From assembly GCA_003562815.1 (NCBI GenBank), contig PWTO01000182.1, positions 7,703 to 71,702 on the forward strand: DNA of 64,000 bases, in the 5' to 3' direction. This document shows positions 1-64,000 of the stretch, one piece after another. The notes below the pieces were generated by a model. That model had not been told where the DNA came from and did not search any database. It worked only from the letters and a program-made list of their open reading frames with translations. The stretch is from Chromatiaceae bacterium. GTDB taxonomy: Bacteria; Pseudomonadota; Gammaproteobacteria; Chromatiales; Chromatiaceae. Each line of letters starts with the position of its first letter. Positions within the stretch are counted from its first letter, which is position 1. The position numbers were made by a program, and so were the translations under genes.

Positions 1-382
1 GCTCGCCTTCACCGTCGGCGCGCTCGGCATGATCGGCATCCCGCCGATCGCCGGTTTCGTCAGCAAGTGGTATCTGGGGCTGGGCGCGGTCGAAGCCGGC
101 AAGGACTGGGTGTTGTTGGTGCTGGCGGCGAGCACGCTGCTCAACGCTGGCTACTTCCTGCCGATCCTGTATAAGGCCTGGTTCCGGCCACCCCCCGAGT
201 CCTGGCCGCATGAGCATGTCTTCGACAGCCGCTTCGAGACCCTGGGCGCCCTGCTCTGGCCGCCGGTGATCACCGCAGTGCTGTGCCTGATCGCCGGGCT
301 GTTTGCAGCATCGCCGTTCAGTCCGCTGGAGTGGGCAACGCTGATCGCCCGGCGCGAGTATGGACTGATCGAGTTTCGCTAA
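1..382 (+). CDS. 3' end of an antiporter-like proton-conducting membrane subunit gene (NuoN/NuoM/MrpD family); the 5' part lies upstream of the window
   Basis: Reading frame is open to base 1. The translated IPPIAGFVSKWYLGLGA... segment is the C-terminal helix pattern of NuoL/M/N-MrpA/D proteins and is strongly hydrophobic. TAA stop at 380-382. Confidence 0.7.
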   Translation, partial: LAFTVGALGMIGIPPIAGFVSKWYLGLGAVEAGKDWVLLVLAASTLLNAGYFLPILYKAWFRPPPESWPHEHVFDSRFETLGALLWPPVITAVLCLIAGLFAASPFSPLEWATLIARREYGLIEFR

Positions 383-674
383 CAAACGTTAGCGCGCACC
401 CCCAAGTGAGGATGGGCCGATCCGCCAAAGCCAGATGAATAAACATCTGGCGCTAAGTTCTTGAGTACGCTTTAGGTTTTACATCTGAGACTCGCTCAGA
501 TAACTGCATACCTAAACTCATTAAAGAACTAGAACAGCCCTTGGTTCTCGGGCTAAGGCCATAGTAGGGTATGCCAAGATGTATGTAAACCCTATTTCTA
601 ACCAAACTGTCTAGTAGGGTTTATATGCGAATGTTAGCGAATCGAAACCTAGGTGTAAGCTCTGAGGCCGCGTC
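383..674. other. AT-rich, hairpin-dense intergenic island (candidate structured RNA or MITE-like insertion)
   Basis: Hand count for 421-660 gives 102 G+C of 240 nt (about 42%), against clearly >60% in flanking genes. Perfect stems at 377-383/388-394, 431-437/444-450, 483-489/495-501 and 586-594/615-623. Direct repeat tagtagggt at 562-570 and 612-620. gttagcg occurs at 388-394 and 633-639. Confidence 0.5.
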
Positions 675-2534
675 ATGACCGATTGGCTGCTACTCGCCTG
701 GCTCTGGCCCCTGCTGCTGGCGGCGAGCGCTCTGCCGAGCCTCGGCAGCGGTGCCGGCCAGCGCGGGGATCGCGCGCGCGCGCCCGAGACCTTGCCGGCT
801 TGGCGCGCGAGTTTGGTCGTGATCGGCGCCCTGCCGGCGCTGGCCGCCGTCTGGTTGGTTCCGGTGGGTTCCAGCCTGAGCCTACCCTGGCTGTTTTTGG
901 GCACCGAACTCGGCCTGGATGAGATCGGTCGTGTCTTCCTGCTGTTCTCGGCGATACTCTGGCTCGCGGCCGGTGTGGCTGTGGCCCAGCGCATGCGCCG
1001 CGTTGCACATGCGCGGCGATTCCACGCCTTCTATCTGCTGGCCATGGCTGGCAATCTCTGGCTCATCGTCGGCCAAGACCTGTTCAGTTTCTATGCCGGT
1101 TTCGCGATCATGAGTGTTGCCGCCTATGGGCTGGTGATCCATGACGGCAGCCCGGCAGCGCTGCGCGCCGGCAAGGTCTACCTGGTCATGACCCTGTTCG
1201 GCGAGGTCAGCCTGTTTGCCGCCCTGGTGATGATCGCCCAGCAGACCGGCACAACGCTGCCCCGGCCCGAGGATCTGACCCAGCTCGGTGCGCTCCCGAT
1301 CGCGCTGGTCTTGCTCGGGCTTGGCGTCAAGGCCGGCCTGGTGCCGCTGCACCTGTGGCTGCCGCTCGCGCATCCAGCGGCCCCGATTCCCGCCAGCGCC
1401 TTGCTCAGCGGCGCCATGATCAAGGTGGCCATGTTGGGCTGGCTGCGCTTCCTGCCGGTCGGGGCCATCGCGCTGCCAAACTGGGGCGGACTGCTCGCGG
1501 CCGGGGGACTGCTGACGTTGTTCTATGCGCTGCCGATCGGGTTGGTGCAAGCCGACCCGAAGGCAATCCTGGCCTACTCCAGCATCAGCAAGATGGGCTT
1601 GCTGATGCTCTGCTTGGGTCTGGTGTTGATGGAGCCCGCGCTCGCGCCTGCCGGTGTCGCCGCCATCAGCCTATACGCAGCGCAACATGGCCTGGTGAAA
1701 GGCGGGCTATTCCTCGGCGTCGGTCTGCGCAAACAAGCAGCACCGGCGTTTCTGCAGCCGTTCGTCCTGGGGGGGTTGATCGTGCTCGCGCTGGCCCTGG
1801 CCGGAGCGCCCTTGACCAGCGGTGCCGTGGCGAAATACGGGCTGAAGCCAGTCTTGAGCGGCGCCGAATGGCCTTGGGTGGCCGCTGCGGTGACGGTCGC
1901 CACGGTTGGCACCAGTCTGCTGATGGCGCGCTTCATCTGGGTCTGCGTGCATATATCGCCGCATCCGCAGCCGGGTTCTCTGTGGCCGGGGCTGGCCTGG
2001 GCGCTGCTGATCCTGCTCGTGCTGCTGTCTGCGTTCGTGCTGGGCACGCCGGCAAGTTGGTTCACCGACTGGCCGACCATCGCCCTCGGTCTGGTCTTTG
2101 CCGGACTGATCGCGCTCGGCGCCTGGCGCAATCCGGATTGGCTACGCCCGGTGATCGGACTCATCCCGCCCGGTGATTTGATGGTGCTGGCACGGCCCAT
2201 TGGCCGACTCACGGTGGTCGGCTGGCTGCATCTTTGGCGGCCACTCGACGCGGCTCGCTTGCGTGTCGTCAATGCCGTCACCCGAGGCATCGAGCCGTTT
2301 CTCGCCCGTCCCGACGGCGACGCAGAGCGCGGTCTGCGACGCTGGCCGGTCGCGGGCGTCATCTGGCTCGGCATGATCGTGGTGCTGTTGCTGGCGCTGT
2401 TCGGGCAGAGTCCGCATGTACAGCCTGTCAACAGCGCCACCGGAGACGATGACGAAGCGCAGATCAGTGCCGCACGGCTAGGCCGCGAGTCGCCGTCTCA
2501 CAGCCTCGTAGAGACAGATCCCGGCCGCGACTGA
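675..2534 (+). CDS. Proton-conducting transporter membrane subunit (NuoL/M/N - MrpA/D family)
   Basis: ATG at 675, 619 aa, polytopic. Motifs GLVPLHLWLPLAHPAAPIPASALLSGAMIKV and AYSSISKMG are family hallmarks. The 3' end overlaps convergent rlmB by 57 nt. Confidence 0.8.
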   Translation: MTDWLLLAWLWPLLLAASALPSLGSGAGQRGDRARAPETLPAWRASLVVIGALPALAAVWLVPVGSSLSLPWLFLGTELGLDEIGRVFLLFSAILWLAAGVAVAQRMRRVAHARRFHAFYLLAMAGNLWLIVGQDLFSFYAGFAIMSVAAYGLVIHDGSPAALRAGKVYLVMTLFGEVSLFAALVMIAQQTGTTLPRPEDLTQLGALPIALVLLGLGVKAGLVPLHLWLPLAHPAAPIPASALLSGAMIKVAMLGWLRFLPVGAIALPNWGGLLAAGGLLTLFYALPIGLVQADPKAILAYSSISKMGLLMLCLGLVLMEPALAPAGVAAISLYAAQHGLVKGGLFLGVGLRKQAAPAFLQPFVLGGLIVLALALAGAPLTSGAVAKYGLKPVLSGAEWPWVAAAVTVATVGTSLLMARFIWVCVHISPHPQPGSLWPGLAWALLILLVLLSAFVLGTPASWFTDWPTIALGLVFAGLIALGAWRNPDWLRPVIGLIPPGDLMVLARPIGRLTVVGWLHLWRPLDAARLRVVNAVTRGIEPFLARPDGDAERGLRRWPVAGVIWLGMIVVLLLALFGQSPHVQPVNSATGDDDEAQISAARLGRESPSHSLVETDPGRD

Positions 2535-3233
2535 GACGTTTAGACTCTCAACCCGACCGCGCATCGGCAAGGACGCGAGCAGATCGCAGCGCGCTTGGGT
2601 CAAGCGGCGCAGACCGCTGCCCTCGCTGCCGAGCACCAATGCCGTTGGCCCCGAGAGATCGGTCTCGAACAGGGTGGCCGGCGCCCGATCGGCCAGCCCG
2701 ATCAGCCAGATCCCGCGCGCTTTCAGGGTCTCCAGGGTGCGCGCCAGATTGGTGACCTGAACAAAAGGCACCGATCCGGCAGCGCCACTCGCCACCTTCA
2801 CCGCCACCGGCGTCAAGCCAACCGCCTTATCCTTGGGCGCGATCACCGCCGTTGCGCCGGCACCGTCGGCACTGCGCAGACAGGCACCGAGGTTATGCGG
2901 ATCGGTGACGCCGTCGAGCACCAATAGCAGCGGCGGTTGCTCGGTGGTATCAAGGAGCCGATCGAGCGCTTGCTCGTTTCTTGCCGCCGGCACCCGAACC
3001 CAAGCCAGCGCGCCCTGATGATTGCCGCTGTCCGCCGCCCGATCAAGCTCGTCGCGTGCGACCTGGCGCACGGGGACATCGGCCGCGCGGGCCAGCGCGG
3101 CCAGCTCGGCGAGGCGACGGTCACGACGACTGCGCTCAAGCCACAGTTCCGCAACGCCCTCGGCACCAAACTTGAGCGCACTGCGCACGCTGTTGATACC
3201 AACGGTCGCCGCGGTCCCCGACGGACTGCTCAT
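2478..3233 (-). CDS. rlmB: 23S rRNA (guanosine-2'-O)-methyltransferase RlmB (SpoU/TrmH family)
   Basis: SpoU motifs LVLDGVTDPHNLGACLRSA, LVLGSEGSGLRRL and ESLNVSVAAGICLYE. ATG at 3233 is preferred over the TTG at 3257. Lies directly downstream of rnr, as in many gammaproteobacteria. Confidence 0.88.
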   Translation of the reverse strand: MSSPSGTAATVGINSVRSALKFGAEGVAELWLERSRRDRRLAELAALARAADVPVRQVARDELDRAADSGNHQGALAWVRVPAARNEQALDRLLDTTEQPPLLLVLDGVTDPHNLGACLRSADGAGATAVIAPKDKAVGLTPVAVKVASGAAGSVPFVQVTNLARTLETLKARGIWLIGLADRAPATLFETDLSGPTALVLGSEGSGLRRLTQARCDLLASLPMRGRVESLNVSVAAGICLYEAVRRRLAA

Positions 3234-3253
3234 GTGAGCTGACAAGCCACCGC

Positions 3254-5503
3254 TCAAGCAGCCGGCTTCTTGCGCCGCCTTGAGCGCGAGCGCCGCTTCG
3301 GCGCCTCGGCGACAATCGGCTTGGCCAGCACAAAGTCGATCTTGCGATCCTCGAGATTCACCGCCGCGACCTTGACCCGCAAGCGGTCGCCGAGCCGGTA
3401 GATCTGACCCGTGCGCTCACCGGCGAGTCGATGCCCGACCGGATCGAAGTGGTAATAGTCGTTATCGAGCGCGGTGATATGTACCAGCCCATCGACATAG
3501 ACGCCATCCAGTTCGACGAAGAGCCCAAAGCCCTGCACGCTGGTGATGGTGCCGTCGAACTCCTCGCCCAGCTTATCGCGCATGAACTCGCACTTGAGCC
3601 AATGCTCGACATCGCGGGTGGCCTCATCGGCACGCCGTTCGGTGCCCGAGCAGTGCTCGCCGACCTGCTGCAGCTCCGGCTTCGAGTAGTCGAGATCGGC
3701 CGCCGTGCCGCCAGCGAGGAGGTGCTTGATGATGCGATGGACGATCAGATCCGGATAGCGGCGGATCGGCGAGGTGAAGTGCGTGTAGGCATCGTAGGCC
3801 AGCCCAAAGTGTCCGACATTGTCGGAGCTGTACATCGCCTGCTGCATCGAGCGCAGCAGCACGGTCTGGATCAGGTGGAAGTCTGGTCGTCCGCGCACCG
3901 CATCCAACAGGGTGCCGTAATCCTTGGCCGTCGGCTTGTTGCCGCCCGGCAGGTTCAGGCCCAACTCGGCGAGGAACTCGCGCAGGTCGGAGAGCTTCTC
4001 CTCCTTGGGCGTCTCGTGGATGCGATACAGCGCCGGCATCTTCTTGCGCTGGAACAGCCGTGCGGCGGCGACGTTCGCGGCCAACATGCATTCCTCAATG
4101 ATGCGGTGGGCATCGTTGCGCACCGTCGGCTCGATGCTCGCGATCCGCCCAGCGTCGTCGATCACGAACTTGGTCTCGACGGTATCGAAGTCGATCGCGC
4201 CACGCGCGGCGCGGGCCTCGAGCAGCGCCTGATACATCGCGTACAGCTCGTGCAGATGCGGCAGCACCTCGGCATAGTGCTCGCTGAGCGCGCCATCGTT
4301 GTCATCGAGCAGGGTTGCGACCTGTTCGTAGGTCAGGCGTGCGTGCGAGCGCATCACCGCCTCGAAGAAGCGCGTGCGCGTGACCTTGCCCTCGCGGCTC
4401 ACATAGAGTTCGCAGGCCATGCAGAGCCGGTCGACCTTCGGGTTCAGCGAGCAGAGGCCGTTGGAGAGCACCTCCGGCAGCATCGGAATGACCCGGTCCG
4501 GGAAGTAGACCGAGTTACCGCGCTCGAAGCCCTCCTTATCCAAGGCGCTGTCTGGCGTCACATAGGCCGAGACATCGGCGATGCAGACCAGCAGCTTCCA
4601 GCCCTTGGGCTTGCGCTCGCAGTAGACCGCGTCATCGAAATCGCGCGCGTCGGCACCGTCGATCGTGACCAGCGGCAGCGCGCGCAGATCGGTGCGACCG
4701 GCCTTCGCGGCCTCCGGGACCTCTTCGCCAAAGGCGCTGATCGCCTGCTCGACCTCTGGCGGCCAATGCACGGGCAGATCGTGCGCACGAATCGAGATAT
4801 CGGTCTCCATGCCGGCGGCCATGTGCTCGCCGAGCACCTCGGCGACACGCCCGATCGGCTGGGTGCGCTTAGTCGGCTGATCGGTGATCTCGGCGACCAC
4901 GATCTGTCCCTGCTCGGCGCCACCGAGGCGGTCGCTCGGGATGATCACATCGTGCGTCAGGCGCTTATTGTCCGGCACCACGAAGCCGACGCCGCTCTCC
5001 GAGTAGAGCCGGCCGACCACGCTGGTGGTGCTGCGTTCCAGGATCTCGACCACCGCGCCCTCGAGGCGACCGCGCCGGTCCTTGCCCGTCACCCTGGCAA
5101 CGATGCGGTCGCCGTGGAACAGCGCGCGCATCTCCTTCGGATAGAGATAGAGGTCGTCACCGCCGTCGTCCGGTTTCACGAAACCGAAGCCGTCCGGATG
5201 ACCGATGACGCGGCCCGCCACCAGATCGCGCTTGTTGACCAGGCAGAAGGCCTCGCGGCGATTGCGCAGCAGCTGGCCGTCGCGCACCATCGCGCCCAGG
5301 CGCCGCTCCAGCGCAACCCGATCGTCTTCGGTGGTGAGGCCGAGCAACGCGGCGACTTCATCGAAGGCCGCTGGCGCGCCATGCTCGGTGAGCGTTTCGA
5401 GGATGAACTCCCGACTGGGAATCGGGTTGTCGTATTTCTTCGCTTCCCGTTGCCGATGCGGATCCAGGTCCCGAGCGGATTGAGCCTTTTTTCGTCGTGC
5501 CAC
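3254..5503 (-). CDS. rnr: Ribonuclease R (VacB)
   Basis: 749 aa. RNB catalytic region HFGLAYDAYTHFTSPIRRYPDLIVHR, a C-terminal S1-like segment (GTITSVQGFGLFVEL) and a basic K/R tail. Confidence 0.93.
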   Translation of the reverse strand: MARRKKAQSARDLDPHRQREAKKYDNPIPSREFILETLTEHGAPAAFDEVAALLGLTTEDDRVALERRLGAMVRDGQLLRNRREAFCLVNKRDLVAGRVIGHPDGFGFVKPDDGGDDLYLYPKEMRALFHGDRIVARVTGKDRRGRLEGAVVEILERSTTSVVGRLYSESGVGFVVPDNKRLTHDVIIPSDRLGGAEQGQIVVAEITDQPTKRTQPIGRVAEVLGEHMAAGMETDISIRAHDLPVHWPPEVEQAISAFGEEVPEAAKAGRTDLRALPLVTIDGADARDFDDAVYCERKPKGWKLLVCIADVSAYVTPDSALDKEGFERGNSVYFPDRVIPMLPEVLSNGLCSLNPKVDRLCMACELYVSREGKVTRTRFFEAVMRSHARLTYEQVATLLDDNDGALSEHYAEVLPHLHELYAMYQALLEARAARGAIDFDTVETKFVIDDAGRIASIEPTVRNDAHRIIEECMLAANVAAARLFQRKKMPALYRIHETPKEEKLSDLREFLAELGLNLPGGNKPTAKDYGTLLDAVRGRPDFHLIQTVLLRSMQQAMYSSDNVGHFGLAYDAYTHFTSPIRRYPDLIVHRIIKHLLAGGTAADLDYSKPELQQVGEHCSGTERRADEATRDVEHWLKCEFMRDKLGEEFDGTITSVQGFGLFVELDGVYVDGLVHITALDNDYYHFDPVGHRLAGERTGQIYRLGDRLRVKVAAVNLEDRKIDFVLAKPIVAEAPKRRSRSRRRKKPAA

Positions 5504-5544
5504 GCTGTACTCTGAGTGCGTCCAAAGATTCCACTAGTCTACCG

Positions 5545-5573
5545 TTGACAAGCCCTCGCTGTCTCACTAAGCT
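5545..5573 (+). promoter_or_regulatory. Candidate sigma70 promoter for tRNA-Leu
   Basis: TTGACA at 5545-5550, a 17-nt spacer, then TAAGCT at 5568-5573, about 40 nt upstream of the tRNA. The 10-mer accgttgaca recurs at 5595-5604. Confidence 0.3.
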
Positions 5574-5614
5574 TACCGACTTGTCACGGTTTCAACCGTT
5601 GACACCGCAACCCT

Positions 5615-5701
5615 GCCGAGGTGGCGGAATTGGTAGACGCGCATGGTTCAGGTCCATGTCTGGGAAACCAGGTGGAGGTTCAAGTCCTCTCCTCGGCACC
5701 A
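5615..5701 (+). tRNA. tRNA-Leu (anticodon CAG), with encoded CCA
   Basis: Folded by hand: acceptor stem GCCGAGG/CCTCGGC, anticodon stem CATGG/CCATG with loop TTCAGGT, a long variable arm, T-arm GGAGG-TTCAAGT-CCTCT, and 3' ACCA. Confidence 0.92.
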
Positions 5702-5756
5702 TCTCTATTAGAGTGATCGACGAAGCGCGACTCGCTCTAGCCTCCCTCGCTGTGGC

Positions 5757-7259
5757 TTATTCCAAAATCAACTTGCGCCCAAACGGCTGCTGGGCATGGG
5801 CATGGATCGCCGGCACAGCCCAGATCACCGGATAGCTGGGTTTGTACTCGGCGGGGCCGTCGAGATCGGTGAGAAAAACGGCGATATCCGGGGCGTAGCG
5901 CTCGGCCTCGCGCAGCAGTGGGCTGAAGTCGGTCCCGCCGCCGCCGGCGAAGGCAAGTTCGCGCAGGTTGGAGCGGCCGGGCTCGAATTGGGCGACGCCG
6001 CTGACGCGTTCATCGCCAGCGACGATGGTCAGCCCGGCCTCAAGGCGGCGGCTGATGACCTCGATCTCGCGCGCGAAGCGCTCGAGTAGCGGCGGGTCGA
6101 TCGAGCCGGAGAGATCGACCATAACCACCAAGCGCGGCACCGCGCGCGAGGCGCTGCGTCCCGGCTCCCAGGGGAGGCGCCGACCGCTCGGGGTGCGGCC
6201 TTGGTTGGCGAGATAGGAGCGCGCGGGGCGTGACCAGGATTGATCCGGCGTGCGTGCTAGCCCGCGCGTGAGCAGCGTGCGCAGCAGATGCTCCCACGGT
6301 GTGCGCACCTTGGGCAGATCGGCGATCAGCGCGCGCAGCATCGAGTGGGCGCCATCGCCGGCATGGGCGCGGATCAGCCGCTCGCGCCATTCGCGCGCTT
6401 GCTCGGCCTCCTGCTCTGGGCGCTGGTCATCGTTGGCTGGGAGCAGGTCGCGGGGCGTCTCGGCGCCGAGCGCACGCGCCCGGCTGGCGCGGGCGCCGTC
6501 CGCGCGCGAAGCGTTGCGCTCGACCTCAGGTTCGGCCTCGGGCTGGCGCGTGGTTTGCGCCGCCGATGGCGCCGTCGCGTGCTGCTGCGTGGCTTGCCGC
6601 CGAGCGGACTCCGGCACCTGCTGTGCTGCGTCGCGACCGGCGCGGCCACTGCGCTGCCCGCTGTCGCCGTCTCGCCGTGGGTTGGTGCGGGTTCGATCGC
6701 CCGTGCCCGCGAGCAAGCGCGGGCGACGATCATCGATCGCGCGATAGAGCCGTTCGAGATCCCATTCCAGCAGTGCCGCCGCCGGGGATTGATCGCGATT
6801 GAGGATGCTGGCGACCAGGCCTTCCAGGGTCACCGCCGTGCTCGGCAGCTCGAGCCAAGCGAGATGGCCAAGGGTGCTGTTGATGATGGCATCGGCGCAG
6901 ATGTTGAACAACGGTGGATCGACCTCGCCGAGCAGACGTTCGAGCGCCCTTGCCCGCTGCGCGTGCTGGAGCGCGACATGTAGCACCTGATGGGCGACCT
7001 GACCGATCTGTCGCGGTAGGCTGAGCGCTTCGAAGGCGGGCGCATAGAAGATGGTGCGGCCATCATTGGCGGCGCTGAGCAACGCGTCTGTCAATGAGCC
7101 CGTCTCAGCGCCCTGGCCGCGCCCAAGAACCGGCAGCGCCTCGACATCCTGATGCCGAATCCAGAGCGCTAGGCCGCCCGTCGAGGGCGCGTACTCGACC
7201 ATCTTCTGGATCGCGCGCGTGCCGCGATGGGTATGGAGGGCGTTAGCCAAGGAGTCCAT
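5757..7259 (-). CDS. vWA-domain protein with an N-terminal putative metallopeptidase-like domain (DUF2201-type); partner of the adjacent MoxR-like ATPase
   Basis: C-terminal vWA with MIDAS motif VVMVDLSGSI. N-terminal domain carries HQVLH (6978-6992) where this family normally has HExxH. Long R/A/E-rich linker. Start chosen at the internal ATG (MDSLANAL); the track's upstream extension overlaps the ATPase gene. Confidence 0.7.
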   Translation of the reverse strand: MDSLANALHTHRGTRAIQKMVEYAPSTGGLALWIRHQDVEALPVLGRGQGAETGSLTDALLSAANDGRTIFYAPAFEALSLPRQIGQVAHQVLHVALQHAQRARALERLLGEVDPPLFNICADAIINSTLGHLAWLELPSTAVTLEGLVASILNRDQSPAAALLEWDLERLYRAIDDRRPRLLAGTGDRTRTNPRRDGDSGQRSGRAGRDAAQQVPESARRQATQQHATAPSAAQTTRQPEAEPEVERNASRADGARASRARALGAETPRDLLPANDDQRPEQEAEQAREWRERLIRAHAGDGAHSMLRALIADLPKVRTPWEHLLRTLLTRGLARTPDQSWSRPARSYLANQGRTPSGRRLPWEPGRSASRAVPRLVVMVDLSGSIDPPLLERFAREIEVISRRLEAGLTIVAGDERVSGVAQFEPGRSNLRELAFAGGGGTDFSPLLREAERYAPDIAVFLTDLDGPAEYKPSYPVIWAVPAIHAHAQQPFGRKLILE

Positions 7260-8337
7260 CCTGCTCACGCGCTTCGCTGTAGCGCCGATAGGCGGCGCTC
7301 GCGAGCACCACGCCCTCAAGGCCGTCCGCCAGCGCCTTCTCCAACAGCAGCTCCATCGCCAAGGTTTGCGCCTCGCGGATCGGCAGCGGCGTGCGGGTCG
7401 GGGCATCCGGCAACTGCTCGATGATGGCGAGCGCACGCGCCATGCGCTCGCGGTCGCTGGCGGCGGCCAAGAGCGCATAGATCATGCCGTAGAGCGCATC
7501 GAGATTGGTCGGCAACAAGGCGGCGGTGGCCTCGCCGGGCTCGGCGTCGAGCAGCGCCACCACATCGACCCCGGCCTGGATCTCCTTGAGCACGCCGAAG
7601 AACTCAGCGGCATTGGCGGCACCGATGCGCCCCTGCACGAACACCCGCTTGGCCTGCTCAGAGAGCCCTGAGCGAAGCACATTGGAGATGTCTTCCCAAC
7701 CGCGTGGGCTGGCCCCGATCAGGTGATCGTTGGCGAGCTGGGTCTGGGTATCGTCGAGCTTATCCGGGCGCACCTTGAGATAAGCCATCACCTCGGGCGC
7801 GAAACCGCGCGCGACGGCGTGGCTGAGGAAGGCATCGATCACGGTCTGGACGTTGAAGTGGAACATCCGGTCGGCAAGTGCGGTGCCCATGTCGTGGCTG
7901 ACCGCACCATGGAAACTGGCGTTGCCGGCCGCCACCACCTGCCAGCCATCGGGTATCCGGTAATGACCCACGCGCCGGTCGAGGATCAGCGAGTAGGCCG
8001 AGATCTGCAGCCGTTGATCGGCGGCGGTGAGTTCATCAAGGAACAGGATGCCCTCGGGCTGATCGGCGGTGGGCAGGAACTCGGGCGGAAACCAGACCGT
8101 CTTGCCCTGGCTGTCATCGGCATAGATGGCACCACGGATATCGACCGGCTCGATGGTGGTGAGGCGCAGATCGATCAGCGGCACGCCGAAGCGATCGGCG
8201 ACCTGGCGCACGATCGAGGACTTACCGACCCCGCGCGTGCCCCAAAGCATCGACGCGCGATGGCGCAGGATGGGGTCGGCGTACTGCTCGATCAGCGCCT
8301 GCTTGGCGGCGGCAATGGAAACCGGCGGGATATTCAT
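7243..8337 (-). CDS. MoxR-like AAA+ ATPase (AAA_5 type)
   Basis: Walker A GTRGVGKSS, Walker B ILFLDELT, 364 aa. The start overlaps the stop of the upstream gene by 4 nt. Confidence 0.8.
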   Translation of the reverse strand: MNIPPVSIAAAKQALIEQYADPILRHRASMLWGTRGVGKSSIVRQVADRFGVPLIDLRLTTIEPVDIRGAIYADDSQGKTVWFPPEFLPTADQPEGILFLDELTAADQRLQISAYSLILDRRVGHYRIPDGWQVVAAGNASFHGAVSHDMGTALADRMFHFNVQTVIDAFLSHAVARGFAPEVMAYLKVRPDKLDDTQTQLANDHLIGASPRGWEDISNVLRSGLSEQAKRVFVQGRIGAANAAEFFGVLKEIQAGVDVVALLDAEPGEATAALLPTNLDALYGMIYALLAAASDRERMARALAIIEQLPDAPTRTPLPIREAQTLAMELLLEKALADGLEGVVLASAAYRRYSEAREQDGLLG

Positions 8338-9446
8338 CCGGCCTCGGCGCCCCGCATGGATGCCTGCCCCAGGCGCCCTTTGCTGTCATCGATAATCCAC
8401 TCGTGCCCAATCAGCCGGCGCGGCATGGGCGGGATCTCGATCACCGGTAGCTCGCGCATCGCGAAGATGCCGATCATCAGCAGCGGCGGGGCATGAAAGA
8501 TGAACATCCGCACCAAGGAAATGTCCTCGAGCGAGAACAGTTGGATCAGCGGCGCGGTGCCCAGCAGACTGAGGCCGATCAACAGCGGGATCGCACGCTG
8601 GAAGGCGACCCGCCAACGCGCTGCTTGCCAGCGGGCATGAAACGCGCCGGGGTCGCTGCGCAGGGTGTTCGCCAGATGCCGCACCGCCTGGGCCAGCTTG
8701 GCCTCGACGTCGGGCGTGCGCTCGGGCTCGGCAGCGGCGATACGCACGCTGCCGCGCCAGCGCTTGCCGAGCGCGCGCATCGGGCGCCATTCCCAACCAA
8801 GGACGGCAAACAGATCGGCCGGCACGCGCAGGCGCTGGTCGTGCTCGGCGCGCAGCTCGACATCGGCGGGCATCTTACGGCCGGTTTTGGCGTTCAGGCG
8901 AAGGCGCACGCCCTCGACCCGGGTTTCGGCTTTCTCCAATTGCAAGCGCCAATGAGCGGGCTGTTGCTCGCTGGCCGCGATCGACTGCAACCGGTAATCG
9001 CGGGCGATATGGATGCCCTCGACGGCGACGACCTGGCGACCCACCTCGATGGCCTCGATCTGCTCCAGCAGCTCGCCGGGGTCGCTGCCCTCGATCTCCA
9101 GCGTCGAACTCAGGCCGGCGTCATCGCTGAGCAGGCGCCGAAGACGAAACTGCTCGGGCTCGGGGTTGTCGAGCGTCAGGGTCTCGGTGAGCGACTCGCC
9201 GGCGCTCGGCAGATCCGGATGCTGGATCGGCTTGAAGCACAGCCGACGTTGGGCGCGGTCACTGGCAGCGAGATCGATCTGATGGCCGCGTTCGCTGAAG
9301 GGCGCGACCAGGCCGAGGATGGCATGATGGGTGAGCGGAACGGGCTCGGAAGATGAGGTCTGGGGCGAAGTCGAAGAGGTATGGGCGACGCGAACCATAG
9401 CAGCTAGCTCGATCATGGTGGAGAGTGCAGGGCAATGACGATACAC
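8334..9446 (-). CDS. Hypothetical membrane-anchored protein (soluble N-terminal ~270 aa, two C-terminal TM helices)
   Basis: Long ORF on the same strand, translationally coupled to the ATPase gene. TM segments IPLLIGLSLLGTAPLIQLF and MFIFHAPPLLMIGIFAM. No family recognised. Alternative ATG starts at 9416 and 9398. Confidence 0.55.
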   Translation of the reverse strand: MYRHCPALSTMIELAAMVRVAHTSSTSPQTSSSEPVPLTHHAILGLVAPFSERGHQIDLAASDRAQRRLCFKPIQHPDLPSAGESLTETLTLDNPEPEQFRLRRLLSDDAGLSSTLEIEGSDPGELLEQIEAIEVGRQVVAVEGIHIARDYRLQSIAASEQQPAHWRLQLEKAETRVEGVRLRLNAKTGRKMPADVELRAEHDQRLRVPADLFAVLGWEWRPMRALGKRWRGSVRIAAAEPERTPDVEAKLAQAVRHLANTLRSDPGAFHARWQAARWRVAFQRAIPLLIGLSLLGTAPLIQLFSLEDISLVRMFIFHAPPLLMIGIFAMRELPVIEIPPMPRRLIGHEWIIDDSKGRLGQASMRGAEAG

Positions 9447-9495
9447 GGCTTCAACCGCAGCGGCATCTCTGTTTAACCCTGAAAACGCTATGGAT

Positions 9496-10422
9496 TTACG
9501 GCCAAGCCGTCCAATCGGCCAATGGGGCCAGATTCACGGCCATATTCGAGCGCGCCCCGTGGCGGGCGTTGAGCCCGTAGACGACGCTGTGCACGCCGAC
9601 CACGCGCCCTTGATGAAGGACCGGGCCGCCGGAATCGCCGGGACAGAGCGAGGGAGCTTGGGCGGAGAGTTGACCCGCCTGGGTGTAGAAGTTGACCGCA
9701 TCGACCCGAATCACGATCGACCATCCCGAGCGGCGCACGGCAGGGAATCCAGGGTTGGAGCCGGGGTTGGAACCCGTGCTGGAACGGCCCAAAGCGGCGC
9801 AGCCGAAGCCAACCAGTTCCACCTCGGCACCCGCCCGCAACGGCGTGAAATCCACCGCCCGGGCCGGGATCGACGGGGTCGCCGTGCGCAACCGCAGTAA
9901 GGCGACATCGGGATGGCGCGCGGCGAAATGATGGCGCATGCGCAACCCCCGTTCGAGGGTGACCGCCGGCAGCGCCGATGCGCCCTCGCTCAGCTCGGCG
10001 AGACGCTGGCGTCGGTACTCGACGAACTTCGCGAGCCCCTGCTGGTAGGCCTCGGGCAACCGGGTGTCGGCGATGACCACCGTCAGCGCATCGGCTTCGG
10101 TCTCCTGGCGGTAGGCATTGTTCAGCCTGACCGACCCCCCGGGTTGAAAGGCCGGCCAGAGTTCGCCCGAGCCGGCATCGACAACGCAATGCGCCGCCGT
10201 GAGCAGGGTATGCGTGCCGATCTTCACCGCGCTGCAGCCTGCCATCCCAGCGCCGCGCAGCGTCACCACCTCGGGATGCTGCTGCGCGCTGTCTGGCTGA
10301 CCGCCGCTCAGCGCAAAGGCCCAGGGCGTCACAAGCGGCCCCAAAATCAGCCCCAAAAGCCGTCCCAGGAGCAGCCCGCTCGGCACGCGGCCGGTCACCC
10401 ATGTCAGGATCTTTATCGTCAT
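9496..10422 (-). CDS. Secreted or anchored trypsin-like serine protease (S1 family)
   Basis: TAAHC His motif and GDSGGP Ser motif. N-terminal hydrophobic signal or anchor (LLLGRLLGLILGPLV). Start taken at MTIKIL. Confidence 0.8.
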   Translation of the reverse strand: MTIKILTWVTGRVPSGLLLGRLLGLILGPLVTPWAFALSGGQPDSAQQHPEVVTLRGAGMAGCSAVKIGTHTLLTAAHCVVDAGSGELWPAFQPGGSVRLNNAYRQETEADALTVVIADTRLPEAYQQGLAKFVEYRRQRLAELSEGASALPAVTLERGLRMRHHFAARHPDVALLRLRTATPSIPARAVDFTPLRAGAEVELVGFGCAALGRSSTGSNPGSNPGFPAVRRSGWSIVIRVDAVNFYTQAGQLSAQAPSLCPGDSGGPVLHQGRVVGVHSVVYGLNARHGARSNMAVNLAPLADWTAWP

Positions 10423-10598
10423 GTATCGCCCCAACCTTGACTTGCACACAACCTAGGTCAGTCAGGTAGACTGACAGGATAATGCCATCGCCACAGGGCG
10501 AAACAGGATCATCCAGGTTGAGTTCGGATGAAGACAGCCGTTGAATTGCGTCGCCTCTGCTGCCTGTTGAGCCCAGTCTGTCCTGGCAGGGCCTCACC

Positions 10599-11123
10599 GT
10601 GCCTCTGATGAAGCGCGGCCCAACCCCGTCACGTCGGGCGCCGCGTGCCCAGCTCCCGCAGGGGGGGCTACGCGGGCTGTTGCGCAAGAGTCGCCAGGGA
10701 CTCCTCTGGAGTCTGAGTTGGGGGTTGAGCGGGGGGGTGGCCACCGGCGTTCCCGGCCTCGTCTCGGCTCAGCAAATCATCGTCAATCCCGATGTCGGCG
10801 TCGTTGCCATCGATCGCAACCGCGCTCGCTTGATCTTCAGCATGCGCGTCAATCAGTGGGGCGACAAGCAGCCGGTGACCGTCTTCGTGCTGCCAGACGA
10901 TGCCTCGCTGCACCAAGTCTTCGCCAAGAGCGCGCTCGGGCTCTATCCCTACCAGCTCAGACGCACCTGGGATCGGCTGGTCTTCTCCGGCACCGGTCAG
11001 GCGCCCGTGCAGGTCGCCAGCGAGCAAGAAATGATCGAGCGCGTCCGCCAGACTGCGGGCGCCATCGGCTACATCAGTGACCAACCGGATGCGACCGGGG
11101 TCAAGACCGTCAGGGTCGAATAG
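10599..11123 (+). CDS. Small periplasmic PBP-like (PstS-like half-domain) substrate-binding protein
   Basis: Signal-like N-terminus, then IIVNPDV...IFSMRVNQW...VFVLPD...GAIGYIS, a pattern typical of phosphate-binding-protein-like domains. Start uncertain (GTG at 10599 or ATG at 10608). Confidence 0.55.
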   Translation: MPLMKRGPTPSRRAPRAQLPQGGLRGLLRKSRQGLLWSLSWGLSGGVATGVPGLVSAQQIIVNPDVGVVAIDRNRARLIFSMRVNQWGDKQPVTVFVLPDDASLHQVFAKSALGLYPYQLRRTWDRLVFSGTGQAPVQVASEQEMIERVRQTAGAIGYISDQPDATGVKTVRVE

Positions 11124-11125
11124 CC

Positions 11126-12313
11126 ATGGACAATGCACGCCCCCTGATCGTTACCCTCGCGCTGCTGTTCGCGAGCAGCCTTGCAACCGCACAACCGACA
11201 TTGCCGAGCGGGCTACGTCTGCATGGCTTCGCCAGCCAGGGCGCGGTCCACACCAGCGGCAACCGGTTTCATGGCGACAGCCCCAAAACCTCCTTCGACT
11301 TTACCGAGATCGGCTTGAACGCCTCCTGGCGGCTGAACCCGAGGCTACTGCTGGCCGGACAGGTGCTGTCGCGGCGCGCCGGCGATATGAGCGATGGTTG
11401 GCCCAAGGTCGATTTTGCCTTGGCCGACATCACTCTGGTGACCGAGGACGAGGCACGGGCCGGCATCCGACTCGGGCGGCTGAAGAATCGTCTGGGCCTC
11501 TATAACGAGACCCGCGATGTCCCCTTCACCCATCCTGGCATCTTCCTGCCGCAGGTGGTGTATTTCGATAAGGTGCGCAACCTGGTGCTTGCCACCGATG
11601 GCGTCCAGCTGCATGGCGAACTCTACCAGCCCTTCGGCACCCTGTCGGCAACGCTTGCCAGTGGACGCCCGGTGGTCGACGAGAATGTCGAAGCGGCGTT
11701 GCTCAGAGGCCAGATCCCAGGGTCTATCGAGCCGCGCGAAAACAGTTGGCTGGCGAGCCTGTGGTTCCATTCCCCGACCGAGCGCATCAAATTCGGGCTC
11801 AGCGGCGCGTCCATCGCGTTGCAGCAGGACTGGAATCTAACCCCGGCAACACCGACGATCGATCTGACCTATTGGATCGCCTCGGCTCAGTACAACGCCG
11901 AGCACTGGAGCTTCTCGACCGAATACATGGGGCTGCCTTACCGGGGACGTGATTTCCAACCCGTGCGTCCAAACCTGAGTCAGACCTCGGAGGGCTACTA
12001 CGCCCAGCTCACCTATCGCCCAAGCCCACCGCTTGAGCTGATGCTGCGCTACGAGGAAGGCTTCGCCGATCGCGATGATCGCTCCGGCCAAACCCTCGCA
12101 CGCGTGAGCCAGGGGCTGCTGCCTAAGCAGTCGGCCTATTCGCGCATCCTCAGCCTCGGGTTGCGCTGGGATCTCTCGCGGCAGTGGATGCTGCGGGCGG
12201 AATATCAGCGCCATGCCGGCAGTTTTATCCTCTCCGAGATCGAGAACCCGAATCTGCTAGAACATGACACGCACTGGGATCTGTTCGCCGTGCAAGCGGC
12301 CTTCCGCTTCTGA
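11126..12313 (+). CDS. Outer-membrane beta-barrel (porin-like) protein
   Basis: Signal peptide ending ...SSLATAQP, alternating beta-strand pattern, and a C-terminal ...AVQAAFRF with terminal Phe (the OMP sorting signature). Confidence 0.7.
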   Translation: MDNARPLIVTLALLFASSLATAQPTLPSGLRLHGFASQGAVHTSGNRFHGDSPKTSFDFTEIGLNASWRLNPRLLLAGQVLSRRAGDMSDGWPKVDFALADITLVTEDEARAGIRLGRLKNRLGLYNETRDVPFTHPGIFLPQVVYFDKVRNLVLATDGVQLHGELYQPFGTLSATLASGRPVVDENVEAALLRGQIPGSIEPRENSWLASLWFHSPTERIKFGLSGASIALQQDWNLTPATPTIDLTYWIASAQYNAEHWSFSTEYMGLPYRGRDFQPVRPNLSQTSEGYYAQLTYRPSPPLELMLRYEEGFADRDDRSGQTLARVSQGLLPKQSAYSRILSLGLRWDLSRQWMLRAEYQRHAGSFILSEIENPNLLEHDTHWDLFAVQAAFRF

Positions 12314-12327
12314 GCGCAGGTGGCCGC

Positions 12328-14775
12328 GTGGCTGATCGGCTCCCTTCCCCTCAGCGCACTTCGCGACCTTTCCTTGGCCTGCGTTGGAAGGTGCTGCTCG
12401 GCATCAGCCTGCCCCTAGCGGCGGTCATCATCTCTCTGACCGTCTACGCGCATGAGGTGCTGATTGGCCAATTCGAGCGCCATCAAGACCAGCTGCGCAA
12501 GCGCCAGGTTGCGTATTTTTCGAACCTGCTCGCGGACCGCTATCAGCAAATGTCGCGGCTCGCCAGCCTGGTGCCGCGCCTGACCCATGAGAGCGACGAT
12601 CAGCGCGTTGTCGAGCACCTGCGGCATGTGCTGGAGGTCGATGGCGCCACGCTCGATCTGGAATGGGATATTCGCTCGGTACACTGGATTCCCCTGCGCG
12701 GCAAGCCCGTCGCACTCTGGCCGCCGGAAAGCCAAGCCCTGCCGAGACTGCTCGTGCACGAGGTCCAACAGCAGCCGGAAAGCGTGACCGAGCAGCTTCT
12801 GTGCGAGCAGGAAGTGTGCTTGCAATATCTCGCCTCTCCAGTGTTGTGGCGCGGCGAGACGGCCGGTAGCCTGGTCCTAGGGCGCACCATGGCGAGTCTT
12901 CTCTTGGCCTTCAGGGAGATCTCCCAAGCCGATCTCGTGCTCGCCACCTTAGACCACGACACCCGACCGAACGCCTCCCCGATGACCCGGCAACTGCGGT
13001 TCTTCGGCGCGACCCAGGCCGAGCAGATGCTGCCCTTACTGCGTTCCGTGCCCGCCGCAGCCTTGCTCGCCAGCAGCCCCAGCGAACCCTTGTCGATCGA
13101 ACTCGGCGAGGAGTGGTACCAGATGTTCCGTATCGACCCGGATGCCAAAGGGCTGATCGGCTTCATCGTCAATCAGACCACGGATGACCAGCGCACCATC
13201 GCCAGTTTGTCGCGAAACAGCCTGATCATCGGCCTGTTCGCCCTCGTCGTAGCCGAGATCCTGCTGCTGCTGATCATGCAGAGCCCGGTCGCGCGTATCC
13301 GCAAGCTCTCGCACCTGCTGCCGCTGCTCGCCGAGAACCGCTTCAACGCCCTCGCCGAGCACCTGCCGAGGGCACGCCACCTGATCGGCGTGCGCGATGA
13401 GATCGACGAAACCATCGAGGTCGCCAACACCCTCAATCAGCGCATGGCGCAGATGCAGGCCGAGCGGCAAGCGGCGCAACGGAAACTCCAATGGCTCGCC
13501 AATCACGACTCCTTGACCCTGCTACTCAATCGCCGCGGTTTCGATCAAGCGCTGGCGCAGGCGATCGAGCAGGCACGGCGCGCAGGAACGCAGGGCGCAC
13601 TCCTGTTCATCGATCTCGACAACTTCAAGGATGTCAACGACACCAGCGGACATCAGATCGGCGATCGCTTACTCAAACGGATGGGCAAGAAGCTCTCGGC
13701 CATGCTCGGGGAGCACGTTCAGATCGGGCGCCTCGGTGGCGATGAGTTCGCCGTGCTGCTGACCGCGCCCGAGACCGCGCCCGTCGCCATCAGCCACTTC
13801 GCCAACCAGCTCCTAGCGCGGATCCAATCGATCACCGTGCGCGCGGGCGCCCGTTGCCATCAAGTCACCGCCAGCATCGGCATCGCCCTGTTTCCCGATC
13901 ATGGCGAGGATACCGAAACAGTGATGGCCAACGCCGACCTGGCCATGTACCAAGCCAAGGCACATCAGCACCGTCATTATCACTTCTACTCCGAGCACGA
14001 CAAGGCCCGAGCGCGGGCCAATGCGCGCGTGCTGTGGGGACGCGAAATCACCGATGCGCTCAACGCCAGCCGGCTCCAGCTTTACTATCAGCCGCTGATG
14101 GAGGTCTCGACCCGGCGCATCTGGCGTGCCGAGGGTCTGTTGCGCATGCAGCTCGTCGATGGGCGTCTAGCGTTGCCCGATGAGTTCATCCCCATCGCTG
14201 AGCGTAGCGTCTTGATCAATGCCATCGACCGCTGGGTGATCGCCGAGGCGATTCGCCTGCTCGCTCGGAATCCACATCTGTCGCTCTCCGTCAATCTGTC
14301 GGCAAAAGCCTTGGCCGATACCAGCCTTGATGCCGATCTCGCGCGTTTGCTGCAAACCGCGCAGGTCGATCCGTCGCATTTGACGCTCGAGATCACCGAG
14401 ACGGTCGCAATCGAGAACATCGGCGGGGCCATTGCACGCATGAAGAGCATTCGCGCGCTTGGCTGCCACTTCGCGCTCGATGACTTCGGCAGCGGTTTTG
14501 CGTCCTACGCGTATCTCAAGGAATTGCCGGTCGACGATGTGAAGATCGATGGCAGTATGATCCGCAATCTCGATCAGAGCGTAGAAGATCGGATCTTCGT
14601 CAAGGCCGTCGTCGAGATGGCGCACAACATGGGCAAAAAGGTGGTCGCCGAATTCGTTGACTCAGAGCTGATCCTTCAGATCTTGCAGGAGATCGGCGTC
14701 GATTTTGCCCAAGGCTACTTTATCGGGCGTCCGCTGCCGCTGCCGCCGGCTGCTGCCCCTGCTTGCGCCGATTGA
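12328..14775 (+). CDS. Membrane sensor with GGDEF and EAL domains (diguanylate cyclase/phosphodiesterase)
   Basis: GTG start. Two TM helices flank a ~255-aa periplasmic domain. GGDEF at 13735-13749 (RLGGDEFAVLL). EAL-domain motifs EGLLR, DDFGSGFASYAYL and KIDGSMI. Confidence 0.9.
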   Translation: MADRLPSPQRTSRPFLGLRWKVLLGISLPLAAVIISLTVYAHEVLIGQFERHQDQLRKRQVAYFSNLLADRYQQMSRLASLVPRLTHESDDQRVVEHLRHVLEVDGATLDLEWDIRSVHWIPLRGKPVALWPPESQALPRLLVHEVQQQPESVTEQLLCEQEVCLQYLASPVLWRGETAGSLVLGRTMASLLLAFREISQADLVLATLDHDTRPNASPMTRQLRFFGATQAEQMLPLLRSVPAAALLASSPSEPLSIELGEEWYQMFRIDPDAKGLIGFIVNQTTDDQRTIASLSRNSLIIGLFALVVAEILLLLIMQSPVARIRKLSHLLPLLAENRFNALAEHLPRARHLIGVRDEIDETIEVANTLNQRMAQMQAERQAAQRKLQWLANHDSLTLLLNRRGFDQALAQAIEQARRAGTQGALLFIDLDNFKDVNDTSGHQIGDRLLKRMGKKLSAMLGEHVQIGRLGGDEFAVLLTAPETAPVAISHFANQLLARIQSITVRAGARCHQVTASIGIALFPDHGEDTETVMANADLAMYQAKAHQHRHYHFYSEHDKARARANARVLWGREITDALNASRLQLYYQPLMEVSTRRIWRAEGLLRMQLVDGRLALPDEFIPIAERSVLINAIDRWVIAEAIRLLARNPHLSLSVNLSAKALADTSLDADLARLLQTAQVDPSHLTLEITETVAIENIGGAIARMKSIRALGCHFALDDFGSGFASYAYLKELPVDDVKIDGSMIRNLDQSVEDRIFVKAVVEMAHNMGKKVVAEFVDSELILQILQEIGVDFAQGYFIGRPLPLPPAAAPACAD

Positions 14776-14796
14776 TGAGCGGTTGCCGATAAGCGG

Positions 14797-15060
14797 TTAG
14801 GGAGCCGTGCGGATCGCGGCTCGAATGCGGGCAATCAGCGCAGTCAGTTCGGCGTCGGCGGGAATGGCTTGGCCGATGAGCCAGTCTTGTAGGATTTGAT
14901 CTTGCATGCCGAGCAGACGCTCGAAGGCTTGGCGAGCATCGCTGTCGAGTTCGGCATAGCCATGCTGCAGGAAGTGGTTGAGCAGGAGATCCAGCTCAAG
15001 CATGCCGCGCCGGCATTGCCACTGCAGGCGCTTGATCTCGCGCGCATCGCGATCATTCAC
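14797..15060 (-). CDS. sdhE: Succinate dehydrogenase FAD assembly factor SdhE (YgfY/DUF339)
   Basis: 87 aa, conserved RGMLELD motif. GTG start overlaps the sdhB stop (GTGA). Confidence 0.85.
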   Translation of the reverse strand: MNDRDAREIKRLQWQCRRGMLELDLLLNHFLQHGYAELDSDARQAFERLLGMQDQILQDWLIGQAIPADAELTALIARIRAAIRTAP

Positions 15061-15785
15061 ACCGATTGCTCAAGCATCAGCTCTTTGATCTTGCCGATGG
15101 CCCGGGTCGGATTCAGCCCCTTCGGACAGACCTCGACGCAGTTCATGATGCTGTGGCAGCGGAACAGTTTGTACGGGCCTTCCAGCGCATCCAACCGCTC
15201 CTCGGTGGCCTGGTCGCGGCTGTCGGCGAGGAAGCGCCAGGATTGCAACAGCGCCGCCGGGCCGTGGAACTTCTCCGGGTTCCACCAGAACGACGGACAG
15301 GCGGTCGAGCAGCAACCGCAGAGGATGCACTCATAGAGACCGTCGAGCTTGTCGCGGTCCTCGGGCGATTGGCGGATCTCCTGCTCGGGCAGGGGATCTT
15401 TGCGGATCAGATAGGGCTCGACCGCGCGATATTGCTCGTAGAACTGGGTCATGTCGACGACCAGATCGCGGATCACCGGGCGCCCCGGCAGCGGGCGCAC
15501 CTGGATCGGCTGTTTCAGCTCGGCGATCGGCGTGATACAGGCCAGGCAGTTGGTGCCGTTGGCGTTGACTCCATCGGAGCCGCAGACGCCCTCGCCACAG
15601 GAATGGCGAAAGGCGAAGGTCTCGTCTTGCTCCTTGATCGCCAGCAGCGCCTCGCGCAGCATCATGCCCGGCTGTGCCTCGACCTCGAAGGTCTGCATAG
15701 AGGGCTTGGCGTCGGACGCGGCTGGGCTCGACTCGGCGTCGCGATCGGGCTGGTAGCGGTAGACGGAAAGGCGTATCGCGGTCAT
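15057..15785 (-). CDS. sdhB: Succinate dehydrogenase iron-sulfur subunit
   Basis: Cys clusters CGEGVCGSDG, CILCGCCSTACP and CHSIMNCVEVCPKG. Confidence 0.95.
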   Translation of the reverse strand: MTAIRLSVYRYQPDRDAESSPAASDAKPSMQTFEVEAQPGMMLREALLAIKEQDETFAFRHSCGEGVCGSDGVNANGTNCLACITPIAELKQPIQVRPLPGRPVIRDLVVDMTQFYEQYRAVEPYLIRKDPLPEQEIRQSPEDRDKLDGLYECILCGCCSTACPSFWWNPEKFHGPAALLQSWRFLADSRDQATEERLDALEGPYKLFRCHSIMNCVEVCPKGLNPTRAIGKIKELMLEQSV

Positions 15786-15797
15786 AGGCGTCTCGCT

Positions 15798-17573
<1,776 letters not shown>

Positions 17574-17578
17574 AGCAA

Positions 17579-17920
17579 TCAACCAACCTGTACCAGGATC
17601 AAGGCCTGCAGCGCCCAGAGGCCAGAGGCGAGAAACATCAGCGCGAACAGTGCCAACAGCCCGACGCGCACTCCGAGCGGCTTGACGTAATCGATCAGCA
17701 CATCGCGGATACCGACCCAAGCATGGGCCAGCAGCAACGGGATGAAGACCAGCAGGCCGAGCGCGACCCAGGGCGAGCCCGCCCAAGCCGCCAGCTGCGC
17801 ATGGTCCTGCGGTGGGGCGAACGCAAAGGAGAGCGCCAGGTAGAGCCCGAACAGGGCCAGATAGACGGCACTGACCCGTTGTACCAGCCAGGCCTTGAGC
17901 CCCGAGGCACGCCGGCTCAT
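17579..17920 (-). CDS. sdhD: Succinate dehydrogenase membrane anchor subunit SdhD
   Basis: 113 aa with three TM helices, positioned between sdhC and sdhA. Start at MSRRASGLKAW overlaps the sdhC stop by 4 nt. Confidence 0.85.
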   Translation of the reverse strand: MSRRASGLKAWLVQRVSAVYLALFGLYLALSFAFAPPQDHAQLAAWAGSPWVALGLLVFIPLLLAHAWVGIRDVLIDYVKPLGVRVGLLALFALMFLASGLWALQALILVQVG

Positions 17921-18291
17921 CGTAGCACCACCGCCCCGATCAGGGTCAGTGCCAGCGCGCTGTAGAGAGTGGTCCAGGCGGTTTTGCGAGCCATTGGGCG
18001 GTCCAGCCCCCAGCCGAGATCGAGCGCCAGATAGCGAAGCCCCGCCAGCAGGTGATGGAGCAGCGACCAGCCGAGCACCAGCAGCGCCAGTTGCCCGAAC
18101 GCACTGCTCGCCAGCGCCGCCGCAGAGGCGAATCCGGCGCTCCCCGACAGGGCCTGCGCGAACAGGGCCGCGAACACTGGGATCGCGAGCACCATCAGCA
18201 CCCCACTGACCCGATGCAGGATCGACACGACACCAGGAATCGGCAGCCGGATGCGCCAAAGTTCAAGGAAAACGGGGCGAGAGTTGACCAT
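17917..18291 (-). CDS. sdhC: Succinate dehydrogenase cytochrome b556 subunit SdhC
   Basis: 124 aa from MVNSRPVFLEL. HRVSGV heme-ligand region. First gene of sdhCDAB. Confidence 0.85.
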   Translation of the reverse strand: MVNSRPVFLELWRIRLPIPGVVSILHRVSGVLMVLAIPVFAALFAQALSGSAGFASAAALASSAFGQLALLVLGWSLLHHLLAGLRYLALDLGWGLDRPMARKTAWTTLYSALALTLIGAVVLR

Positions 18292-18406
18292 GAAGGGCTC
18301 GGTTCTCTGGGGGTTGGTGAAGCGAAGGTTTGTGCGCCGCAGCAAGGTTAGCGTTTCGTGACAGGTCGAGGCAACCACTACTTGTCTCGCAAGACGCGTG
18401 TCGGTG

Positions 18407-19531
18407 TCAGGCCGCCTTCGGCCGTTTCCAGGTGTAGACGGCCGTCACCGCGTAGTTCCAGACCACACCGACCAAGATACCGGCCAGCGCGGACAGCACC
18501 CAGAACGAATGCGCCTCGAACAGCCAGCTGGCGACGCCGACATTGGCCAGCGCCCCAATGCTGCAGGCGATGACGAACGAGAACCAACCGCGCAGCAGAT
18601 CCCAGCCACGCAAGCGCCTGTCTCGGTAGGTAAAGAGATTGTTGAGGAAGAAGTTGGTCGTCATCGCGACCAGGGTCGCCACGCTCTGAGCGACGAGGAA
18701 ACTGGTATCGGCCAGCTTAAAGCTGGTCCAAAGCACCAGCATGTGCACCAGCACACCGCTGGCGCCGATCAACGAAAAGGCGATGAAACGCACCGGTAGC
18801 ATCGGGCCGACCCATTTCTGGATCAGCATCAGCAGATATTCCCAGACCACGGCCTCGTCGAGCTTGCTCTCACCCGCCTGGCGCGGGCGAAACCGATAGG
18901 GCAGCTCGCGGAAGCGCAGCGGCCCGGGATGGGTCGCGAACAGGTCGAGCAGGAGCTTATAGCCGACTCCGCTCAGCTCGCGCGCATCGTCTTGCAACAC
19001 CTCGGCGCGCAGCATGAAGAAGCCGCTCATCGGGTCCTTCAGGTCGGCCTTGATCAGGCGCTGTCCCAAGCGGGTCGCGAAGCGGCTCATCGAGGCGCGC
19101 TGATCGTCCCAGTCGCCGACGCCGCCACCGGCGACATAGCGGCTGCCGATGACGATCTCCAAGGGCTCGGTCTGTAACTGGTGCAGCATCGTCGGCAACA
19201 GCGTCTCGTCGTGCTGCAGATCGGCATCCATCACCGCGACATAGGGGGCCGAGGTCGCCAGCATGCCCTCGATACAGGCCGACGAGAGCCCCCGGCGGCC
19301 GATCCGCTGCAGCACGCGGACCTGCGGGTGCGCGCGGGCGATGGCGCGAATACGCCGCGCGGTCCCGTCCGGGGAGTCGTCATCGACGAAGATCAGCTCC
19401 CAGTCGATGCCCGCCAGGACCGCCTGCAGACGTTCGACCATAACCGGTACATTCTCGGCTTCGTTATAGGTCGGAATCACGACCGCAAGGGTCGGCGCAC
19501 GACATGGGCTCGACAAGGCAGCCTCCGGCAT
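18407..19531 (-). CDS. Family 2 glycosyltransferase (polyprenol-phosphate glycosyltransferase-like) fused to a GtrA-like membrane domain
   Basis: LAVVIPTYNEAEN and DADLQHD GT2 motifs. C-terminal four-TM GtrA-like region. Confidence 0.8.
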   Translation of the reverse strand: MPEAALSSPCRAPTLAVVIPTYNEAENVPVMVERLQAVLAGIDWELIFVDDDSPDGTARRIRAIARAHPQVRVLQRIGRRGLSSACIEGMLATSAPYVAVMDADLQHDETLLPTMLHQLQTEPLEIVIGSRYVAGGGVGDWDDQRASMSRFATRLGQRLIKADLKDPMSGFFMLRAEVLQDDARELSGVGYKLLLDLFATHPGPLRFRELPYRFRPRQAGESKLDEAVVWEYLLMLIQKWVGPMLPVRFIAFSLIGASGVLVHMLVLWTSFKLADTSFLVAQSVATLVAMTTNFFLNNLFTYRDRRLRGWDLLRGWFSFVIACSIGALANVGVASWLFEAHSFWVLSALAGILVGVVWNYAVTAVYTWKRPKAA

Positions 19532-19753
19532 GATTGGGTATCGGGTGAATGGCGCTCGCGGCGCTGCCGCGCGCCGCCAGCCATAAACACGGACAGTCCT
19601 GGAATAAAAAGAAACGTTGGGCAAAACCCCATGGGATTTGATAGTTTATCGGATTGACCGTCGTCGCGCGCGTTTTTGCGTCGATTTACATCGACTTAAC
19701 AAAGGCTTAGACAGACCGTCCAAGACGTTCCTCATGCTATGGGAGGCCAACTG

Positions 19754-20941
19754 ATGATCAAGCCAATCGGCTCCGACGAGCTTCAACCGCGGTTTGTCTA
19801 CGACCCCAAACGCCACCACCAGTTGACCCATGAGGCCGAATCGCTGCCCTCGGTCATGATCAGCTCCCAGGCTGCCGCGAATGCCGTGATGATGGGCGCG
19901 GGCTATTTCAACCCGCTCGAAGGCTTCATGAACGTGGCCGACGCGCTCAGTGTCGCCGAGACCATGCGCACGGTCGAAGGACGCTTCTTCCCGGTCCCGG
20001 TGCTGTGCCTCATCGAGTCCGCAGAGGCCATCGCGGGCGCCGAACGGATCGCCCTGCGCGACCCCAACGTCGAGGGCAACCCGGTGCTGGCGGTGATGGA
20101 CGTCGCGGCCATCGAGACGGTCTCCGACGCGCAGATGACCGCGATGACGCAGCAGGTCTATGGCACCCAGGATACCGAACACCCCGGTGTGAAGACCTTC
20201 AACAGCCAGGGCCAAATCGCCCTCTCGGGGCCGATCGAGGTTCTGAATTTCTCCTATTTCCAGAACGACTTCCCGGACACCTTCCGCACCGCCGTCGAGA
20301 TCCGCCACGAGATCCAGGAGCGCGGATGGCGCACGGTCGTCGCCTTTCAGACGCGCAACCCGATGCACCGCGCGCACGAGGAGCTGTGCAAGATGGCCAT
20401 GGAGGCCGTTAGCGCCGATGGCGTCGTCATCCACATGCTGCTCGGTCAGCTCAAGCCCGGCGACATCCCGGCCCCAGTGCGCGATGCCGCGATCCGTAAG
20501 ATGGCCGAACACTACTTCCCGCCGAACACGGTCATGATCACGGGGTATGGCTTCGACATGCTCTACGCCGGCCCGCGCGAAGCGGTGCTGCATGCCTATT
20601 TCCGCCAGAACATGGGCGCGACCCATTTCATTATCGGGCGCGATCATGCCGGCGTCGGCGATTACTACGGCGCGTTCGAGGCCCAGACCGTGTTCGATGA
20701 GGCGGTGCCGGAAGACGCGCTCGCGATCGAGATCTTTCGCGCCGATCACACCGCCTACTCGAAGAAGCTCAATCGCGTCGTGATGATGCGCGACGCCCCG
20801 GATCATAGCAAGGACGACTTCGTTCTGCTCTCGGGCACCAAGGTGCGGGAGATGCTCGGTCGCGGAGAAGCCCCGCCGCCGGAGTTCTCGCGCCCCGAGG
20901 TCGCGCGGATTCTGATGGACTACTATCGATCGATCGCGTGA
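19754..20941 (+). CDS. sat: Sulfate adenylyltransferase (dissimilatory ATP sulfurylase)
   Basis: QTRNPMHRAHEEL and GRDHAGVG motifs. GGGAGG RBS 7 nt upstream of the ATG at 19754. Followed by aprMBA. Confidence 0.92.
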   Translation: MIKPIGSDELQPRFVYDPKRHHQLTHEAESLPSVMISSQAAANAVMMGAGYFNPLEGFMNVADALSVAETMRTVEGRFFPVPVLCLIESAEAIAGAERIALRDPNVEGNPVLAVMDVAAIETVSDAQMTAMTQQVYGTQDTEHPGVKTFNSQGQIALSGPIEVLNFSYFQNDFPDTFRTAVEIRHEIQERGWRTVVAFQTRNPMHRAHEELCKMAMEAVSADGVVIHMLLGQLKPGDIPAPVRDAAIRKMAEHYFPPNTVMITGYGFDMLYAGPREAVLHAYFRQNMGATHFIIGRDHAGVGDYYGAFEAQTVFDEAVPEDALAIEIFRADHTAYSKKLNRVVMMRDAPDHSKDDFVLLSGTKVREMLGRGEAPPPEFSRPEVARILMDYYRSIA

Positions 20942-21106
20942 CGGCAGCCGTTAGCAATCGCGGCCAAGGAGCTAGCGACGCGCTACTGGCCATTGATGCG
21001 AGATGGCTGTTATCCGACGAGGCCTTTTGTTGATCTCCGTCGATAGCTATTTCGTTAAATCGTAATACGATTATATCGCGACACACTCGCACATATCCGG
21101 AGGTCA

Positions 21107-21964
21107 ATGATAATGATTTTCAGCAACCCGTTCTCGGAGCTGTCGGCTCTCATCTCCCCTGCCGTGATGCAGGCCTACGTCGTTCTGATGGTCCTGTTGG
21201 TCATCGGCGGCACCCTGCTCGATGTCAAGCATAAGAAGAGCGCCCAATATTTCTTCGAGAAAGGACAAGCGCTGAAGAAGCTCGCCAAGCGTGAGCCCAG
21301 CAGCGCCGAGAGAATGCGCATCGCCGCAAACACCATCACCCATGAGGTGCTCGCCTCGGGCGAGTTCGATAACCCGGATCGGCGCAAATCGCATCTGCTC
21401 ATGATGTATGGCTTCATCCTCTTCGTGGTCTCGACCGCACTCTTGATCTTCGGTCTGCCGGTCGCCGAGGGTGGGGGCTTTTCCCTCTTACCCCTGCTGT
21501 GGCACCTCGGCGCGCTGATGATCTGCGTCGGCGGCTACTGGTTCTGGCTCAAGATCCGCGTCGATGTGCGGGCCGAAGGCCACCAGTGGTATGAGGTGGA
21601 GCGCCGCGATCTGTTCATCGTTTCATTGTTGCTGATGGCCACCTCCGCGCTGGTGTGGTCATTGCTGGAGGCGATGGGCGGTGGCGTGCTCGCCGGTCTT
21701 GCCCTGTTTGTCTTCATCGTTGCGGCCACCACGCTGTTCAGCACCGTCTTCTGGTCGAAGTTCGCTCACATGTTCTACAAGCCTGCGGCGGCGTTCCAGA
21801 AAAAGATGGCCGTGGCGGATGGCTCAAGGGACAAGCTGCCCGATCTCCCCGAACTGACCGATCCTGCTGTCAGGCAGCGGTATCCGGATATCCCGGAGTA
21901 CATGGGCGACAACCCGCCCTACATGGGGCTTGGTATCAAGAGTGAGCCGCCTACCCATTACTGA
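21107..21964 (+). CDS. aprM: AprM, membrane anchor of APS reductase
   Basis: 285-aa polytopic membrane protein between sat and aprB, the same arrangement as the known sat-aprMBA cluster of Allochromatium vinosum. GGAGG RBS. Confidence 0.7.
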   Translation: MIMIFSNPFSELSALISPAVMQAYVVLMVLLVIGGTLLDVKHKKSAQYFFEKGQALKKLAKREPSSAERMRIAANTITHEVLASGEFDNPDRRKSHLLMMYGFILFVVSTALLIFGLPVAEGGGFSLLPLLWHLGALMICVGGYWFWLKIRVDVRAEGHQWYEVERRDLFIVSLLLMATSALVWSLLEAMGGGVLAGLALFVFIVAATTLFSTVFWSKFAHMFYKPAAAFQKKMAVADGSRDKLPDLPELTDPAVRQRYPDIPEYMGDNPPYMGLGIKSEPPTHY

Positions 21965-22003
21965 TCTTGATTCGATCCATCGAATCATGAGGAGGAATAG
22001 AAG

Positions 22004-22489
22004 ATGCCGACATTCGTCTATATGACCCGCTGCGATGGCTGTGGCCAATGTGTTGATATCTGTCCTTCGGACATCCTGCACATCGATCCCGTCACCCGGC
22101 GCGCCTACAACATCGAGCCCAATATGTGCTGGGAGTGCCTGCCCTGCGTCAAGGCTTGCCCGCAAAATGCCATCGACGTGCGTGGTTACGCGGACTTCGC
22201 CCCCTTGGGCCACTCGGTTCGGGTACGCCGTGACGAGGAAAAAGGCGTCATCGCCTGGCGGATCATCTTCCGCAACGGCCGCAAGGACATGGAGTTGCTG
22301 GCGCCGATCACAACCAAGCCCTGGCGGGAGCACATTCCAAAGCTCGCCGATGTGCCAGCACCCAGCCAAGAGATGCGCGATAGCCATCTGTTGTTCAACG
22401 AACCCAAGTACATTCGCATGGACGATGGCGGCTTGCACACGCTCAAGTCCAATGGGTTAAAGATGGTCGCCGGGGTGGAGAGTTACTAA
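22004..22489 (+). CDS. aprB: Adenylylsulfate (APS) reductase beta subunit
   Basis: MPTFVYMTRCDGCGQCVDICPSD... and CWECLPCVKACP ferredoxin motifs. AGGAGG RBS. Confidence 0.93.
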   Translation: MPTFVYMTRCDGCGQCVDICPSDILHIDPVTRRAYNIEPNMCWECLPCVKACPQNAIDVRGYADFAPLGHSVRVRRDEEKGVIAWRIIFRNGRKDMELLAPITTKPWREHIPKLADVPAPSQEMRDSHLLFNEPKYIRMDDGGLHTLKSNGLKMVAGVESY

Positions 22490-24351
22490 TGGCTTTCAAG
22501 ACAATCATCGAAGACGACATCGACATCCTGGTCGCCGGTGCTGGCCTAGGCGGCACGGGCGCCGCGTTCGAGGCCCGGTATTGGGGCCAGAACAAGAAGA
22601 TCGTCATCGCCGAAAAAGCGAACATCATGCGTTCCGGGGCCGTCTCGCAGGGCCTGTACGCGATCAATTGCTACATGGGAACCCGTTTCGGGGAAAACAA
22701 TCCCGAAGATCACGTCCGCTACGCACGTATCGACCTGATGGGCATGGTCCGTGAGGATCTGCTGTTCGATATGGCCCGTCATGTCGATTCGACCGTGCAT
22801 CAGTTCGAGGAATGGGGTCTGCCGCTGATGCGCGACCCGAAGACCGGCGCCTATCAGCGCGAAGGCCGCTGGCAGATCATGATTCACGGTGAGTCCTATA
22901 AGCCGATCGTCGCGGATGCGGCGAAGAAGTCGGCCGACAAGGTCTTCAACCGCATCTGTGTCACCCATCTGCTCATGGACGAAAGCAACCCGAACCGCGT
23001 TGCGGGCGCTGTCGGTTTCAATGTGCGCACCGGCAACTACCATGTCTTCAAGTCGAAGACCGTGATCTGCGGTGCGGGTGGCGCGTCTAACATCTTCAAG
23101 CCACGCTCGGTTGGCGAGGGTGCGGGCCGCGTTTGGTACGCGCCTTGGTCTTCCGGCTCCGCGTACGGTCTGATGATCGGCGCCGGCGCCAAGATGACAC
23201 AGATGGAAAACCGCATCGTGCTGGCGCGCTTCAAGGACGGTTACGGCCCCGTGGGCGCCTACTTCCTGCACCTCAAGACCTACACGCAGAACGGCTATGG
23301 TGAGGAATACGAGTCCAAGTGGTTCCCAGCGCTCGAGGAGATGGTCGGCAAGCGCTATCTTGACATCGAGGCCTCGCACCTAACCCATCGCCCGATTCCG
23401 ACCTGCCTGCGCAACCATGCGTTGATCAATGAGGTCAATGCCGGTCGCGGCCCGATCCACATGGTGACCATGGAGGCGTTCCAAGACCCGCATCTCGAAG
23501 AGATCGGCTGGCACAACTTCTTAGGGATGACCGTCGGCCAGGCCGTCCTGTGGGCGGCCACCGATGTCGATCCCAAGCATGAGAATCCGGAGCTGACGAC
23601 CTCCGAGCCCTATGTGATGGGCTCGCATGCGACCGGCTGCGGCGCCTGGTGCTCGGGTCCGGAGGATGTCTCGCCGCCCGAGTACTTCTGGGGCTACAAC
23701 CGCATGACCACGGTCGAAGGGCTGTTCGGGGCCGGCGACGCCGTCGGCGGCACACCGCACGCCTTCTCGTCTGGCTCCTTCACCGAGGGGCGTCTTGCCG
23801 CCAAGGCGGCCTGCCAGTATATCGACGACGGCAAGGCCGAAGGCATCGTCGTCTCCGACGAGCAAATCAACCGGCGCAAGGAAGAGATCTACAAGCCGAT
23901 GGAGCATTACAAGGTCTATCGCAATGAGATCACGGCCGGATCGGTCAACCCGAACTACATCAACCCACGCCAGGGTCTTGATCGTCTGCAGAAGTTGATG
24001 GACGAGTACTGTGGCGGCGTGACGGTCAGCTACATGACCAACGACAAGCTGCTGAACATCGGCTTGAAGAAGATGAAGGTCATGGAAGAGGACCTGGAGA
24101 AACTGGCCGCAGAGAATATCCACGAGCTGCTGCGGGCCTGGGAACTGAAGCACCGCCACATGACCGCCGAGGCTGTCTTTCAACACACCCTGTTCCGCGA
24201 AGAGACCCGTTGGCCGGGCTACTACTATCGCGGCGACCACATGAAGGTGGACGACGAGAACTGGCATGTGCTGACGGTGTCTCGCCGCGATCCCGAGACC
24301 GGTGAATACACCATGGAAAAGGCGCCTTGTTACCACCTGGTAGACGCGTAG
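22489..24351 (+). CDS. aprA: Adenylylsulfate (APS) reductase alpha subunit
   Basis: 620 aa, DILVAGAGLGGTGAAFEA FAD fold, fumarate-reductase-family core. ATG overlaps the aprB stop. Confidence 0.93.
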   Translation: MAFKTIIEDDIDILVAGAGLGGTGAAFEARYWGQNKKIVIAEKANIMRSGAVSQGLYAINCYMGTRFGENNPEDHVRYARIDLMGMVREDLLFDMARHVDSTVHQFEEWGLPLMRDPKTGAYQREGRWQIMIHGESYKPIVADAAKKSADKVFNRICVTHLLMDESNPNRVAGAVGFNVRTGNYHVFKSKTVICGAGGASNIFKPRSVGEGAGRVWYAPWSSGSAYGLMIGAGAKMTQMENRIVLARFKDGYGPVGAYFLHLKTYTQNGYGEEYESKWFPALEEMVGKRYLDIEASHLTHRPIPTCLRNHALINEVNAGRGPIHMVTMEAFQDPHLEEIGWHNFLGMTVGQAVLWAATDVDPKHENPELTTSEPYVMGSHATGCGAWCSGPEDVSPPEYFWGYNRMTTVEGLFGAGDAVGGTPHAFSSGSFTEGRLAAKAACQYIDDGKAEGIVVSDEQINRRKEEIYKPMEHYKVYRNEITAGSVNPNYINPRQGLDRLQKLMDEYCGGVTVSYMTNDKLLNIGLKKMKVMEEDLEKLAAENIHELLRAWELKHRHMTAEAVFQHTLFREETRWPGYYYRGDHMKVDDENWHVLTVSRRDPETGEYTMEKAPCYHLVDA

Positions 24352-24368
24352 GATTAGGCTCATCTGGA

Positions 24369-24406
24369 GGCGTGGGTGCTCGCTTCGCGGGCTCCACGCC
24401 GTTTTG
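24369..24406 (+). terminator. Candidate intrinsic terminator after aprA
   Basis: Stem GGCGTGG (24369-24375) pairs with CCACGCC (24394-24400), followed by GTTTTG. Confidence 0.4.
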
Positions 24407-24423
24407 CACAAGAATCCCTGTGA

Positions 24424-24774
24424 ATGAATATCAACGATCTGACTGACGAAGAGGTACTTGAGATCGCGCATCCCCTGTGGGATGACCTGGTCAAGTATTC
24501 CAATGAGGGTGCTTACGGGAAATTCATCAAGAAATTCTCGTATGGCTTGTTACTTGGCCTCAATGAGGTGGAGCTGGGTAAACAATTCGCGCACAGTGAG
24601 CTGGCCCGCAACCTGGTCGAGGAGAGAGACTTTCTTGGGCTGATCAGGCGTGGCGAGCATGTCACGGCCCTCTACCGAGTGCGCAGCCAAGCACGCGAAG
24701 GCGAGTGGCTGGGGCGCATGGTCCTCGGTTACGAGAATGGAGACGTGAAGATCTTTGCCGCTTCGATTTTCTAA
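24424..24774 (+). CDS. Hypothetical protein (116 aa), visibly lower GC than its neighbours
   Basis: Clean ORF with protein-like composition (MNINDLTDEEVLEIAHPLWDDLVKY...). No recognised motif and no obvious RBS. Confidence 0.5.
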   Translation: MNINDLTDEEVLEIAHPLWDDLVKYSNEGAYGKFIKKFSYGLLLGLNEVELGKQFAHSELARNLVEERDFLGLIRRGEHVTALYRVRSQAREGEWLGRMVLGYENGDVKIFAASIF

Positions 24775-24778
24775 CGCG

Positions 24779-25306
24779 ATGAAACAGGCCAACCCACAAC
24801 GCATCGAGGACGACAAATTTGTCGAGCTGACCTATCGGGTCATCGATCAGAAGACCGAGGACGTGCTGACGACCGTGGACTTTCCGTTGGGTTATGTTCA
24901 GGGTCGTAACGCGGTGCTGGCGCCACAGGTGATGGCGGAACTCGACGGACGATCGGCGGGAGAGACGATCAGGATTCCGATCGATTGCACGGATCTCTAC
25001 GGTCCGCGCGACGAATCCTTGGTCATCACCGACCGGATCGACAACGTTCCTGTCGAGTACCGGGAAGTCGGGACCGAGATCCTCATGGAAAACGACAAGG
25101 GCGACACCAAGCGCTTCTTCGTCACCCGCATGGATGACAAGACGCTGACCATGGATGGCAACCATCCGCTGTGCGGCAGACAGGTCGTGTTCGAGCTTGA
25201 AATCCTAAGCGTGCGAGATGCGACTGAAGAAGAACTCATCGCAGGCGGCAAGGTGGACAGAGGCGCGGACACCGGCGGCCTCACGACCCGGCCGATCTGG
25301 GAGTAG
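24779..25306 (+). CDS. FKBP-type peptidyl-prolyl cis-trans isomerase (SlyD/FkpB-like)
   Basis: VELTYRV...DFPLGYV...M.ELDG...GNHPLCGRQVVFELEILSVRDAT is the FKBP core with an insert-in-flap pattern. Start taken at MKQANP. Confidence 0.8.
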   Translation: MKQANPQRIEDDKFVELTYRVIDQKTEDVLTTVDFPLGYVQGRNAVLAPQVMAELDGRSAGETIRIPIDCTDLYGPRDESLVITDRIDNVPVEYREVGTEILMENDKGDTKRFFVTRMDDKTLTMDGNHPLCGRQVVFELEILSVRDATEEELIAGGKVDRGADTGGLTTRPIWE

Positions 25307-25610
25307 GAAACAGTTTGCGCATCGCACCATAGACGTGCTCGTAGGTATTGGCGTTTTCACCGCAATGGATGAGTTCGTCGGCATCGGTGCGGAACGTCAA
25401 ATAGGGATGCACCTCGCGACCATCAACCTCAATCCCCGCGACATCGTCGATGACACCGGTAATGCTCAACGCGATGCTGGCGGTGAGGTCTTCTAGCTTC
25501 TCCTGCTCGACGCCCCCTTCTTGAAGCTTGATCTTGATTCTTGCGACGATCTCGCTGACGAAGATCGCCTGCTGCTCGTCGAATTGCGCGCCCGCCAACG
25601 TCAGTTTCAC
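25281..25610 (-). CDS. Hypothetical protein (109 aa)
   Basis: ORF with balanced, protein-like composition. Its 3' end overlaps the convergent FKBP gene by 26 nt. No family recognised. Confidence 0.45.
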   Translation of the reverse strand: MKLTLAGAQFDEQQAIFVSEIVARIKIKLQEGGVEQEKLEDLTASIALSITGVIDDVAGIEVDGREVHPYLTFRTDADELIHCGENANTYEHVYGAMRKLFPTPRSAGS

Positions 25611-25686
25611 GTTCTATACCTTGCATAAGCGAGCGGCCTAGCGAACGTTTCAGTTCACACGGCCGCCATGTTTCATGGGCGGCGTC

Positions 25687-25848
25687 TCAGGGTTTCTTTG
25701 GGGTCTGATAGGCGACTTCTTTCTGGAACTTTTCCCAAATCACCTCGTATCCAACATACCCCTTTTCATTCGGCTGCATCTGACGGGTCACGCAAAATCG
25801 GCTGTGGCCGTCGGGAACCTTGGGGCGCGTTTTCTTTTGATCGCTCAT
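25687..25848 (-). CDS. Small hypothetical protein (53 aa), absent from the ORF track
   Basis: Hand translation gives MSDQKKTRPKVPDGHSRFCVTRQMQPNEKGYVGYEVIWEKFQKEVAYQTPKKP with a TGA stop. A GAGAGG Shine-Dalgarno-like element lies about 7 nt upstream of the ATG. Confidence 0.4.
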   Translation of the reverse strand: MSDQKKTRPKVPDGHSRFCVTRQMQPNEKGYVGYEVIWEKFQKEVAYQTPKKP

Positions 25849-26009
25849 CAATAACCTCTCTGTGTAGAAGGCTAGTCCGGCTTATGCACGAGACAGCAAT
25901 CAGAAGCTATCCCGGCGGAACGCGTCTGTCAAGCCGCCGCAAGCCAATGCAACCTGGACAGAAACGGCTCGCTTCTCGCCGGCACACAGCGCTCGGCCCA
26001 GCGAGCCGA

Positions 26010-26528
26010 TCAGCGCTCGAGTTCCTGGATCTCGAAGCGCATCGTCTCGAGATCGCCGATCGCCCAGGTCGCCGCAGGCGCACCAAGCCCCGCGACCGTG
26101 CCCGGATTGACCAACCAGGTCTGCCCGCCTTTCACGGTCTCTTCCAGGCTCACGAGCGGCTCGTGGCTATGACCGCAGCAGACCAAGTCGTGATCGCCGG
26201 CGCGGGCGAAGGCCTGGCCGATGTGAGGATAATGCGTCATGAAGATCTTGCGGCCGCCGAGTTCCAGGCTCGCATCGTTACCGTAGTACTGGAGCAGCTC
26301 CTCGGACTCGCACGCCAGACGCGAGATGGAGACCGGATCGCCCAGGTTGTTGCCGTGGATCACATGAATCGGCAGGCCGAGCTTGAGCGAAGCGCGCAGG
26401 GTGTTGGTGCCGATCAGATCGCCACAGTGCAGCACGCATTCGGCGCCGCGCATCTTGGCCTCGGCGATCGCGGTGGCGAGCATGGGGCCGCGATCATGGC
26501 TGTCTGAGACGATACAGATCTTCATCAT
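26010..26528 (-). CDS. Metallophosphoesterase (YfcE/MJ0936 family)
   Basis: Motifs IVSDSHD, HCGDL, GNN and GHSH in the canonical order. 20 nt downstream of cysC on the same strand. Confidence 0.8.
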   Translation of the reverse strand: MMKICIVSDSHDRGPMLATAIAEAKMRGAECVLHCGDLIGTNTLRASLKLGLPIHVIHGNNLGDPVSISRLACESEELLQYYGNDASLELGGRKIFMTHYPHIGQAFARAGDHDLVCCGHSHEPLVSLEETVKGGQTWLVNPGTVAGLGAPAATWAIGDLETMRFEIQELER

Positions 26529-26548
26529 GAAAGCCCGGGGCGTTGGTG

Positions 26549-27211
26549 TTAACGGGTGGCGGATAGGATTCCACGCCTGATCAGATCGTCGATGACCTCG
26601 CCGGCGAGTTCCTCCGGCGTCCCTTTGCCCGCATGCAGGATGAGTTCAGGCCTTTCCGGTGCCTCGTAAGGATCATCGATGCCGGTGAAATGCTTGATCT
26701 CCCCGGCGCGCGCCTTCTTGTACAGGCCCTTGGGATCACGCTGTTCGCAGATCGCGAGGGGGGTGTCGACGAAGACCTCGATGAAGTCACCCTCGCGCAT
26801 CATCGCCCGCACCCGGTCGCGATCCACGCGGTAAGGGCTGATGAAGGCGGTCAGCGCAATGGTGCCGGAGTCGCAGAACAGTTGCGCGACGGCACCGATG
26901 CGGCGAATATTTTCTTCCCGATCGATGGCCGAAAACCCGAGCCCGAAACGCTCGGCATAGGCCTCGCCATGGGTCTCCCGGAGCATGCTAGGGCCGGCGT
27001 TGAGCCCGTGTCGCACATTGTCGCCATCGAGCACCGCGCTCTTCACGCCCCGGGCCGCGAGCATATGATCGACCACATTGGCAATCGTGCTCTTGCCCGA
27101 GCCGCTGAGGCCGGTAAACCAGATCACGCAGCCACGATGGCCGTGCAAACGCTCGCGCTCCTCGCGCGAGACCCGGTGATCGTGCCAAGTGACATTCGTA
27201 TCGTTCGCCAT
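26549..27211 (-). CDS. cysC: Adenylyl-sulfate (APS) kinase
   Basis: GLSGSGKSTIAN P-loop, LDGDNVRHGLN and FISPY motifs. Confidence 0.92.
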   Translation of the reverse strand: MANDTNVTWHDHRVSREERERLHGHRGCVIWFTGLSGSGKSTIANVVDHMLAARGVKSAVLDGDNVRHGLNAGPSMLRETHGEAYAERFGLGFSAIDREENIRRIGAVAQLFCDSGTIALTAFISPYRVDRDRVRAMMREGDFIEVFVDTPLAICEQRDPKGLYKKARAGEIKHFTGIDDPYEAPERPELILHAGKGTPEELAGEVIDDLIRRGILSATR

Positions 27212-27452
27212 GAAGGGATCTCGATGCAGGAAGGCTGTCGCGATGACATGGAACAGGGAAGGTTAAGGGACCAACGCGATCCTGGCAATGCTCTGGCAGC
27301 ACCCGCTTCCAGAGGCGGGCTCGCTTGGACCACACGCCCTCTGAGCGGGCACACAGACGCGCACGCGCACGCAACTAAAGACGCCGCGACCTAGACAGAA
27401 GCAGGACAATGTATTAGAATTTGCTTATTCTCTAATCTAACGGAGTCCGGCT

Positions 27453-27677
27453 ATGTTACTGAATTGCCGCACCATGCGTTTCGCCGTCACCCTCTCGGGC
27501 CTGATGCTCGCCGCCGGCTTGCTACTCGGGACGTTCGCGAGGATCACCGGGCTTTCGGTCCCAACCAGCCAGCTCTCGCTGGTTCTGGTGCTCGGCGCCG
27601 TCTTCCTGCTCGCCGTCATCTTCCTGGTCGCCCTGATTCCAGGCGTTGTGCGGCAGATGGATGAATGTCGTCACTAA
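27453..27677 (+). CDS. Small two-TM membrane protein, hypothetical
   Basis: GGAG RBS about 7 nt upstream. Two hydrophobic helices. Preceded by an AT-rich region with the inverted repeat ATTAGA/TCTAAT (27413-27436). Confidence 0.4.
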   Translation: MLLNCRTMRFAVTLSGLMLAAGLLLGTFARITGLSVPTSQLSLVLVLGAVFLLAVIFLVALIPGVVRQMDECRH

Positions 27678-27734
27678 AAGCCGTCCGTCACCAGCATGCC
27701 TTGGGTGCAGACTTGGCTTCATGGTCGGCGGGAC

Positions 27735-29543
27735 TCAACGGGTCGCAGCCGGTTTGCCGGCGAAGATTGCCATCATACTGGCGGCGATCCGATGTCCAGC
27801 GGCGACGGCGGTGATCACGTCCGGTCCTTGGACCGCGTCCCCGGCTGCCCAGAGCCAGGGCTCGGAGGTGCGCCCGTCGGCATCGATCCGGATGCGGTTG
27901 CGTTCCCACTCCAGCGCCTCGGTCAGCGGTTCGCCTAGGAAGGCGTGATCCGCAGCCTGGCCGATGGCCTCGACGATCAGGCCAGCGTCGTGGAGCTGAA
28001 TGTCGCTGTCGTCGTAGTTCGGCGCGAAACGCCCCTGCTCATCGAAGACCGAGATACAGTGGACGGTCTCTAGCCCAATGACAGCGTCGCGCTCGATCAC
28101 GCACTGACGTGGACCGCGACTGGGGATGATCACAACGCCCTCCTCGCGCGCCTCGTCGATCTCCTCGCGGTCAGCGAGCATCAGGTCTTCGGCCTCAAGG
28201 GCGACCAGGGTAACGCCAACCTTGCCATGCTGCTGGCGCTGCATGCGCGCGAGGCTGCGGGCGATGTCCATGGCAACGTTGCCACCGCCGATGACGGCCA
28301 GGGTCTCTGGAACCTCGAAGCGCTCACCGAGGGTGATACGCCGCAGCAGCTCCACGGCGGAGACGACGTCCCGATGCTCGCTGCCGGGAATGCGCGTGGA
28401 GCGGCCTTGGTGCAGACCGATGGCGAGCAGCACGCTATCGTGCTGCGCGCGTAGTTGATCGATGCTGATGTCCTCGCCGACCCGGGTGCTGCAACGGATC
28501 TCGACCCCCATCGAGCGGATGACGTCGATGTCCTCATCGAGCTTGTCGTAAGGCAGTCGGTACTCCGGGATGCCGTAGCGCATCATGCCGCCGGGAGCGG
28601 GCTGGGCCTCGAACACCGTCACGCCATGACCGGCCTTGGCCAGATCGAAGGCGGCAGTGAGCCCTGCCGGTCCAGCCCCAATGATTGCGACCTGATGCCC
28701 GCTCGGCTCGCTGACGCGCCCCTCGGCGGCGATCTGCTTGATCCGATCGTGCGGAACCTGGTCGATGATGTGGCGCTTGAGCCAGCGGATGGCGATGGGA
28801 TCGCCCTCGTGGCGCGCCGCGCAGCTGGTCTCGCAGCGATGAGTGCAGACGCGCCCGCAGACATTGGAGAAGGGGTTGGTCTGATACAGCAGCCGCACGC
28901 CCTGCTCGTAGGCGCCATCGCGAATGGTGGCGATGTACTCGGGCACTGCCATGTGCGTCGGGCAGGTGGCGACGCAGAGGCCGCAGGAGACACAGCGGTC
29001 AGCCTCGAGCTTGGCCTGCTCGAGGTCGTAGCCGGCAACGATCTCGACGAAAGAATCGGCGCGCGCCTCTGGCTCGAGTTCGCCCATGTCCACGCGCTCG
29101 TTACCGGTAAGCCGATGTCCTTCGGGACGCCGGTAGCCAAGTTCGGCGCTGTCCCAGTGCTTCAGATCGACGCCGGGGGTGAAGCGAAACACCTCCGGGT
29201 CATGGTCCACCCACTTGTACTCGTTCGACATGCTCAGCGAGCTGGTCATGCAGACATCGACACAGAGCGCGCACCAGCAGCAGCGCCCATAGTCGATGCG
29301 CGGGCGCAGACCGGAGTCGCCGGGTTTGGTCGCGATCTCGGCGACCGCAACCATATCGATCGCCGCGTTCTGACAGATCGCCTCGCAGGTGCCGCAGCCG
29401 ATGCACTTCTCGACGTCGTTTTGGTGGAAACCGCGGTAGCGCGGCGCACCCGGTCGATCGTTGAGCGGATCAGGGATGGTGACCGGGTCGCGGAAGAGGT
29501 TCTTCCAGGCACTGAAGGGAGAAAGGACGTCGCTCAAGCTCAT
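27735..29543 (-). CDS. Fusion protein: NuoI/MbxN-like 2x[4Fe-4S] ferredoxin (N-terminal) plus GltD/NfnB/SudA-like NAD(P)H-dependent FAD oxidoreductase (C-terminal)
   Basis: N-terminal CIGCGTCEAIC and CCWCALCVDVC. Then CVSCGLCVATCP and CGRVCTHRCETSC (the GltD-type Fe-S region), VAIIGAGPAGLTAAFDL (FAD site) and LAVIGGGNVAMDIARS (NAD(P)H site). Last gene of the Mrp-Mbx-like operon. Confidence 0.85.
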   Translation of the reverse strand: MSLSDVLSPFSAWKNLFRDPVTIPDPLNDRPGAPRYRGFHQNDVEKCIGCGTCEAICQNAAIDMVAVAEIATKPGDSGLRPRIDYGRCCWCALCVDVCMTSSLSMSNEYKWVDHDPEVFRFTPGVDLKHWDSAELGYRRPEGHRLTGNERVDMGELEPEARADSFVEIVAGYDLEQAKLEADRCVSCGLCVATCPTHMAVPEYIATIRDGAYEQGVRLLYQTNPFSNVCGRVCTHRCETSCAARHEGDPIAIRWLKRHIIDQVPHDRIKQIAAEGRVSEPSGHQVAIIGAGPAGLTAAFDLAKAGHGVTVFEAQPAPGGMMRYGIPEYRLPYDKLDEDIDVIRSMGVEIRCSTRVGEDISIDQLRAQHDSVLLAIGLHQGRSTRIPGSEHRDVVSAVELLRRITLGERFEVPETLAVIGGGNVAMDIARSLARMQRQQHGKVGVTLVALEAEDLMLADREEIDEAREEGVVIIPSRGPRQCVIERDAVIGLETVHCISVFDEQGRFAPNYDDSDIQLHDAGLIVEAIGQAADHAFLGEPLTEALEWERNRIRIDADGRTSEPWLWAAGDAVQGPDVITAVAAGHRIAASMMAIFAGKPAATR

Positions 29544-29601
29544 CCGAATGTCTCGACTATCGTAGGAATTTCTTGAACCACAGATGACGCGAGTGAACCA
29601 T

Positions 29602-30777
29602 TCACCGTTCGATCTCGGGTGGATAGGTGTGCAAAGAGACCATCAGGGCGGCGACATCGGAGATGTTGCAATTGACGATCAGGCGTTCGAGCAAGGCCAT
29701 CGCATGCGTGTAGGACGGCCCGCGCACATTGACCCGGCGCGGGTAGCCGCTGCCATCGGTGACCAGGTAATAGCCATATTCCCCGCGTGAGCACTCGCCG
29801 CAGATGTAGGTCTCGCCGAAGGGGATCTTCCAGTGCAGGACGTTTGGCAGCGGCGCCATGACGGCCCCTGAGCGTGGCATCCGGGCCAGGATCTGGCGGA
29901 TCAGGTCCACCGACATCAGCAGGTCGCGGCGGCGCACATCGGCGCGCGTAAAGACGTCGGAGTCCTGCCCCACGACCGGCTCGAAATCGAGTTCGGGATA
30001 GACCAGATAGGGCTGATCCCTGCGCACATCCTTGGCCACACCGGCGGCACGCGCGGTGGGACCGGTGACGCCGTATTGATCGACGATCGCGGGGTCGATA
30101 TAGCCGAGCCCGACGGTGCGCTTCTTGAACACCGCGTTCTGGAACATGACATCCTTGACATCGGCGAGTGTGGATTCGATCTCCCGCAGGGTCTCCTCCA
30201 TGCGCTGGTCGAAGCCATCGGGCAGCCCGTCGCGCACCCCGCCGGGCATGATGAACATGTGGTAGATGCGCGCCCCACTCAGCTCCTCGAAGCGATCGAG
30301 CATCAAATCCCGAACATAGGTCGTCCACTGGCCGATGACGCCTTGGCCGAGCGCCCCCGCCTGGCCGCCGAGGTACATCAGATAGCTGTTGATGCGCCCC
30401 ATCTCCAGGATCAGGGTGCGTATCCAATCGGCCCGCTCCGGGACCTCGAGCCCGGCAAGCTCCTCGACTGCAGCGGCATAGCAGTACTCGTTGAAATCGG
30501 GCTCGGGAACGCAGATGCGGCAGACGATCGGGAAGCACTGGATGAAGGTGCGCCGCTCCATCAGCTTCTCGAAGCCGCGATGCAGATAGCCGACATGGGT
30601 CTTGCCCTCGACCACCTCATCGCCGCAGACGGTCAGCTCCACCGACATGTTGCCGGTGATGCCGGGATGCTGCGGCCCCTGCCAGAGCTTCAGATACTTG
30701 CCCGAGCTGAGGTCGATGTCCAGGCTGCCGTCGGGCCGGCGCGACGGGTATTGGCTGCGGTCTGCTTGATACGCCAT
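29602..30777 (-). CDS. NuoD / [NiFe]-hydrogenase large-subunit-like catalytic subunit lacking a complete NiFe site (MbxL/Ehr-like)
   Basis: HVGYLHRGFEKL signature. CRIC at the L1 position (30511-30522). The C-terminus reads HTYPPEIER where the CxxC L2 motif would be. An extra CGEC lies next to the RGE motif (29791-29802). Confidence 0.85.
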   Translation of the reverse strand: MAYQADRSQYPSRRPDGSLDIDLSSGKYLKLWQGPQHPGITGNMSVELTVCGDEVVEGKTHVGYLHRGFEKLMERRTFIQCFPIVCRICVPEPDFNEYCYAAAVEELAGLEVPERADWIRTLILEMGRINSYLMYLGGQAGALGQGVIGQWTTYVRDLMLDRFEELSGARIYHMFIMPGGVRDGLPDGFDQRMEETLREIESTLADVKDVMFQNAVFKKRTVGLGYIDPAIVDQYGVTGPTARAAGVAKDVRRDQPYLVYPELDFEPVVGQDSDVFTRADVRRRDLLMSVDLIRQILARMPRSGAVMAPLPNVLHWKIPFGETYICGECSRGEYGYYLVTDGSGYPRRVNVRGPSYTHAMALLERLIVNCNISDVAALMVSLHTYPPEIER

Positions 30778-30790
30778 CTGATACGCCCTC

Positions 30791-31336
30791 TTAGGCCCCG
30801 TCCGGGTAGAGCTGTGCTTTCATGTGCTGGGCCGGGTCCTGGCTCTCACGCCCTGGGCGCGGCGCGAAGGTCTCGTTGGAATACTTCAGGGTGTCGAAAT
30901 CGCGCCGATAGGGCGGGATCTCGCGCCAGCCTTCGAGGATGAAGTCCTCGTTGACGCCGGGGCTGTCGGGGAAGTCGATGCCGAACATCTCGCGCAGCTC
31001 GCGTTGATAGGTCGCAGCGGTCGGCCAGAGATCGTGGATGCTCTCCATCGGCGCGCCTTCGATCACCGCTTGGCGCGAGAGCATCACCCGCAGCCCGATG
31101 TCGCGGGCGCCTTGGCGGTCGTGCAAGAGATAGGTGAGCTGGAAGCGATCGTCCTCGATCCAATCGACCGCCGTCAGCAGCACCAAATGGGTGAAGCCCT
31201 CCTGGTCGCGCAAATGCAGCAAGACCGGCCGCAGTTGTTCCCTGGGCAGGGTGATAAAGGCCAGATCGGGGCGCTTCTCGCTCAGCTCGCCGAGCGGGAA
31301 TCGGCCCTTCAGTTGTTCATAGAGTTCGCGCAGCAT
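30791..31336 (-). CDS. NuoC-like subunit (MbxK-like)
   Basis: ~180 aa with LLTAVDW...ERE..DMFGI-type pattern (LLTAVDWIEDD, YQRELREMFGIDF). Start at MLRELYEQL avoids overlap with the upstream gene. Confidence 0.8.
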   Translation of the reverse strand: MLRELYEQLKGRFPLGELSEKRPDLAFITLPREQLRPVLLHLRDQEGFTHLVLLTAVDWIEDDRFQLTYLLHDRQGARDIGLRVMLSRQAVIEGAPMESIHDLWPTAATYQRELREMFGIDFPDSPGVNEDFILEGWREIPPYRRDFDTLKYSNETFAPRPGRESQDPAQHMKAQLYPDGA

Positions 31337-31344
31337 CGGTGCAG

Positions 31345-32040
31345 CTACCAGTTGTAATCGGGCATGTCCCAATCATGGATCACGCGCTTCTGGTTCGCCT
31401 TGTACCAGTCGAAGCGTTCGGCATATTGATTGGCTCCTTCACCCTTGCCGGCGCGGACGATGCGCTTGAGTTCCTCGAAGCCGGCCAGCAACGCCTCAGG
31501 CCGAGGCATGCAGCCAGTGATATAGACATCCACCGGCAGGTACTCATCAAGGCGGGTAATGGTGTTGTACGAATCGAAGTACATGCCGCCATTGATCGTG
31601 CAGGAGCCGAGTCCGACCACATATTTCGGGTTCGGCATCTGTTCGTAGGAGCGAATCACCCGCTTCAGGGTCTTCACCGACAGATAGCCTGAGATCACGA
31701 ACAGGTTCGATTGCCTCGGGGTTGGCCGCCATTGAATGCCATAACGGTACGCGTCGAAGCGCGGCGTCATCAGCGGCCGCATCTCGATCGCCCCGCAGCC
31801 GGTGCCGAAGCCTAAAATCCAGAGCGATTCGGCCCGCGCCCAGTTGAACAGCCCCTCGATGATCTTGCTGTAAGCCGCAGGCATCACCGTCGGGGGCGCC
31901 TCGCAGTAATAGTCGCGCAGCGGCTCGACCTCGAACTCGACGCCGTCCGGTCCCTTGACCAAGCGGCGCCTCAGCTCTTCTTTCACCGGCGCGTGCTCGA
32001 TCAGGTCGTCGTCTAGGAGGTCTTCGTTTGTCTGCGTCAT
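31345..32040 (-). CDS. NuoB-like [4Fe-4S] subunit (MbxJ-like) with an acidic N-terminal extension
   Basis: GTGCGAIEM, GLGSCTINGG and TGCMPRPE motifs, with Cys82-Cys147-Cys177 spacing of 65/30 as in NuoB. The first Cys of the tandem CC is Gly here. Confidence 0.85.
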   Translation of the reverse strand: MTQTNEDLLDDDLIEHAPVKEELRRRLVKGPDGVEFEVEPLRDYYCEAPPTVMPAAYSKIIEGLFNWARAESLWILGFGTGCGAIEMRPLMTPRFDAYRYGIQWRPTPRQSNLFVISGYLSVKTLKRVIRSYEQMPNPKYVVGLGSCTINGGMYFDSYNTITRLDEYLPVDVYITGCMPRPEALLAGFEELKRIVRAGKGEGANQYAERFDWYKANQKRVIHDWDMPDYNW

Positions 32041-32053
32041 CTGCAGTTGCTCC

Positions 32054-32959
32054 TTAAGCGATCATGATGGCGATCACGCCCAGCGGTACGGCCCAGATCA
32101 AGAACCAGCGAATCGACTGCTCGACCCGGAAGCGCGGGAAGACGACACCCACGATGACCGAGACCAGATAGATCAGAAACACCTTGAGAAAGAACGCCGG
32201 CCAGCTCGCCGCACCGCCAAAGAACAGATTCATGTAGATCACAATCTTGGCAATCGGGAAGATCGCACGATTGGTCTGCATCAGGGCGAGGTAGGACGAG
32301 TGGTACTCGGTCGGCGGTCCGATCGGGATCTCCTGCGGCGCCAGGACGACATCGAACGGCGGGCGCATCATCGTGCCGAGGAACGAGAGCATCGCTGCGG
32401 CGACCGCGATCGGGTTCGTAAACAGGGTCCACTGCAGGATGCCGCCCTGCTGCGCGGCGACGATCTCGGTCACCGAGAGGGTCTGATACTGCACCGCGAC
32501 CGCGTAGACGGCCAACGCGAACGGCAGCTCGGCGGCGGTCACCTGCGACAGCCCGCGGGTGACGCCGATCGCCGAATACGGATGGCCGCTTTCGCCGGCG
32601 CCCAGCGCCATGCCCAGGGAGCCGAAAAAGACGAAGTAGAGCGCCAGGATGAGGTCACCGGCGAAGGACATGTTCGAGAACATCTCGGTGCCGTAGAGGG
32701 TCGGCACGAACATCAGCAGACCGACGCCGCCAGTGAGCCGAAACACCGGGCCCATATAGAACATCACGCCATGGGTGATGGAGCTGCGCAGGCCGTAGTT
32801 CTTGATCAGGTCGAGGTAATTCTGCCAGACCGGGATGCCGTGCCGGCGTCCGACTCGGGCCGCGATCTTGGCCATCACCGCCGTCAGCAGGAAGCCATAG
32901 TTGGCGACGATGAACAAGGTCAGCAGCGCATAGGGGATCTTGATCCATTCGAACGACAT
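32054..32959 (-). CDS. NuoH-like membrane subunit (MbxM-like)
   Basis: 301 aa, polytopic, with a NuoH/HyfC-like pattern. Positioned between the antiporter modules and the NuoB-like gene. Confidence 0.75.
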   Translation of the reverse strand: MSFEWIKIPYALLTLFIVANYGFLLTAVMAKIAARVGRRHGIPVWQNYLDLIKNYGLRSSITHGVMFYMGPVFRLTGGVGLLMFVPTLYGTEMFSNMSFAGDLILALYFVFFGSLGMALGAGESGHPYSAIGVTRGLSQVTAAELPFALAVYAVAVQYQTLSVTEIVAAQQGGILQWTLFTNPIAVAAAMLSFLGTMMRPPFDVVLAPQEIPIGPPTEYHSSYLALMQTNRAIFPIAKIVIYMNLFFGGAASWPAFFLKVFLIYLVSVIVGVVFPRFRVEQSIRWFLIWAVPLGVIAIMIA

Positions 32960-32961
32960 GG

Positions 32962-35900
32962 TTAGAGCCCTGTCCGCAGGAGGTAGACGACCACGACGAA
33001 CGCCAGCAACTGGATCGCGTACGTTTGTCCGTTACCGGTGTAGAGCCGGCGCAGCAGGTCGGCACTGGCGTGCAAGAGATCGACGATAGCGGCCCAGAAG
33101 CGTTCGACCAGCGGCTCGGTGAGGAAACCAAGCGCCTTGCGGTAGGGCGCGAAGAAGTTCCAGGCGAAATGCGTGGTCTCCGGTCGGAAGGGCCGCTCGC
33201 CGGCAAAGACGATATTGAACTGCTTGACCTTTTGCGCCTTGCGGTTGACGAAGACCAGCCAGGCGAACAGGCTCGCGAAGATCACGCCGACCACGATCAT
33301 GATCGAGATCGGGCTCCAGTAGCCGAAGGCGCTGGTGATGGTGAGGCCCTCCCAGCCCAGGGCGCCCTCGGGATGGAACTGACTGATGTAGGCATCGACC
33401 CGCCGCAACGCGAGCCCAGGAACCAGTGCGAACGCCATCAGACAGGCGACGAAGATCATCTGCGGCAGCACCAGCCAGAACGGTGCCTCCTTGATACGCC
33501 GGTGCTCGTCCTTGAGCTGGCCTAGGAAGATGGTATGGATCAGGCGGAACAGATACAGGAACGCAATCGGCCCCGAGATGAAGATCAGAATCATCGGCAG
33601 CCGGGAGTCGGTCGTCAGGATGGCGTTGTAGAAGATCCAACGCCCACCGAAGCCCGACAAGGGCGGCACGCCGGACATGGCGATGATGCCGATCAGCACC
33701 GCGATGAACGACAGCGGCATCAGGGTGATCAATCCCCCCATCCGATACATGTCACGGGTGCCAGTGCGTTTGGCGACACCGCCGACCGAGAGGAACAGCA
33801 TCGATTTATAGATGTAGTGGTTGATCACGAACATCAGCGCCATGAGCCAACCGAGATGGTTCATCATCGCCAGGCCGAACAACGCATAGCCCATCTGGCC
33901 GATCGACGAATAGGCCAGCAGGCGCTTGGCATCCTCCTGGAACGCGGCCATCAGGTTGCCGATCAGCGCCGAGAGCGCACCGATCCAGAGCAGGATGTGG
34001 GTCAGCTCGACCCCATAGAGCTGCTGGCTGCCCATGGCCATGAACAGGACGAAGAGCCCAAACAGGCCGGCCTTGAGCAGGATGCCCGAGACCATCGGCG
34101 AGACATCGGTCTCGGCCTCGGCGTGAGCGCCCGGCAGCCAGATGTGCAGGCCGACGGCTGCGGTCTTGGTCATGAAGCCGATGGCCAAGAGCAGGAAGAC
34201 CCAGGGTGCCAAGGGGGCGGCGACCTGCTTCAGGCCCGCGAGCGTAAACAGCGGATCACCGTCCGCCGCCAGCGCGAATCCGGCCAGGATCAGGAAGGCG
34301 CCGGCGAGGGAAAACACCATGTACGAGAGCGCATGCGGCTCGGAGCGCTGGCCGCGCAAGATCAGGAAATAAGAGCCGATGGTGAGCGATTCCCAGGCGG
34401 CGAAGAAGCCGAAGGCGTCTTCGGCCACGATCAGCATCGCCAGACCGGCGTACATCAGCATCGCCGAGGGGTAGAAGCCGATGCGCCGCCCCTGGGTCTG
34501 ATAGCTCGCGAGCAGGATCAAGGCGCCACCGATCAGCATCACCGCAGCAAAGATCAACTGCAGCGGATCGTAACTGGGTAGGCTCAGCACGAACCAGGCG
34601 ACCAGCCCGGCGATGGCGAGGCTGTTCTTGATCTGGACCGACAGCGGTTCGAGCACCAGGAAGCCGAACGCGAACAGCAGCGGTACGGCCAGCAGTAGAT
34701 TGCCATTGAGCGAGAGGGCGCCCCAGATCAAGCCCAGGCCCCAGCCAGCAGCCACTGCGGTCAGGATCACCGCGCGCTTGAACGACGACACCGCAACAGG
34801 CTCCGGTGCGCGCTCGCGTTTGAGTGCGCGCCCAAACCATCGGAACAGATAGCCGGCCTCCAGCAAGGCACCGAACAGGATCAATCCGATCAGGGCGATA
34901 CGTCCCTCGCCGGCCAGCGCGATGACCAGCTCCCACTTCGCGTAGAAGCCTGGGAACGGCGGCAGACCGACCAGCAGGGCGATGAAGCTGGCGAAGGCGA
35001 AGATCAGGATCGGATGGCCCTGCAGGGCGCTCCAAGCCGTCAGCGTGCGCCCCTCAATCAGGCCAGACAGCCAATAGAGGCCGGCCTTGGCCACGGCGTG
35101 GGCTAGCAGGATACCGCCGGCAATGAACAGGTAGCGATCACCGAGCAGGTCGCGCTGGCCGATCACCGCCAAGATCAGGCCGATCTGGGCCACCGAGGAG
35201 TAGCCCAACAGGCGCCGGTCATTGCGTTGGGCCAAGGCAAACAGATTGGCACCGACGAAGCCAACGATGCCGATACCGGTGGCCAGCGGAAGCCAGGTCG
35301 AGCCGCCGATCAGCAGCAGCTTATCGGCGGCAAAGAGCGCGGCTGACCCCGAGGCCGCCGAGAGCATCGCCGAGAACGCCGGGTGTGCCGACTCGTAGAC
35401 ATCCAGCGCCCAGCCATTGGCCGGGAACGGCTTCAGGTCCAGAACAATGGCGATGAACATCAGGAAGAAGGCCAACCCGCCGCCCTTGAGCACCAGCGAT
35501 GACACCTCGGCCATGCCGTCGATGTTGAGCGTGCCGGTGGCATGGTAGGCGAAAATAATGCCCACCAGCAGCAGGATCGTGATGACCTGGGAGGCGACCA
35601 GGTACTTGAATCCGGCGGCCAAGGCGCGCTTGTCGCGCGAGAGCAGCACCAGCCCGCCGGTGGCGATGGCGACCAATTCGAAGAAGACGAACAGGTTGAA
35701 CAGATCGCGGGTCAGGACGATGCCGCAGGCCGCCATCGTGAAGATCAGCAGCACGGCCAGCGCACGCCGACCTTGATTGAACATGGTGTCGCGCAGGTAG
35801 ACCGCCGAGAGCAGGCCGGTCAGGTTGATCGATAGGGTCAGGACCGCCTCGGCCAGGCCCATACGCAGGTTGATCGCATACGGCGGCAGGGTTCCGGCGG

Positions 35901-36087
35901 TCGTGATGTCCACCGCGCTGCCGTCCCCGGAGGCCAGCACCCAGACCCAGCCGGCGGAAATCAGGCTCATGCAGGCGAGCGCCGCGAGGCTGACGCCGTA
36001 GGCGCCGGCGCGCCACTCATCGCGCAGCAATCCGAGCAGGAACGCGGCCCCGAGGCCGACCGCAAGGATATAAAGAGCGCTTACCAT
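32962..36087 (-). CDS. Fused tandem antiporter-like subunits (two MrpD/NuoN-type modules in one 1041-aa polypeptide; MbxH+H'-like)
   Basis: Two separate copies of the family signature: GYSSVAQIGLILAVIG in the first half, and WESLTIGSYFLIL plus AYSSIGQMGYALFGLA in the second. Confidence 0.8.
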   Translation of the reverse strand: MVSALYILAVGLGAAFLLGLLRDEWRAGAYGVSLAALACMSLISAGWVWVLASGDGSAVDITTAGTLPPYAINLRMGLAEAVLTLSINLTGLLSAVYLRDTMFNQGRRALAVLLIFTMAACGIVLTRDLFNLFVFFELVAIATGGLVLLSRDKRALAAGFKYLVASQVITILLLVGIIFAYHATGTLNIDGMAEVSSLVLKGGGLAFFLMFIAIVLDLKPFPANGWALDVYESAHPAFSAMLSAASGSAALFAADKLLLIGGSTWLPLATGIGIVGFVGANLFALAQRNDRRLLGYSSVAQIGLILAVIGQRDLLGDRYLFIAGGILLAHAVAKAGLYWLSGLIEGRTLTAWSALQGHPILIFAFASFIALLVGLPPFPGFYAKWELVIALAGEGRIALIGLILFGALLEAGYLFRWFGRALKRERAPEPVAVSSFKRAVILTAVAAGWGLGLIWGALSLNGNLLLAVPLLFAFGFLVLEPLSVQIKNSLAIAGLVAWFVLSLPSYDPLQLIFAAVMLIGGALILLASYQTQGRRIGFYPSAMLMYAGLAMLIVAEDAFGFFAAWESLTIGSYFLILRGQRSEPHALSYMVFSLAGAFLILAGFALAADGDPLFTLAGLKQVAAPLAPWVFLLLAIGFMTKTAAVGLHIWLPGAHAEAETDVSPMVSGILLKAGLFGLFVLFMAMGSQQLYGVELTHILLWIGALSALIGNLMAAFQEDAKRLLAYSSIGQMGYALFGLAMMNHLGWLMALMFVINHYIYKSMLFLSVGGVAKRTGTRDMYRMGGLITLMPLSFIAVLIGIIAMSGVPPLSGFGGRWIFYNAILTTDSRLPMILIFISGPIAFLYLFRLIHTIFLGQLKDEHRRIKEAPFWLVLPQMIFVACLMAFALVPGLALRRVDAYISQFHPEGALGWEGLTITSAFGYWSPISIMIVVGVIFASLFAWLVFVNRKAQKVKQFNIVFAGERPFRPETTHFAWNFFAPYRKALGFLTEPLVERFWAAIVDLLHASADLLRRLYTGNGQTYAIQLLAFVVVVYLLRTGL

Positions 36088-36437
36088 TTCAGATCCTTGA
36101 ACGCGGAGATATCGAGGGTGCGTTTGGTCTCGTAGAGCTTGTACACATAAGCGAGCATCAGGGCTGTGACGCCGACGCCGATCACGATCGCCGTGAGCAC
36201 CAGGGCTTGAGGCACCGGATCGATAATGCGCGCGACGGCCTCGGCGACCGGCACCGCCTCATCGAGAATCGGCGCCGTGCGCCCGTGCATGTAGCCCACG
36301 GCGACCATGACCAGGTTGACCCCGGTGTTGGCCACGGTGAAGGCGACGATCATGCGCAGGATGTTGCGATTGGTCAGCGCTCCGAAGAGCCCGATCAGAA
36401 TCAAGACAAAGCCAGTGGTCATGGCGATATAGGCCAT
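36081..36437 (-). CDS. MrpC/MnhC (NuoK-like) subunit
   Basis: 118 aa, three TM helices. Overlaps both neighbouring genes. Confidence 0.75.
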   Translation of the reverse strand: MAYIAMTTGFVLILIGLFGALTNRNILRMIVAFTVANTGVNLVMVAVGYMHGRTAPILDEAVPVAEAVARIIDPVPQALVLTAIVIGVGVTALMLAYVYKLYETKRTLDISAFKDLKW

Positions 36438-37150
36438 CAGAGATCCTCCGTCTCGGACAGATTCGCCAGCATCGAGGAGAACTCCGCGCCGACCTTGAGG
36501 CCGATGAAGGAGTAGACGATCGGGATCGCCCCCGCCGAAAAGAGTGCGCCCAGGCTGCCGATGGGTAGGATGCGGTTGTCGAGGAACCCGCCTGCGAAGA
36601 AGATGCCGAGCACGCCGATACCGACGAAGACCAGACCGGCGGTGGACTCGATGGTGGCGATCAGACCGTGACTGATGCGCCGTAGCGGATCGGTCAGGAG
36701 CAGCAGGAGAATCGCCGAGGCGAGGATGGCCCCGCCTTGGAATCCACCCCCCGGGGTCAGATGCCCATTCACAAAGACATACACGCCGAGCAACAGAATC
36801 AGCGGAACCAACAACTGGGTGCCGGTGGTGAGCAGCTCGCCCGCCGGTGGCAGCTCGCGCCCCGACCCCTCGCCCTCGCGATGGCCGTGCGACAGCACCA
36901 GGCCGACGATGGCGGCGGTGAGGAACAGCACCGTGACTTCGCCGAGCGTATCGAGACCCCGAAAGGTGACGATGATGGCCGTGACGATGTTGGCCGCACC
37001 GATGTCCTGGGCGGTGTGCTCGGCGTAGTAGCGAGCGCTGAGATTGAGCGCGTCATTGGGGGTGTAGCCGCCCACAAGCCCTGCGAAGATGGCGCCGAGC
37101 CCGAGCAGCAGCAGGATGACGAACAGGCGCCTAATCACGTTCGCCTCCAC
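36437..37150 (-). CDS. MrpB/MnhB-like subunit
   Basis: GAANIVTAIIVTFRGLDTLGEV motif typical of the MnhB domain. GTG start. Confidence 0.75.
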   Translation of the reverse strand: MEANVIRRLFVILLLLGLGAIFAGLVGGYTPNDALNLSARYYAEHTAQDIGAANIVTAIIVTFRGLDTLGEVTVLFLTAAIVGLVLSHGHREGEGSGRELPPAGELLTTGTQLLVPLILLLGVYVFVNGHLTPGGGFQGGAILASAILLLLLTDPLRRISHGLIATIESTAGLVFVGIGVLGIFFAGGFLDNRILPIGSLGALFSAGAIPIVYSFIGLKVGAEFSSMLANLSETEDL

Positions 37151-37388
37151 GCACCCGTCCGAGGACGAAGAAAAATAGGAAGGTGGTCAGGCCACTGCCA
37201 ATCGCGGCCTCGGTCATGGCCACATCCGGGGCGGCCAGCAGTAGATACTGAACCGAGGCCAAGAGGCTCACCAGCCCGGCGGCGAGGATAGCGATGGCCA
37301 GGCTTTGGCGCCCGCGCGTGGCCAGGATCGCCGCCGCCACCATGGTGACGCTCAGCAGCAGGCTCATCTCGATCAGCAATGCGCTCAT
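37131..37388 (-). CDS. DUF4040-type small membrane subunit (MrpA C-terminal / MbxD-like)
   Basis: 85 aa, three TM helices, APDVAMTEAAIGSGL motif. Positioned between the MrpG and MrpB homologues. Confidence 0.65.
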   Translation of the reverse strand: MSALLIEMSLLLSVTMVAAAILATRGRQSLAIAILAAGLVSLLASVQYLLLAAPDVAMTEAAIGSGLTTFLFFFVLGRVRGGERD

Positions 37389-37723
37389 GGCTGCTCTCCT
37401 TGGTCTTCTGCGAGCCGGTCGATCACGGTCTGCGGGGCTTGTTTGACGCCGACTCGATGCGCCGCGCGAGCCAGCACCTGCGACGACAGCGGGTTGGTGA
37501 AGAGCAGAAAGACGCCAATCAACAGCAGGGTCAGCCCCCAGTCCGGGCGCAGGCAGGCAACCCCGGCCAGGGTCAGCAGGGGGCCCAAGGTCGTGGACTT
37601 GGTGCCGGCCTGAATACGATTGTAGGCATCGGGCATACGCACCAAGCCAATCCCGCCGGACAGAAGGAAGGCGGTCCCACCGACGAGCAGGATGGCTCCG
37701 AGCAGATCGAGAACCGAGGCCAT
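37385..37723 (-). CDS. MrpG/MnhG subunit
   Basis: GGIGLVRMPDAYNRIQAGTK motif characteristic of MnhG. Confidence 0.8.
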   Translation of the reverse strand: MASVLDLLGAILLVGGTAFLLSGGIGLVRMPDAYNRIQAGTKSTTLGPLLTLAGVACLRPDWGLTLLLIGVFLLFTNPLSSQVLARAAHRVGVKQAPQTVIDRLAEDQGEQP

Positions 37724-37983
37724 CAGAATCCCCTTTCGATGTAGCGGGCGACGACGATCACGCCGAGGAAGGAGAGCAAGGCGTAGACCAGGGCGACGTC
37801 TAGGTAGATGCCGCGTCCCTCGGCCAGCGCCGCCAGCGCAATCCCGGTAATGCTGACGATGGTGAGGCTGTCAAACGCAATGATGCGATCGACCGCCGTT
37901 GGACCCGCGATAAAGCGCCAGAGCGCGAGCAGGAAGGCGATTCCCGCGATGGTCGCAGCCAGATAGATGAGGAACTCAACCAT
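37723..37983 (-). CDS. MrpF/MnhF subunit
   Basis: 86 aa from MVEFLIYL, with the GPTAVDRIIAFDSL motif. Confidence 0.75.
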   Translation of the reverse strand: MVEFLIYLAATIAGIAFLLALWRFIAGPTAVDRIIAFDSLTIVSITGIALAALAEGRGIYLDVALVYALLSFLGVIVVARYIERGF

Positions 37984-38494
37984 AGATGACCTCGAGATAG
38001 CGCTCGAAACCGGCGACGATCTCGGCGGTGGCCCCCTCGACATCGGTGGACTCAACACTCACCCAGTGCACGTACAGCCACTCGCCCTCCATCTCGACGG
38101 TGAGGGTGCCGGGCGTCAGGGAGATCGAGTTGGCGAGCATCAGTCGCCCCATGCGGCTTTTCAGCGTGGTGCGCACCTTCACGATACCAGGCTTGATCGG
38201 TAACGATGGGGACAAAACGATGGTGGCCAGCCTGAGGTTAGACTTCACCAGCTCCTTGAAGAACAGGCCGTAGTAGCGCAGTCCCGCGACGAACGCCTTA
38301 GGTGTGGCGCGAAATTCGGTGAAGAACGAGAGGCCACTCGGGAACAACAGCGCGATGGCCAGAGACGCCATGGCCCCGACGATGAGAACATCGACCGTCA
38401 CCCGGCCCATCAGCATGAGCCAGAACAACAAAAGGGTCGCGAACATCACCGCGACGCGTCGGATTCGCGGTATGGTTTCGCCTTTCGCTACCAT
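37976..38494 (-). CDS. MrpE/MnhE subunit (first gene of the Mrp-Mbx-like operon)
   Basis: SISLTPGTLTV motif of MnhE. GAGGGGG RBS 5 nt upstream of the ATG at 38494. Confidence 0.75.
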   Translation of the reverse strand: MVAKGETIPRIRRVAVMFATLLLFWLMLMGRVTVDVLIVGAMASLAIALLFPSGLSFFTEFRATPKAFVAGLRYYGLFFKELVKSNLRLATIVLSPSLPIKPGIVKVRTTLKSRMGRLMLANSISLTPGTLTVEMEGEWLYVHWVSVESTDVEGATAEIVAGFERYLEVIYG

Positions 38495-38627
38495 CGTGCC
38501 CCCTCTTGGGAAAACGCCAGAGGTGGAGTCAGCGCATCTCGTGCGTCGCGTCACGCCACCAACAACACTGCGCATTTTGCGTCCTGCGCTCGCTGAGCGC
38601 GATGCGATGCGTCAAGAGGTGGGTTGA

Positions 38628-39149
38628 TCAGACGCCGCCGCTGTGCACCGTCTCGTAGTAGAGCTTCTCCAAGGCTTCCTTATGCTTGGCCTCTTCGTTG
38701 GCGAGGTACTCGAAAAGTTCTTTGAAGGGCCCCGCTGGCGCGCTGTCAGCGAGCGAGCGGTAGTGCGTCATCGCGAGATGCTCGCGGCTCATGGCGTACT
38801 GCAGCACCGCTTGATCATCCGGATGCTCGCCGAGGTCGGGCGTCATCACCGCCTCGGCGAACTTGCCGTCTGTGACCGGGCGTTCCACTTCGGCCTTGAT
38901 CTGATCCTCGATGTCGTCGCGCGCCGCCAGTGCCGTGAACAGTTCGTAGTGGCCCTGCTCCTCGTTCGCCAATTCCTCGGCGAGCCAGCGGAAGTTCTTG
39001 CTAACTTTCGGGATCAGATCGGTGTAGAAGTTGCGCGCACTTTCCTCGAAAGACGTCGCGACGCTGAGCACAGCGTCTAGCGTCGTCATGGAACGGATGC
39101 GCTCGTAGCTGGACTGTTGACCCTCAAGTGGGTCGGGCGTTGCTTTCAT
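38628..39149 (-). CDS. Ferritin-like di-iron protein (rubrerythrin-family four-helix bundle)
   Basis: Two E-x-x-H motifs (NEEQGHYELF and NEEAKHKEAL) in repeated helical halves. Start uncertain (39149 or 39089). Confidence 0.65.
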   Translation of the reverse strand: MKATPDPLEGQQSSYERIRSMTTLDAVLSVATSFEESARNFYTDLIPKVSKNFRWLAEELANEEQGHYELFTALAARDDIEDQIKAEVERPVTDGKFAEAVMTPDLGEHPDDQAVLQYAMSREHLAMTHYRSLADSAPAGPFKELFEYLANEEAKHKEALEKLYYETVHSGGV

Positions 39150-39313
39150 GGAATTTGCTCATTGTGGGGAGTGGAAATTGAACGTCCACGCTCGGACGCC
39201 CAGGTCTAGCGTCAAGTTCCCCGGTCAGTCCATCATCGCGTTCAAGCATCCGATTGAGGAGTGAGGGAATGGCGCAGAACAGGGCTCGAACGAGCGACTG
39301 GACGACCGGCTTC

Positions 39314-42300
39314 ATGCTGATCCAAGCGAACTGGCTGGAGTCCCTGCGCGGATTGCTCAGCGCCTGGCTCAGGCGGCATCCGCTGCATCCGCTGGAAAAT
39401 GAGGCCATCTTGGTGCAGAGCAACGGCATCGGCCAGTGGCTGAAGCTCGCGCTGGCGGCGCTGCCCGCCGATGACCCGGCGGTGCGGGCCGACTCGGCGT
39501 CTGGAACGGCGTCCGATGCCGCAGAGGGCGGCTGCGGCATCGCCGCAGCGCTGGACATGATGCTGCCCGGGCGCTTCCTGTGGCAGGCTTACCGCGCCGT
39601 ACTCGGCGACCTGCCGGACGTCTCGGCCTACGATAAAGCGCCACTCGGCTGGCGGCTCTACCGGCTGCTCGGCGCTCTCGACGACCTCGCCGACAACAGC
39701 ACCGAGCAGCGCTGGCTCGCCCCGCTGCGCGGTTTCCTCGACGCCGATACCCACCGCGACGGGCGCGCACGCCGGCGCCACCAGCTCGCCGAGCGGCTGG
39801 CCGATCTCTACGATCAGTATCAGGTCTACCGTGCCGACTGGCTCGCCGCCTGGCAGCAGGGCGAGGATGTGCTGATTCGCCCAAACGGGGAGCGCATAGC
39901 CTTACCCGAGGACCAGCGCTGGCAATCGCTGTTGTGGCGTCGGCTGAAGCAGGACCTGAGCGGTTCGGGCGCAGGCCAAGCCGAGGCCAGCCGCGCTGAG
40001 ATCCACACCCGCTTCTTGGCGCAGGCCAAGATGCTGACCCCAGACACGCGACCGGAGGAACTGCCGCGCCGGGTCATCGTCTTCGGCATCTCCTCGCTGC
40101 CACGCCAGACCATCGAAGTGCTCGAAGCCATCGCCCCGATCGTCCAGGTCATGCTCCTGGTGAACAACCCGAGCCAACACTATTGGGGCGATATCATCGA
40201 AGGCCGCGAGCTGTTTCGCCGCACCTACCGGCGTAGCGCCGAGCGCAAAGTGCCCGACGGCCTCGATGAGCAGATGCTGCATCTGCACGGCCATCCGCTG
40301 CTCGCCGCTTGGGGCAAGCAGGGGCGCGACTACATCCGCCTGCTCGACGAGCACGACGATCGCACGCAGTACGAACAGCACTTCGCCCATCAGAGCCTCA
40401 AGATCGATCTGTTCGAATCCCCGATCGACGCAGGCACCTGCGGCAACGCCACCTTGCTGCAGCAACTGCAGGATGACATCCTGGAGCTGCGCACGCTTCA
40501 AGAGCGTCGCGCTCTGAACGCGGCGATCGACCCGCGCCGCGACCCTAGCCTAGCGTTCCAAATCGCCCACAGCCCTCAGCGCGAGATCGAGATCCTGCAG
40601 GATCAGCTGCTCGCGGCCTTCGCGGCTGCCAAGACCGTCGATGACGCATCCGCAACGCCCCCACTGTCACCGCGCGACATCCTGATCATGGTGCCGGACA
40701 TCGCCACCTATGCCCCGCACATCGAGGCCGTCTTCGGCCGACTGGCCCAGGACGACCCGCGCTATATCCCGTTCCATATCGCCGATCAGGGCGAGCGTCG
40801 GCGCAATCCGCTGCTGATCGGCCTGGAGACGCTGCTCAACCTGCCGCAGTCACGGCTGTCGACCAGCGAAGTGCTGGACTTGCTCGACATCCCGGCGCTG
40901 CGGGCGCGCTTCGGGCTCCAAGAATCAGACCTGCCACGGCTGCATCAATGGGTCGCCGGTGCCCAGATCCGCTGGGGACTCGATGCCGCGCAGCGCGCTG
41001 GCCTCGGCCTGCCCGCCGACCTGGAGCAGAACAGCTGGCGATTCGGCCTCGAGCGCATGCTGCTCGGCTTCGCCACCGGCGACAGCGGCCCTTGGCGGGA
41101 CGTGGAGCCCTACGCCGAGGTCGGGGGGCTCGAATCGGCCCTGGTCGGACGCCTCGACGCCCTGCTAGAGACGCTCGTCCACTATTGGAACCTGCTCCAA
41201 GAACCGCGCTCGGCCAAGGCCTGGGCGGTTCTCGTCGCAGGCTTGCTCGAGGACGGCTTCAGCGCCGAGAGCGAGAGCGAGGAGCTGACGCTGGCCAGCC
41301 TGCGCGAAACCCTGGAGCAGTGGCAGCAGGAGAGCGCCCGCGCAGGACTGGGCGACGAACCGCTGCCGCTGGAGGTGGTGCGCCGCTCGCTGCTCGCGCG
41401 ACTCGATGAGCCGACCTTGAGCCAGCGCTTTCTTGACGGCAGCGTGAACTTTGCCACCCTGATGCCAATGCGCGCGATCCCGTTCCGCCAGATCTGGCTG
41501 CTTGGCATGAACGACGGCGACTACCCGCGCAGCCGCCGCCCGGCCGATTTCGATCTGATGGCCAATGATTACCGTCCCGGTGACCGTTCGCGGCGCGAAG
41601 ACGATCGCTATCTGTTCCTGGAAGCGCTGCTCTCGGCGCGCGAGCGGCTTGTCATTAGCTGGATTGGTCGCAGCCTGCGCGACAACAGCTCGCGACCGCC
41701 CTCGGTGCTGGTCGGACAGCTGCGCGATCATCTGGCCGCTGGCTGGCAGTTGGCGGCGGCAGCGGATGAGGCGGCGAATGCGCATGCAACAGCGAATGCA
41801 GCAAAGCAGCGCCACGCAGGTGCAACCAACGCGGGCGCTGCCGATACCTCCGGCCAGGCGCTCGTCACAGCGCTCACCGCCGCGCATCCGCTGCAGCCCT
41901 TCAGCCGGCGCTATTTCGAGCCCGGGCGCGATCCGCGCCTCTTCACCTACGCCCACGAATGGCGTGCGTTGCACCGCGCGACCGCAGAGCCCGCAGAGCC
42001 TACAGACCCGGCAGCCGCTTCCCAGAGCACGACGTCTGCTTCCACCCCGACATCGCGGCCAGCGCCGAAACGGGAACAGCCGCCGCGACTGCCTCCCCCC
42101 CGCTTCGATGGCCCGATCCCACTGGCCACGCTCGGGCGCTTTCTGCGCTATCCGGTGCGCACCTTCTATACCCAACGCCTGCAGGCCGCTCTGGAGCGCG
42201 AGGTCGCGCAGAGCGAGGATGTCGAGCCTTTCGCGATCGATGCGCTCAGCGGCTGGGGATTACGCCAGCAGGTCATCGATGCGGTCGCACGGCAGTGGGT

Positions 42301-43072
42301 ACAGACCCCGGAGCGCACCCTTGAGGACAGCCTCGAACGGGCCATTGGAGGCCTGGCGCGCGCCGGCCAACTACCGCTGAAGCCCTTCGATGCCCCTTGG
42401 GTCGAGCAACTGACAGCGGAGCTGACCGCCCCGCTGGCGCGCTACCAACAGCTGCTTGCGGCGCATCCGCAGTCGCTGCCGAACCAGCGCGTGCACCTTG
42501 AGCAAGAAGGGTTGGTGTTGGAGGATCGCCTGACTGGCCTGCGCGCGGCGGCCGATGGCGAACGCCTGCGCCTGACCCTGCAGGCCAGTGAGTTGGTCAA
42601 GGATCGACGGCTCAAGTGGTACCACCTGGTGCGCCCCTGGCCCGCGCATCTGGCCGCCCAGTGCGAAGCGCCAACCACCAGTTGGCTGATCGGCCCGGGC
42701 AGCATCGCGATCCTGGCCCCGCTCGCGCCGGATGAGGCGCAAGCGCATCTGCGCGCGTTGCTGCGGGGCTATGTCGAAGGGCTGACTCGGTTGCTGCCGC
42801 TGGCCTGCAAAACCGCCTTCGCCGCGCTCGCAAAGGATGCAGGCGATCGGCGTGCGAACCCGGCGGAAACCTATGAAGGAGGCTTCAACCGCAGCGGCGA
42901 GTGCGACGACCATCCCGGCTATCGGCGCTATTGGCCCGACTACGCCGCATTGAGCGTCGACTCGGGCTTGGGCTCAGACTCAGGTGCGGACTCACATCGA
43001 GGCTTTCGGCCCCTGATCGAGCAGATCTACGCACCGCTATTTGCCCAGACGCCGACGCTGGAGGAACTCTGA
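39314..43072 (+). CDS. recC: Exodeoxyribonuclease V gamma subunit RecC
   Basis: ~1250 aa, immediately upstream of and 1 nt from recB. Overall RecC-like architecture. Start chosen at MLIQANWLESL. Confidence 0.85.
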   Translation: MLIQANWLESLRGLLSAWLRRHPLHPLENEAILVQSNGIGQWLKLALAALPADDPAVRADSASGTASDAAEGGCGIAAALDMMLPGRFLWQAYRAVLGDLPDVSAYDKAPLGWRLYRLLGALDDLADNSTEQRWLAPLRGFLDADTHRDGRARRRHQLAERLADLYDQYQVYRADWLAAWQQGEDVLIRPNGERIALPEDQRWQSLLWRRLKQDLSGSGAGQAEASRAEIHTRFLAQAKMLTPDTRPEELPRRVIVFGISSLPRQTIEVLEAIAPIVQVMLLVNNPSQHYWGDIIEGRELFRRTYRRSAERKVPDGLDEQMLHLHGHPLLAAWGKQGRDYIRLLDEHDDRTQYEQHFAHQSLKIDLFESPIDAGTCGNATLLQQLQDDILELRTLQERRALNAAIDPRRDPSLAFQIAHSPQREIEILQDQLLAAFAAAKTVDDASATPPLSPRDILIMVPDIATYAPHIEAVFGRLAQDDPRYIPFHIADQGERRRNPLLIGLETLLNLPQSRLSTSEVLDLLDIPALRARFGLQESDLPRLHQWVAGAQIRWGLDAAQRAGLGLPADLEQNSWRFGLERMLLGFATGDSGPWRDVEPYAEVGGLESALVGRLDALLETLVHYWNLLQEPRSAKAWAVLVAGLLEDGFSAESESEELTLASLRETLEQWQQESARAGLGDEPLPLEVVRRSLLARLDEPTLSQRFLDGSVNFATLMPMRAIPFRQIWLLGMNDGDYPRSRRPADFDLMANDYRPGDRSRREDDRYLFLEALLSARERLVISWIGRSLRDNSSRPPSVLVGQLRDHLAAGWQLAAAADEAANAHATANAAKQRHAGATNAGAADTSGQALVTALTAAHPLQPFSRRYFEPGRDPRLFTYAHEWRALHRATAEPAEPTDPAAASQSTTSASTPTSRPAPKREQPPRLPPPRFDGPIPLATLGRFLRYPVRTFYTQRLQAALEREVAQSEDVEPFAIDALSGWGLRQQVIDAVARQWVQTPERTLEDSLERAIGGLARAGQLPLKPFDAPWVEQLTAELTAPLARYQQLLAAHPQSLPNQRVHLEQEGLVLEDRLTGLRAAADGERLRLTLQASELVKDRRLKWYHLVRPWPAHLAAQCEAPTTSWLIGPGSIAILAPLAPDEAQAHLRALLRGYVEGLTRLLPLACKTAFAALAKDAGDRRANPAETYEGGFNRSGECDDHPGYRRYWPDYAALSVDSGLGSDSGADSHRGFRPLIEQIYAPLFAQTPTLEEL

Positions 43073-43073
43073 C

Positions 43074-46000
43074 ATGGACACGACCACAGCCGCCGATCAG
43101 GCGCTGGAGCCACTCGACTTTCCGCTGCACGGTAGCCGACTGATCGAGGCCAGCGCAGGCACCGGCAAGACCTTTACCCTGGCGCTGCTCTACATCCGCT
43201 TGGTGCTCGGCCATGGCGATCGGGGCAAGGCGTCGGACACGGCGCTGATGCCTCCCAACATCCTGGTGGTCACCTTCACCGATGCGGCGACCAAGGAGCT
43301 GCGCGAGCGCATTCGCGCGCGCCTGGTGGAAGCTGCCGCGCTGTTCGACGAGCCGGCGACAACCGCCCGCTCGGCAACGGCTGCCCGCAGCCCCAACGGC
43401 GTCCTGGACGATGACCCACTGCGGACGCTGCGCGCCGACTATCCGCCTGCGGCCTGGCCTGGCTGTGCGCGACGGCTGCGTCAAGCGGCAGAATGGATGG
43501 ACGAGTCATCGATCGCCACGATCCATGGCTGGTGTCAGCGCATGCTGCAGGAACACGCCTTCGCCACCCGCGGGCTGTTCCAGCGCGAGCTGGTCACCGA
43601 TCAGACGGAGCTGATCCTGGAGATCCTCCGCGACTACTGGCGCAGGCACTTCTACGCCCTCGATCCCGAGGATGCCCGCCACATCAATGAGGTCGTCGCC
43701 TCGCCCGAGGCGCTGTGGAAAAAGCTCGACGCCTGGCTCAGTCGCCGCGATGCCGGCCTCTGCTACCAAGGCGTACCAGTGCGCTGCGACAGTCTCGCCG
43801 AGCCACTGGCCGCGCACCGCCAATGGCTGGCCCAAGGGCCAGCGAAAGCCGCGGCCCCCGAGCCCACGCTAGAGGCTTGCCTGCTCGCGCATGCCAAGAC
43901 CTGGGTCGCGCGCGAATTGCCGCAGCGCTTGAACCTGCGCGCCGAGATGGGGTTCGATGAGTTATTGCGCGATCTCGACGCCGCGCTCACACCGAACGCT
44001 CCGACGCCCGAGTCACAGGCCCAAGCGAGGGCTCTGGCCGCGATCATCCGCCAGCAGTTCCCGGTCGCGCTGATCGATGAATTTCAGGATACCGACCCGA
44101 TCCAGTACCGGATCTTCGATGCTGTCTACGACGTCGCCAAGAACGATCCCAACACCGCACTGGTGATGATCGGCGATCCGAAGCAGGCCATCTATGGCTT
44201 TCGTGGCGCCGATATTCATACCTATCTGGCCGCGCGTCGTGCCACCGTGGGGCGCCATTACACGCTCAACATCAATTTCCGCTCGACCGGGTCTCTGGTC
44301 GAGGCCTGCAATCGGTTCTTTGGCCATGCCGAGACACAGCCGCGCAAGGCGTTTCGCTTCGCCATCGACCTGCTCGCCGAGAATCCGATTCCGTACACCA
44401 ACGTCAACGCCAAGGGCCGACAAGAGCAACTCCGCATCAATGGCACGAGCGCTGCGGCCATGACCTTCTGGCGGCTCGATGGCCATCCGGACGTGGTCAA
44501 TCCCGAGGGCTATCGGGCGTCCATGGCTGCCGCAGCGGCTGCCGAGGTCGCGCGCTGGCTCGAACAGGCACAGGCGGGCCAGACCGGCTTTTGCGAACCC
44601 GGCACGGCGAAAACGCTCACGCCGCTGCAACCGAAAGACATCGCCATCCTGGTGAAAGACCGCAAGGAAGCCACCGCGATGCGCGAAGCGCTCGCCGCGC
44701 TCAAGATCAACAGCGTCTACCTGTCCGACCGCGACTCGGTGTTCGAGACCGAGGAGGCGCGCGACCTGCTGCATTGGCTGCGCGCCTGCGCCTCACCGAC
44801 CGACGAGGGCCTGGTGCGCGCCGCACTGGCGACCAATACCCTGGCCCTGCCACTGGAGACGTTCGCCCACTGGCAGCAGGACGAGCTGCAATGGGAGGCC
44901 CGAGTCGAGCGCTTCGGCGAATACCGCCGCCTCTGGCAACGCCAGGGCGTGCTGGCGATGCTGCGCCGACTGATGCACGAGTATGCGCTGCCGGCCCGTT
45001 TGCTGGCTCGGCCCCAGGGCGAGCGCACCCTGACCAACCTGCTGCATCTGGCGGAATGGCTGCAGCAGTCGGCCACCGCGCTGGACGGCGAGCAGGCGTT
45101 GATCCGGCACCTGTCGGAGCATCTGGACTGCCGTGGCGAGGAGTTCGTGGTCCGGCTCGAGAGCGATGCCGAGCTGATCCAGGTGGTCACCATCCACAAG
45201 TCCAAGGGCTTGGAATATCCGCTGGTGCTGCTGCCGTTCATCTGCAGTTGGCGCGAGGTCGATGGCCGGATCAAGCAGGTGCTCTATCACGCCACCGAGC
45301 CGGGCGAGAGGCTCGAGCGCTGGCTCGAGATCGCCGGCAAAAACGCCTTCGGCAAGGCCTGGAAAGCGGCTGACGACGAACGCCTGAGCGAAGACATGCG
45401 TCTGCTCTATGTTGCCGTCACCCGCGCCCGGCATGCGGTCTGGCTCGGCATTGCGCCGCTGAAAAGTGGCAACTCCAAAACGCCGCAGTTGGAAAAATCC
45501 GCCATCGGTCATGTGCTGAATGGGGGCAAAAAGCTGGCCTCCGCCGACGCCCTCTGGAGCGCCCTGGAACGGCTCCGGGGCGACTGCGACGCCCTCTGTG
45601 TGCGCGCCGCGCCGAGCGCGCGCATGCGGGCACTCGCCGCCGCGCCCGACACGGCACTGGAACCGGCACGCGTGCCTAAACATGGCCAGTTTCAGCGGTG
45701 GTGGATCGCCAGTTACTCGGCGCTGCGCCTGCAGAGGGCTGGGCAGGGGACTGGGCTCTGGCATGAGCGCCCAACAGCGACAGAGGCCGCCTCACCGCAG
45801 GCGCTGTCCGCCGAGACGGCGGCTCAGGAGACGGCACTTGAGGAAGCCGGGCTCGACCCGCGATCGGCTGCAGCGTCGGAAGATCTCGCAACGCTGCATA
45901 CGCTGCCGCGCGGCAGCCGCTATGGCACCTTTCTGCATGGGCTGCTCGAATGGGCCGCCGTGCAGCAGGGACTGGACGCTGAGGGCCAGCGTCAACGCGG

Positions 46001-46703
46001 TTATGCCGCCGCGCTCGGCAGCGCCCACTTGCGCCGCGACATGCTTGCGCGTCGTTGCAGCCTGCGCGGCCTTGAGAACTGGATCGATGCGCTCGATCGC
46101 TGGCTTGTGCACATTCTGACGCGCGAGTGGCGCCTGACGGGGCTCGAGAACGCGACTGGGCAAACAGCGCAACTGCGGCTGGGGGACTTGGCGCCGCGCC
46201 AGCGGCAGGTGGAGATGGAGTTCTGGATCGAGAGCAGCCAGGTCGATACGCGCACCCTGGATCTGCTGGTCCAGCGCCATTGCCTGCCCGGCCAGTCGCG
46301 ACCAGCGCTGCGTGCGGATCGTTTGAACGGCCTGCTCAAGGGCTTCATCGACCTGGTGTTCGAGCACGCGGGGCGCTATTACGTGCTCGACTGGAAATCC
46401 AACTGGCTCGGCCCGGACGATGGCGCCTATACGGACCAGGCGATGTGCACGGCCATGCTCGCGCATCGCTACGACCTGCAATACAGCCTCTATCTGCTCG
46501 CGCTGCACCGGCAACTGCGCGCGCGCCTGCCCGATTATGACTACGAGCGCGATGTCGGTGGCGCGCTCTACGTCTTCCTGCGCGGCAGCGACGCGGCGAG
46601 CCAGGGGCTGTTCACCGACAAGCCGCCCAGAGCGCTGATCGAGGGCCTCGATCGGCTGTTTGCCGGTGTCCCCCTGCCAAACGGCGATCGCCATGCCGCG
46701 TGA
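43074..46703 (+). CDS. recB: Exodeoxyribonuclease V beta subunit RecB (UvrD-like helicase plus PD-(D/E)xK nuclease)
   Basis: EASAGTGKT Walker A, LIDEFQDTD, GDPKQAIYGFRGA, VTIHKSKGLEYP and YVAVTRA helicase motifs. C-terminal nuclease GFIDLVF...YYVLDWKSN. Confidence 0.93.
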   Translation: MDTTTAADQALEPLDFPLHGSRLIEASAGTGKTFTLALLYIRLVLGHGDRGKASDTALMPPNILVVTFTDAATKELRERIRARLVEAAALFDEPATTARSATAARSPNGVLDDDPLRTLRADYPPAAWPGCARRLRQAAEWMDESSIATIHGWCQRMLQEHAFATRGLFQRELVTDQTELILEILRDYWRRHFYALDPEDARHINEVVASPEALWKKLDAWLSRRDAGLCYQGVPVRCDSLAEPLAAHRQWLAQGPAKAAAPEPTLEACLLAHAKTWVARELPQRLNLRAEMGFDELLRDLDAALTPNAPTPESQAQARALAAIIRQQFPVALIDEFQDTDPIQYRIFDAVYDVAKNDPNTALVMIGDPKQAIYGFRGADIHTYLAARRATVGRHYTLNINFRSTGSLVEACNRFFGHAETQPRKAFRFAIDLLAENPIPYTNVNAKGRQEQLRINGTSAAAMTFWRLDGHPDVVNPEGYRASMAAAAAAEVARWLEQAQAGQTGFCEPGTAKTLTPLQPKDIAILVKDRKEATAMREALAALKINSVYLSDRDSVFETEEARDLLHWLRACASPTDEGLVRAALATNTLALPLETFAHWQQDELQWEARVERFGEYRRLWQRQGVLAMLRRLMHEYALPARLLARPQGERTLTNLLHLAEWLQQSATALDGEQALIRHLSEHLDCRGEEFVVRLESDAELIQVVTIHKSKGLEYPLVLLPFICSWREVDGRIKQVLYHATEPGERLERWLEIAGKNAFGKAWKAADDERLSEDMRLLYVAVTRARHAVWLGIAPLKSGNSKTPQLEKSAIGHVLNGGKKLASADALWSALERLRGDCDALCVRAAPSARMRALAAAPDTALEPARVPKHGQFQRWWIASYSALRLQRAGQGTGLWHERPTATEAASPQALSAETAAQETALEEAGLDPRSAAASEDLATLHTLPRGSRYGTFLHGLLEWAAVQQGLDAEGQRQRGYAAALGSAHLRRDMLARRCSLRGLENWIDALDRWLVHILTREWRLTGLENATGQTAQLRLGDLAPRQRQVEMEFWIESSQVDTRTLDLLVQRHCLPGQSRPALRADRLNGLLKGFIDLVFEHAGRYYVLDWKSNWLGPDDGAYTDQAMCTAMLAHRYDLQYSLYLLALHRQLRARLPDYDYERDVGGALYVFLRGSDAASQGLFTDKPPRALIEGLDRLFAGVPLPNGDRHAA

Positions 46704-46832
46704 CGATCGATCGGCCTTCAGCCGATGCGCCCCGCAGTCGCTGATGTAGACTCCACACACGAACGTTTTTCACGCTATTCTCAGAGAACGCGAAACTCGA
46801 TCCCGAGCTTATCCAGCCGAGGTAACTCCACG

Positions 46833-47498
46833 ATGCGCGATCTGCTGCAATCCGCCCTCACAGCCATCCCCGAGGACTTCTTCCACCGGCTCGAGGAGCG
46901 GATGACGCTCTGCACTGCGAGCGCCTACGAACAGGCCGCGCGCACGCCACCGGAGACGCCCGCGCATCGCATGCGCCTGGGCACCACGCGCTACTTCGAG
47001 CGCGGCGAGGCGTTTCGTCTCAGCGCCGAGGATGTCGGCATGCGCTACCGTTACGAGCAGGTCAACACGCACGCCTTCGTGCTGGCCGCGAGCGGGCACT
47101 TCCTCATCACCCATGCCAAGATCGACCACTGGGGCGACCCGATCGAACAGAAGGAGTACAAGCAGGCCCTGGCGCTCCATAATCCCAGCGACAGCGAACC
47201 ACTGCCGTTGCCGCCCACGGCCGACCCTGCAAACCCGTTTCTCGGCATCGTCGTCGTGCTCTACGCGCGCCCCGGCACCGGGCAGGACGAGACCCTGCCG
47301 ATGCGCCTCGGCTTCGGCATCCCCACGCGCGATCTCAGGGGCTGGCACCTGCTCAAGACCCTCGATCAGCTGTTCGCCGCCTATGCCGATCTGCATCAGC
47401 GACCGCTCGATCGCGCCCGACCCCAGCTCAGAGCGCAACAGGAGCAGGCCGAGTACGCCGACCGAACCGCCGCCCGCTCACGTCTCCACCATGGGTAA
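46833..47498 (+). CDS. Hypothetical protein (221 aa) occupying the position normally held by recD
   Basis: ORF with a GAGGT RBS about 9 nt upstream of the ATG at 46833. No helicase P-loop and no recognisable motif. Confidence 0.45.
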   Translation: MRDLLQSALTAIPEDFFHRLEERMTLCTASAYEQAARTPPETPAHRMRLGTTRYFERGEAFRLSAEDVGMRYRYEQVNTHAFVLAASGHFLITHAKIDHWGDPIEQKEYKQALALHNPSDSEPLPLPPTADPANPFLGIVVVLYARPGTGQDETLPMRLGFGIPTRDLRGWHLLKTLDQLFAAYADLHQRPLDRARPQLRAQQEQAEYADRTAARSRLHHG

Positions 47499-47883
47499 CG
47501 ACCGTCAACTACCGCTGCTAAAGATCTGCTCTTTTCTCAAAGCCGATCTGCTCACGCCGTCCCTGCCGACACCTCGAGAACCTCCTCGGCCTGCTCGCCC
47601 TGACCAGCACCTGGGCCTTGCATGCCGGGCTCTGGACCCATGAGCAACAGCCGATTCGCGAAAAAAACACTTCAGCGACCGCAGGTTAGCTTCTTCCGCT
47701 GCGGGCTCGATGTGCTCCAGCGACTCGTCGCTCAGCGCGAGACCTTCGGGGCTCAATTCCTGCATCTGCTCGGCTTCCTCCTCGATGGACAGCCCTTGGA
47801 GCTCCATCCCTCGATTCCCTGCGAGATGCGCCTGGTTTGGCCGTAGTGGAATGAGTTTGGCATGATTTGTACTGTACAGAGAC

Positions 47884-48229
47884 ATGAGCCCACGCCAGCG
47901 GGAGTACTTTCGCCAAAAGTTGCTCAACTGGCGCGAAGAGCTGCTCAACGAAGCGCAAGCAACCCTGGAACAGCTGCGTGACGATAGCCATCGCGATGTC
48001 GGCGATGAGATCGACTGCGGCAGCCGCGAGGCGAGCCAGGCGCTTGAGCTGCGCACCCGCGATCATTGGCCGTAAGCTGATGCGCAAGATCGACGAGGCG
48101 CTCGCGCGCATCGACACCGGCGAGCCGATCGGTCTCGCTCGGTTGCAGGCGCGGCCGATCGCGACGCTCTCGATCGAGGCTCAAGAGCGCCGCGAGCTGC
48201 GTGAACGCCAGGCCAATCTGAACCACTGA
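47884..48229 (+). pseudogene. DksA/TraR-family gene that is frameshifted and lacks the zinc-finger cysteines
   Basis: Frame 1 (47884-48075) gives MSPRQREYFRQKLLNWREELL...DEIDCGSREASQALELRTRD, then stops. The homology continues in the +1 frame as GRKLMRKIDEALARIDTGEPIGLARLQARPIATLSIEAQERRE (to 48229). The switch lies near 48060-48072. Confidence 0.55.
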
Positions 48230-48748
48230 GGGCTGCGCAGTGCAGACCTGCTTAGCTCTCCCCAGCATCAACCGTGCAAGTGACGCAAGCGTTGCCAAAA
48301 GCGAGTCAGGCGGATCGCCCGCAGTGTGGTTGCGAGCCTCGCCAGCTCACGGCGGCGATCACTCCACCAGCAGCGCCACGAACACCTGAACAGCGAGCGC
48401 AGTAGCGACTGGTTCAGCGCACAGAGCCAACAGCGTTCGTGCCTCACAGCTGTGGACGACGTTGCCCAAGGTGTGATCGGTGGCACCTTGGATGAACCTG
48501 CTTTCGGCTGACGCGAGTCTCCACTGTCTTGTATCCGGCGTGGCCGGCTCAGATCGGCGAGCGGCCAGGTCAGTAACGGCCGCGCCCTTGGCGAGTGAGG
48601 TCGCGCGCCATCGCGTTCTTTGCTTCGCGGCGGTGGCGATTTCTGGCGCGCCGCGTCTTGGCGTTGCCTGTGCTGGCGCGCCGTTGCCTGACGCATCGCT
48701 CTCTGGTGTGGTGAAAAAACATCAAACATGGTGGTGGCGGCGAGCAAA

Positions 48749-48780
48749 GATAGATACTATTGTTAATAGTGTCATTTATC
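48749..48780. promoter_or_regulatory. AT-rich imperfect palindrome (candidate operator)
   Basis: gatagatACTATTgttAATAGTgtcatttatc: core ACTATT-N3-AATAGT is perfect, and the outer arms match at 6 of 7 positions. Sits in a stretch with no convincing gene. Confidence 0.3.
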
Positions 48781-48941
48781 TTAGTAAGAGCGCTTTTCAT
48801 CTGCAATCTGTTTGCTAAACCCGCCAGTGTCTACTTTCAACACCCTCTCCCTTCGACACTCCTGCAGCGACAAGAGCTTACAACCGAAGGAGCAGGAACC
48901 CGCCGAAGCGACGGTGCGCGAGCTTGCTTGCGCGTAGCGCC

Positions 48942-49847
48942 TTAGGAATCGCCGTCCTTCAGGGCGGCGAGGATGTCAACGCAGGGCAATGGCACAAGCC
49001 TTGGTGTGTGCTGCAAGCGCAGGAAGTCGCGCCGCAGTCCCTCCAGCCGACCGATAAAGCGCTCGCGCTGGGCATTGCTCAGGGTGGGTTGCAAACCCAG
49101 GAGCAGGTTGGCGAACGCCGCGCGCAACGCCGGCTGGGCGTCGGTCAACGCACGCGGCAGATCCTCGAACTCGACCAGCCACTGGACCAGGAAATGCTCG
49201 ATGGCCGCCGCCAAGGCGTCGGCGCGCAGCAGGGCGATCAGCGCCTCGCGCTTGGCGTGACGGTAGTCATACCAGGCGGGCGCGGTGTCCGGGATGCGGT
49301 GTGCAATCTCCCCCACCAACTCGCGCTGCTCGGCATCCAGAGCGCCGAACCACCAACGCAGGTTATCGACATAACGCTCGGCGCGTTTACGCGCGCGCCG
49401 CTCGGCATCCTCGGCGCTGGCCTTGGCGGCGTCTTCCGCGTGCTCCTCGGCGAAAGTCGCGGCGAGGGCGTCGATCTGCGCCGGGCTCAGATCGGCGAGC
49501 AGCGGGGCAACGGCCGCTATCGCGAGGCGCGCATGGCGCTGGTAGAGGATCTCGAACGCATCCAGCAGGCATTCGATCTTGTCATCGGTAAAGCCAGCGC
49601 GGGCATCCTCTGCGGCCTGCGCAAAGAACGCCGCCAGGTACGGCAGCTCTTCGGTGCGATGGCGCTCAAGCGCGGACTTGAGCAGCGGCGACCAGTCACG
49701 CTGCTGGGTGCGCTCAAGGTCGAGGTAATCATCGACATGGCGCGCGATGAAAAAGTCAGCCGTGTTGTAGGCCAACCGAACGCTTGAACAGCTGGTGGCG
49801 AGCAAGGTCAGCAGGATCAGCGGAATGGCGAAAAAAAAGATACGCAT
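48942..49847 (-). CDS. Lipoprotein, hypothetical (DUF6279-like)
   Basis: MRIFFFAIPLILLTLLATSCSS signal with a lipobox Cys. Helical, charged body. Family assignment is from memory and uncertain. Confidence 0.6.
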   Translation of the reverse strand: MRIFFFAIPLILLTLLATSCSSVRLAYNTADFFIARHVDDYLDLERTQQRDWSPLLKSALERHRTEELPYLAAFFAQAAEDARAGFTDDKIECLLDAFEILYQRHARLAIAAVAPLLADLSPAQIDALAATFAEEHAEDAAKASAEDAERRARKRAERYVDNLRWWFGALDAEQRELVGEIAHRIPDTAPAWYDYRHAKREALIALLRADALAAAIEHFLVQWLVEFEDLPRALTDAQPALRAAFANLLLGLQPTLSNAQRERFIGRLEGLRRDFLRLQHTPRLVPLPCVDILAALKDGDS

Positions 49848-49912
49848 GGGGCGTGCGTAAATGGGGTTACAGCCGCTTCTGAGCAAGGCAAAGTTGTGGG
49901 GAGACCTCAGGC

Positions 49913-50797
49913 TCAGTGGTCATCCTCACCGGCACCAACCCCATCGATATAGCGATCCCGCGCTGCCCGCGCCCGCTCGAAGATCCGCAGTAACGCCGCG
50001 CCATCCTCGCGTCGGATGGTCTCGGCGAGCGCCCCCATCTCGGCCCCGAAACGGGCCAGCATCGTACTCAGCGCATCGGCATTGGCGAGACAGATATCGC
50101 GCCACATCTCCGGGCTCGACGAGGCAATGCGCGTGAAATCCCGAAAACCGCCGGCCGCATAACGAAAGATCTCGTCATTGCTGCGCATCCGCGACAAGGC
50201 ATCGACCAGCCCGAAGGCCAGCATGTGCGGCAGGTGGCTGGTCGCCGCCAAGACCTCGTCGTGATGGACGACACTCATCTCGGTGACCTCGGCGCCGACC
50301 TGTTCCCACATCGCCCGCACCCGCGCGCGGGCCTCGGGATCGGTCTGCGCCAGCGGGGTCAGGATCACCCGGCGATGGCGATACAGCTCCGGGAACGACG
50401 AGGCAACGCCACTGTGCTCGGTACCGGCGATCGGATGCCCCGGCACCAGCCAGGGTGGTATCGCGCCGAACGCCCGCTCGGCATCGGCGACCACGCTGCC
50501 TTTAACGCTGCCGCCATCGGTGACGACGGCGGTGTCGGATAAGCGCCCACGAATGCGCTCGAAGACCCCGGCAATCGCCCCCAACGGCACCGCGATGAAC
50601 ACCATGTCGGCATCACGCACCGCGTCTGCGGGATCTTGACTGAAGCCATCGATCACCCCGAGTTCGAGCGCGAGTTCCAGGTTCTCGCGCGAGCGACCAC
50701 AGCCGATCACCTCACCGACCGCCTCGGCCGACCTCAACGCCCGCGCCAGGGAGCCACCGATGAGGCCGACACCGATCACCGTGAGCCGTTCGATCAT
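49913..50797 (-). CDS. tyrA: Prephenate dehydrogenase
   Basis: LTVIGVGLIGGSLA Rossmann motif, GHPIAGTE and LPH motifs. Start at MIERLTV. Confidence 0.88.
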   Translation of the reverse strand: MIERLTVIGVGLIGGSLARALRSAEAVGEVIGCGRSRENLELALELGVIDGFSQDPADAVRDADMVFIAVPLGAIAGVFERIRGRLSDTAVVTDGGSVKGSVVADAERAFGAIPPWLVPGHPIAGTEHSGVASSFPELYRHRRVILTPLAQTDPEARARVRAMWEQVGAEVTEMSVVHHDEVLAATSHLPHMLAFGLVDALSRMRSNDEIFRYAAGGFRDFTRIASSSPEMWRDICLANADALSTMLARFGAEMGALAETIRREDGAALLRIFERARAARDRYIDGVGAGEDDH

Positions 50798-50807
50798 GAT
50801 GTCGATC

Positions 50808-51926
50808 CTAATCGCAGCGCTTGAGCACGGCCGCGAGCGTGGCGAGCAGGCGGTCATTCTCGGACGCCAGGCCAATGCTGATGCGCAGATGCTGCGGCAG
50901 GCCATAGTTGGCCACCGGACGACAGATGACCCCCGCGCGCAGCAGCGCCTGATCGATCGGCCCGGCAGGTCGCCCGAGATCGACCGTGACGAAGTTGCCC
51001 ACCGAGGGGATCGGCGCCAATCCCAGCGCCCGCAGTCCCTCGCCGACGCGCGCTAATTCAGCCCGATTGTGGGCGCGCGAGCGGCGCACATGCGCGTGAT
51101 CGGCCAGCGCCGCCACAGCGGCAGCCTGCGCCGGCGCATTGACATTGAATGGCTGCCGAACCCGGTTCAGCAGCTCGGCCACGGCTGGGTGGCTCAATCC
51201 ATAGCCGACCCTCAAGGCCGCGAGTCCATGGATCTTGGCGAAGGTGCGGGTGACGATCAGGTTCGGGAAGCGGTCGAGCCAGGTCGAGGTATCCGGGTAC
51301 TGCGGTTCCTCGACATAATCGAAATAGGCCTCATCGACCACCGCGATGCAGCGCTCGGGCAGCGCGCAGAGGAAGGCCCGTAGCGGCTCGGCGGCGATCC
51401 AGGTGCCGGTCGGATTGTTCGGGTTCGCGATCCAGACCACGCCGGTGCGCGCGCTCACCAGCGCTGCCATCGCCTCCAAATCATGCCCATAGTCACGCGC
51501 CGACGCCACGCGCGCGATCGCGCCAACGGCGGTGGTGGCGATCGGATAGACGGCGAAAGCATGCTCGGAGAACACCGATTCGCGCCCCGGATAGAGGAAC
51601 GCCCGCGCGATCTGGTCCAACACATCGTTGGAGCCATTGCCGAGAGTGACCTGTTCCGCCATAAGCCCGTGGTGGGCGGCGATCGCCGCGCGGAGCGCGA
51701 AACCACCCCCGTCCGGGTAGCGGCCGAGTTCCCCCGCCGCTGCCAGGTAGGCCGCGCGAGCGGCCTCGCCACAGCCCAGGGGATTTTCGTTCGAGGCCAG
51801 CTTCACCGAACCGGAAATGCCCAGCTCGCGTTCGAGTTCAGAGATCGGCTTACCGGGCAGATAGGGCTTGAGGTCGCCGATCTGTGGCGCCGCAAGCGCA
51901 AGCAAGCGGTGGGTGGGTTCGGTCAT
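50808..51926 (-). CDS. hisC: Histidinol-phosphate/aromatic aminotransferase
   Basis: KLASNENPLG and FAKIHGLAALRVGY (PLP-Lys) motifs. ATG shares one base with the pheA stop. Confidence 0.9.
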   Translation of the reverse strand: MTEPTHRLLALAAPQIGDLKPYLPGKPISELERELGISGSVKLASNENPLGCGEAARAAYLAAAGELGRYPDGGGFALRAAIAAHHGLMAEQVTLGNGSNDVLDQIARAFLYPGRESVFSEHAFAVYPIATTAVGAIARVASARDYGHDLEAMAALVSARTGVVWIANPNNPTGTWIAAEPLRAFLCALPERCIAVVDEAYFDYVEEPQYPDTSTWLDRFPNLIVTRTFAKIHGLAALRVGYGLSHPAVAELLNRVRQPFNVNAPAQAAAVAALADHAHVRRSRAHNRAELARVGEGLRALGLAPIPSVGNFVTVDLGRPAGPIDQALLRAGVICRPVANYGLPQHLRISIGLASENDRLLATLAAVLKRCD

Positions 51927-53011
51927 CAGAGCACCGCCTCGGGATAGGAGCCAAGCACCTTGCACAGGTTCGCTACCTGCTTGAGTTCAGCGAGCGCGCC
52001 CGCGACCTCGGGCGACTGCCGGTGACCACAGACATCGACAAAGAAGACATAGTCCCACACGCCTTGGCGCGAGGGCCGCGACTCGATCCGAGTCATGCTG
52101 ATGCCCTGCTTGGCGAAAGGCGTCAACAGCCGATTCAAGCCGCCCGCCTCATTGCGGCAAGACAGCAGCATGCTGGTCTTGTCATGGCCGCTCGGCGGCG
52201 AATCCTCGGGGCCGATCACCAGAAAGCGGGTGGTATTGCCGGGTTCGTCCTCGATGCGCTGCGCCAGGATGCGCAAGGCATAGAGTTCGGCGGCGGCTTC
52301 GCTGGCCACAGCCGCCGTATCCGGATGACTCGCGGCGAGCTTGGCCGCATCGGCATTGGTGCTGACCGCGACGCGCTCGGCGTTGGGCAGCAAGCGATCG
52401 AGCCAGCCGCGGCATTGCGCGAGCGATTGCTGATGCGAGTAGACGCGCCTGACCGCGCTGAGATCGACCGCCTTGGAGAGCAAATGATGATGGATGCGCA
52501 GGGTCACCTCGCCGGCGATCCGCAGCGGCGAGCGCAAAAACATATCCAGCGTATGATTGACCACGCCCTCGGTCGAGTTCTCGACCGGGACCACGCCATA
52601 CTCACAGGCGCCCGCCTCCACCTCGCGAAAGATGTCGCCGATCGCACCGAACGGTTGCGCATGGACCGAGTGACCGAAATGCTTGAGTGCGGCGGCCTGG
52701 GTGAAGGTGCCCTCGGGTCCCAAATAACCGACCTTGAGCGGTTTTTCCAGCGCCAGGCAGGCGGACATGATCTCGCGGAACAGCCGTGCGATCTCCTCGT
52801 CATCGAGCGGCCCTGGATTGCACGCCTTGATCCGCCGCAGGATCTCGGCCTCGCGCTCGGGCCGATAGTATTTGACCGATTCGCCGTGCGCGTCCTTGAT
52901 CTTGGCGACGTCCTGGGCGCAGGCGGCACGCTCCGAGATCAACCGCAACAGCTCGGCATCGATGCTGTTGATGCGCTCGCGCACCTGCTGGAGCTGCTCG
53001 TCACTGGTCAT
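51926..53011 (-). CDS. pheA: Bifunctional chorismate mutase/prephenate dehydratase (P-protein)
   Basis: N-terminal CM domain (LRERINSIDAELLRLISERA), PDT domain (VGYLGPEGTFTQ...ENSTEGVV) and a C-terminal ACT domain. Confidence 0.92.
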   Translation of the reverse strand: MTSDEQLQQVRERINSIDAELLRLISERAACAQDVAKIKDAHGESVKYYRPEREAEILRRIKACNPGPLDDEEIARLFREIMSACLALEKPLKVGYLGPEGTFTQAAALKHFGHSVHAQPFGAIGDIFREVEAGACEYGVVPVENSTEGVVNHTLDMFLRSPLRIAGEVTLRIHHHLLSKAVDLSAVRRVYSHQQSLAQCRGWLDRLLPNAERVAVSTNADAAKLAASHPDTAAVASEAAAELYALRILAQRIEDEPGNTTRFLVIGPEDSPPSGHDKTSMLLSCRNEAGGLNRLLTPFAKQGISMTRIESRPSRQGVWDYVFFVDVCGHRQSPEVAGALAELKQVANLCKVLGSYPEAVL

Positions 53012-53020
53012 GGGCGCAGA

Positions 53021-54187
53021 CTACGGCAGGTTGCGCACCGAGAGCACGCCCTCGATACGCGCGATGCGCTGCCTGATCTCATCCGGGCAGGGGTTATCGA
53101 TATCGATCAGGGTCACCGCCAGGTCATCGCGCGAGCGATTTAGCATATCGATGATATTGAGCCCGCCCTCGGCCAGATCCGTCGAGATCTGGCCGAGCAT
53201 GTTCGGCACATTGCGATTGACCACCGCCATGCGATGACCACCGTTGCGCGGCAGGTGGATCTCGGGAAAATTCACCGAATTGCTGATGTTGCCATCCTCA
53301 AGGTAGGCGCGCACCTGCTCGGCGACCATCACCGCGCAATTCTCCTCGGCCTCGCGGGTCGAGGCACCAAGATGCGGCAACGCGACCACACGCGGGTGCC
53401 CCTTCAGCAGAGCGCTCGGGAAGTCGCAGACATACGCATAGAGCTTACCGGCGTCGAGCGCCGTCACCGCCGCATCGTCGTCGATGATCCCGTCGCGCGA
53501 GAAGTTGAGCAAGACCGCGCCATCGGGCATCTCGGCGATGCGCTCGGCGTTGATCATGTGCCGGGTCTTGTCGGTCAAGGGTACGTGGAAGCTGATGAAA
53601 TCGGCGCGCGAGACCAGGTCGTCGATCGACAGCGCGCGCTCGACGTCGGCCTCCAGCTTCCAGGCACTGCGCACGGTGATGCTCGGATCATAGCCGATCA
53701 CCTTCATGCCCAGCGCGCGCGCCGCATTCGCCACCAAGACGCCGATCGCGCCGAGCCCGATCACGCCCAGGGTGCGGCCCGGCAACTCGAAACCGGCGAA
53801 CTGTTTCTTGCCGGCCTCGACCGCCTTGCCGATCGCGGCATCATCGCCCTCAAGCGCGCGCGCGAACTGCCAGCCCTGGGCGATGTTGCGCGCCGCGAGC
53901 AGCATCCCGGCCAGCACCAGCTCCTTGACCGCATTGGCATTGGCGCCCGGCGCATTGAACACGGCGATACCGCGCTCGGTCATCGCCTGCACCGGGATGT
54001 TGTTCACGCCGGCGCCGGCGCGACCGATCGCCTTCAGGCTCTCGGGCACCGGCAGATCGTGCATCTTCGCCGAGCGCACTAGGATCGCGTCCGGATGCGC
54101 CATTTCGGAGGCGATCTCATAGCCTTCGCGCGGCAGCCGATTGAGACCGGTCACCGAGATATTGTTCAGCGTCTGAATCTTGAACAC
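53021..54187 (-). CDS. serA: D-3-phosphoglycerate dehydrogenase
   Basis: GVIGLGAIGVLVA NAD fold, 2-hydroxyacid dehydrogenase core, C-terminal ACT-like domain. GTG start at 54187 (VFKIQTLNNIS). The track's 637-aa extension is rejected. Confidence 0.85.
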   Translation of the reverse strand: MFKIQTLNNISVTGLNRLPREGYEIASEMAHPDAILVRSAKMHDLPVPESLKAIGRAGAGVNNIPVQAMTERGIAVFNAPGANANAVKELVLAGMLLAARNIAQGWQFARALEGDDAAIGKAVEAGKKQFAGFELPGRTLGVIGLGAIGVLVANAARALGMKVIGYDPSITVRSAWKLEADVERALSIDDLVSRADFISFHVPLTDKTRHMINAERIAEMPDGAVLLNFSRDGIIDDDAAVTALDAGKLYAYVCDFPSALLKGHPRVVALPHLGASTREAEENCAVMVAEQVRAYLEDGNISNSVNFPEIHLPRNGGHRMAVVNRNVPNMLGQISTDLAEGGLNIIDMLNRSRDDLAVTLIDIDNPCPDEIRQRIARIEGVLSVRNLP

Positions 54188-54192
54188 TGGGC

Positions 54193-55272
54193 TTACCCCC
54201 TGGTCCGTTCGAACTCGGCCATGAACGCGAGCAACGCATCGACCCCCGCCTCCGGCATCGCGTTGTAGATGCTCGCGCGCATGCCGCCGACCGAGCGATG
54301 CCCCTTGAGCGTGAGCAGGCCGGCGTCCTTGGCACCAGCGAGGAAGTCGGCATCCAGTTCGGGATCGGCGAGCGTGAAGGGCACGTTCATCCAGGAGCGC
54401 GAGGCGGGCTCGACCGGATTGGCGTAGAAGCTCGAGCCGTCGATCGCGGCATAGAGTTTCTCGGCCTTGCGTCGGTTGATCTCGCCCATCGCTTCGAGGC
54501 CGCCGAGCGTCTTCAGCCATTGGAACACCAAGCCGGCCAGATACCAGGCATAGGTCGGGGGGGTGTTGTACATCGAGCCGCTGTCGGCGTGCACGCGATA
54601 GTCGAACATGGTCGGGGTGCCGGCCAGCGGTTCGCCGATCAGATCCTCGCGCAGGATCAGGATGGTCAGCCCGGCCGGGCCGATGTTCTTCTGCGCGCCA
54701 GCGTAGATCGCGCCGTAGCGCGAGACATCGATGGGCCGCGACAGCAGGGTCGATGACATATCGGCCACCAGCACCGCCGAGGATTCGGGGATGTAGGGAA
54801 ACTCGACGCCCTCGATGGTCTCGTTCGGAGTGTAGTGCAGATAGGCCGCCTCTTCGGACAGCGCCAGCTCCGATTGTGCCGGCGCGCGCACGAAGCGCTC
54901 GGGCTGGGTGCTGGCAGCAACGTGTACGCTGCAAAAGCGATGCGCCTCGGCAATCGCCTTCTTCGACCAGCTTCCGGTATTCAGATAGTCAGCCTGACCA
55001 GAGCGCCCGGACAGGTTCATCGGCACCATCGCGAACTGGCTCGAGGCGCCGCCTTGCAGGAACAGGACACGATAGCCCTCGGGGATCGCCAACAGCTCGC
55101 GCAGGTCATGCTCGGCCTGCTCGGCGATACGCATGAACTCCTTGCCGCGGTGGCTCATCTCGGCCACGCACATGCCGGTGCCATTCCAGTCCAGCATCTC
55201 GTCCTGGGCTTGGCGGAGCACGGGCTCGGGCAGCATCGCCGGGCCGGCGCTGAAGTTATAGGGTCGAGACAT
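54193..55272 (-). CDS. serC: Phosphoserine aminotransferase
   Basis: YNFSAGPAMLP N-terminus, GAQKNIGPAGLT PLP-Lys motif, 359 aa. Confidence 0.93.
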   Translation of the reverse strand: MSRPYNFSAGPAMLPEPVLRQAQDEMLDWNGTGMCVAEMSHRGKEFMRIAEQAEHDLRELLAIPEGYRVLFLQGGASSQFAMVPMNLSGRSGQADYLNTGSWSKKAIAEAHRFCSVHVAASTQPERFVRAPAQSELALSEEAAYLHYTPNETIEGVEFPYIPESSAVLVADMSSTLLSRPIDVSRYGAIYAGAQKNIGPAGLTILILREDLIGEPLAGTPTMFDYRVHADSGSMYNTPPTYAWYLAGLVFQWLKTLGGLEAMGEINRRKAEKLYAAIDGSSFYANPVEPASRSWMNVPFTLADPELDADFLAGAKDAGLLTLKGHRSVGGMRASIYNAMPEAGVDALLAFMAEFERTRG

Positions 55273-55318
55273 CAGCGGTACCTTTTTCTAGCGTCGATCG
55301 AGTGGATGTGCATGCGCA

Positions 55319-57910
55319 TCAGTCGGCAGCGTCACTGCCGTCTGGATCGGCGGCGTCTTCCCCGTCGCCGTCATCGGCGCCATTGAGGGCGATGATGCGC
55401 TCAATGCCGGCCAAGCGTTGGTTGTCGCCGAGGTTGATCAGCTTCACGCCCCAGGTGTTTCGGCTGAGGATCGAGATCTCGTCGACGCCGGTGCGCACCA
55501 GGGTGCCGGCTTCGGTGATCAACATGATCTCATCGCCGGGGCGCACCAGCACCGCGCCGACCTGCTCGGCATTGCGCTCGCCGATGCGCATCGAGATCAC
55601 GCCCTTGGTGCCGCGGCCCTTGGTCGGGAACTCCTCGATCGGCGTGCGCTTACCCTGGCCGTTGGCGCCGACGGTGAGCACGGTGCCCGGCTCGGCCACC
55701 AGCAGCGAGATCACGCGCTGGCCCTCGCCGAGCGAGATGCCGCGCACGCCATGCGCGGTGCGGCCCATCGAACGCACCTCGGATTCGTTGAAGCGTACCG
55801 CCTTACCGGCGGAGCTGAACAGCATCATGTCCTGACGGCCATCGGTGACCGCGACGCCGATCAGATACTCATCCTCGTGCAGGTCGATGGCGATGAGACC
55901 GCGTGAGAGCGGGCGCGAAAAGTCCGACAGCGGCGTCTTCTTGACCGTGCCCTTGCTGGTCGCCATGAAGACGAAGCTGCCTTCCTGATACTCGGGCACC
56001 GGCAGGGTCGCGTTGATACGCTCGCCCTGCTCCAGCGGCAGGAGGTTCACGATCGGCCGCCCACGCCCGCCATAGCTGGCCTGCGGCAGCTCGTAGACCT
56101 TCAGCCAATAGACTTTGCCGTGGCTGGAGAAACAGAGCACGGTGTCGTGCGAGTTGGCGACGAAGAGCCGGTCGATGAAGTCCTCGTCCTTCAGGTTCGA
56201 CGCACTGCGGCCCTTGCCGCCCCGGCGCTGGGCCTGGTACTCGGCGATCGGCTGCGCCTTAACATAGCCCGCGTGCGAGAGCGTGACCACCACATCTTCC
56301 GGCGCGATCAGATCCAGCAGCGAGATATCGGCCTGATCCTCGACGATTTCAGTACGGCGCCGATTGGCGTATTGATCGCGAATCGCCGTCAACTCCTCGC
56401 GGATCACCTGCATCAACCGATCCGGATCGCGCAGGATCGCGAGCAACTCGGCGATGATCTCGAGGATGGCCTCGAATTCCTTGACGATCTTGTCTTGCTC
56501 AAGCCCGGTCAGGCGCTGCAACTGCAGATCCAGGATCGCCCGCGCCTGGCGCTCGCTGAGTCGATACAGGCCATCGTCACGCAGGCCAAAGCCCGCGTCG
56601 AGGTCATCCGGACGAGTCTCGTCGGCGCCGGCGCGCTCGAGCATCCCGGCCACCTCGCCAGCGGCCCAATCGCGCGCCATCAGCCCCTCGCGGGCATCGG
56701 CCGGGCTGGCCGAGGCCTTGATCAGCGCGATGACCTCATCGATGTTGGCGAGCGCGACCGTGTAGCCTTCGAGCAGATGGGCGCGCTCGCGCGCCTTGCG
56801 CAGCTCGTAGATGGTGCGGCGGGTGACGACATCGCGACGATGGCGCAAGAAGTACTCAAGCATCTGCTTGAGATTCAGCGTGCGCGGCTGGCCATCGACC
56901 AGGGCCACCATGTTGATGCCGAACACGGTCTGCATGTTCGTGTGCTGATAGAGATTATTCAGCACCACGTCCGGGTAATGATCGCGCTTGATCTCGATCA
57001 CCACGCGCATGCCGTCCTTGTCGGACTCGTCGCGCAGCTCGGCGATGCCTTCGAGCTTCTTTTCGCGCACCAACTCGGCCATCTTTTCGAGCATGCGCGC
57101 CTTGTTGACCTGATAGGGCAACTCGGTGATGACGATGGCCTCGCGCTTGCTGCGCGACTCGGTCTCCTGATGGGTGCGCGCGCGCAGGCGGATGCGCCCA
57201 CGGCCAGTGCGATAGGCCTCGCGGATGCCGCGAATGCCGTTGATGATGGCCGCTGTCGGGAAGTCCGGGCCGGGCACGATCTCCATCAAGCGCTCGATCT
57301 CGACCAGCGGATCTTCGATGACGGCCAGACAGGCGTCGATGATCTCGCCGAGATTGTGCGGCGGGATATTGGTCGCCATGCCGACCGCGATGCCGGCAGC
57401 GCCATTGACCAGCAGATTCGGGAAGCGCGCCGGCAGGACCGTCGGTTCCTGCTCGGACTCATCGTAGTTGGGGATGAAATCGACCGTCTCCTTGTCGAGA
57501 TCGTCGAGCAGCGCGTGCGCGATGCGCGCCATGCGCACCTCGGTATAGCGCATCGCCGCCGGCGAGTCGCCATCGACCGAGCCGAAGTTGCCCTGGCCAT
57601 CGATCAGCATGTGGCGCATCGAAAACGGCTGCGCCATCCGCACGATGGTGTCGTAGACCGCCGTGTCGCCGTGCGGATGGTATTTACCGATGACGTCACC
57701 GACCACGCGCGCCGATTTCTTGTACGGCTTGTTCCAGTCGTTGCCGAGCACGTTCATCGCGAACAGCACGCGTCGATGCACGGGCTTGAGGCCATCGCGC
57801 ACATCCGGCAGCGCGCGGCCGACGATCACGCTCATCGCGTAATCGAGGTAGGACTGGCGCATCTCGTCTTCGAGATTGACCGGCAGGACTTCTTTTGCGA
57901 AATCGGCCAT
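55319..57910 (-). CDS. gyrA: DNA gyrase subunit A
   Basis: [32 protein letters not shown] and AAMRYTE (active-site Tyr) motifs, with an acidic C-terminal tail. Start at MADFAKE. Confidence 0.96.
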
Positions 57911-58111
57911 CGCTCTGTGTGTACTTCCTGAAACGGGGGTGTAAGGCGCTCGGCGACGGGCCATCGAGCGGTATCGGCACGCGCGCAAACGCGCGACATC
58001 GCGGTGATCGGCGCCATTGATGCCTGGGCGACCGGACCAAACGGGCCGGCGTCGCGGTCTTCCGCCGCGATCAATAAAAGCCTGTGATTATAGCACTGAG
58101 CGGAGTCAGTA

Positions 58112-59983
58112 TCACAGAGCGCGCGAGGCGCGCTCGCGCTGCGCGTGCAGTGCATCGTGGATCTGTTGCGCCAAGGTCTGGCTGATGCCCTCGACGCGAG
58201 CGATCTCATCTGGCGCTGCGCGCGCCAGCTCGCGCAAACCGCCGAAGGCCCGCAGCAGGCTTTGCCGGCGCTTAGGGCCGATGCCCGGGATGCCTTCGAG
58301 CGTCGAGGTCTTGCGCGCCTTGTCGCGGCGCTGGCGGTGACCGGTGATCGCAAAGCGGTGCGCCTCATCGCGGATCTGCTGTACCAGGTGCAGCGCCGGC
58401 GAGTCGGCACCGGCGACGATCGGCGCCCCGCCTTCGGATAAGTCATCGCCCAGCCCCTCGCCCACCCCATCGGCGAACCAAAGCTGCTCGGCGCCGGCCT
58501 TGCGATCCGGCCCCTTGGACACGCCAACCAGCTTGGCCCCATCGATGCCAAGCGCGTCGAGCACGCCGGCAACCGCGCCCAGCTGGCCCTTGCCGCCGTC
58601 GATGAAGAGCAGATCCGGCAACGGGACTTCGCCGGTCTGCACCCGCCGGTAACGGCGCAACAGCGCCTGCTCCAGCGCCGCATAGTCATCGCCCGGGGTG
58701 ATGCCCTCGATATTGAAGCGGCGATAGTCCGAGGTGCGCGGCCCCGCGTCGTCGAAGACGACACAGGAGGCGACCGTGCGTTCACCCCCGGTATGGCTGA
58801 TATCGAAGCATTCCATGCGCCGCGGCAGGTCCTCGAGGTCGAGCAGATCGCGCAGCGCCTCCAGCCGGCGCGTATAACCGGCGCGGCTACCAAGCCTTGT
58901 CTTGAGCGCGAGCGCGGCATTCTTGAGCGCCATCTCGACCAAGCGCGCGCGCTCGCCGCGCAGCCGATGCTTGAGCGCCACGCGCCGCCCGGCACGCTCG
59001 CTCAGCGCCGTGGTCAGGAACTCGGCGTCGTCTGGCTCGGCATTGAGCAGCACCTCGGACGGAATCTCCTTGTCGGCATAGAACTGCGCCAGGAAGCCCG
59101 CAAGCACCGCCGCTTGATCGGCATCGGCCGGCACCTGCGGGAAAAAGGCCCGGTTGCCGAGATTGCGCCCGGCGCGAATGAAGAACACCTGCACGCAGAC
59201 GGTGCCGGCCTCCTCGACCGCAGCGATGATGTCGATGTCACCACCCTCGGCGCTGATGGACTGGCGCTGCTGTATCCGCCGCAGGGTCGCGATCTGATCG
59301 CGCAGCCGCGCCGCGCGCTCGAACGCCAGCGCCTCTGCGGCCTGCTCCATGCGCTCGCCAAGCTCGGCGATGACCTCGCCGGTGCGCCCCTCGAGGAACT
59401 TGATGCTGTGCGCGACATCGAGCGCATAGTCTTGCGCGCCGATCAAGTCGACACAGGGGCCGGTGCAGCGCTTGATCTGATAGTGCAGACAGGCGCGGGT
59501 ACGGCTTTGGTAGAAGCTGTCGCGGCATTGGCGCACCGGAAACAGCTTCTGCAGCAGGTGCAGCGTCTCGCGCACCGCCCATGCGCTCGGGTACGGGCCG
59601 AAGTAGCGCCCCTTGCCCGTGCGCGGCCCGCGATAGAACGACAGGCGCGGGAACGCATCCTGGGTGCTGAGATAGATGTACGGATAGCTCTTGTCATCGC
59701 GCAGCAGCACATTGAAGCGCGGCCGATGGGTCTTGATCAGATCGCTCTCGAGCAGCAGCGCTTCGCCCTCGGTGCGGGTCACCGTGACCTGGATATCGGC
59801 GATGCGCGCGACCATCAGCTGCAGGCGACGAGTGAGCGTGCGCCCAAAGTAGCTGCTGACCCGGCGTTTCAGATTCTTGGCCTTGCCGATGTAGAGCGGC
59901 GTGCCCTCGGCATCGAGCATACGGTACACGCCCGGTTCGGTCGGGATCTGCAGCAGTGCGGTGCGATGATCGAAGGATGTCAT
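58112..59983 (-). CDS. uvrC: Excinuclease ABC subunit C
   Basis: GIY-YIG N-terminus (PGVYRMLDAEGTPLYIGKAKNLKRRVSSYF) and C-terminal HhH (GIGPKRRQSLL). Start at MTSFDH. The track's extension is rejected. Confidence 0.94.
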   Translation of the reverse strand: MTSFDHRTALLQIPTEPGVYRMLDAEGTPLYIGKAKNLKRRVSSYFGRTLTRRLQLMVARIADIQVTVTRTEGEALLLESDLIKTHRPRFNVLLRDDKSYPYIYLSTQDAFPRLSFYRGPRTGKGRYFGPYPSAWAVRETLHLLQKLFPVRQCRDSFYQSRTRACLHYQIKRCTGPCVDLIGAQDYALDVAHSIKFLEGRTGEVIAELGERMEQAAEALAFERAARLRDQIATLRRIQQRQSISAEGGDIDIIAAVEEAGTVCVQVFFIRAGRNLGNRAFFPQVPADADQAAVLAGFLAQFYADKEIPSEVLLNAEPDDAEFLTTALSERAGRRVALKHRLRGERARLVEMALKNAALALKTRLGSRAGYTRRLEALRDLLDLEDLPRRMECFDISHTGGERTVASCVVFDDAGPRTSDYRRFNIEGITPGDDYAALEQALLRRYRRVQTGEVPLPDLLFIDGGKGQLGAVAGVLDALGIDGAKLVGVSKGPDRKAGAEQLWFADGVGEGLGDDLSEGGAPIVAGADSPALHLVQQIRDEAHRFAITGHRQRRDKARKTSTLEGIPGIGPKRRQSLLRAFGGLRELARAAPDEIARVEGISQTLAQQIHDALHAQRERASRAL

Positions 59984-59998
59984 GACGAATGGGGCTCG

Positions 59999-61240
59999 AT
60001 GCCAAAACAGTGGATGCGGCGTTGGAGCGCGCGGCTGGTCGCCACCGGAGCGCTCCCGTATCCTGCTTGGATGCGATATCCAGACTATCAAGGCGGCAGC
60101 ATCGTCAACCTGATGCAGTCGCTGATCCATGCGCGCGGGCATCGGCGCCCCGATGCCGCCCCCTATCCCGAGGCCAGGCTGCTGCCGGCGAGCGCGATCG
60201 CCAAGGCTCGCCATGTCGTGCTGCTGGTCATCGATGGGCTCGGCGACGAGTGGCTACGACGGCATGCGCCGGACGGACTCTTGGCGCGCCATCGGCTCGG
60301 CGCACTGACCTCGGTGTTCCCGCCCACCACCGCCTCGGCGATCACCACCTACCTCACCGGCGACGCACCGCAGCAGCATGGCATGACCGGCTGGCACATG
60401 TGGCTGGGAGAACTCGGCGCCGTGCTCGCGGTGCTGCCGGGCACCCCGAGGCACGGCGGTAGCGGCTACAAACAGGCGGGCATCGACCTGCGCCAACTCT
60501 ATGGTCACCGCTCGCTGTTCGCCGCCCTGCAGACGCCCTCGGTGATGGTGTCACCGCACAAGATCGCGCGCTCGGATTACAATCTGGCCCATCTGGGGCC
60601 GGCGAGCCTGCAGCCGTTCGAGGGGTTCGATGGGCTGTGTCGTGCAGTTGCCAAGGCGCTGAAACGGGCTCGGGAGCCGACCACGGTGTACGCCTATTGG
60701 CCGGGCCTCGATGCGATCGGCCACGCGCACGGGATCGAGAGTCCTGAGGCATTGGCCCATCTCGACGCCATCGAGCAGGCGCTCGACGAGTTACGGCAGC
60801 GCCTCGCGGGCAGCGATAGCCTGCTGTTGCTCAGCGCCGATCATGGCCAGCTAGATGTCCAGCCGGGCCAATTGATCGAACTCGACACCCTGCCCGAACT
60901 CGCCGACTGTCTGCGCATCCCGCTCTGTGGCGAGCCGCGCGCGGCCTATTGCTACCTCCGCCCAGATCGCGCCGCGCGCTTCGAGCGCCTTTGCGTCGAT
61001 CAGCTTGGCGCCGATTTCGAGCTGTTGCCCAGTGACACGCTCATCGCGCGCGGCCTCTTCGGGCATGGCCCACCCCATCCCCGGCTGCATGAGCGGATCG
61101 GCGATTACTGTCTGCTCGCACGCGATCGGGCCGCCTTGCATCAACACCTGCTCGGCGATCAGCCGTTCAAGCAGATTGGTGTGCATGGCGGTCTGAGTTC
61201 AGCCGAGCTGATGGTGCCGTTATGCCGCATCGCACTCTGA
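59999..61240 (+). CDS. Alkaline-phosphatase-superfamily protein (type I phosphodiesterase/nucleotide pyrophosphatase-like)
   Basis: LVIDGLGDEW, FPPTTASAITTYLTG (Thr nucleophile), LDAIGHAHG and LLSADHGQ metal-site motifs. The true start may be the ATG at 60014 or 60071. The upstream 400 aa of the track ORF is antisense to uvrC. Confidence 0.75.
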   Translation: MPKQWMRRWSARLVATGALPYPAWMRYPDYQGGSIVNLMQSLIHARGHRRPDAAPYPEARLLPASAIAKARHVVLLVIDGLGDEWLRRHAPDGLLARHRLGALTSVFPPTTASAITTYLTGDAPQQHGMTGWHMWLGELGAVLAVLPGTPRHGGSGYKQAGIDLRQLYGHRSLFAALQTPSVMVSPHKIARSDYNLAHLGPASLQPFEGFDGLCRAVAKALKRAREPTTVYAYWPGLDAIGHAHGIESPEALAHLDAIEQALDELRQRLAGSDSLLLLSADHGQLDVQPGQLIELDTLPELADCLRIPLCGEPRAAYCYLRPDRAARFERLCVDQLGADFELLPSDTLIARGLFGHGPPHPRLHERIGDYCLLARDRAALHQHLLGDQPFKQIGVHGGLSSAELMVPLCRIAL

Positions 61241-61297
61241 CTCAACAGGCGCCGCTCGCGCGCTGCCGCAACCTCACGCTTAAAAGAGGACGCATCG

Positions 61298-61582
61298 ATG
61301 GCTGAACTCTTCGCCTCTGGCCGGATCATCGATATCATCCTGATCCTCGTCTTGCTAGAGATGGCGGTACTGGCGCTCGCCCACCGCATGACCAACCGCA
61401 CGCCCCGGTTAACGACGCTGTTACCCAACCTCGCGGCCGGGTTCCTGTTGCTGCTGAGTCTGCGCGTTTCCATCGCCGATCTGGGCTGGGTGTTTATCGC
61501 CTTGCCACTCGGGCTTGCACTGCTGGCGCATGTCTTCGATCTGGCTGGACGTTGGCCCAAGCATGAACCGAATCGCGAGTGA
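61298..61582 (+). CDS. Small three-TM membrane protein, hypothetical
   Basis: 94 aa, hydrophobic helices. Followed by the bidirectional terminator. Confidence 0.45.
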   Translation: MAELFASGRIIDIILILVLLEMAVLALAHRMTNRTPRLTTLLPNLAAGFLLLLSLRVSIADLGWVFIALPLGLALLAHVFDLAGRWPKHEPNRE

Positions 61583-61600
61583 GAACGCTCATGCACGCAT

Positions 61601-61627
61601 AAAAAAAGCAGCTGTCTAGCTGCTTTT
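61601..61627. terminator. Bidirectional intrinsic terminator (strong for the minus-strand puf operon)
   Basis: A7 run, stem AGCAGCT (61607-61613), loop GTCT, stem AGCTGCT (61618-61624), then T4. On the minus strand the stem is followed by T7. Confidence 0.7.
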
Positions 61628-61697
61628 AACGCGCTGCGCTGGGGCACGTGTAGGGACGCGTGGCCCAGCGCTCTCCCGAGAGAGACTGCCTCGACTG

Positions 61698-61880
61698 TTA
61701 GACGAGGCCGATCTGCTGGGATTCAACCTGGCTGGTGACCGGCGGAATACCGTCGCTGAGCCAGTTAAAATCAGCACTGCTGAGCAGGATGAAGTGGATC
61801 AGCAAGCCCAGTACGGCCAAAAAAACACTGATGGCTAACAGAACGCCGCGCGGATCGAAAATTTGCCAGAGCTTATGCAT
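61698..61880 (-). CDS. pufA: Light-harvesting 1 alpha polypeptide (distal copy, pufA3-like)
   Basis: [40 protein letters not shown], with the BChl-ligand His in LIHFIL. 60 aa. Confidence 0.9.
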
Positions 61881-61971
61881 TGTGAGATTCCTCTCGTTAA
61901 TCGCTATGATGGCGAGGACCATGGAAAGCCCGTGGTGCTCGCGATATCAGGTGTCGCAAGCGCGTCAGCCC

Positions 61972-62115
61972 TTACAGCCAGGGGCGCCACAACCAGGCCA
62001 AGACATGGGCGAGAACGACCACGCCAAAAAAGGCGGTCATGCTCGAGGTGAAGATGCCGTGGAATTCCTGGGCCTCTTCTTCGGTCAGTCCGGTCAGGCT
62101 CTTAGGGTCGGCCAT
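61972..62115 (-). CDS. pufB: Light-harvesting 1 beta polypeptide (distal copy, pufB3-like); below the ORF-track size cut-off
   Basis: Hand translation gives [47 protein letters not shown], stop TAA. GGAGG RBS upstream. Confidence 0.9.
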
Positions 62116-62229
62116 GGATTTAACCTCCGGTTTTCTAAAAGGGCCTCTCGGCCATTGACCGCGTACACCCCCGCGGCGGGGTTGCCCTTCCGGGCTTGCC
62201 GCACCAAGCGTTTTACCCGGTGTCGACTT

Positions 62230-62246
62230 GCACCAACAGTTGGTGC
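62230..62246 (-). promoter_or_regulatory. Intercistronic hairpin between pufA2 and pufB3
   Basis: GCACCAA-CAG-TTGGTGC, a perfect 7-bp stem. A second stem GATCGA/TCGATC lies at about 62260-62280. Confidence 0.4.
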
Positions 62247-62288
62247 TTCGATAACAGCCGATCGACGACTGCCATCGATCACATCATT

Positions 62289-62480
62289 TTAGTTCATCGT
62301 CCGCGTCGGCGGCATCGCCGACATGCTCGACTCAGGTGCCTCGACTGCAGCCCCTCCAATCCAGTTGAAGTCCTTGGACCCCAGCAAGATGAAGTGGATC
62401 AACAGTGCTAACACGAACAGAAAACTGAACAGTGCCATCAGAGTGCGGCGCGGATCGAATAGCTGCCAAATACGATGCAT
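62289..62480 (-). CDS. pufA: Light-harvesting 1 alpha polypeptide (pufA2-like)
   Basis: [40 protein letters not shown]. 63 aa. Confidence 0.9.
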
Positions 62481-62563
62481 GGAATGTCTCCTGGTGAGGT
62501 GTGAAAACAGGTCCGAGACGCTGTTTTCACACCAGAATGTGACTCAGCTTAATCAGCTTCAGC

Positions 62564-62707
62564 CTACAGCCAAGGACGCCAAAGCCATGCCAGCACGTGA
62601 GCAAGAACGACGACGCCAAAGAACGCAGTCATGCTGGATGTGAAGATACCGTGGAACTCTTGGGCTTCCTCTTCGGTCAGGCCCGTCAGGCTCTTGTTGT
62701 CAGCCAT
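62564..62707 (-). CDS. pufB: Light-harvesting 1 beta polypeptide (pufB2-like); below the ORF-track size cut-off
   Basis: Hand translation gives [47 protein letters not shown], stop TAG. It differs from the other copy by one residue (N4/P4) plus synonymous changes. Confidence 0.9.
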
Positions 62708-62756
62708 GGAAATCACCTCTGTCGTTTTTCAGGTTTGACCTTGCGGTCATTGGGTT

Positions 62757-62786
62757 CCGCCCAACTGGGCGGGGTGATCCATCACC
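62757..62786 (-). promoter_or_regulatory. Intercistronic hairpins between pufC and pufB2
   Basis: CCGCCC-AACT-GGGCGG (62757-62772), immediately followed by GGTGAT-CC-ATCACC (62773-62786). Confidence 0.4.
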
Positions 62787-62796
62787 CTGGATATTC

Positions 62797-64000
62797 CTAC
62801 CGAGTCTGTGGTGCCGGCGGATACTGCAGTGGAGCCGGCGGATAACGCATCATCGACGGCGGCGGATACTGCAGCTGTGGCCGATACTGCTGTGGCTGCT
62901 GCTCCGTCGGTGCCTCGGCTTGGGCGTCGGTGGCCGCAGGTGCCGACTCGTCGGCTGCCGCCTCCGGTGCTGGCGCGCTCGCCTCCTCGGCGTCGGCCTG
63001 CTCATCGCTCGCCGTGGCGTCTTCCGCTGGCGCCGCTTCCTCAGTCGCTTCCTCAGCCTCAGTCGCCTCCTCAGCCGGTGCCGCTGCTTCCTCGGCGGGT
63101 ACGGCGGCTTCCGTTGGCGCGGCGTCCTCGGTCACGTCCTCTGCGGGTGCGGCTTGGGTGTCTTCCGGTGCGCCCGCTGCGTCCTCGGCAGCCTGCGCGG
63201 CGGCGGCTAACCCACCTTCAGGGATCGGTCCCTGTAGGGAAGGATAGTCCTTGACCATCGGCGCACCATAGAGCGGCTTGTAGGCGCCCTGATGGCAGGT
63301 GGTGCAGTACACCTTGTAGACGTCACCCAGGGGGCCGCGACGCGACTCCGGCAGGACATCCGACAGCGGCACGACCCATTCGTTGTTCAACTCCCTGACA
63401 TGGCGAATCGCGTACCAAGCGGTGGTGCGCTGAGGCGTGCTCTGATCCCAAGCGTAGAACGACCGTGAGTTATGGCAATAGGTGCAGTTGACGCCAAGTG
63501 CATCGGACATGTGCATCATCAAGCCATAGGTCCATTCCGCCTGCTTGATCGAACGCCGATTGCCCTGCGGCAGCGCTGTTTCGCCAATGACGCGAATATC
63601 ATTGTCTTGCAGCAGGAAGGGCGTGAACGGGTCATAGGGCAGCGCTGAATAGGCCACGGTAGACGATGCAATATTCTGCCCCGTCGGCGCCAAGGCCGTT
63701 GGCTGACCCGGACCTGGATCGCTGGTCCAAACGTACTCCGGTACCGGATTGCCGCGATGGCAGGTGTAGCAGGTGACACCGGTATCCGCCACATGGTCCT
63801 TCCAATTGGCGTTGGTATCCTGGGTCATCTGGAGCATCTTGCGCGAGGCGATCTTGGTATAGATCCCGTCTTCCTCGAACCCACCGTCACTGACGTGGCA
63901 GTAGTAGCAGCCTTGCTCGGGAGCAACCCAATTGGTCAGTGCCACCATCAAGCGGTTGAACTCATTGACCGTGAGATCACCCAGCACCTGGACGTTTTTA
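62797..64000 (-). CDS. pufC: Photosynthetic reaction-centre tetraheme cytochrome c subunit (5' end outside the window) with a long acidic low-complexity C-terminal tail
   Basis: Four CxxCH motifs (CYYCH, CYTCH, CTYCH, CTTCH). The frame stays open to the window edge. Followed by pufBA pairs. About 144 aa of A/E/P/T-rich tail ends in QYPP/RYPP repeats. Confidence 0.9.

Follow-up and report, generated by a model that had tools for sequence, protein, structure and literature searches.

An intact operon for a putative MBS-related ion pump with a predicted NADH-oxidising flavoprotein in a Chromatiaceae bacterium

Gene organization and nearest relatives

Judging from its sequence, a Chromatiaceae bacterium close to Halochromatium/Lamprobacter, thus a purple sulfur bacterium as had been proposed, carries an intact operon encoding a putative ion pump of the membrane, a relative of the sulfur-reducing MBS complex of archaea, with a predicted built-in flavoprotein that oxidises NADH. 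With middling confidence, we interpret the encoded complex as an ion-translocating NADH:sulfane-sulfur oxidoreductase, which may be reversible.

The window, i.e. the whole stretch of 64,000 nucleotides analysed, holds twelve tightly packed co-directional genes at 27735-38494 (Table 1). All ORFs are present with Pfam families that agree with the original prediction, and the small gaps and overlaps listed there (36081-36087, 36437, 37131-37150, 37385-37388, 37723, 37976-37983) match the ORF coordinates; the operon is, as a correction, on the minus strand. According to ORF coordinates and Pfam, the NuoH homologue precedes NuoB-C-D-I, in the order H-H'-M-J-K-L-N. The likely start of mrpE is at 38494, with the RBS GAGGGGG, and the longest ORF reaches 38575. 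A rubrerythrin-family gene located immediately upstream of mrpE was added to the twelve, giving a unit of 13 genes.

Table 1. Genes of the operon and its neighbours in the window
Feature	Coordinates	Strand	Evidence or remark
Ferritin-like diiron-carboxylate protein, rubrerythrin family, without rubredoxin domain	38628-39149	-	Pfam Rubrerythrin; 5' end of the unit
MrpE-like; first Mrp-module gene, mbsA position	37976-38494	-	Pfam MNHE 3e-37
MrpF-like	37723-37983	-	Pfam MrpF_PhaF 1e-16
MrpG-like	37385-37723	-	Pfam PhaG_MnhG_YufB 2e-23
MbhD/DUF4040-like, MrpA C-terminal-type	37131-37388	-	Pfam MbhD 8e-16
MnhB + MbhE-like	36437-37150	-	Pfam MnhB 5.5e-23, MbhE 1e-8
MrpC/NuoK-like	36081-36437	-	Pfam Oxidored_q2 8e-23
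Fused double MrpD, 1041 aa	32962-36087	-	Pfam, two Proton_antipo_M stretches
NuoH/MbsM-like, anchoring the peripheral arm in the membrane	32054-32959	-	Pfam NADHdh
NuoB/MbsJ-like, proximal [4Fe-4S] subunit	31345-32040	-	Pfam Oxidored_q6; PDB 6u8y_J
NuoC/MbsK-like	30791-31372	-	Pfam Complex1_30kDa 2e-24
NuoD/MbsL-like	29602-30777	-	Pfam Complex1_49kDa; PDB 6u8y_L
NuoI::GltD/NfnB-like fusion, 602 aa	27735-29543	-	Pfam 2x Fer4 + Fer4_20 + Pyr_redox_2
cysC	26549-27211		Neighbour of the operon
sat-aprM-aprB-aprA	19739-24351		Neighbour of the operon

For the L, J, M, H, H' and N equivalents, the best match among solved structures is in each case the Pyrococcus furiosus MBS (6u8y), by wide margins. 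The NuoD-like subunit, 43% identical to MbsL, scores 319 bits with this protein, versus 213 with Nqo4 and 149 with MbhL (6u8y_L, 3e-94 in the PDB search), and the NuoB-like subunit scores 217 bits with MbsJ, its best match, versus 136 (6u8y_J, 3e-63, 164 residues aligned). The NuoH-like subunit reaches 139.6 bits with 6u8y_M, the runner-up having 54 bits, and the double MrpD matches 6u8y_H (MbsH) with residues 6-260 and 6u8y_X (MbsH') with residues 456-1033; its two halves are joined in nearly all homologous loci. These top matches to MbsL, MbsJ, MbsM and MbsH/MbsH' bear out the assignment of the complex to the Mbx/MBS type, and not to the Mbh or nuo type.

Catalytic pocket

The NuoB-like subunit has exactly three core cysteines, C82, C147 and C177, at positions equivalent to those of MbsJ. 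Its segment GFGTGCGAIEM corresponds to AFCTGCGGIEM in MbsJ and to the tandem CC in complex I, and the non-ligand Cys25 of MbsJ is replaced by Gly. The G[TS]GCG motif, with its single Cys, is invariant in about 76 bacterial NuoB-like homologues. Another cysteine, C46, lies in an N-terminal extension and is present in 51 of 79 homologues; in the members having it, it could ligate the cluster as a fourth residue or act as a redox-active thiol. In MBS, catalysis has been ascribed to the site-differentiated three-Cys proximal cluster of MbsJ, in a pocket argued to be suited to cleavage of internal S-S bonds (PMC7684303).

In the NuoD-like subunit, C89 (equivalent to MbsL C85) is retained and the equivalent of MbsL C385 is a Tyr. 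The first L1 cysteine is the sole NiFe ligand left, in agreement with the absence of a NiFe site noted before. The His38 and Tyr87 of the Nqo4 quinone site are replaced by Thr41 and Val90, which, together with the three-Cys MBS type of the NuoB-like cluster, makes the quinol donor that had been offered as one option unlikely.

Flavoprotein fusion

As anticipated, Pfam domains and PDB matches indicate that a GltD/NfnB-like flavoprotein forms one polypeptide with the terminal NuoI-like subunit. A NuoI/MbsN-like domain with 2x[4Fe-4S] covers about aa 1-120, of which aa 6-110 match 6u8y_N (MbsN), and is followed by a GltD/NfnB/SudA-like module (aa ~150-602), which by sequence match carries 2x[4Fe-4S], FAD and an NAD(P)H site; aa 148-596 match the NfnB structures 4ylf_B and 5jca_L. 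The NCBIfam model NF010590/PRK13984 matches the fusion protein over its full length, with 866 bits. Both halves form a single ORF in 76 of the 77 loci where both were detected, and the four cluster motifs and both Rossmann motifs are all conserved.

A beta2 strand that ends in an acidic residue is the classical signature of NAD(H) binding. The fusion protein has VALE in its beta2 motif, ending in such a residue, whereas NfnB has VYRR. Because Leu-Glu replaces the NADPH-binding Arg-Arg of NfnB/GltD, the cofactor is predicted to be NADH rather than NADPH.

Distribution and genomic context

The 12-gene order with the fusion was found in all of the approximately 80 genomes examined, from at least 10 phyla (including Proteobacteria, Spirochaetota, Bacteroidota, Cloacimonadota, Chlorobiota, Acidobacteriota and Calditrichota), and at least 591 species have candidate matches, the order itself being verified in those ~80 genomes. 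The operon is thus not special to Chromatiaceae or sulfur oxidisers. Among the named matches it was seen in Halochromatium, Lamprobacter and Thiohalocapsa only; none was seen in Allochromatium, the classic organism of dark sulfur reduction, where its absence is not proved. The cysC and sat-apr genes do lie close by in the window, as reported, but among 83 loci one has cysC beside the operon and none has aprA there, and this neighbourhood, not being conserved, therefore gives no evidence for a link to sulfur.

The product of the rubrerythrin-family gene has the E/ExxH/E/ExxH ligands, and its PDB matches are exclusively of the COG1633 type (2fzf and 1vjx). The gene that directly follows the fusion gene in Thiohalocapsa encodes a protein with 81% identity to it, and at least 33 further loci have a homologue in this position and strand orientation. 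Regulators were also found next to the operon in other loci, namely a Rex repressor in four (anaerobes) and a Crp/Fnr regulator in 12, which fits an NADH-reoxidising role.

The operon is a member of a kind already in the literature, and not a novelty of purple sulfur bacteria: an mbx-like architecture with a gltD-like subunit and rubrerythrin was described by Degli Esposti in 2015 (PMC4758237), and NF010590/PRK13984 models the fusion. The original prediction holds in that our searches met no fused bacterial member that had been characterised biochemically. As to expression, S0 induces mbxA 4.4-fold in Thermotoga maritima (PMC9431562), MBS is up-regulated on S0 in a deep-branching bacterium (strain 3DAC; PMC10356935), and in the sulfur-oxidising symbiont of Riftia a putative Mrp-Mbx has co-expression neighbours in common with the rTCA cycle, with hydrogenases and with sulfur-globule proteins (PMC11636981).

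Proposed mechanism and alternatives

We infer the substrate only from homology of the catalytic site. In an NADH:sulfane-sulfur oxidoreductase, the hydride of NADH would be transferred to FAD, from which electrons would pass to the 2x[4Fe-4S] of the GltD-like N-domain, the 2x[4Fe-4S] of the NuoI-like domain and the proximal [4Fe-4S] of the NuoB-like subunit. In a reaction pocket to which the NuoD-like and NuoH-like subunits also contribute, the free iron of the three-Cys proximal cluster would bind polysulfide or persulfide and reductively cleave their S-S bonds, as in MBS, and this redox reaction would drive ions through the fused pair of MrpD-like pumps and through the Mrp Na+/H+ module. The diiron protein would most likely have an auxiliary role, protecting or repairing the three-Cys cluster, which is oxidant-labile.

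The standard potential of NADH is -320 mV, and that of S0/HS- about -270 mV. Because the NADH/NAD+ and polysulfide/sulfide potentials are so close, the enzyme would probably work near equilibrium, in either direction, as dictated by how much sulfide is present and by the membrane potential. From textbook potentials, we estimate the sulfur couple at 0.1 mM sulfide to be near -150 mV and the yield to be roughly 30 kJ per 2 e-, or about two ions at 150 mV. Several observations go against this reading: the standard driving force from NADH is about 50-60 mV, far below that of the archaeal ferredoxin case, and many carriers (Roseobacter-group aerobes, Gallionellaceae, Burkholderiales, Lysobacterales) have no obvious sulfur-reducing lifestyle. 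The unconserved sulfur-gene neighbourhood, the widespread C46 and the lack of a named match in Allochromatium also count against it. The full membrane arm of two pumps and Mrp module is kept despite this small driving force.

The same chemistry might run mainly in reverse in this phototrophic sulfur oxidiser, with the membrane potential driving electrons from sulfide or polysulfide uphill to NAD+. This corresponds to the sulfur-donor form of the reverse operation originally suggested, and would yield NADH directly, with neither the quinone pool nor reverse complex I involved. The couples are close enough that, by our estimate, two or three ion sites at ~150 mV would push the reaction backwards with millimolar sulfide and an energised membrane, and many NADH-type, rubrerythrin-linked carriers are lithoautotrophs that need reverse electron flow (Chromatiaceae, Thiodiazotropha, Gallionellaceae, Nitrosomonadales, Magnetovirga). 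However, fermentative anaerobes are equally common (Bacteroidales, Cloacimonadota, Spirochaetota), which need to dispose of NAD(P)H and have Rex and Fnr regulators adjacent in their loci; expression in T. maritima and strain 3DAC is tied to S0 reduction, and we know of no experimental precedent for sulfide oxidation at a [4Fe-4S] iron, so that we consider this direction unlikely. Somewhat less probable still is that the three-Cys cluster acts on another substrate, such as an organic disulfide or trisulfide, a peroxide or other small oxidant, with the diiron protein taking part in the reaction or in detoxification. The broad spread, including aerobes and microaerophiles without sulfur respiration, would be accounted for, and a higher-potential acceptor would better fit the large pumping arm. 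In at least 33 loci of many phyla the diiron gene is translationally coupled to the fusion gene, and in another NCBIfam family, PRK12775, a GltD-like module is joined to a ferritin domain, a hint at a functional link that recurs. Against this stand the closeness of the pocket subunits to those of MBS, with the three ligand cysteines kept, the argued fitness of the MBS pocket for internal S-S cleavage (PMC7684303), and the available expression data, which all point to S0.

An older model of Mbx, dating from before Mbx was demonstrated to be a sulfane reductase, is that of an ion-translocating, Rnf-like ferredoxin:NAD(P)+ oxidoreductase; it has been adopted for gltD-containing operons (PMC4758237 and a Mesotoga preprint). 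Docking of ferredoxin at the NuoI-like domain is still conceivable, and the NfnB-like module joins NADPH and ferredoxin in Nfn enzymes, yet such transfer would be confined to the distal peripheral arm, skipping the proximal cluster and the pocket, which is where redox chemistry is coupled to pumping in complex-I-type enzymes. It would also leave the strict three-Cys conservation without explanation, and no NfnA-like partner was found among the recurrent flanking gene families of 83 loci; we thus find this model very improbable. The least probable reading is a non-canonical NADH:quinone oxidoreductase, or its counterpart transferring electrons from quinol to NAD+, as suggested by the overall complex I-like architecture and by the NCBI pipeline names (NADH-quinone oxidoreductase B/D/H). 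In addition to the Thr41/Val90 replacements, the tandem-Cys N2 motif is missing from the NuoB-like subunit, and the pocket subunits are all far nearer to MBS than to complex I.

A further point against the favoured NADH:sulfane-sulfur oxidoreductase is the location of the substrate. Chromatiaceae have their sulfur globules in the periplasm, whereas the MBS pocket opens towards the cytoplasm and membrane; to reach it, the substrate would need to be soluble in the membrane or to be imported in the form of a persulfide. In comparison with the P. furiosus MBS, the bacterial complex differs in that its MbsN/NuoI subunit, the ferredoxin-accepting one, is extended by a GltD/NfnB-type flavoprotein.

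Operon organization

The region 27735–38575 holds twelve ORFs on the minus strand, spaced by overlaps of 1–20 nt or short gaps, and their Pfam assignments bear out the twelve co-directional genes of the original prediction (see table). The proposed start of mrpE also holds, being preceded by a good ribosome-binding site. The gene list was right as far as these twelve genes are concerned, and missed a thirteenth, which encodes a ferritin-like diiron protein. The neighbours are also as described, with cysC found 0.5 kb downstream of the last operon gene, at lower coordinates, and the end of sat-aprM-aprB-aprA 3.4 kb away. Scans for promoters, terminators and FNR boxes near the two ends of the operon yielded no usable result.

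Coordinates, domains and closest solved structures of the operon genes, and other ORFs of the window
Feature	Coordinates	Strand	Length	Pfam family or domain	Best structural match	Next match
Diiron gene, directly upstream of mrpE	38628–39149	−	173 aa	Rubrerythrin (ferritin-like diiron)		
Gene 1 (first transcribed)	start 38494	−		MNHE (MrpE)		
Gene 2		−		MrpF		
Gene 3		−		MrpG		
Gene 4		−		MbhD/DUF4040		
Gene 5		−		MnhB + MbhE		
Gene 6		−		Oxidored_q2 (MrpC/NuoK)		
Gene 7, double pump	32962–36087	−	1041 aa	Proton_antipo_M, two stretches	N half, MbsH (6u8y_H), 136 bits; C half, MbsH′ (6u8y_X), 193 bits	
Gene 8, NuoH-like	32054–32959	−		NADHdh (NuoH)	MbsM, 140 bits	54 bits
Gene 9, NuoB-like	31345–32040	−		Oxidored_q6 (NuoB)	MbsJ, 217 bits	136 bits
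Gene 10, NuoC-like	30791–31372	−		Complex1_30kDa (NuoC)		
Gene 11, NuoD-like	29602–30777	−		Complex1_49kDa (NuoD)	MbsL, 319 bits	Nqo4, 213 bits; MbhL, 149 bits; HycE, 113 bits
Gene 12, fusion protein	27735–29543	−	602 aa	NuoI-type di-cluster domain + Fer4_20 + Pyr_redox_2	aa 6–110, MbsN, 80.5 bits; aa ~150–596, NfnB/SudA/GltD flavoproteins, E 1e-60 to 1e-72	aa 6–110, NuoI (8e9g_I), 55.8 bits; aa ~150–596, lower-scoring GltD-family chains
ORF between aprA and cysC	25668–26507			no family match		
SlyD/FKBP-type peptidyl-prolyl isomerase, between aprA and cysC	24755–25306					
ORF between aprA and cysC	24424–24774			no family match		
Long ORF	15066–17690	+	874 aa	no Pfam match		
Long ORF, opposite strand	15798–17786	−	662 aa			

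Over the membrane-subunit genes (32000–38000) the plus-strand AT skew is strongly positive (0.2–0.3), which fits a compositional by-product, the codons of hydrophobic residues being rich in T on the coding (minus) strand. From aprA to cysC (24351–26549) the GC content goes down to 0.57, against ~0.64 elsewhere, and two long ORFs of the window overlap on opposite strands. Complexes of this type are still named "NADH-quinone oxidoreductase" in genome annotation.

Each tested subunit of the operon was compared against all solved structures, and the P. furiosus MBS (6U8Y) was the top match for every one of them, by a wide margin. MBS has been proposed as an evolutionary link between the membrane hydrogenases and complex I. 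The Mbx/MBS assignment, originally made because the NuoH homologue precedes NuoB-C-D-I, as in mbx, is thus correct, and so is the gene order on which it was based.

The predicted catalytic site

The reduction of polysulfide by MBS has been ascribed to the proximal [4Fe-4S] cluster of MbsJ, which is bound only by C28, C93 and C123, leaving one catalytic iron, whereas C25 is out of reach because the loop is shortened (PMC7684303). This unique iron is stripped by ferricyanide and restored by Fe2+, and MbsL keeps two of the four NiFe cysteines (C85 and C385), both dispensable for activity (PMC7684303). In the alignment, the NuoB-like subunit of the window presents the motif GFGTGCGAIEM, corresponding to AFCTGCGGIEM in MbsJ, versus the tandem CC of complex I; C82, C147 and C177 align with the three MbsJ ligands, and are therefore the three predicted ligands here, with Gly79 in the position of C25. 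An alignment of ~80 bacterial homologues shows next to no variation in G[TS]GCG, with its single Cys, or at the other two Cys. The NuoB-like subunit also has an N-terminal extension (residues 1–58), absent from P. furiosus MbsJ and bearing a DY[YF]C motif. Its Cys46 is kept in 51 of 79 homologues and is Ser, Leu, Ala or Gln in 20, a pattern by which it cannot be a fourth cluster ligand throughout the family, but may be relevant within the subfamily of the window.

Group 4 [NiFe] hydrogenases are recognized by the motifs RxCGxCxxxH (L1) and DPCxxCxxH/R (L2). The NuoD-like subunit retains one of the four NiFe-site Cys (0–2 across the family), C89, the equivalent of MbsL C85, and has a Tyr at the C385 position; it presents CRICVPEPDF in the L1 region, with this one Cys, and HTYPPEIER, with none, in the L2 region. 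The earlier statement that there is no full NiFe site, and that this is not a hydrogenase, is thus confirmed, and the Pfam NiFeSe_Hases model scores 16.9 bits, under the cut-off. In addition, Thr41 and Val90 occupy the positions of the quinone-ligating His38 and Tyr87 of Nqo4. With C89 alone, and with Thr41/Val90 in the pocket, the NuoD-like subunit is not a hydrogenase, and not a canonical quinone reductase either. This subunit is 87–94% identical among the window Chromatiaceae, Gallionella (Betaproteobacteria) and Magnetovirga (comparison with L001–L003, three of the 83 homologous loci sampled from other genomes), and the fusion proteins of the same loci are only 67–73% identical. Such an excess, as far as sequence identities go, indicates that the pocket subunit is under unusually strong constraint, or that there was a recent horizontal transfer.

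The flavoprotein module and its nucleotide site

The matches of the 602-aa protein, to MbsN in its first part and to GltD/NfnB-type flavoproteins in the remainder, agree with the proposed fusion of a NuoI-like ferredoxin subunit to such a module. The NuoI-like domain and the GltD-like N-domain each contain two Fe–S motifs, and all four are conserved in the homologues of the protein, together with GAGPAG (FAD) and GGGNVAMD (second Rossmann motif). The NCBIfam model NF010590/PRK13984 ("putative oxidoreductase"), which represents the fusion protein at full length, covers residues 4–590 with 866 bits, slightly below its curated cut-off of 946.

An acidic residue ending β2, replacing an arginine pair, is the textbook determinant for NAD(H) over NADP(H). 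In the NADPH enzymes T. maritima NfnB and P. furiosus NfnI-L the strand following the second Rossmann motif reads V(Y/W)I(V/L)YRR, where the window protein has VTLVALE, and from this ALE in place of YRR we infer that the window fusion protein uses NADH. Comparison of residues ~430–460 across L001–L083 separates an acidic subtype, ARLQKQQYG..VT.TALE[DS] with a 6-residue insertion (41 members, taking in the window, most Proteobacteria, and many Bacteroidales and Spirochaetes), from an NADPH-type subtype, RRLG..VTILYRRR (34 members, ~45% of the sampled homologues), and both are found inside the Gammaproteobacteria, Bacteroidales and Spirochaetes. The acidic motif was found in none of the solved GltD/NfnB-type structures matched. 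No NfnA/SudB or GltB partner adjoins the window operon, nor is one recurrent in the 83 loci.

Distribution, synteny and the diiron gene

Homologues at least 66% identical to the fusion protein along its full length represent more than 120 clusters, and come from Thiohalocapsa, Rhodoferax, Gallionella, Sideroxyarcus, Nitrosomonadales, Azonexus, Magnetovirga, Candidatus Thiodiazotropha and Rhodobacterales. When one genome was scanned for each species, the pattern was matched at least 600 times, and at least 591 candidate species encode a relative; the best 80 of these include Alpha-, Beta- and Gammaproteobacteria, Spirochaetota, Bacteroidota, Cloacimonadota, Chlorobiota, Acidobacteriota, Calditrichaceae, Fermentibacteraceae, Neomarinimicrobiota and Melioribacter. 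The twelve-gene order is identical in all loci with a long enough contig (~80 genomes, across phyla), NuoI::GltD is a single ORF in 76 of 77 loci, and MbsH–H′ are fused in nearly all. The particular significance for purple sulfur bacteria given to the operon in the original prediction is therefore unsupported. The cluster mates of the window protein belong to Halochromatium, Lamprobacter and other Chromatiaceae, and among the named matches listed the purple sulfur carriers are only the Halochromatium/Lamprobacter/Thiohalocapsa group. The proximity to sulfur genes, pointed out in the original prediction, is not conserved either: tblastn of the window CysC, AprA, RecC, FKBP and orf279 against the 83 loci returned one cysC as its sole match (aprA 0), and this neighbourhood is thus incidental and no argument for a link to sulfur.

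Other neighbours are recurrent. A CBS-domain protein is encoded downstream of the operon in 8 of the 83 loci, and in Bacteroidota/Bacteroidales a gene for a ~330-aa DHO_dh-like protein (FMN TIM-barrel) lies 3′ of the fusion gene on the same strand in 12 loci (L026, L027, L028, L036, L039, L040, L045, L047, L049, L057, L061 and L083). A GltD-like module is paired with a dihydroorotate-dehydrogenase-like domain in PreT/PreA and DPD, and by analogy the DHO_dh-like protein could be an extra acceptor module, or could be unrelated. The gene of a Rex-type redox-sensing repressor adjoins the operon in four loci (L020, L045, L049 and L073), and a Crp/Fnr-type regulator with an N-terminal Cys motif is divergently encoded upstream in 12 Bacteroidales loci, suggesting that in anaerobes the operon is controlled by the NADH/NAD+ ratio or by anaerobiosis.

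In other genomes the diiron gene lies directly downstream of the fusion gene, usually with a 4-nt overlap, in at least 33 loci of both subtypes and many phyla; this 3′ position is seen in Thiohalocapsa, Gallionella, Magnetovirga and at least 30 other loci. The window gene, which is 81% identical to the downstream gene of Thiohalocapsa and encodes a complete E/ExxH/E/ExxH ligand set, is by its sequence orthologous to that gene, and has been relocated to the 5′ end of the operon. A rubrerythrin remnant was looked for downstream of the window fusion gene and none was found. The 90%-identity cluster that contains the fusion protein (P0007) also files stand-alone rubrerythrins of 174–175 aa; since the two are unrelated in sequence, this points to a bridging read-through fusion–rubrerythrin member, or to a clustering artefact.

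Proposed mechanism and direction

The best-supported reading, from which we infer the substrate, direction and pumping of the window complex, is that of an NADH-fed MBS. Electrons would pass from NADH to FAD, then along four [4Fe-4S] clusters, and reach the proximal cluster with its three Cys, the S–S bond of a polysulfide or persulfide would be cut where the J, L and M subunits (P. furiosus MBS lettering) meet, and this cleavage would be coupled to ion movement via the two MrpD-type pumps and the Mrp module. We speculate that the diiron protein plausibly protects or repairs the oxidant-labile unique iron.

Two hypotheses had been advanced for the operon: an NAD(P)H-driven, ion-pumping reductase of polysulfide or sulfane sulfur, or the reverse, a pmf-driven NAD(P)+ reductase with a quinol or sulfur donor. 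The quinol-donor form is disfavoured by the pocket residues of the NuoD-like subunit. From textbook potentials, we estimate the driving force from NADH to sulfur at a small ~50–60 mV under standard conditions and at ~170 mV with 0.1 mM sulfide. The enzyme would be expected to work near equilibrium, and could be reversed by an energised membrane together with high sulfide. On these energetics, both the reductase and the reverse reaction with a sulfur donor remain viable. Related complexes respond to sulfur: MBS is up-regulated on sulfur in strain 3DAC (PMC10356935), and S0 and thiosulfate induce T. maritima mbxA, the MBX being taken there, without an assay, as a ferredoxin-dependent sulfur reductase (PMC9431562). 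A putative Mrp-Mbx of the Riftia symbiont, listed with function and direction unknown, has co-expression neighbours in common with the rTCA cycle, hydrogenases, V-ATPase and sulfur-globule proteins (PMC11636981). Against a sulfane reductase stand the many carrier taxa without known sulfur reduction. Stored sulfur as the substrate has a further difficulty, as the sulfur globules of Chromatiaceae are periplasmic, whereas an MBS-type pocket faces the cytoplasm and the membrane.

A bolder reading, which we consider unlikely, is that of a reversible, membrane-potential-coupled sulfide/polysulfide:NAD+ oxidoreductase, producing NADH independently of quinones in light and sulfide, running forward in the dark to reduce stored sulfur to sulfide with energy conservation, and relying on the diiron protein to maintain its exposed catalytic iron. 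If true, purple sulfur bacteria and other lithoautotrophs would have a direct route to NADH. The dark reduction of stored sulfur to sulfide by purple sulfur bacteria has long been known, and the substrate and direction of the NADH-fed MBS, once established, might reveal the enzyme of this anaerobic process in sulfur bacteria, would clarify NADH balancing in fermenters and lithotrophs, and would lead to corrected annotations. Complex-I-type machines are central to bioenergetics, and a built-in NAD(P)H dehydrogenase of a type unrelated to NuoEFG would be a second, independent wiring of nicotinamides to such a pump. The window operon itself is one further member of a widespread family that has already been noticed, to which we add the three-Cys site invariant across bacteria, the split into NADH and NADPH types, the relocation of the diiron gene in the window, and the breadth of operon conservation.

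Comparison with known systems

The literature search found no purification or assay of a fused bacterial member, in agreement with the original prediction, and no paper on this complex was found in the literature on Mbx in iron- and sulfur-oxidiser genera, or in that on "membrane-bound sulfane" with NADH, fused or proteobacterial forms. The "Mbx" of a Chlorochromatium paper is a different, six-gene Hyf-like cluster. By published description, the "mbx-like" operons reported by Degli Esposti in 2015 in Thermotoga, Magnetococcus and proteobacteria are apparently the family of the window: a partial nuo operon with mrp genes incorporated, in which a flavoprotein related to gltD takes the place of NuoI and rubrerythrin is often the last gene. 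It was read as a ferredoxin:NAD(P)+ system, in line with an earlier model of Mbx (PMC4758237). The T. maritima MBX and the putative Mrp-Mbx of the Riftia symbiont apparently belong to this family too. The window operon belongs to this gltD/rubrerythrin type, but has its rubrerythrin-like gene 5′, not 3′, and carries the acidic (NADH-type) motif in place of the YRR of the NADPH type.

With NfnB, SudA and GltD (4YLF_B, 5JCA_L) the fusion protein shares residues ~150–600 at full length, including the two [4Fe-4S] motifs, GAGPAG and GGGNVAMD. It differs from them in being joined to a NuoI-type di-cluster domain, and from NfnB in the ALE that replaces the NADPH-binding YRR, with a 6-residue insertion ahead of β2. 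The cluster and FAD motifs are thus present, but YRR and the partner subunit are absent, which places the complex outside NfnAB/SudAB/GltBD.

The operon shares with complex I and the group 4 hydrogenases (MBH, FHL) the common ancestry of NuoB/C/D/H/I and of the antiporter-like subunits, and with complex I also the predicted NADH input, but belongs to neither group. It has no NuoE/F/G, NuoA or NuoJ, no tandem-Cys N2 motif and no His/Tyr at the Q site, its NADH module is unrelated to that of complex I (a GltD-like FAD protein versus the FMN protein NuoF), and in contrast to the hydrogenases it has no L1/L2 NiFe motifs.

The likeness to MBS covers the subunit set and order, the Mrp module, H, H′, M, J, K, L and N, two antiporter-like pumps, the three-Cys proximal cluster and the missing NiFe site. 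The window unit differs in that MbsH and MbsH′ form a single polypeptide, Gly stands in place of the non-ligand MbsJ Cys25 and Tyr in place of MbsL Cys385, the NuoB-like subunit is extended by ~58 residues, a ferritin-like diiron gene is added, and the host is a mesophilic bacterium. The main difference lies in the electron input: the reduced-ferredoxin donor of MBS, which acts through a stand-alone MbsN, does not agree with the NAD(P)H-module fusion of 76 of the 77 loci, and in the window the MbsN equivalent carries an extra GltD/NfnB-like FAD/Fe–S/NAD(P)H module of ~450 residues, which makes NADH, and not ferredoxin, the predicted donor.

Follow-up and report, generated by a model that had tools for sequence, protein, structure and literature searches.

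A ferredoxin-flavoprotein fusion in an Mrp-Mbx operon of a Chromatiaceae bacterium and its possible role as the NAD(P)H-linked subunit of an MBS-type complex

The 64,000-nt stretch of Chromatiaceae bacterium DNA analyzed here (the window) contains a 12-gene Mrp-Mbx operon, the final gene of which (27735..29543, minus strand) encodes a 602-aa protein that joins a MbsN/NuoI-like ferredoxin domain to a GltD/NfnB-like flavoprotein. In our estimate there is about an even chance that this fusion carries electrons into (or out of) an MBS/Mbx-type, Mrp-linked respiratory complex that would work as an NAD(P)H:sulfane-sulfur oxidoreductase, reversible and coupled to ion translocation. Homology points to sulfane sulfur as the probable acceptor. 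The initial annotation of this DNA had proposed that a single polypeptide wires NAD(P)H into the Fe-S chain of an Mrp-type complex, and the gene content of the operon predicts the same: because the fusion is encoded within the Mrp-Mbx operon, electrons from NAD(P)H would enter that chain directly.

The fusion ORF starts with ATG and has no internal stop in the ORF listing. Its NuoI/MbsN-like domain (residues ~5-125; 29169..29531, minus strand) has cysteines for two [4Fe-4S] clusters at positions 47, 50, 53, 57, 88, 91, 94, and 98, in the motifs CIGCGTCEAIC (residues 47-57) and CCWCALCVDVC (residues 88-98), and its best match in the PDB is MbsN (6u8y_N; E 8.5e-22), not the NuoI of a complex I. 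A linker of ~22 residues (~126-147; 29103..29168, minus strand), poorly conserved and with variable or gapped alignment columns, leads to an NfnB/GltD/SudA-type module (residues ~148-597; 27753..29102, minus strand). This module contains a Fer4_20 domain with cysteines for two further [4Fe-4S] clusters at 184, 187, 190, 194, 229, 233, 237, and 241 (motifs CVSCGLCVATCP, residues 184-195, and CGRVCTHRCETSC, residues 229-241), followed by the FAD motif GAGPAGLTAA (residues 289-298) and the NAD(P)H motif GGGNVAMD (residues 419-426). Each motif quoted in the initial annotation was located. Pfam recognized a Fer4 dicluster at residues 43-101, Fer4_20 at 162-263 (E 6e-27), and Pyr_redox_2 at 284-578 (E 4e-27); the PF14691 and PF07992 matches in the GltD-type module exceed the Pfam cut-offs, while the NCBIfam NuoI models cover residues 7-122 (E 3e-26 to 2e-23) with scores that all fall under their cut-offs (e.g., TIGR01971, 82 vs. 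113 bits). Alignment to NfnB (4ylf_B; E 5.6e-68) places the onset of the GltD-like part at ~residue 148 rather than ~170 as previously suggested, and agrees with Pfam and NCBIfam that a complete GltD/NfnB/SudA-type flavoprotein shares one ORF with a NuoI/MbxN-like dicluster domain. Foldseek matched the module to 5jca_L (TM 0.88; E 3e-44). All 16 Fe-S cysteines are invariant across 16 aligned fusion members with identities as low as 35%, and these sixteen residues suffice for four predicted clusters. An AlphaFold2 model based on the 16-sequence alignment gave pLDDT values >90 for the GltD module, ~76-80 for the NuoI-like core, and <50 for residues 1-37 and the linker (106-146), so that the model does not show how the two modules lie with respect to each other or how far apart their clusters are.

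The fusion belongs to a large family. More than 120 clusters of homologs of ~600 aa were found, and the best 120 of these are nearly all full-length, with 66-93% identity. A scan of genome contigs showed the continuous fusion ORF in at least 22 additional genomes, spread over about a dozen bacterial phyla; these 22 loci are a sample among the matches listed, in which the nearest relatives do not figure, and the taxon counts are lower bounds. Among the loci listed, nuoD-nuoC-nuoB-nuoH genes lie upstream at 24 of the 24 fusion loci with upstream DNA and at none of the 58 loci encoding GltD only; this outcome of the co-occurrence test proposed in the initial annotation is in favor of its reading. 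The fusion gene consistently comes immediately after these four genes and an Mrp module. The operon layout is identical in Magnetovirga and Gallionella. A merger of two neighboring genes, mbxN and a gltD-like gene, through a sequencing frameshift or lost stop codon has a vanishingly small probability. The poorly conserved linker is the sole weak point that such an artifact could exploit, and the identical protein in a public NCBI assembly, the conservation of length and of a continuous ORF among relatives, and a curated full-length HMM refute it. That HMM, NF010590 (PRK13984, "putative oxidoreductase"), is an NCBIfam model built on Thermotogae proteins, and it aligns with the window protein from end to end (866 bits; E 1e-260; residues 4-590 on profile positions 9-602 of 611), a match well outside the range of chance. 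The score is below the equivalog cut-off of 946 bits, and by sequence the window protein is a homolog lying beyond the equivalog boundary; a homolog from Thermosipho melanesiensis (P0131; 48% identical) scores 1195 bits and exceeds it. Given this model, the many phyla involved, and a description of the NuoI::GltD architecture in 2015 (PMC4758237), the fusion cannot be called unusual, as it had been in the initial annotation. It is real and widespread, and its architecture was already known.

The order of the operon, as assigned with Pfam across its 12 genes, matches the expected Mrp-Mbx series of Mrp E, F, G, MbhD, MbhE/B, C, two antiporter-like units, NuoH, B, C, D, and I. All genes are on the minus strand. 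The first Mrp gene encodes MnhE (MbsA-like; 37976..38575; Pfam MNHE, E 3e-37), and is followed by genes for MnhF (MbsB-like; 37723..38058; Pfam MrpF_PhaF on residues 57-108), the real start of which probably lies 3' of the listed GTG (homologs have 86-90 aa), MnhG (MbsC-like; 37385..37723; Pfam PhaG_MnhG_YufB, E 2e-23), MbhD (MbsD-like; 37131..37388; Pfam MbhD, E 8e-16), MnhB/MbhE (MbsE-like; 36437..37150; Pfam MnhB and MbhE), and NuoK/MnhC (MbsG-like; 36081..36437; Pfam Oxidored_q2, E 8e-23). A fused MbsH::MbsH' antiporter-like protein of 1041 aa comes next (32962..36087), with an N-terminal half resembling 6u8y_H and residues 456-1033 resembling 6u8y_X (E 1e-55); the same fused gene, encoding 1044-1045 aa, is present in loci L001 and L003. 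The remaining genes encode a NuoH/MbsM-like membrane anchor (32054..32959; Pfam NADHdh, E 2e-43; 6u8y_M, E 1.3e-39), a NuoB/MbsJ-like subunit with a predicted proximal [4Fe-4S] cluster, cysteines at 82, 147, and 177, and an N-terminal extension of ~55 aa (31345..32040; 6u8y_J, E 3e-63), a NuoC/MbsK-like subunit with an uncertain start codon (30791..31372; Pfam Complex1_30kDa, E 2e-24), and a NuoD/MbsL-like subunit of 391 aa that keeps the motif RICVPEPD (29602..30777; 6u8y_L, E 3e-94). ORF and Pfam calls found no NuoE, NuoF, or NuoG in the operon. Promoter and terminator scans gave background levels only, gene spacing is the sole evidence for the operon boundaries, and a uniform base composition showed no sign of recent transfer. 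The aprMBA genes lie ~3.4 kb away, in keeping with a host that is a sulfur oxidizer. In the public annotation, the fusion is labeled "FAD-dependent oxidoreductase" and its neighbors are labeled "NADH-quinone oxidoreductase" subunits; as a consequence of such labels, the operon is misread as part of complex I, or ignored, in reconstructions of sulfur and iron oxidizers, symbionts, and many anaerobes.

Every subunit tested against the PDB was closest to the Pyrococcus furiosus MBS structure 6U8Y. For the NuoD-like subunit, the match to MbsL (E 3e-94) compares with 5e-62 for Nqo4 and 1.5e-42 for MbhL, and for the NuoB-like subunit the match to MbsJ (E 3e-63) compares with 2e-38 for NdhK. In the NuoD-like subunit, Thr41 and Val90 occupy the positions of the quinone ligands His38 and Tyr87 of Nqo4, Cys89 corresponds to MbsL Cys85, and Tyr385 stands at the position of MbsL Cys385. 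The NuoB-like subunit has the motif GTGCG in place of the tandem Cys-Cys, as seen in the alignment and in a survey across loci. Its loop aligns without gaps to the short loop of MbsJ, and the equivalents of MbsJ Cys28, Cys93, and Cys123 are kept, with Gly79 at the position of MbsJ Cys25, a residue reported to be dispensable (PMC7684303). In these features the catalytic subunits carry the signatures of MBS, not those of complex I or of a hydrogenase. A group 4 [NiFe] hydrogenase (MBH/Ech/Hyc) was ruled out, as the set of four NiFe cysteines (L1 RxCGxC, L2 DPCxxC) is incomplete: the NuoD-like subunit has Cys at only one of the four positions, ends in HTYPPEIER, and matches Pfam NiFeSe_Hases below the cut-off. 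The extension at the N terminus of the NuoB-like subunit holds a conserved Cys46, which varies together with the loss of the Cys25 equivalent and could serve as a fourth ligand of the proximal cluster, in which case the open-Fe catalytic site would be lost.

The operon and that of P. furiosus MBS agree in the order of their genes (mrpE-F-G, mbhD, mbhE, nuoK, two antiporter-like units, nuoH-B-C-D-I), in the RICVPEPD motif of the NuoD-like subunit, and in lacking both the quinone His/Tyr residues and the NiFe site, but there are several differences. MbsN is a free-standing, ferredoxin-accepting protein of 208 aa, whereas its counterpart in the window continues into a 450-aa NAD(P)H flavoprotein, which would make the donor about 160 mV less reducing than that of MBS. 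In addition, MbsH and MbsH' are joined in one protein, Gly and Tyr stand in place of MbsJ Cys25 and MbsL Cys385, the N terminus of the NuoB-like subunit is extended and contains a conserved Cys, a rubrerythrin-like gene is attached, and the host is a mesophilic phototrophic sulfur oxidizer rather than a hyperthermophilic S0 reducer. The Thermotogae Mbx proteins described by NF010590 share the NuoI::GltD fusion from end to end as well as the same LE-type NAD(P)H site, but the window protein is proteobacterial, scores below the model's cut-off, and has a rubrerythrin partner. With complex I (NuoA-N) the predicted enzyme shares the L-shaped superfamily, the NuoB, C, D, and I Q-module, the NuoH anchor, antiporter-like pumps, and a pyridine-nucleotide dehydrogenase feeding a [4Fe-4S] chain. 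However, its NAD(P)H module bears no relation to that of complex I (FAD and a GltD fold vs. FMN and NuoF/E/G) and is covalently joined to NuoI, its N2-equivalent cluster has no tandem Cys, and its membrane arm is arranged as in Mrp/MBS, with MnhE/F/G/B. The flavoprotein itself resembles the NfnB/SudA/GltD/DPD N-terminal module in its Fer4_20 domain with two [4Fe-4S] clusters, its FAD site, and its NAD(P)H Rossmann domain, and P. furiosus NfnI-L in particular (Foldseek TM 0.88; 32-34% identity). Unlike those proteins, it has no GltB, NfnA, or SudB partner gene, either in the operon or in syntenic loci, and its clusters are predicted to pass electrons to the fused NuoI-like domain.

In the proposed NAD(P)H:sulfane-sulfur reaction, a hydride from NAD(P)H would reduce FAD, and single electrons would then travel through four clusters, two of the GltD type followed by two of the NuoI type, to the proximal [4Fe-4S] of the NuoB-like subunit. 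A sulfane S-S bond, of polysulfide or stored S0, would be reduced in the NuoD/NuoB/NuoH chamber, the loops of which would couple the reduction to ion movement, with the fused MbsH-H' pumping H+ and the Mrp module exchanging Na+ and H+. With NAD(P)H at about -320 mV and polysulfide at about -260 mV, electron transfer would yield only about 10-12 kJ per 2e-. Energy conservation by MBH has been reported from 12 kJ/mol per 2e- (PMC8165549), and because the span is similarly small the reaction should reverse easily. In the forward direction, the enzyme could support dark, anoxic S0 respiration and regenerate NAD+ in a sulfur-storing phototroph; backward, sulfide would reduce NAD(P)+ at the expense of the ion gradient. 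The mbx operon of T. maritima, an MBS homolog, is induced by S0 (PMC9431562); the authors of that work assume ferredoxin to be the donor, without discussing the fusion to a flavoprotein. An MBS gene cluster of the deep-branching bacterium 3DAC, in which MbsN may be fused or free, is also S0-induced (PMC10356935), and in Endoriftia, a sulfur-oxidizing symbiont, an Mrp-Mbx complex is expressed together with the genes of the rTCA cycle and of hydrogenase (PMC11636981). Several observations speak against a sulfane acceptor: many hosts, such as Gallionella, Rhodoferax, and Azonexus, are not obvious sulfur reducers, NAD(P)H offers little driving force to a complex that has two pump modules, and a fourth ligand contributed by Cys46 would remove the open-Fe site.

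Upstream of mnhE, a gene for a rubrerythrin/erythrin-like diiron protein (38628..39149, minus strand; Pfam Rubrerythrin, E 8e-13) contains the E...ExxH pattern twice. In other proteobacteria (loci L001-L004, L009-L011, and L014), such a gene lies directly 3' of the fusion gene. One representative of the family, P0130, is a triple fusion, with a C-terminal extension that aligns without gaps to the rubrerythrin-like protein (E 4e-8). The diiron protein is probably a physically attached partner of the complex, where it may guard oxygen-sensitive clusters. No rubrerythrin-like gene was found near the fusion in the Bacteroidales, Cloacimonadota, Spirochaetes, and Izemoplasmatales loci examined.

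The initial annotation had read the operon as a minimal complex-I-like enzyme; on that view it would encode an NAD(P)H:quinone oxidoreductase, with the GltD module taking the place of NuoEFG. The NuoB, C, D, H, I, and K-like subunits and the antiporter-like subunits are indeed all homologs of those of complex I, the NuoD-like subunit scores 388 bits against NF004739 (NuoD; cut-off 360), the proteobacterial hosts contain quinones, and the chamber of MBS, like that of complex I, is wide and hydrophobic (PMC7684303). Nevertheless, with the quinone-binding His and Tyr replaced, no tandem Cys-Cys, and subunits far nearer to MBS than to any complex I, we consider a quinone acceptor unlikely and do not retain the label "minimal complex-I-like enzyme". 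Members of the fusion family are also present in Thermotogae and Izemoplasmatales/Tenericutes, from which respiratory quinones are generally missing.

Improbable, too, is the older "Mbx" model of an Rnf-like ferredoxin:NAD(P)+ oxidoreductase, in which electrons from reduced ferredoxin would reach NAD(P)+ by way of the GltD module and the span between donor and acceptor would drive ion translocation. It was proposed for mbx-like operons by Degli Esposti in 2015 (PMC4758237) and applied to Mesotoga, and an NfnB-type module normally bridges NADPH and ferredoxin-level clusters. However, the Mbx of P. furiosus later proved to be MBS, a sulfane reductase rather than a ferredoxin:NADP+ oxidoreductase (PMC7684303), and coupling in the superfamily sits at the NuoB/NuoD/NuoH chamber, which electrons moving at the distal end only would not reach. 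The model would also give no role to the conserved MBS-type chamber residues. The ferredoxin-docking face of MbsN is, moreover, likely covered by the fused module. We give a similarly low probability to an NAD(P)H-driven reduction of some other acceptor, either peroxide or O2 through the rubrerythrin-like protein, or thiosulfate or another sulfur compound. Tight linkage of the rubrerythrin-like gene in proteobacteria, the P0130 fusion, a GltD-ferritin fusion family in NCBIfam (PRK12775), and the many microaerophiles among the hosts are consistent with this idea; against it, a soluble peroxidase reaction has no need for a 12-subunit ion-translocating membrane arm, and the lack of the gene near the fusion in the Bacteroidales, Cloacimonadota, Spirochaetes, and Izemoplasmatales loci means that the diiron protein is not a universal acceptor.

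Returning to the NAD(P)H:sulfane-sulfur reading, we offer as a tentative extension that the enzyme, reversible and ion-motive, would tie the pyridine-nucleotide pool of sulfur oxidizers directly to stored or zero-valent sulfur. Should this possibility hold, it would be, in the forward direction, the missing enzyme with which purple sulfur bacteria and symbionts respire S0 in the dark without oxygen, and its backward reaction would draw on the ion gradient to form NAD(P)H from sulfide while bypassing the quinone pool, a new kind of reverse electron flow for autotrophy; on this view, the conserved extra Cys of the NuoB-like subunit and the diiron protein would have adapted the MBS active site to such a function and to contact with oxygen. 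If the chemistry is of the MBS type, dozens of mesophilic lineages now thought limited to molybdoenzyme-type (Psr/Sre) or Sqr/Dsr systems would also be able to reduce sulfur or oxidize sulfide in an energy-coupled reaction linked to NAD(P)H. As an input device, the fusion would be a third, independent feed for a complex-I-type Q-module, beside NuoEFG and free ferredoxin or F420 modules, and it illustrates the modularity of the superfamily's input end. Its value lies in offering a well-defined target for study, not in a new architecture.

A comparison of motifs at the NAD(P)H site showed that the window protein has VALE450 in place of YRR. The Arg-Arg pair that follows strand beta-2 in NfnB/GltD proteins and binds the 2'-phosphate of NADPH is thus absent, and is replaced by ALE and a 6-residue insertion. 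LE-type sites are frequent among uncharacterized GltD-like proteins, and Glu at the same position is also found in some NADPH-dependent GltD relatives; for these reasons, the sequence does not assign a preference for NADH or NADPH. Both the LE and YRR variants occur within the fusion family.

The ORF at 27735..29543 on the minus strand proved to be genuine, with an ATG start and an uninterrupted length of 602 aa, and every motif quoted in the initial annotation was found in its product, in which a NuoI/MbsN-like dicluster domain is joined to an NfnB/GltD-type NAD(P)H flavoprotein. Pfam models placed a Fer4 dicluster domain at residues 43-101, Fer4_20 at residues 162-263 and Pyr_redox_2 at residues 284-578. 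Two CxxCxxCxxxC motifs occupy residues 47-57 and 88-98 and are followed by CVSCGLCVATCP (residues 184-195), CGRVCTHRCETSC (residues 229-241), GAGPAGLTAA (residues 289-298) and GGGNVAMD (residues 419-426). The N-terminal part aligned to the NuoI models of NCBIfam (residues 7-122, E 3e-26), and its nearest solved structure was MbsN of MBS, the sulfane-sulfur reductase of Pyrococcus furiosus (6u8y_N, E 8.5e-22). For residues 148-597, the nearest solved structures were NfnB/NfnA-type proteins (4ylf_B, E 5.6e-68), and an AlphaFold2 model of the fusion (pLDDT 80.9) superposed on P. furiosus NfnI-L with a TM of 0.88.

An identical protein exists in a public NCBI assembly, and a word-indexed search returned at least 120 homolog clusters (66-93% identity), nearly all of them continuous and full-length at ~600 aa, confirming that the ORF is not split. 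Matches included Thiohalocapsa, Rhodoferax, Gallionella, Sideroxyarcus, Magnetovirga, Ca. Thiodiazotropha and Azonexus. When the N-terminal 184 residues were searched against 50%-identity representatives, ~15 more full-length clusters were recovered, with identity down to 38%. The fusion's own 90% cluster holds proteins of Halochromatium, Lamprobacter modestohalophilus and Chromatiaceae MAGs, annotated throughout solely as "FAD-dependent oxidoreductase". Alignment of 16 members showed no variation at any of the 16 Fe-S cysteines or in the FAD and NAD(P)H motifs. NCBIfam NF010590 (PRK13984, "putative oxidoreductase") aligned with the window fusion end to end (866 bits), and a Thermosipho melanesiensis homolog scored 1195 bits, above the 946-bit cut-off, indicating that the architecture has already been modeled from Thermotogae. 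When one genome of each GTDB species was scanned by pattern, at least 22 full-length fusion loci were obtained, together with at least 58 loci with a GltD-like gene without the NuoI part (GltD-only). The fusion loci listed came from Bacteroidales, Fermentibacteraceae, Gammaproteobacteria, Spirochaetes, Cloacimonadota, Izemoplasmatales/Tenericutes, Delongbacteria, Verrucomicrobiota, Planctomycetota, Aminicenantes and Brevinematales.

The fusion gene closes a 12-gene operon on the minus strand and is preceded, in order, by mnhE, mnhF, mnhG, mbhD, mnhB/mbhE, nuoK/mnhC, a double antiporter-like gene of 1041 aa, nuoH, nuoB, nuoC and nuoD; this order is identical in Magnetovirga frankeli and a Gallionella MAG. 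In tblastn searches with the window operon proteins, nuoD-nuoC-nuoB-nuoH lay immediately upstream at all 24 fusion loci with upstream DNA (four of them fetched before the pattern scan), and antiporter and Mrp genes were also present wherever the fetched DNA extended far enough. In contrast, none of these operon genes was detected at any of the 58 listed GltD-only loci. By these counts, the co-occurrence of the fusion with Mrp-Mbx genes, which the initial annotation had proposed as a check, was borne out. The 1041-aa protein (32962-36087, minus strand) joins MbsH and MbsH', which are separate subunits in P. furiosus. The same joining was observed at Magnetovirga, Gallionella, Bacteroidales, Cloacimonadota and Delongbacteria loci, while at five loci (L012, L020, L021, L023, L026) the match was limited to the C-terminal half.

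All five subunits compared with the PDB (NuoD-, NuoB-, NuoI-, NuoH- and antiporter-like) were nearest to MBS (6U8Y). The NuoD-like subunit matched MbsL (E 3e-94) ahead of Nqo4 (5e-62) and MbhL (1.5e-42), the NuoB-like subunit matched MbsJ without gaps (3e-63) ahead of NdhK (2e-38), and the NuoH-like subunit matched MbsM (1.3e-39). The N-terminal half of the 1041-aa protein corresponded to MbsH and residues 456-1033 to MbsH' (1e-55). MBS lacks the quinone ligands His38 and Tyr87 of Nqo4, the NuoD-type subunit of complex I, as well as Glu21 of MbhL; it retains only two, vestigial, NiFe cysteines, its proximal cluster has three cysteines and a loop three residues shorter than that of MBH, and MbsJ Cys25 and MbsL Cys85/Cys385 are dispensable (PMC7684303). 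The window NuoD-like subunit has Thr41 and Val90 at the His38 and Tyr87 positions, keeps RICVPEPD and has Tyr at the MbsL Cys385 position. The NuoB-like subunit keeps Cys28, Cys93 and Cys123, and its motif FGTGCGAIEM has Gly at the MbsJ Cys25 position and no gap. Two active-site subtypes were found among 26 loci: type A, with [FY]GTGCG, includes the window, and type B, with YCTGCG and ...ACPPE[VI]DR, has the motifs of P. furiosus; complex I tandem Cys or Tyr87 occurred at none. The interpretation offered in the initial annotation thus survives as to the NuoI::GltD fusion and its Mrp-Mbx association, but the MBS affinity and the active-site residues leave the analogy to a "minimal complex I" unsupported. 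Judged from sequence, the complex belongs to the MBS/Mbx type but has another input module. Candidatus Kentron, the sulfur-oxidizing symbiont of Kentrophoros ciliates, is represented in the 90%-identity cluster of the MbsL-like (NuoD-like) subunit, whose members are annotated throughout as "NADH-quinone oxidoreductase subunit D", probably a systematic mis-annotation.

The NuoB-like protein (31345-32040, minus strand) carries a ~55-residue N-terminal extension (within residues 1-58) that is missing from MbsJ and includes Cys46 in DYYCEAPP. An extension Cys, usually in a [YF]C motif, was present at nine of the 11 type A loci with a readable N-terminus, all of which lack an MbsJ Cys25 equivalent, whereas no type B locus had one. 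The Cys25 equivalent and the upstream Cys therefore co-vary, the one being lost where the other is gained, and the upstream Cys could serve as a fourth (replacement) cluster ligand or as a catalytic thiol. At the NAD(P)H site (residues 427-460; ~28164-28265, minus strand), strand beta-2 is followed by YRR in NfnB and GltD, whereas the window fusion has VALE450 after a six-residue insertion. Across the loci compared (L001-L026), the family divides into an 'LE' type with an LQ(K/R)QxYGK insertion and a classical 'YRR..MPA' type, independently of subtypes A and B. Glu at this position usually favors NADH, and the split suggests NADH- and NADPH-preferring variants, but the window fusion could prefer either nucleotide.

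A rubrerythrin-like diiron gene (38628-39149, minus strand) lies just upstream of mnhE and encodes 173 aa with both E...ExxH diiron motifs. Its counterpart directly follows the fusion gene at eight proteobacterial loci (L001-L004, L009-L011, L014), those of M. frankeli and the Gallionella MAG included. The window protein gave a 157-residue ungapped alignment (E 4e-8) with the C-terminal extension of P0130, a 764-aa representative in which residues 599-755 form a third, rubrerythrin-like fused domain. This Rosetta-stone fusion argues for physical association of the rubrerythrin-like protein with the complex. The gene was undetected at Bacteroidales, Cloacimonadota and Izemoplasmatales loci, so the protein is accessory; a possible role is to shield the clusters against oxygen. 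NCBIfam also lists PRK12775, a separate family of GltD-ferritin fusions.

Degli Esposti (2015) described an operon that "often terminates with rubrerythrin" and assigned NAD(P)+ reduction to its flavoprotein subunit (PMC4758237). The window operon matches this description exactly, yet its NuoI domain is kept and fused, not replaced. Work on T. maritima (PMC9431562) and Mesotoga treated the complex as ferredoxin-dependent and did not discuss the flavoprotein, and a search of solved structures and the literature found neither a structure nor any enzymology for a complex of the fusion type. Having been modeled in NF010590, recovered in at least 120 clusters and in print since 2015 (PMC4758237), the architecture is not "unusual", as had been proposed; the window fusion is a further Chromatiaceae case of a widespread, already known one. 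Modest additions made here are the MBS-type active-site reading, the co-varying Cys and the division into subtypes A and B.

In the mechanism that we propose, FAD would take electrons from NAD(P)H and pass them through two GltD-type and then two NuoI-type clusters to the proximal cluster. The NuoD/NuoB/NuoH chamber would be the site of sulfane S-S bond reduction, and both the Mrp Na+/H+ module and the MbsH-H' pumps would be coupled to this step through conserved loops. By our estimate, going from NAD(P)H to polysulfide spans ~50-60 mV under standard conditions, or ~10-12 kJ per 2e-. MBH conserves a similar 12 kJ (PMC8165549), so the reaction should be reversible and close to equilibrium. The genes aprM (QmoC-like membrane anchor), aprB and aprA of a dissimilatory APS reductase cluster (21107-24351, plus strand), located 3.4 kb downstream from the operon, indicate that the host is a sulfur oxidizer; AprA scored 1109 bits on TIGR02061, and AprB scored 198 bits on TIGR02060, and cysC (APS kinase) is at 26549-27211 on the minus strand. 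In dark anoxia, Chromatium converts its stored S0 to sulfide, a reduction for which no enzyme is known to have been established. S0 induces mbx in T. maritima (PMC9431562) and an MBS cluster (MbsN fused or free) in bacterium 3DAC (PMC10356935), and Endoriftia co-expresses its rTCA and hydrogenase genes with an Mrp-Mbx complex of "unknown function/direction" (PMC11636981). Together with sulfur oxidation by the host and S0 reduction in Chromatium, these data lend physiological support to the mechanism.

The 520-bp gap between the fusion gene and cysC contains a convergent 74-codon ORF (27453-27677, plus strand), whose complementary-strand reading appeared strongly hydrophobic by eye. Divergent from the operon, two very long ORFs of 1272 and 1220 aa (39254-46703, plus strand) resemble recC/recB by eye.

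Follow-up and report, generated by a model that had tools for sequence, protein, structure and literature searches.

The closest solved relative of the complex treated here is the archaeal MBS of P. furiosus. Three cysteines of its J subunit ligate a catalytic proximal [4Fe-4S] cluster with free iron, and a metal is not among the features that the MBS paper describes for the site homologous to the [NiFe] pocket. The MbsL C85A/C385A and MbsJ C25A mutants show full activity; hence P. furiosus MBS can do without the lone cysteine common to MbsL and the L protein described below. Degli Esposti (2015) described an "mbx-like" operon in which Mrp antiporter genes are combined with a partial nuo set, a gltD-related flavoprotein and a terminal rubrerythrin, and in which the NuoD homologue carries vestigial Ni-ligand cysteines, the first and the third. 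In T. maritima, mbxA is upregulated 4.4-fold with S0. The Mrp-Mbx complex of the Riftia symbiont shares a coexpression neighborhood with sulfur-globule proteins, the rTCA cycle and hydrogenases, and the 2024 Riftia paper lists MBX under "unknown function/direction." A literature search for a characterized function of the proteobacterial complex yielded genome-level or coexpression mentions only.

The window, i.e., the whole 64,000-nucleotide stretch of Chromatiaceae DNA that was analyzed, contains an operon of the type described in 2015, with both the gltD-related fusion and the linked rubrerythrin present (Table 1). Judged from its sequence, the L subunit is the pocket-forming subunit of this proteobacterial mbx-like complex, a bacterial relative of MBS. 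It matches P. furiosus MbsL (6u8y_L) with an E value of 3e-94, and its AF2 model (pLDDT of 92.8) superimposes on 6u8y_L with an rmsd of 1.5 Å and TM scores of 0.91/0.95. For L, for J and for the N-terminal portion of N, MBS provides the closest solved match, and it shares with the window's complex the absence of quinone ligands, the same three proximal-cluster cysteines and the same layout of Mrp and Nuo modules. The two differ in several residues of the pocket: C385 of the archaeal enzyme is replaced by tyrosine and the canopy aspartate by histidine (D-N-C385 in MbsL, H383-T384-Y385 in the window's L), and cysteines 86 and 329 are new. Of the two [NiFe] cysteines that archaeal MbsL has kept, the first and the third, L retains the first. 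Moreover, the window's J lacks an equivalent of C25 and has an added N-terminal cysteine, H' and H are one gene, and the operon comes with a linked rubrerythrin-like gene. In contrast to the description from 2015, the clade of the window retains only the first Ni ligand; that description is silent on the pair formed by C85 or C86 with C89, on the set C329/H383/Y385 and on the N-terminal cysteine of J.

Table 1. Features of the operon, with positions counted from the first nucleotide of the window
Feature	Position	Strand	Remarks
N: MbsN/NuoI-like 2x[4Fe-4S] part fused to NfnB/GltD-like FAD/NAD(P)H domain, the latter carrying two more clusters	27735..29543	-	
L subunit (MbsL/NuoD-like)	29602..30777	-	391 aa; best solved relative 6u8y_L; Pfam Complex1_49kDa
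H383-T384-Y385	29623..29631	-	in place of D-P-C of hydrogenases (Asp of canopy; Cys as third Ni ligand)
R331, canopy Arg	29785-29787	-	
C326-G-E-C329	29791-29802	-	TGC GGC GAG TGC
C329	29791..29793	-	equivalent to HyaB A507 and HycE A476; two residues before canopy Arg
C326	29800..29802	-	strain-specific Arg-to-Cys (CGC to TGC) at superfamily-conserved Arg/Lys
E92	30502..30504	-	position of second [NiFe] ligand, HycE C244
C86-R87-I88-C89	30511..30522	-	TGC CGC ATC TGC; conserved Cys pair
K (NuoC-like)	30791..31372	-	no cysteines; Pfam Complex1_30kDa
J (MbsJ/NuoB-like)	31345..32040	-	231 aa; 6u8y_J, E 3e-63
J extra conserved C46	31903-31905	-	in N-terminal extension
M (NuoH-like membrane anchor of chamber)	32054..32959	-	Pfam NADHdh 1.7e-43
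Fused H'/H, antiporter-like (NuoN-like and NuoM/MrpD-like)	32962..36087	-	1041 aa; two Proton_antipo_M stretches
Mrp-type small subunits, whole block	36081..38575	-	
NuoK/MrpC-like	36081-36437	-	
MbhE/MnhB-like	36437-37150	-	
MbhD-like	37131-37388	-	
MrpG-like	37385-37723	-	
MrpF-like (likely)	37723-37983	-	
MrpE-like	37976-38575	-	start uncertain
Rubrerythrin/ferritin-like di-iron protein	38628..39149	-	operon-linked; Pfam Rubrerythrin 8.4e-13

Operon organization and electron input

The operon shows the 12-gene order E-F-G-D-B-K-H'H-M-J-K-L-N, which is the same in every complete locus among 80 species and is also retained in sister clades; in the ferredoxin-type locus L173, H' and H are separate genes. 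In most of the 80 loci, the rubrerythrin homologue is located after N; in the Halochromatium group, it stands ahead of MrpE. A ribosome-binding site (AAGAGGG) lies upstream of the L reading frame. Genes for sat-aprBA and APS kinase flank the operon in the window. A conserved sulfur-gene neighborhood was rejected, as no flanking family occurs in more than 8 of the 80 loci; since these families rarely recur, the sulfur-gene association is local. The operon is common: one scan of GTDB species genomes gave at least 575 matching stretches, and matching metagenome proteins number in the thousands. Carriers include purple sulfur bacteria, relatives of chemosynthetic symbionts, Gallionellaceae, Dechloromonas and magnetotactic bacteria.

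The N subunit matches the NCBIfam model PRK13984 (1e-260). Its residues 6 to 110 correspond to 6u8y_N and residues 148 to 596 to NfnB (4ylf_B, 5.6e-68), and it carries CxxCxxCxxxC motifs and two GxGxxG/A motifs. The NuoEFG module is absent from the operon, the input side being this NfnB-like flavoprotein. As a consequence of the fusion, a donor other than ferredoxin is expected, and NAD(P)H is the predicted redox partner in place of the ferredoxin of MBS.

In J, residues C82, C147 and C177 (GTGC/GSC/GCMP) correspond to C28, C93 and C123 of P. furiosus, the three ligands of the proximal cluster. C25 of P. furiosus is replaced by glycine, the tandem CC of NuoB reads CG, and no canonical fourth cluster ligand is present. 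The cysteine pattern CGCGCC is found in 66 of 71 full-coverage loci. The J subunit of ferredoxin-type enzymes has CTGC and no N-terminal cysteine.

Register of the cysteines against the nickel ligands

A renewed reading of the sequence and its translation reproduces exactly the limits of the L reading frame, both cysteine motifs with their coordinates and the C terminus (...SLHTYPPEIER) given in the original prediction. Alignments with true group 4 hydrogenases, E. coli HycE and HyaB place the four Ni ligands at positions 89, 92, 385 and 388 of L. The CRIC motif is thereby offset by three residues from the hydrogenase L1 CxxC. C89 occupies the position of the first [NiFe] ligand (MbsL C85, HycE C241 and HyaB C76) and is the only Ni ligand left, with E/Y/E at positions 92, 385 and 388. 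The N-terminal CxxC had been taken as kept; one cysteine of the pair survives, the same one that archaeal MbsL retains, and the motif RICVPEPD is the same in both proteins. The claimed absence of the L2 cysteines is confirmed by Y385 and E388, which occupy both positions.

C86 corresponds to E73 of HyaB (Hyd-1), a position at which hydrogenases carry Glu or Asp; Glu73 of Hyd-1 is a buried residue flanked by the [NiFe] pocket and the proximal cluster. By homology placement, residue equivalence to solved enzymes and published statements, C86 lies next to the cluster and the pocket, and, as had been predicted, the cysteines as a group fall within what was once the [NiFe] pocket. The neighboring R87 is equivalent to Yl R141, a second-sphere residue of N2. 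The CGEC motif aligns with R-V-E-A of hydrogenases and not with V-E-A-P, as first assumed; its location before a conserved arginine holds for C329. The canopy positions are filled by R331, H383 and S131.

Group 4 hydrogenases (MbhL, 6CFW; HycE, 7Z0S) share common ancestry with L and the retained HRGxE, R331 and S131 positions. L differs from them in having one of four Ni ligands, His for the canopy Asp, and T41/G42 in the β1-β2 loop, where the acidic proton donor (Glu) is missing. NuoD, Nqo4 and the 49-kDa subunit of complex I show the same fold (TM score of ∼0.9), and L retains the second-sphere cluster residues R67 and R87 but lacks the quinone ligands H38 and Y87 (Nqo4), replaced by T41 and V90. 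The view that the site is neither that of a hydrogenase nor that of NuoD is thus borne out by positions 89/92/385/388, T41 and V90. A functional [NiFe] hydrogenase or a quinone-reducing variant of complex I would agree with the membership of L in the superfamily and with its score against the NCBIfam NuoD model (388 bits, with a cutoff of 360); the missing Ni and quinone ligands, the canopy histidine, the CG of J in place of the NuoB tandem CC and the NfnB-like input without NuoEFG leave it extremely improbable.

Conservation of the pocket residues

The two cysteine motifs differ in their conservation. C86, C89 and C329 are invariant in ∼200 proteobacterial orthologues. At position 326, 119 of 120 close protein homologues have Arg (once Lys), and Arg or Lys is found in 79 of 80 species-genome loci, so that "CGEC" is no motif; in five loci at 98 to 99% identity, codon 326 is CGC or CGT. 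Read from these codons, C326 is a lineage-specific single C-to-T change private to the strain, which excludes it as a feature beyond chance and leaves C326 and CGEC without a family-level role. L holds 8 cysteines, and at least two CxxC pairs arise in 0.75% of 100,000 shuffles; judged on composition only, two such pairs in a protein with this many cysteines are uncommon. The expected conservation among orthologues is therefore found for three of the four cysteines, and two CxxC pairs in the pocket do not hold up as a property of the family, C326 being private and C329 being replaced by Ser or Ala in many members of the sister clades.

Intermediate sequences were drawn from two further homologue searches; a representative library at 50% identity was dropped, as it held many frameshifted fragments. 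C86 is present in 100% of the proteobacterial clade and 98% of the sister clade, with Ser in the other 2%; in the Bacteroidota clade, 75% of sequences carry C85 in its place. C89 is found in 100%, 91% and 100% of the proteobacterial, sister and Bacteroidota clades, respectively, with Ala in 9% of the sister clade. Residue 329 is an invariant Cys in the proteobacterial clade, Ser, Cys or Ala in the sister clade and Ser in Bacteroidota (Ser in 52% and 99%, respectively), and it covaries with residue 385, which is Tyr in 99% of the proteobacterial clade. At position 383, Bacteroidota carry Gln or Ala. All three bacterial clades share E92, E328, R331 and E388 without exception.

These patterns bear on whether the cysteines take part in catalysis. 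They may be noncatalytic: C89 would be left over from the Ni site, C86 and C329 would be packing or second-sphere residues fixed by drift and strong overall constraint, and catalysis would be confined, like that of P. furiosus MBS, to the proximal cluster's free iron. The full activity of the archaeal mutants agrees with this, as does the extreme constraint over the whole of L. It is the most conserved subunit (84 to 92% identity, compared to ∼66% for N), relatives with ∼8% nucleotide difference show 1 to 2% amino acid difference, and 54 positions are fully invariant across the three clades, while 86 and 329 rank 243rd and 240th of 391 by entropy. Owing to this constraint, the clade-wide invariance of the cysteines is not specific to them; the free switching of residue 329 and the tolerance of Ala at 89 point the same way. 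Against this, ∼90% of three deeply diverged NAD(P)H-linked clades have C89 preceded by a Cys at position 85 or 86, whereas the ferredoxin-type enzymes examined (P. furiosus and loci L173 and L085) have no Cys at 85/86, and C86 stands where hydrogenases have a buried Glu/Gln through which cluster and active-site chemistry are tuned. A purely noncatalytic role is rated as rather unlikely.

L-C86, which maps beside the cluster, or J-C46 may also be the fourth ligand of the proximal [4Fe-4S], which would then be an ordinary intersubunit electron-transfer cluster, with catalysis moved to a pocket of C89, C329, H383 and Y385. The Gly at the C25 position of J, without an equivalent elsewhere in that subunit, and the CTGC of ferredoxin-type J fit such an arrangement. 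J-C46 accompanies L-C86 in 89 of 91 loci, compared to 36 of the 52 loci without C86 (16 have S, L, T or E), but phylogeny confounds this association, and the stretch of J around position 46 aligns poorly. The Cys at 85 rather than 86 in Bacteroidota is hard to fit to a fixed ligand geometry, and two loci have S86, which makes this arrangement quite improbable. A reading of L-C85 and J-C46 as mutually exclusive donors of one thiol, drawn from 10 loci, was rejected, since 23 of 32 C85-type loci among 139 loci also carry J-C46.

The "novel metal or cluster site" of the original prediction would consist of a mononuclear metal or a small Fe-S center newly placed in the former [NiFe] pocket, with C86/C89/C329 (with or without J-C46) or C89/E92/H383/E388 as ligands. 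Exactly four invariant extra thiols surround the pocket in the proteobacterial clade (L C86, C89 and C329 and J C46), and the invariant E92, E328, R331 and E388 would also suit a metal. The thiol ligand set is confined to one clade, however, given Ser at 329 and Gln or Ala at 383 elsewhere; MBS has no described metal at this position, the operon has no linked maturation genes, and its flanking genes vary among the 80 loci, so that such a site appears very improbable. An extra four-cysteine cluster of C81, C86, C89 and C99 is likewise unlikely, as the next helix of the AF2 model has run for ten residues by position 99, where sequences from beyond the proteobacterial clade have Leu, Asn or Val.

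Proposed role of the pocket thiols

The preferred reading, which is held tentatively and at somewhat less than even probability, is that of an NAD(P)H-linked, ion-translocating sulfane-sulfur oxidoreductase of the MBS type with an auxiliary thiol set. Electrons would pass between NAD(P)H/FAD, the four relay clusters and the three-cysteine proximal cluster, and sulfane sulfur (polysulfide or persulfide) would be reduced in the L/J/M chamber; in the reverse direction, sulfane sulfur would be oxidized, with the ion gradient paying. The C86-x2-C89 pair, placed by homology in a buried location with the proximal cluster on one side and the pocket on the other, would form the auxiliary thiol set together with C329, H383 and Y385. 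This set may either serve as a persulfide/disulfide relay of the type found in ferredoxin:thioredoxin reductase or tune the labile iron of the cluster. The step from NAD(P)H to polysulfide yields ∼50 to 60 mV under standard conditions. This is a small span for driving two antiporter modules and weighs against assigning a firm direction to the reaction, and members of the family from Bacteroidota, Cloacimonadota and further groups that are not known to respire sulfur count against a sulfur role. The response of T. maritima mbxA to S0 and the coexpression neighborhood in the Riftia symbiont speak in favor of such a role. Thiol/persulfide chemistry at C86 and C89 is possible, while the fully active MbsL C85A/C385A urges caution.

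The sites of ferredoxin:thioredoxin reductase and heterodisulfide reductase hold a [4Fe-4S] cluster beside a redox-active cysteine pair. The cysteine pair of the family, spaced x2 or x3, beside a [4Fe-4S] with open or labile iron would resemble this arrangement, which suits a two-step S-S reduction by a one-electron donor. L shows neither sequence nor fold kinship with these enzymes, so that the analogy extends only to how the site may work. A more far-reaching reading is that the lost nickel site was rebuilt in the NAD(P)H-linked family as a thiol-based catalytic center. L-C85/86, C89, J-C46 and the proteobacterial C329/H383/Y385, with the three-cysteine [4Fe-4S], would then form an S-S site like those of the two reductases or share the cluster between subunits. 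This is considered unlikely.

The operon type has been known since 2015, and the relocated-cysteine signature appears to be undescribed. Candidates for mutagenesis are C86, C89, C329, Y385 and H383 of L and C46 of J, C326 being a red herring. If the relocated cysteines are catalytic, they would represent a third solution for the complex I substrate pocket, alongside the nickel-iron and quinone sites, and one that goes beyond the bare-cluster chemistry of archaeal MBS. The complex would then be a candidate for a quinone-independent supply of NAD(P)H in sulfur lithotrophs and for the dark reduction of stored sulfur. Should the thiol center prove true, a complex I-type pump could directly interconvert sulfane sulfur and NAD(P)H. 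Run backward on the ion gradient, it would provide NAD(P)H in sulfur- and iron-oxidizing autotrophs; run forward, it would let purple sulfur bacteria reduce their stored sulfur in the dark.

Register of the cysteine motifs in the catalytic-subunit homologue

The NuoD/MbsL-like subunit L, to which unprefixed residue numbers refer, is a protein of 391 aa whose open reading frame follows an AAGAGGG ribosome-binding site and which ends in SLHTYPPEIER; the original prediction described the reading frame, both CxxC motifs and the C terminus accurately in coordinates and codons. At least two CxxC pairs occur in 0.75% of shuffles of its composition (8 Cys in 391 residues). The AlphaFold2 model of L (pLDDT 92.8) superimposes on its best solved relative, 6u8y_L of the sulfur-reducing complex of Pyrococcus furiosus (Pf MBS) with an rmsd of 1.5 A over 370 columns (TM 0.91/0.95). 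Next-ranking solved relatives are Nqo4 and the mitochondrial 49-kDa subunits (about 1e-55 to 1e-62), with MbhL at 1.5e-42 and HycE at 1.7e-31. In the model C86 lies at the C-terminal end of helix 79-88, and C89 falls within the loop behind it; this i/i+3 spacing would permit a disulfide.

The register was set by alignment with group-4 hydrogenases from a representative search and with the Escherichia coli [NiFe] large subunits HycE and HyaB. Nickel ligands 1 to 4 align to positions 89, 92, 385 and 388, occupied by C89 (HycE C241, HyaB C76, Pf MbsL C85, Thermus position 86), E92, Y385 (Pf C385) and E388; that the complex is a hydrogenase or a quinone reductase is very improbable. C86 aligns with HyaB Glu73. 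L thus has one ligand cysteine only, as in archaeal MbsL, with a new cysteine one turn earlier, and therefore does not keep the N-terminal CxxC, as had been proposed. C329 corresponds to HyaB A507, with the canopy Arg two residues further on. Both new cysteines map by homology to the former active-site cavity, so the motifs do not lie away from it. The canopy residues R331, H383 and S131 correspond to HycE R478, D529 and S283 (Yarrowia lipolytica K407, D458 and N185). Hydrogenases through to complex I are reported to share a strictly conserved canopy Asp; at its position two NAD(P)H-linked clades have His and the Bacteroidota clade has Gln/Ala.

Features of the operon and its neighbourhood in the window
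Feature	Position	Strand	Remarks
sat	19739-20941		sulfur-oxidation cluster
QmoC-like membrane protein	21107-21964		probably AprM
aprB	22004-22489		
aprA	22489-24351		
Metallophosphoesterase	26010-26528	-	
APS kinase	26549-27211	-	
N	27735-29543	-	602 aa; residues 6-110 match MbsN/NuoI
L	29602-30777	-	391 aa
H383	29629-29631		canopy Asp position
C326-G-E-C329	29791-29802	-	TGC GGC GAG TGC
R326C	29800-29802		
C86-R-I-C89	30511-30522	-	TGC CGC ATC TGC
J C terminus	31345-31380		invariant tail DW(D/N)MPDYNW
J C46	31903-31905		N-terminal extension of roughly 55 aa; conserved [YF]-C-x-x-P motif
Fused antiporter-like subunit (MbsH' + MbsH)	32962-36087	-	one 1041-aa protein
Rubrerythrin/ferritin-like di-iron protein	38628-39149	-	two ExxH motifs, without rubredoxin domain

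Conservation in close relatives and sister clades

Among 5.8 billion proteins searched, 3,553 matched at E<=1e-20, the best 120 of which are 84 to 93% identical to L. In all of these 120, C51, C86, C89, C99 and C329 are cysteines, position 385 is Tyr in 119 and Ser in one, and at position 326, 119 have Arg and one has Lys. Scanned at one genome per species, GTDB yielded at least 575 related stretches, and the best 80 were analyzed; they come from Chromatiaceae, Sedimenticolaceae, Thiobacillaceae, Gallionellaceae, Dechloromonas/Azonexus, Thiothrix, Magnetospirillum/Magnetovibrio, Magnetococcales, Rhodobium and others. Residue 326 is Arg in 79 of these 80 loci. The nearest among the matches listed are a Halochromatium MAG (99%) and Halochromatium roseum and Lamprobacter (98%), and the window therefore derives from a close relative of these. 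It differs from its five nearest relatives by 94 to 100 nucleotides and only 4 to 8 amino acids, and R326C (CGC/CGT to TGC) is the sole change separating it from all five. CGEC is therefore a chance CxxC made by a private substitution; these comparisons indicate that the family motif is RGEC and that CGEC is a strain-specific accident. The expectation that both motifs are conserved among orthologues thus holds for C86, C89 and C329 and fails for C326. The affected position is Arg across the superfamily, with Arg/Lys retained all the way from group-4 hydrogenases to the Mbx family, and the same substitution arose independently in one other genome, the Thiorhodovibrio MAG that is the sole exception among the 80 loci. 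R326C may reflect a sequencing error, or a change that is either adaptive or mildly deleterious.

Two sister clades, named from few annotated members, emerged from two further homologue searches; both carry the same operon including the fused subunit N. The first is mostly annotated as Cloacimonadota, Marinimicrobia and Spirochaetia (57 to 68% identity), the second as Bacteroidota and Chlorobi (about 63%).

Residues of L at six positions in the proteobacterial clade and its sister clades
Position	Proteobacterial	Cloacimonadota-type	Bacteroidota-type
85	V 100%	V 100%	C 75%
86	C 100%	C 98%	I/V
89	C 100%	C 91%, A 9%	C 100%
329	C 100%	S 52%, C 38%, A 9%	S 99%
383	H	H	Q/A
385	Y 99%	Y 88%, C 12%	C 100%

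T41, R67, R87, E92, E328, R331 and E388 are invariant in all three clades. Positions 329 and 385 covary in the Cloacimonadota-type clade (Ala/Thr with C385, Ser/Cys with Y385), a pattern confounded by shared ancestry and consistent with neighbouring side chains. A new metal or cluster site in the pocket is quite improbable, as its would-be ligands are not conserved beyond one clade. The NAD(P)H-linked family is thus marked almost throughout, in about 9 in 10 members, by a cysteine 3 to 4 residues before C89. None is found in the ferredoxin-linked enzymes sampled (Pf MBS and the loci L173 and L085), which have a stand-alone N and carry Leu/Pro at position 86 together with C89 and C385.

The operon and its partner subunits

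The minus-strand operon begins with a rubrerythrin-like di-iron gene, followed by MrpE-, MrpF-, MrpG-, MbhD-, MbhE/MnhB- and NuoK-like genes, the fused double antiporter, the NuoH-like M, NuoB-like J, NuoC-like K and NuoD-like L, and ends with N. Residues about 148 to 596 of N match an NADPH-binding NfnB/GltD-type flavoprotein (4ylf_B, 5.6e-68; NCBIfam PRK13984, 1e-260); NfnB, the nearest, is the bifurcating-FAD subunit of Nfn (4ylf_B, 5jca_L). Every NAD(P)H-linked locus examined encodes MbsH' and MbsH as one fusion protein; the ferredoxin-type L173 has a separate gene for each.

The nearest solved relative of J is MbsJ (3e-63), and C82, C147 and C177 of J are exactly the three cysteines that ligate the catalytic proximal [4Fe-4S] cluster in MBS; the nonligating Pf C25 is replaced by Gly. 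J of the NAD(P)H-linked family shows GTGC and an N-terminal extension bearing a cysteine (C46 in the window), in contrast to the ferredoxin-type J of Pf and L173 (L085 holds none), with CTGC and no N-terminal cysteine. The extension and the C-terminal tail are absent from P. furiosus MbsJ and L173. The N-terminal cysteine occurs in 89 of 91 loci with C86 versus 36 of 52 without it, in a variable region and with shared ancestry as a confounder; that C86 or J C46 completes the three-Cys proximal cluster is improbable.

The rubrerythrin-like gene is always operon linked: it follows N in most species and precedes MrpE in the Halochromatium group. Its product may be a redox partner, or it may have a role in protecting or repairing the three-Cys cluster. 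A dissimilatory sulfur-oxidation cluster (19739-27211) adjoins the operon, an adjacency not conserved in other genomes. Directly upstream, on the opposite strand (39254-46703, +), lie large open reading frames presumed from sequence features to be recC- and recB-like. No flanking gene family occurs in more than 8 of the 80 species, and the operon is a self-contained unit. L sequences from alpha-, beta- and gammaproteobacteria, and even from a MAG labelled Spirochaetales, are 84 to 92% identical. The pattern suggests that the operon spread horizontally while purifying selection on it was very strong.

Earlier descriptions and proposed function

Degli Esposti (2015) described this 'mbx-like' operon in Thermotoga and proteobacteria, noting its gltD-related flavoprotein, a rubrerythrin at its end and two 'vestigial' cysteines corresponding to the first and third Ni ligands. 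For the Riftia symbiont, a 2024 study lists a putative Mrp-Mbx complex whose function and direction it gives as unknown; the complex is coexpressed with sulfur-globule proteins, hydrogenases and the rTCA cycle. In Thermotoga maritima, S0 induces mbxA 4.4-fold. The literature search found no account of the shifted cysteine pattern or the J-subunit cysteine. The L gene is a member of a known, uncharacterized operon type, and in its relocated cysteines it shows a variant that is testable and of modest novelty.

In archaeal MBS, the proximal cluster has three Cys ligands and its free iron was assigned as the catalytic site; the mutants MbsL C85A/C385A and MbsJ C25A retain full activity. These mutants, together with the variability of residues 89 and 329, directly support noncatalytic cysteines, an explanation that is less likely than not. 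The reading favored here, tentatively and at somewhat less than even confidence, is an NAD(P)H-linked sulfane-sulfur complex in which the C86/C89 pair has an auxiliary role. Homology, module composition, residue equivalences and conservation are its observed basis, from which the electron path and chemistry are inferred. Electrons would pass between NAD(P)H/FAD and the proximal cluster by way of four others, two of the NfnB type and two of the NuoI type, and a sulfane-sulfur substrate would react inside the L/J/M chamber. The buried C86-x2-C89 pair, probably situated between cluster and pocket, would help S-S chemistry or tune the labile iron, while proteobacterial C329, H383 and Y385, in place of Ala, Asp and Cys of the ancestral pocket, could supply protons. 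The linked di-iron protein would fit protection or repair of an oxidant-sensitive three-Cys cluster. In a reverse mode, the ion gradient would drive NAD(P)+ reduction by sulfide or polysulfide; because little free energy is gained when NAD(P)H reduces polysulfide, this direction would be as plausible as the forward one in lithotrophs.
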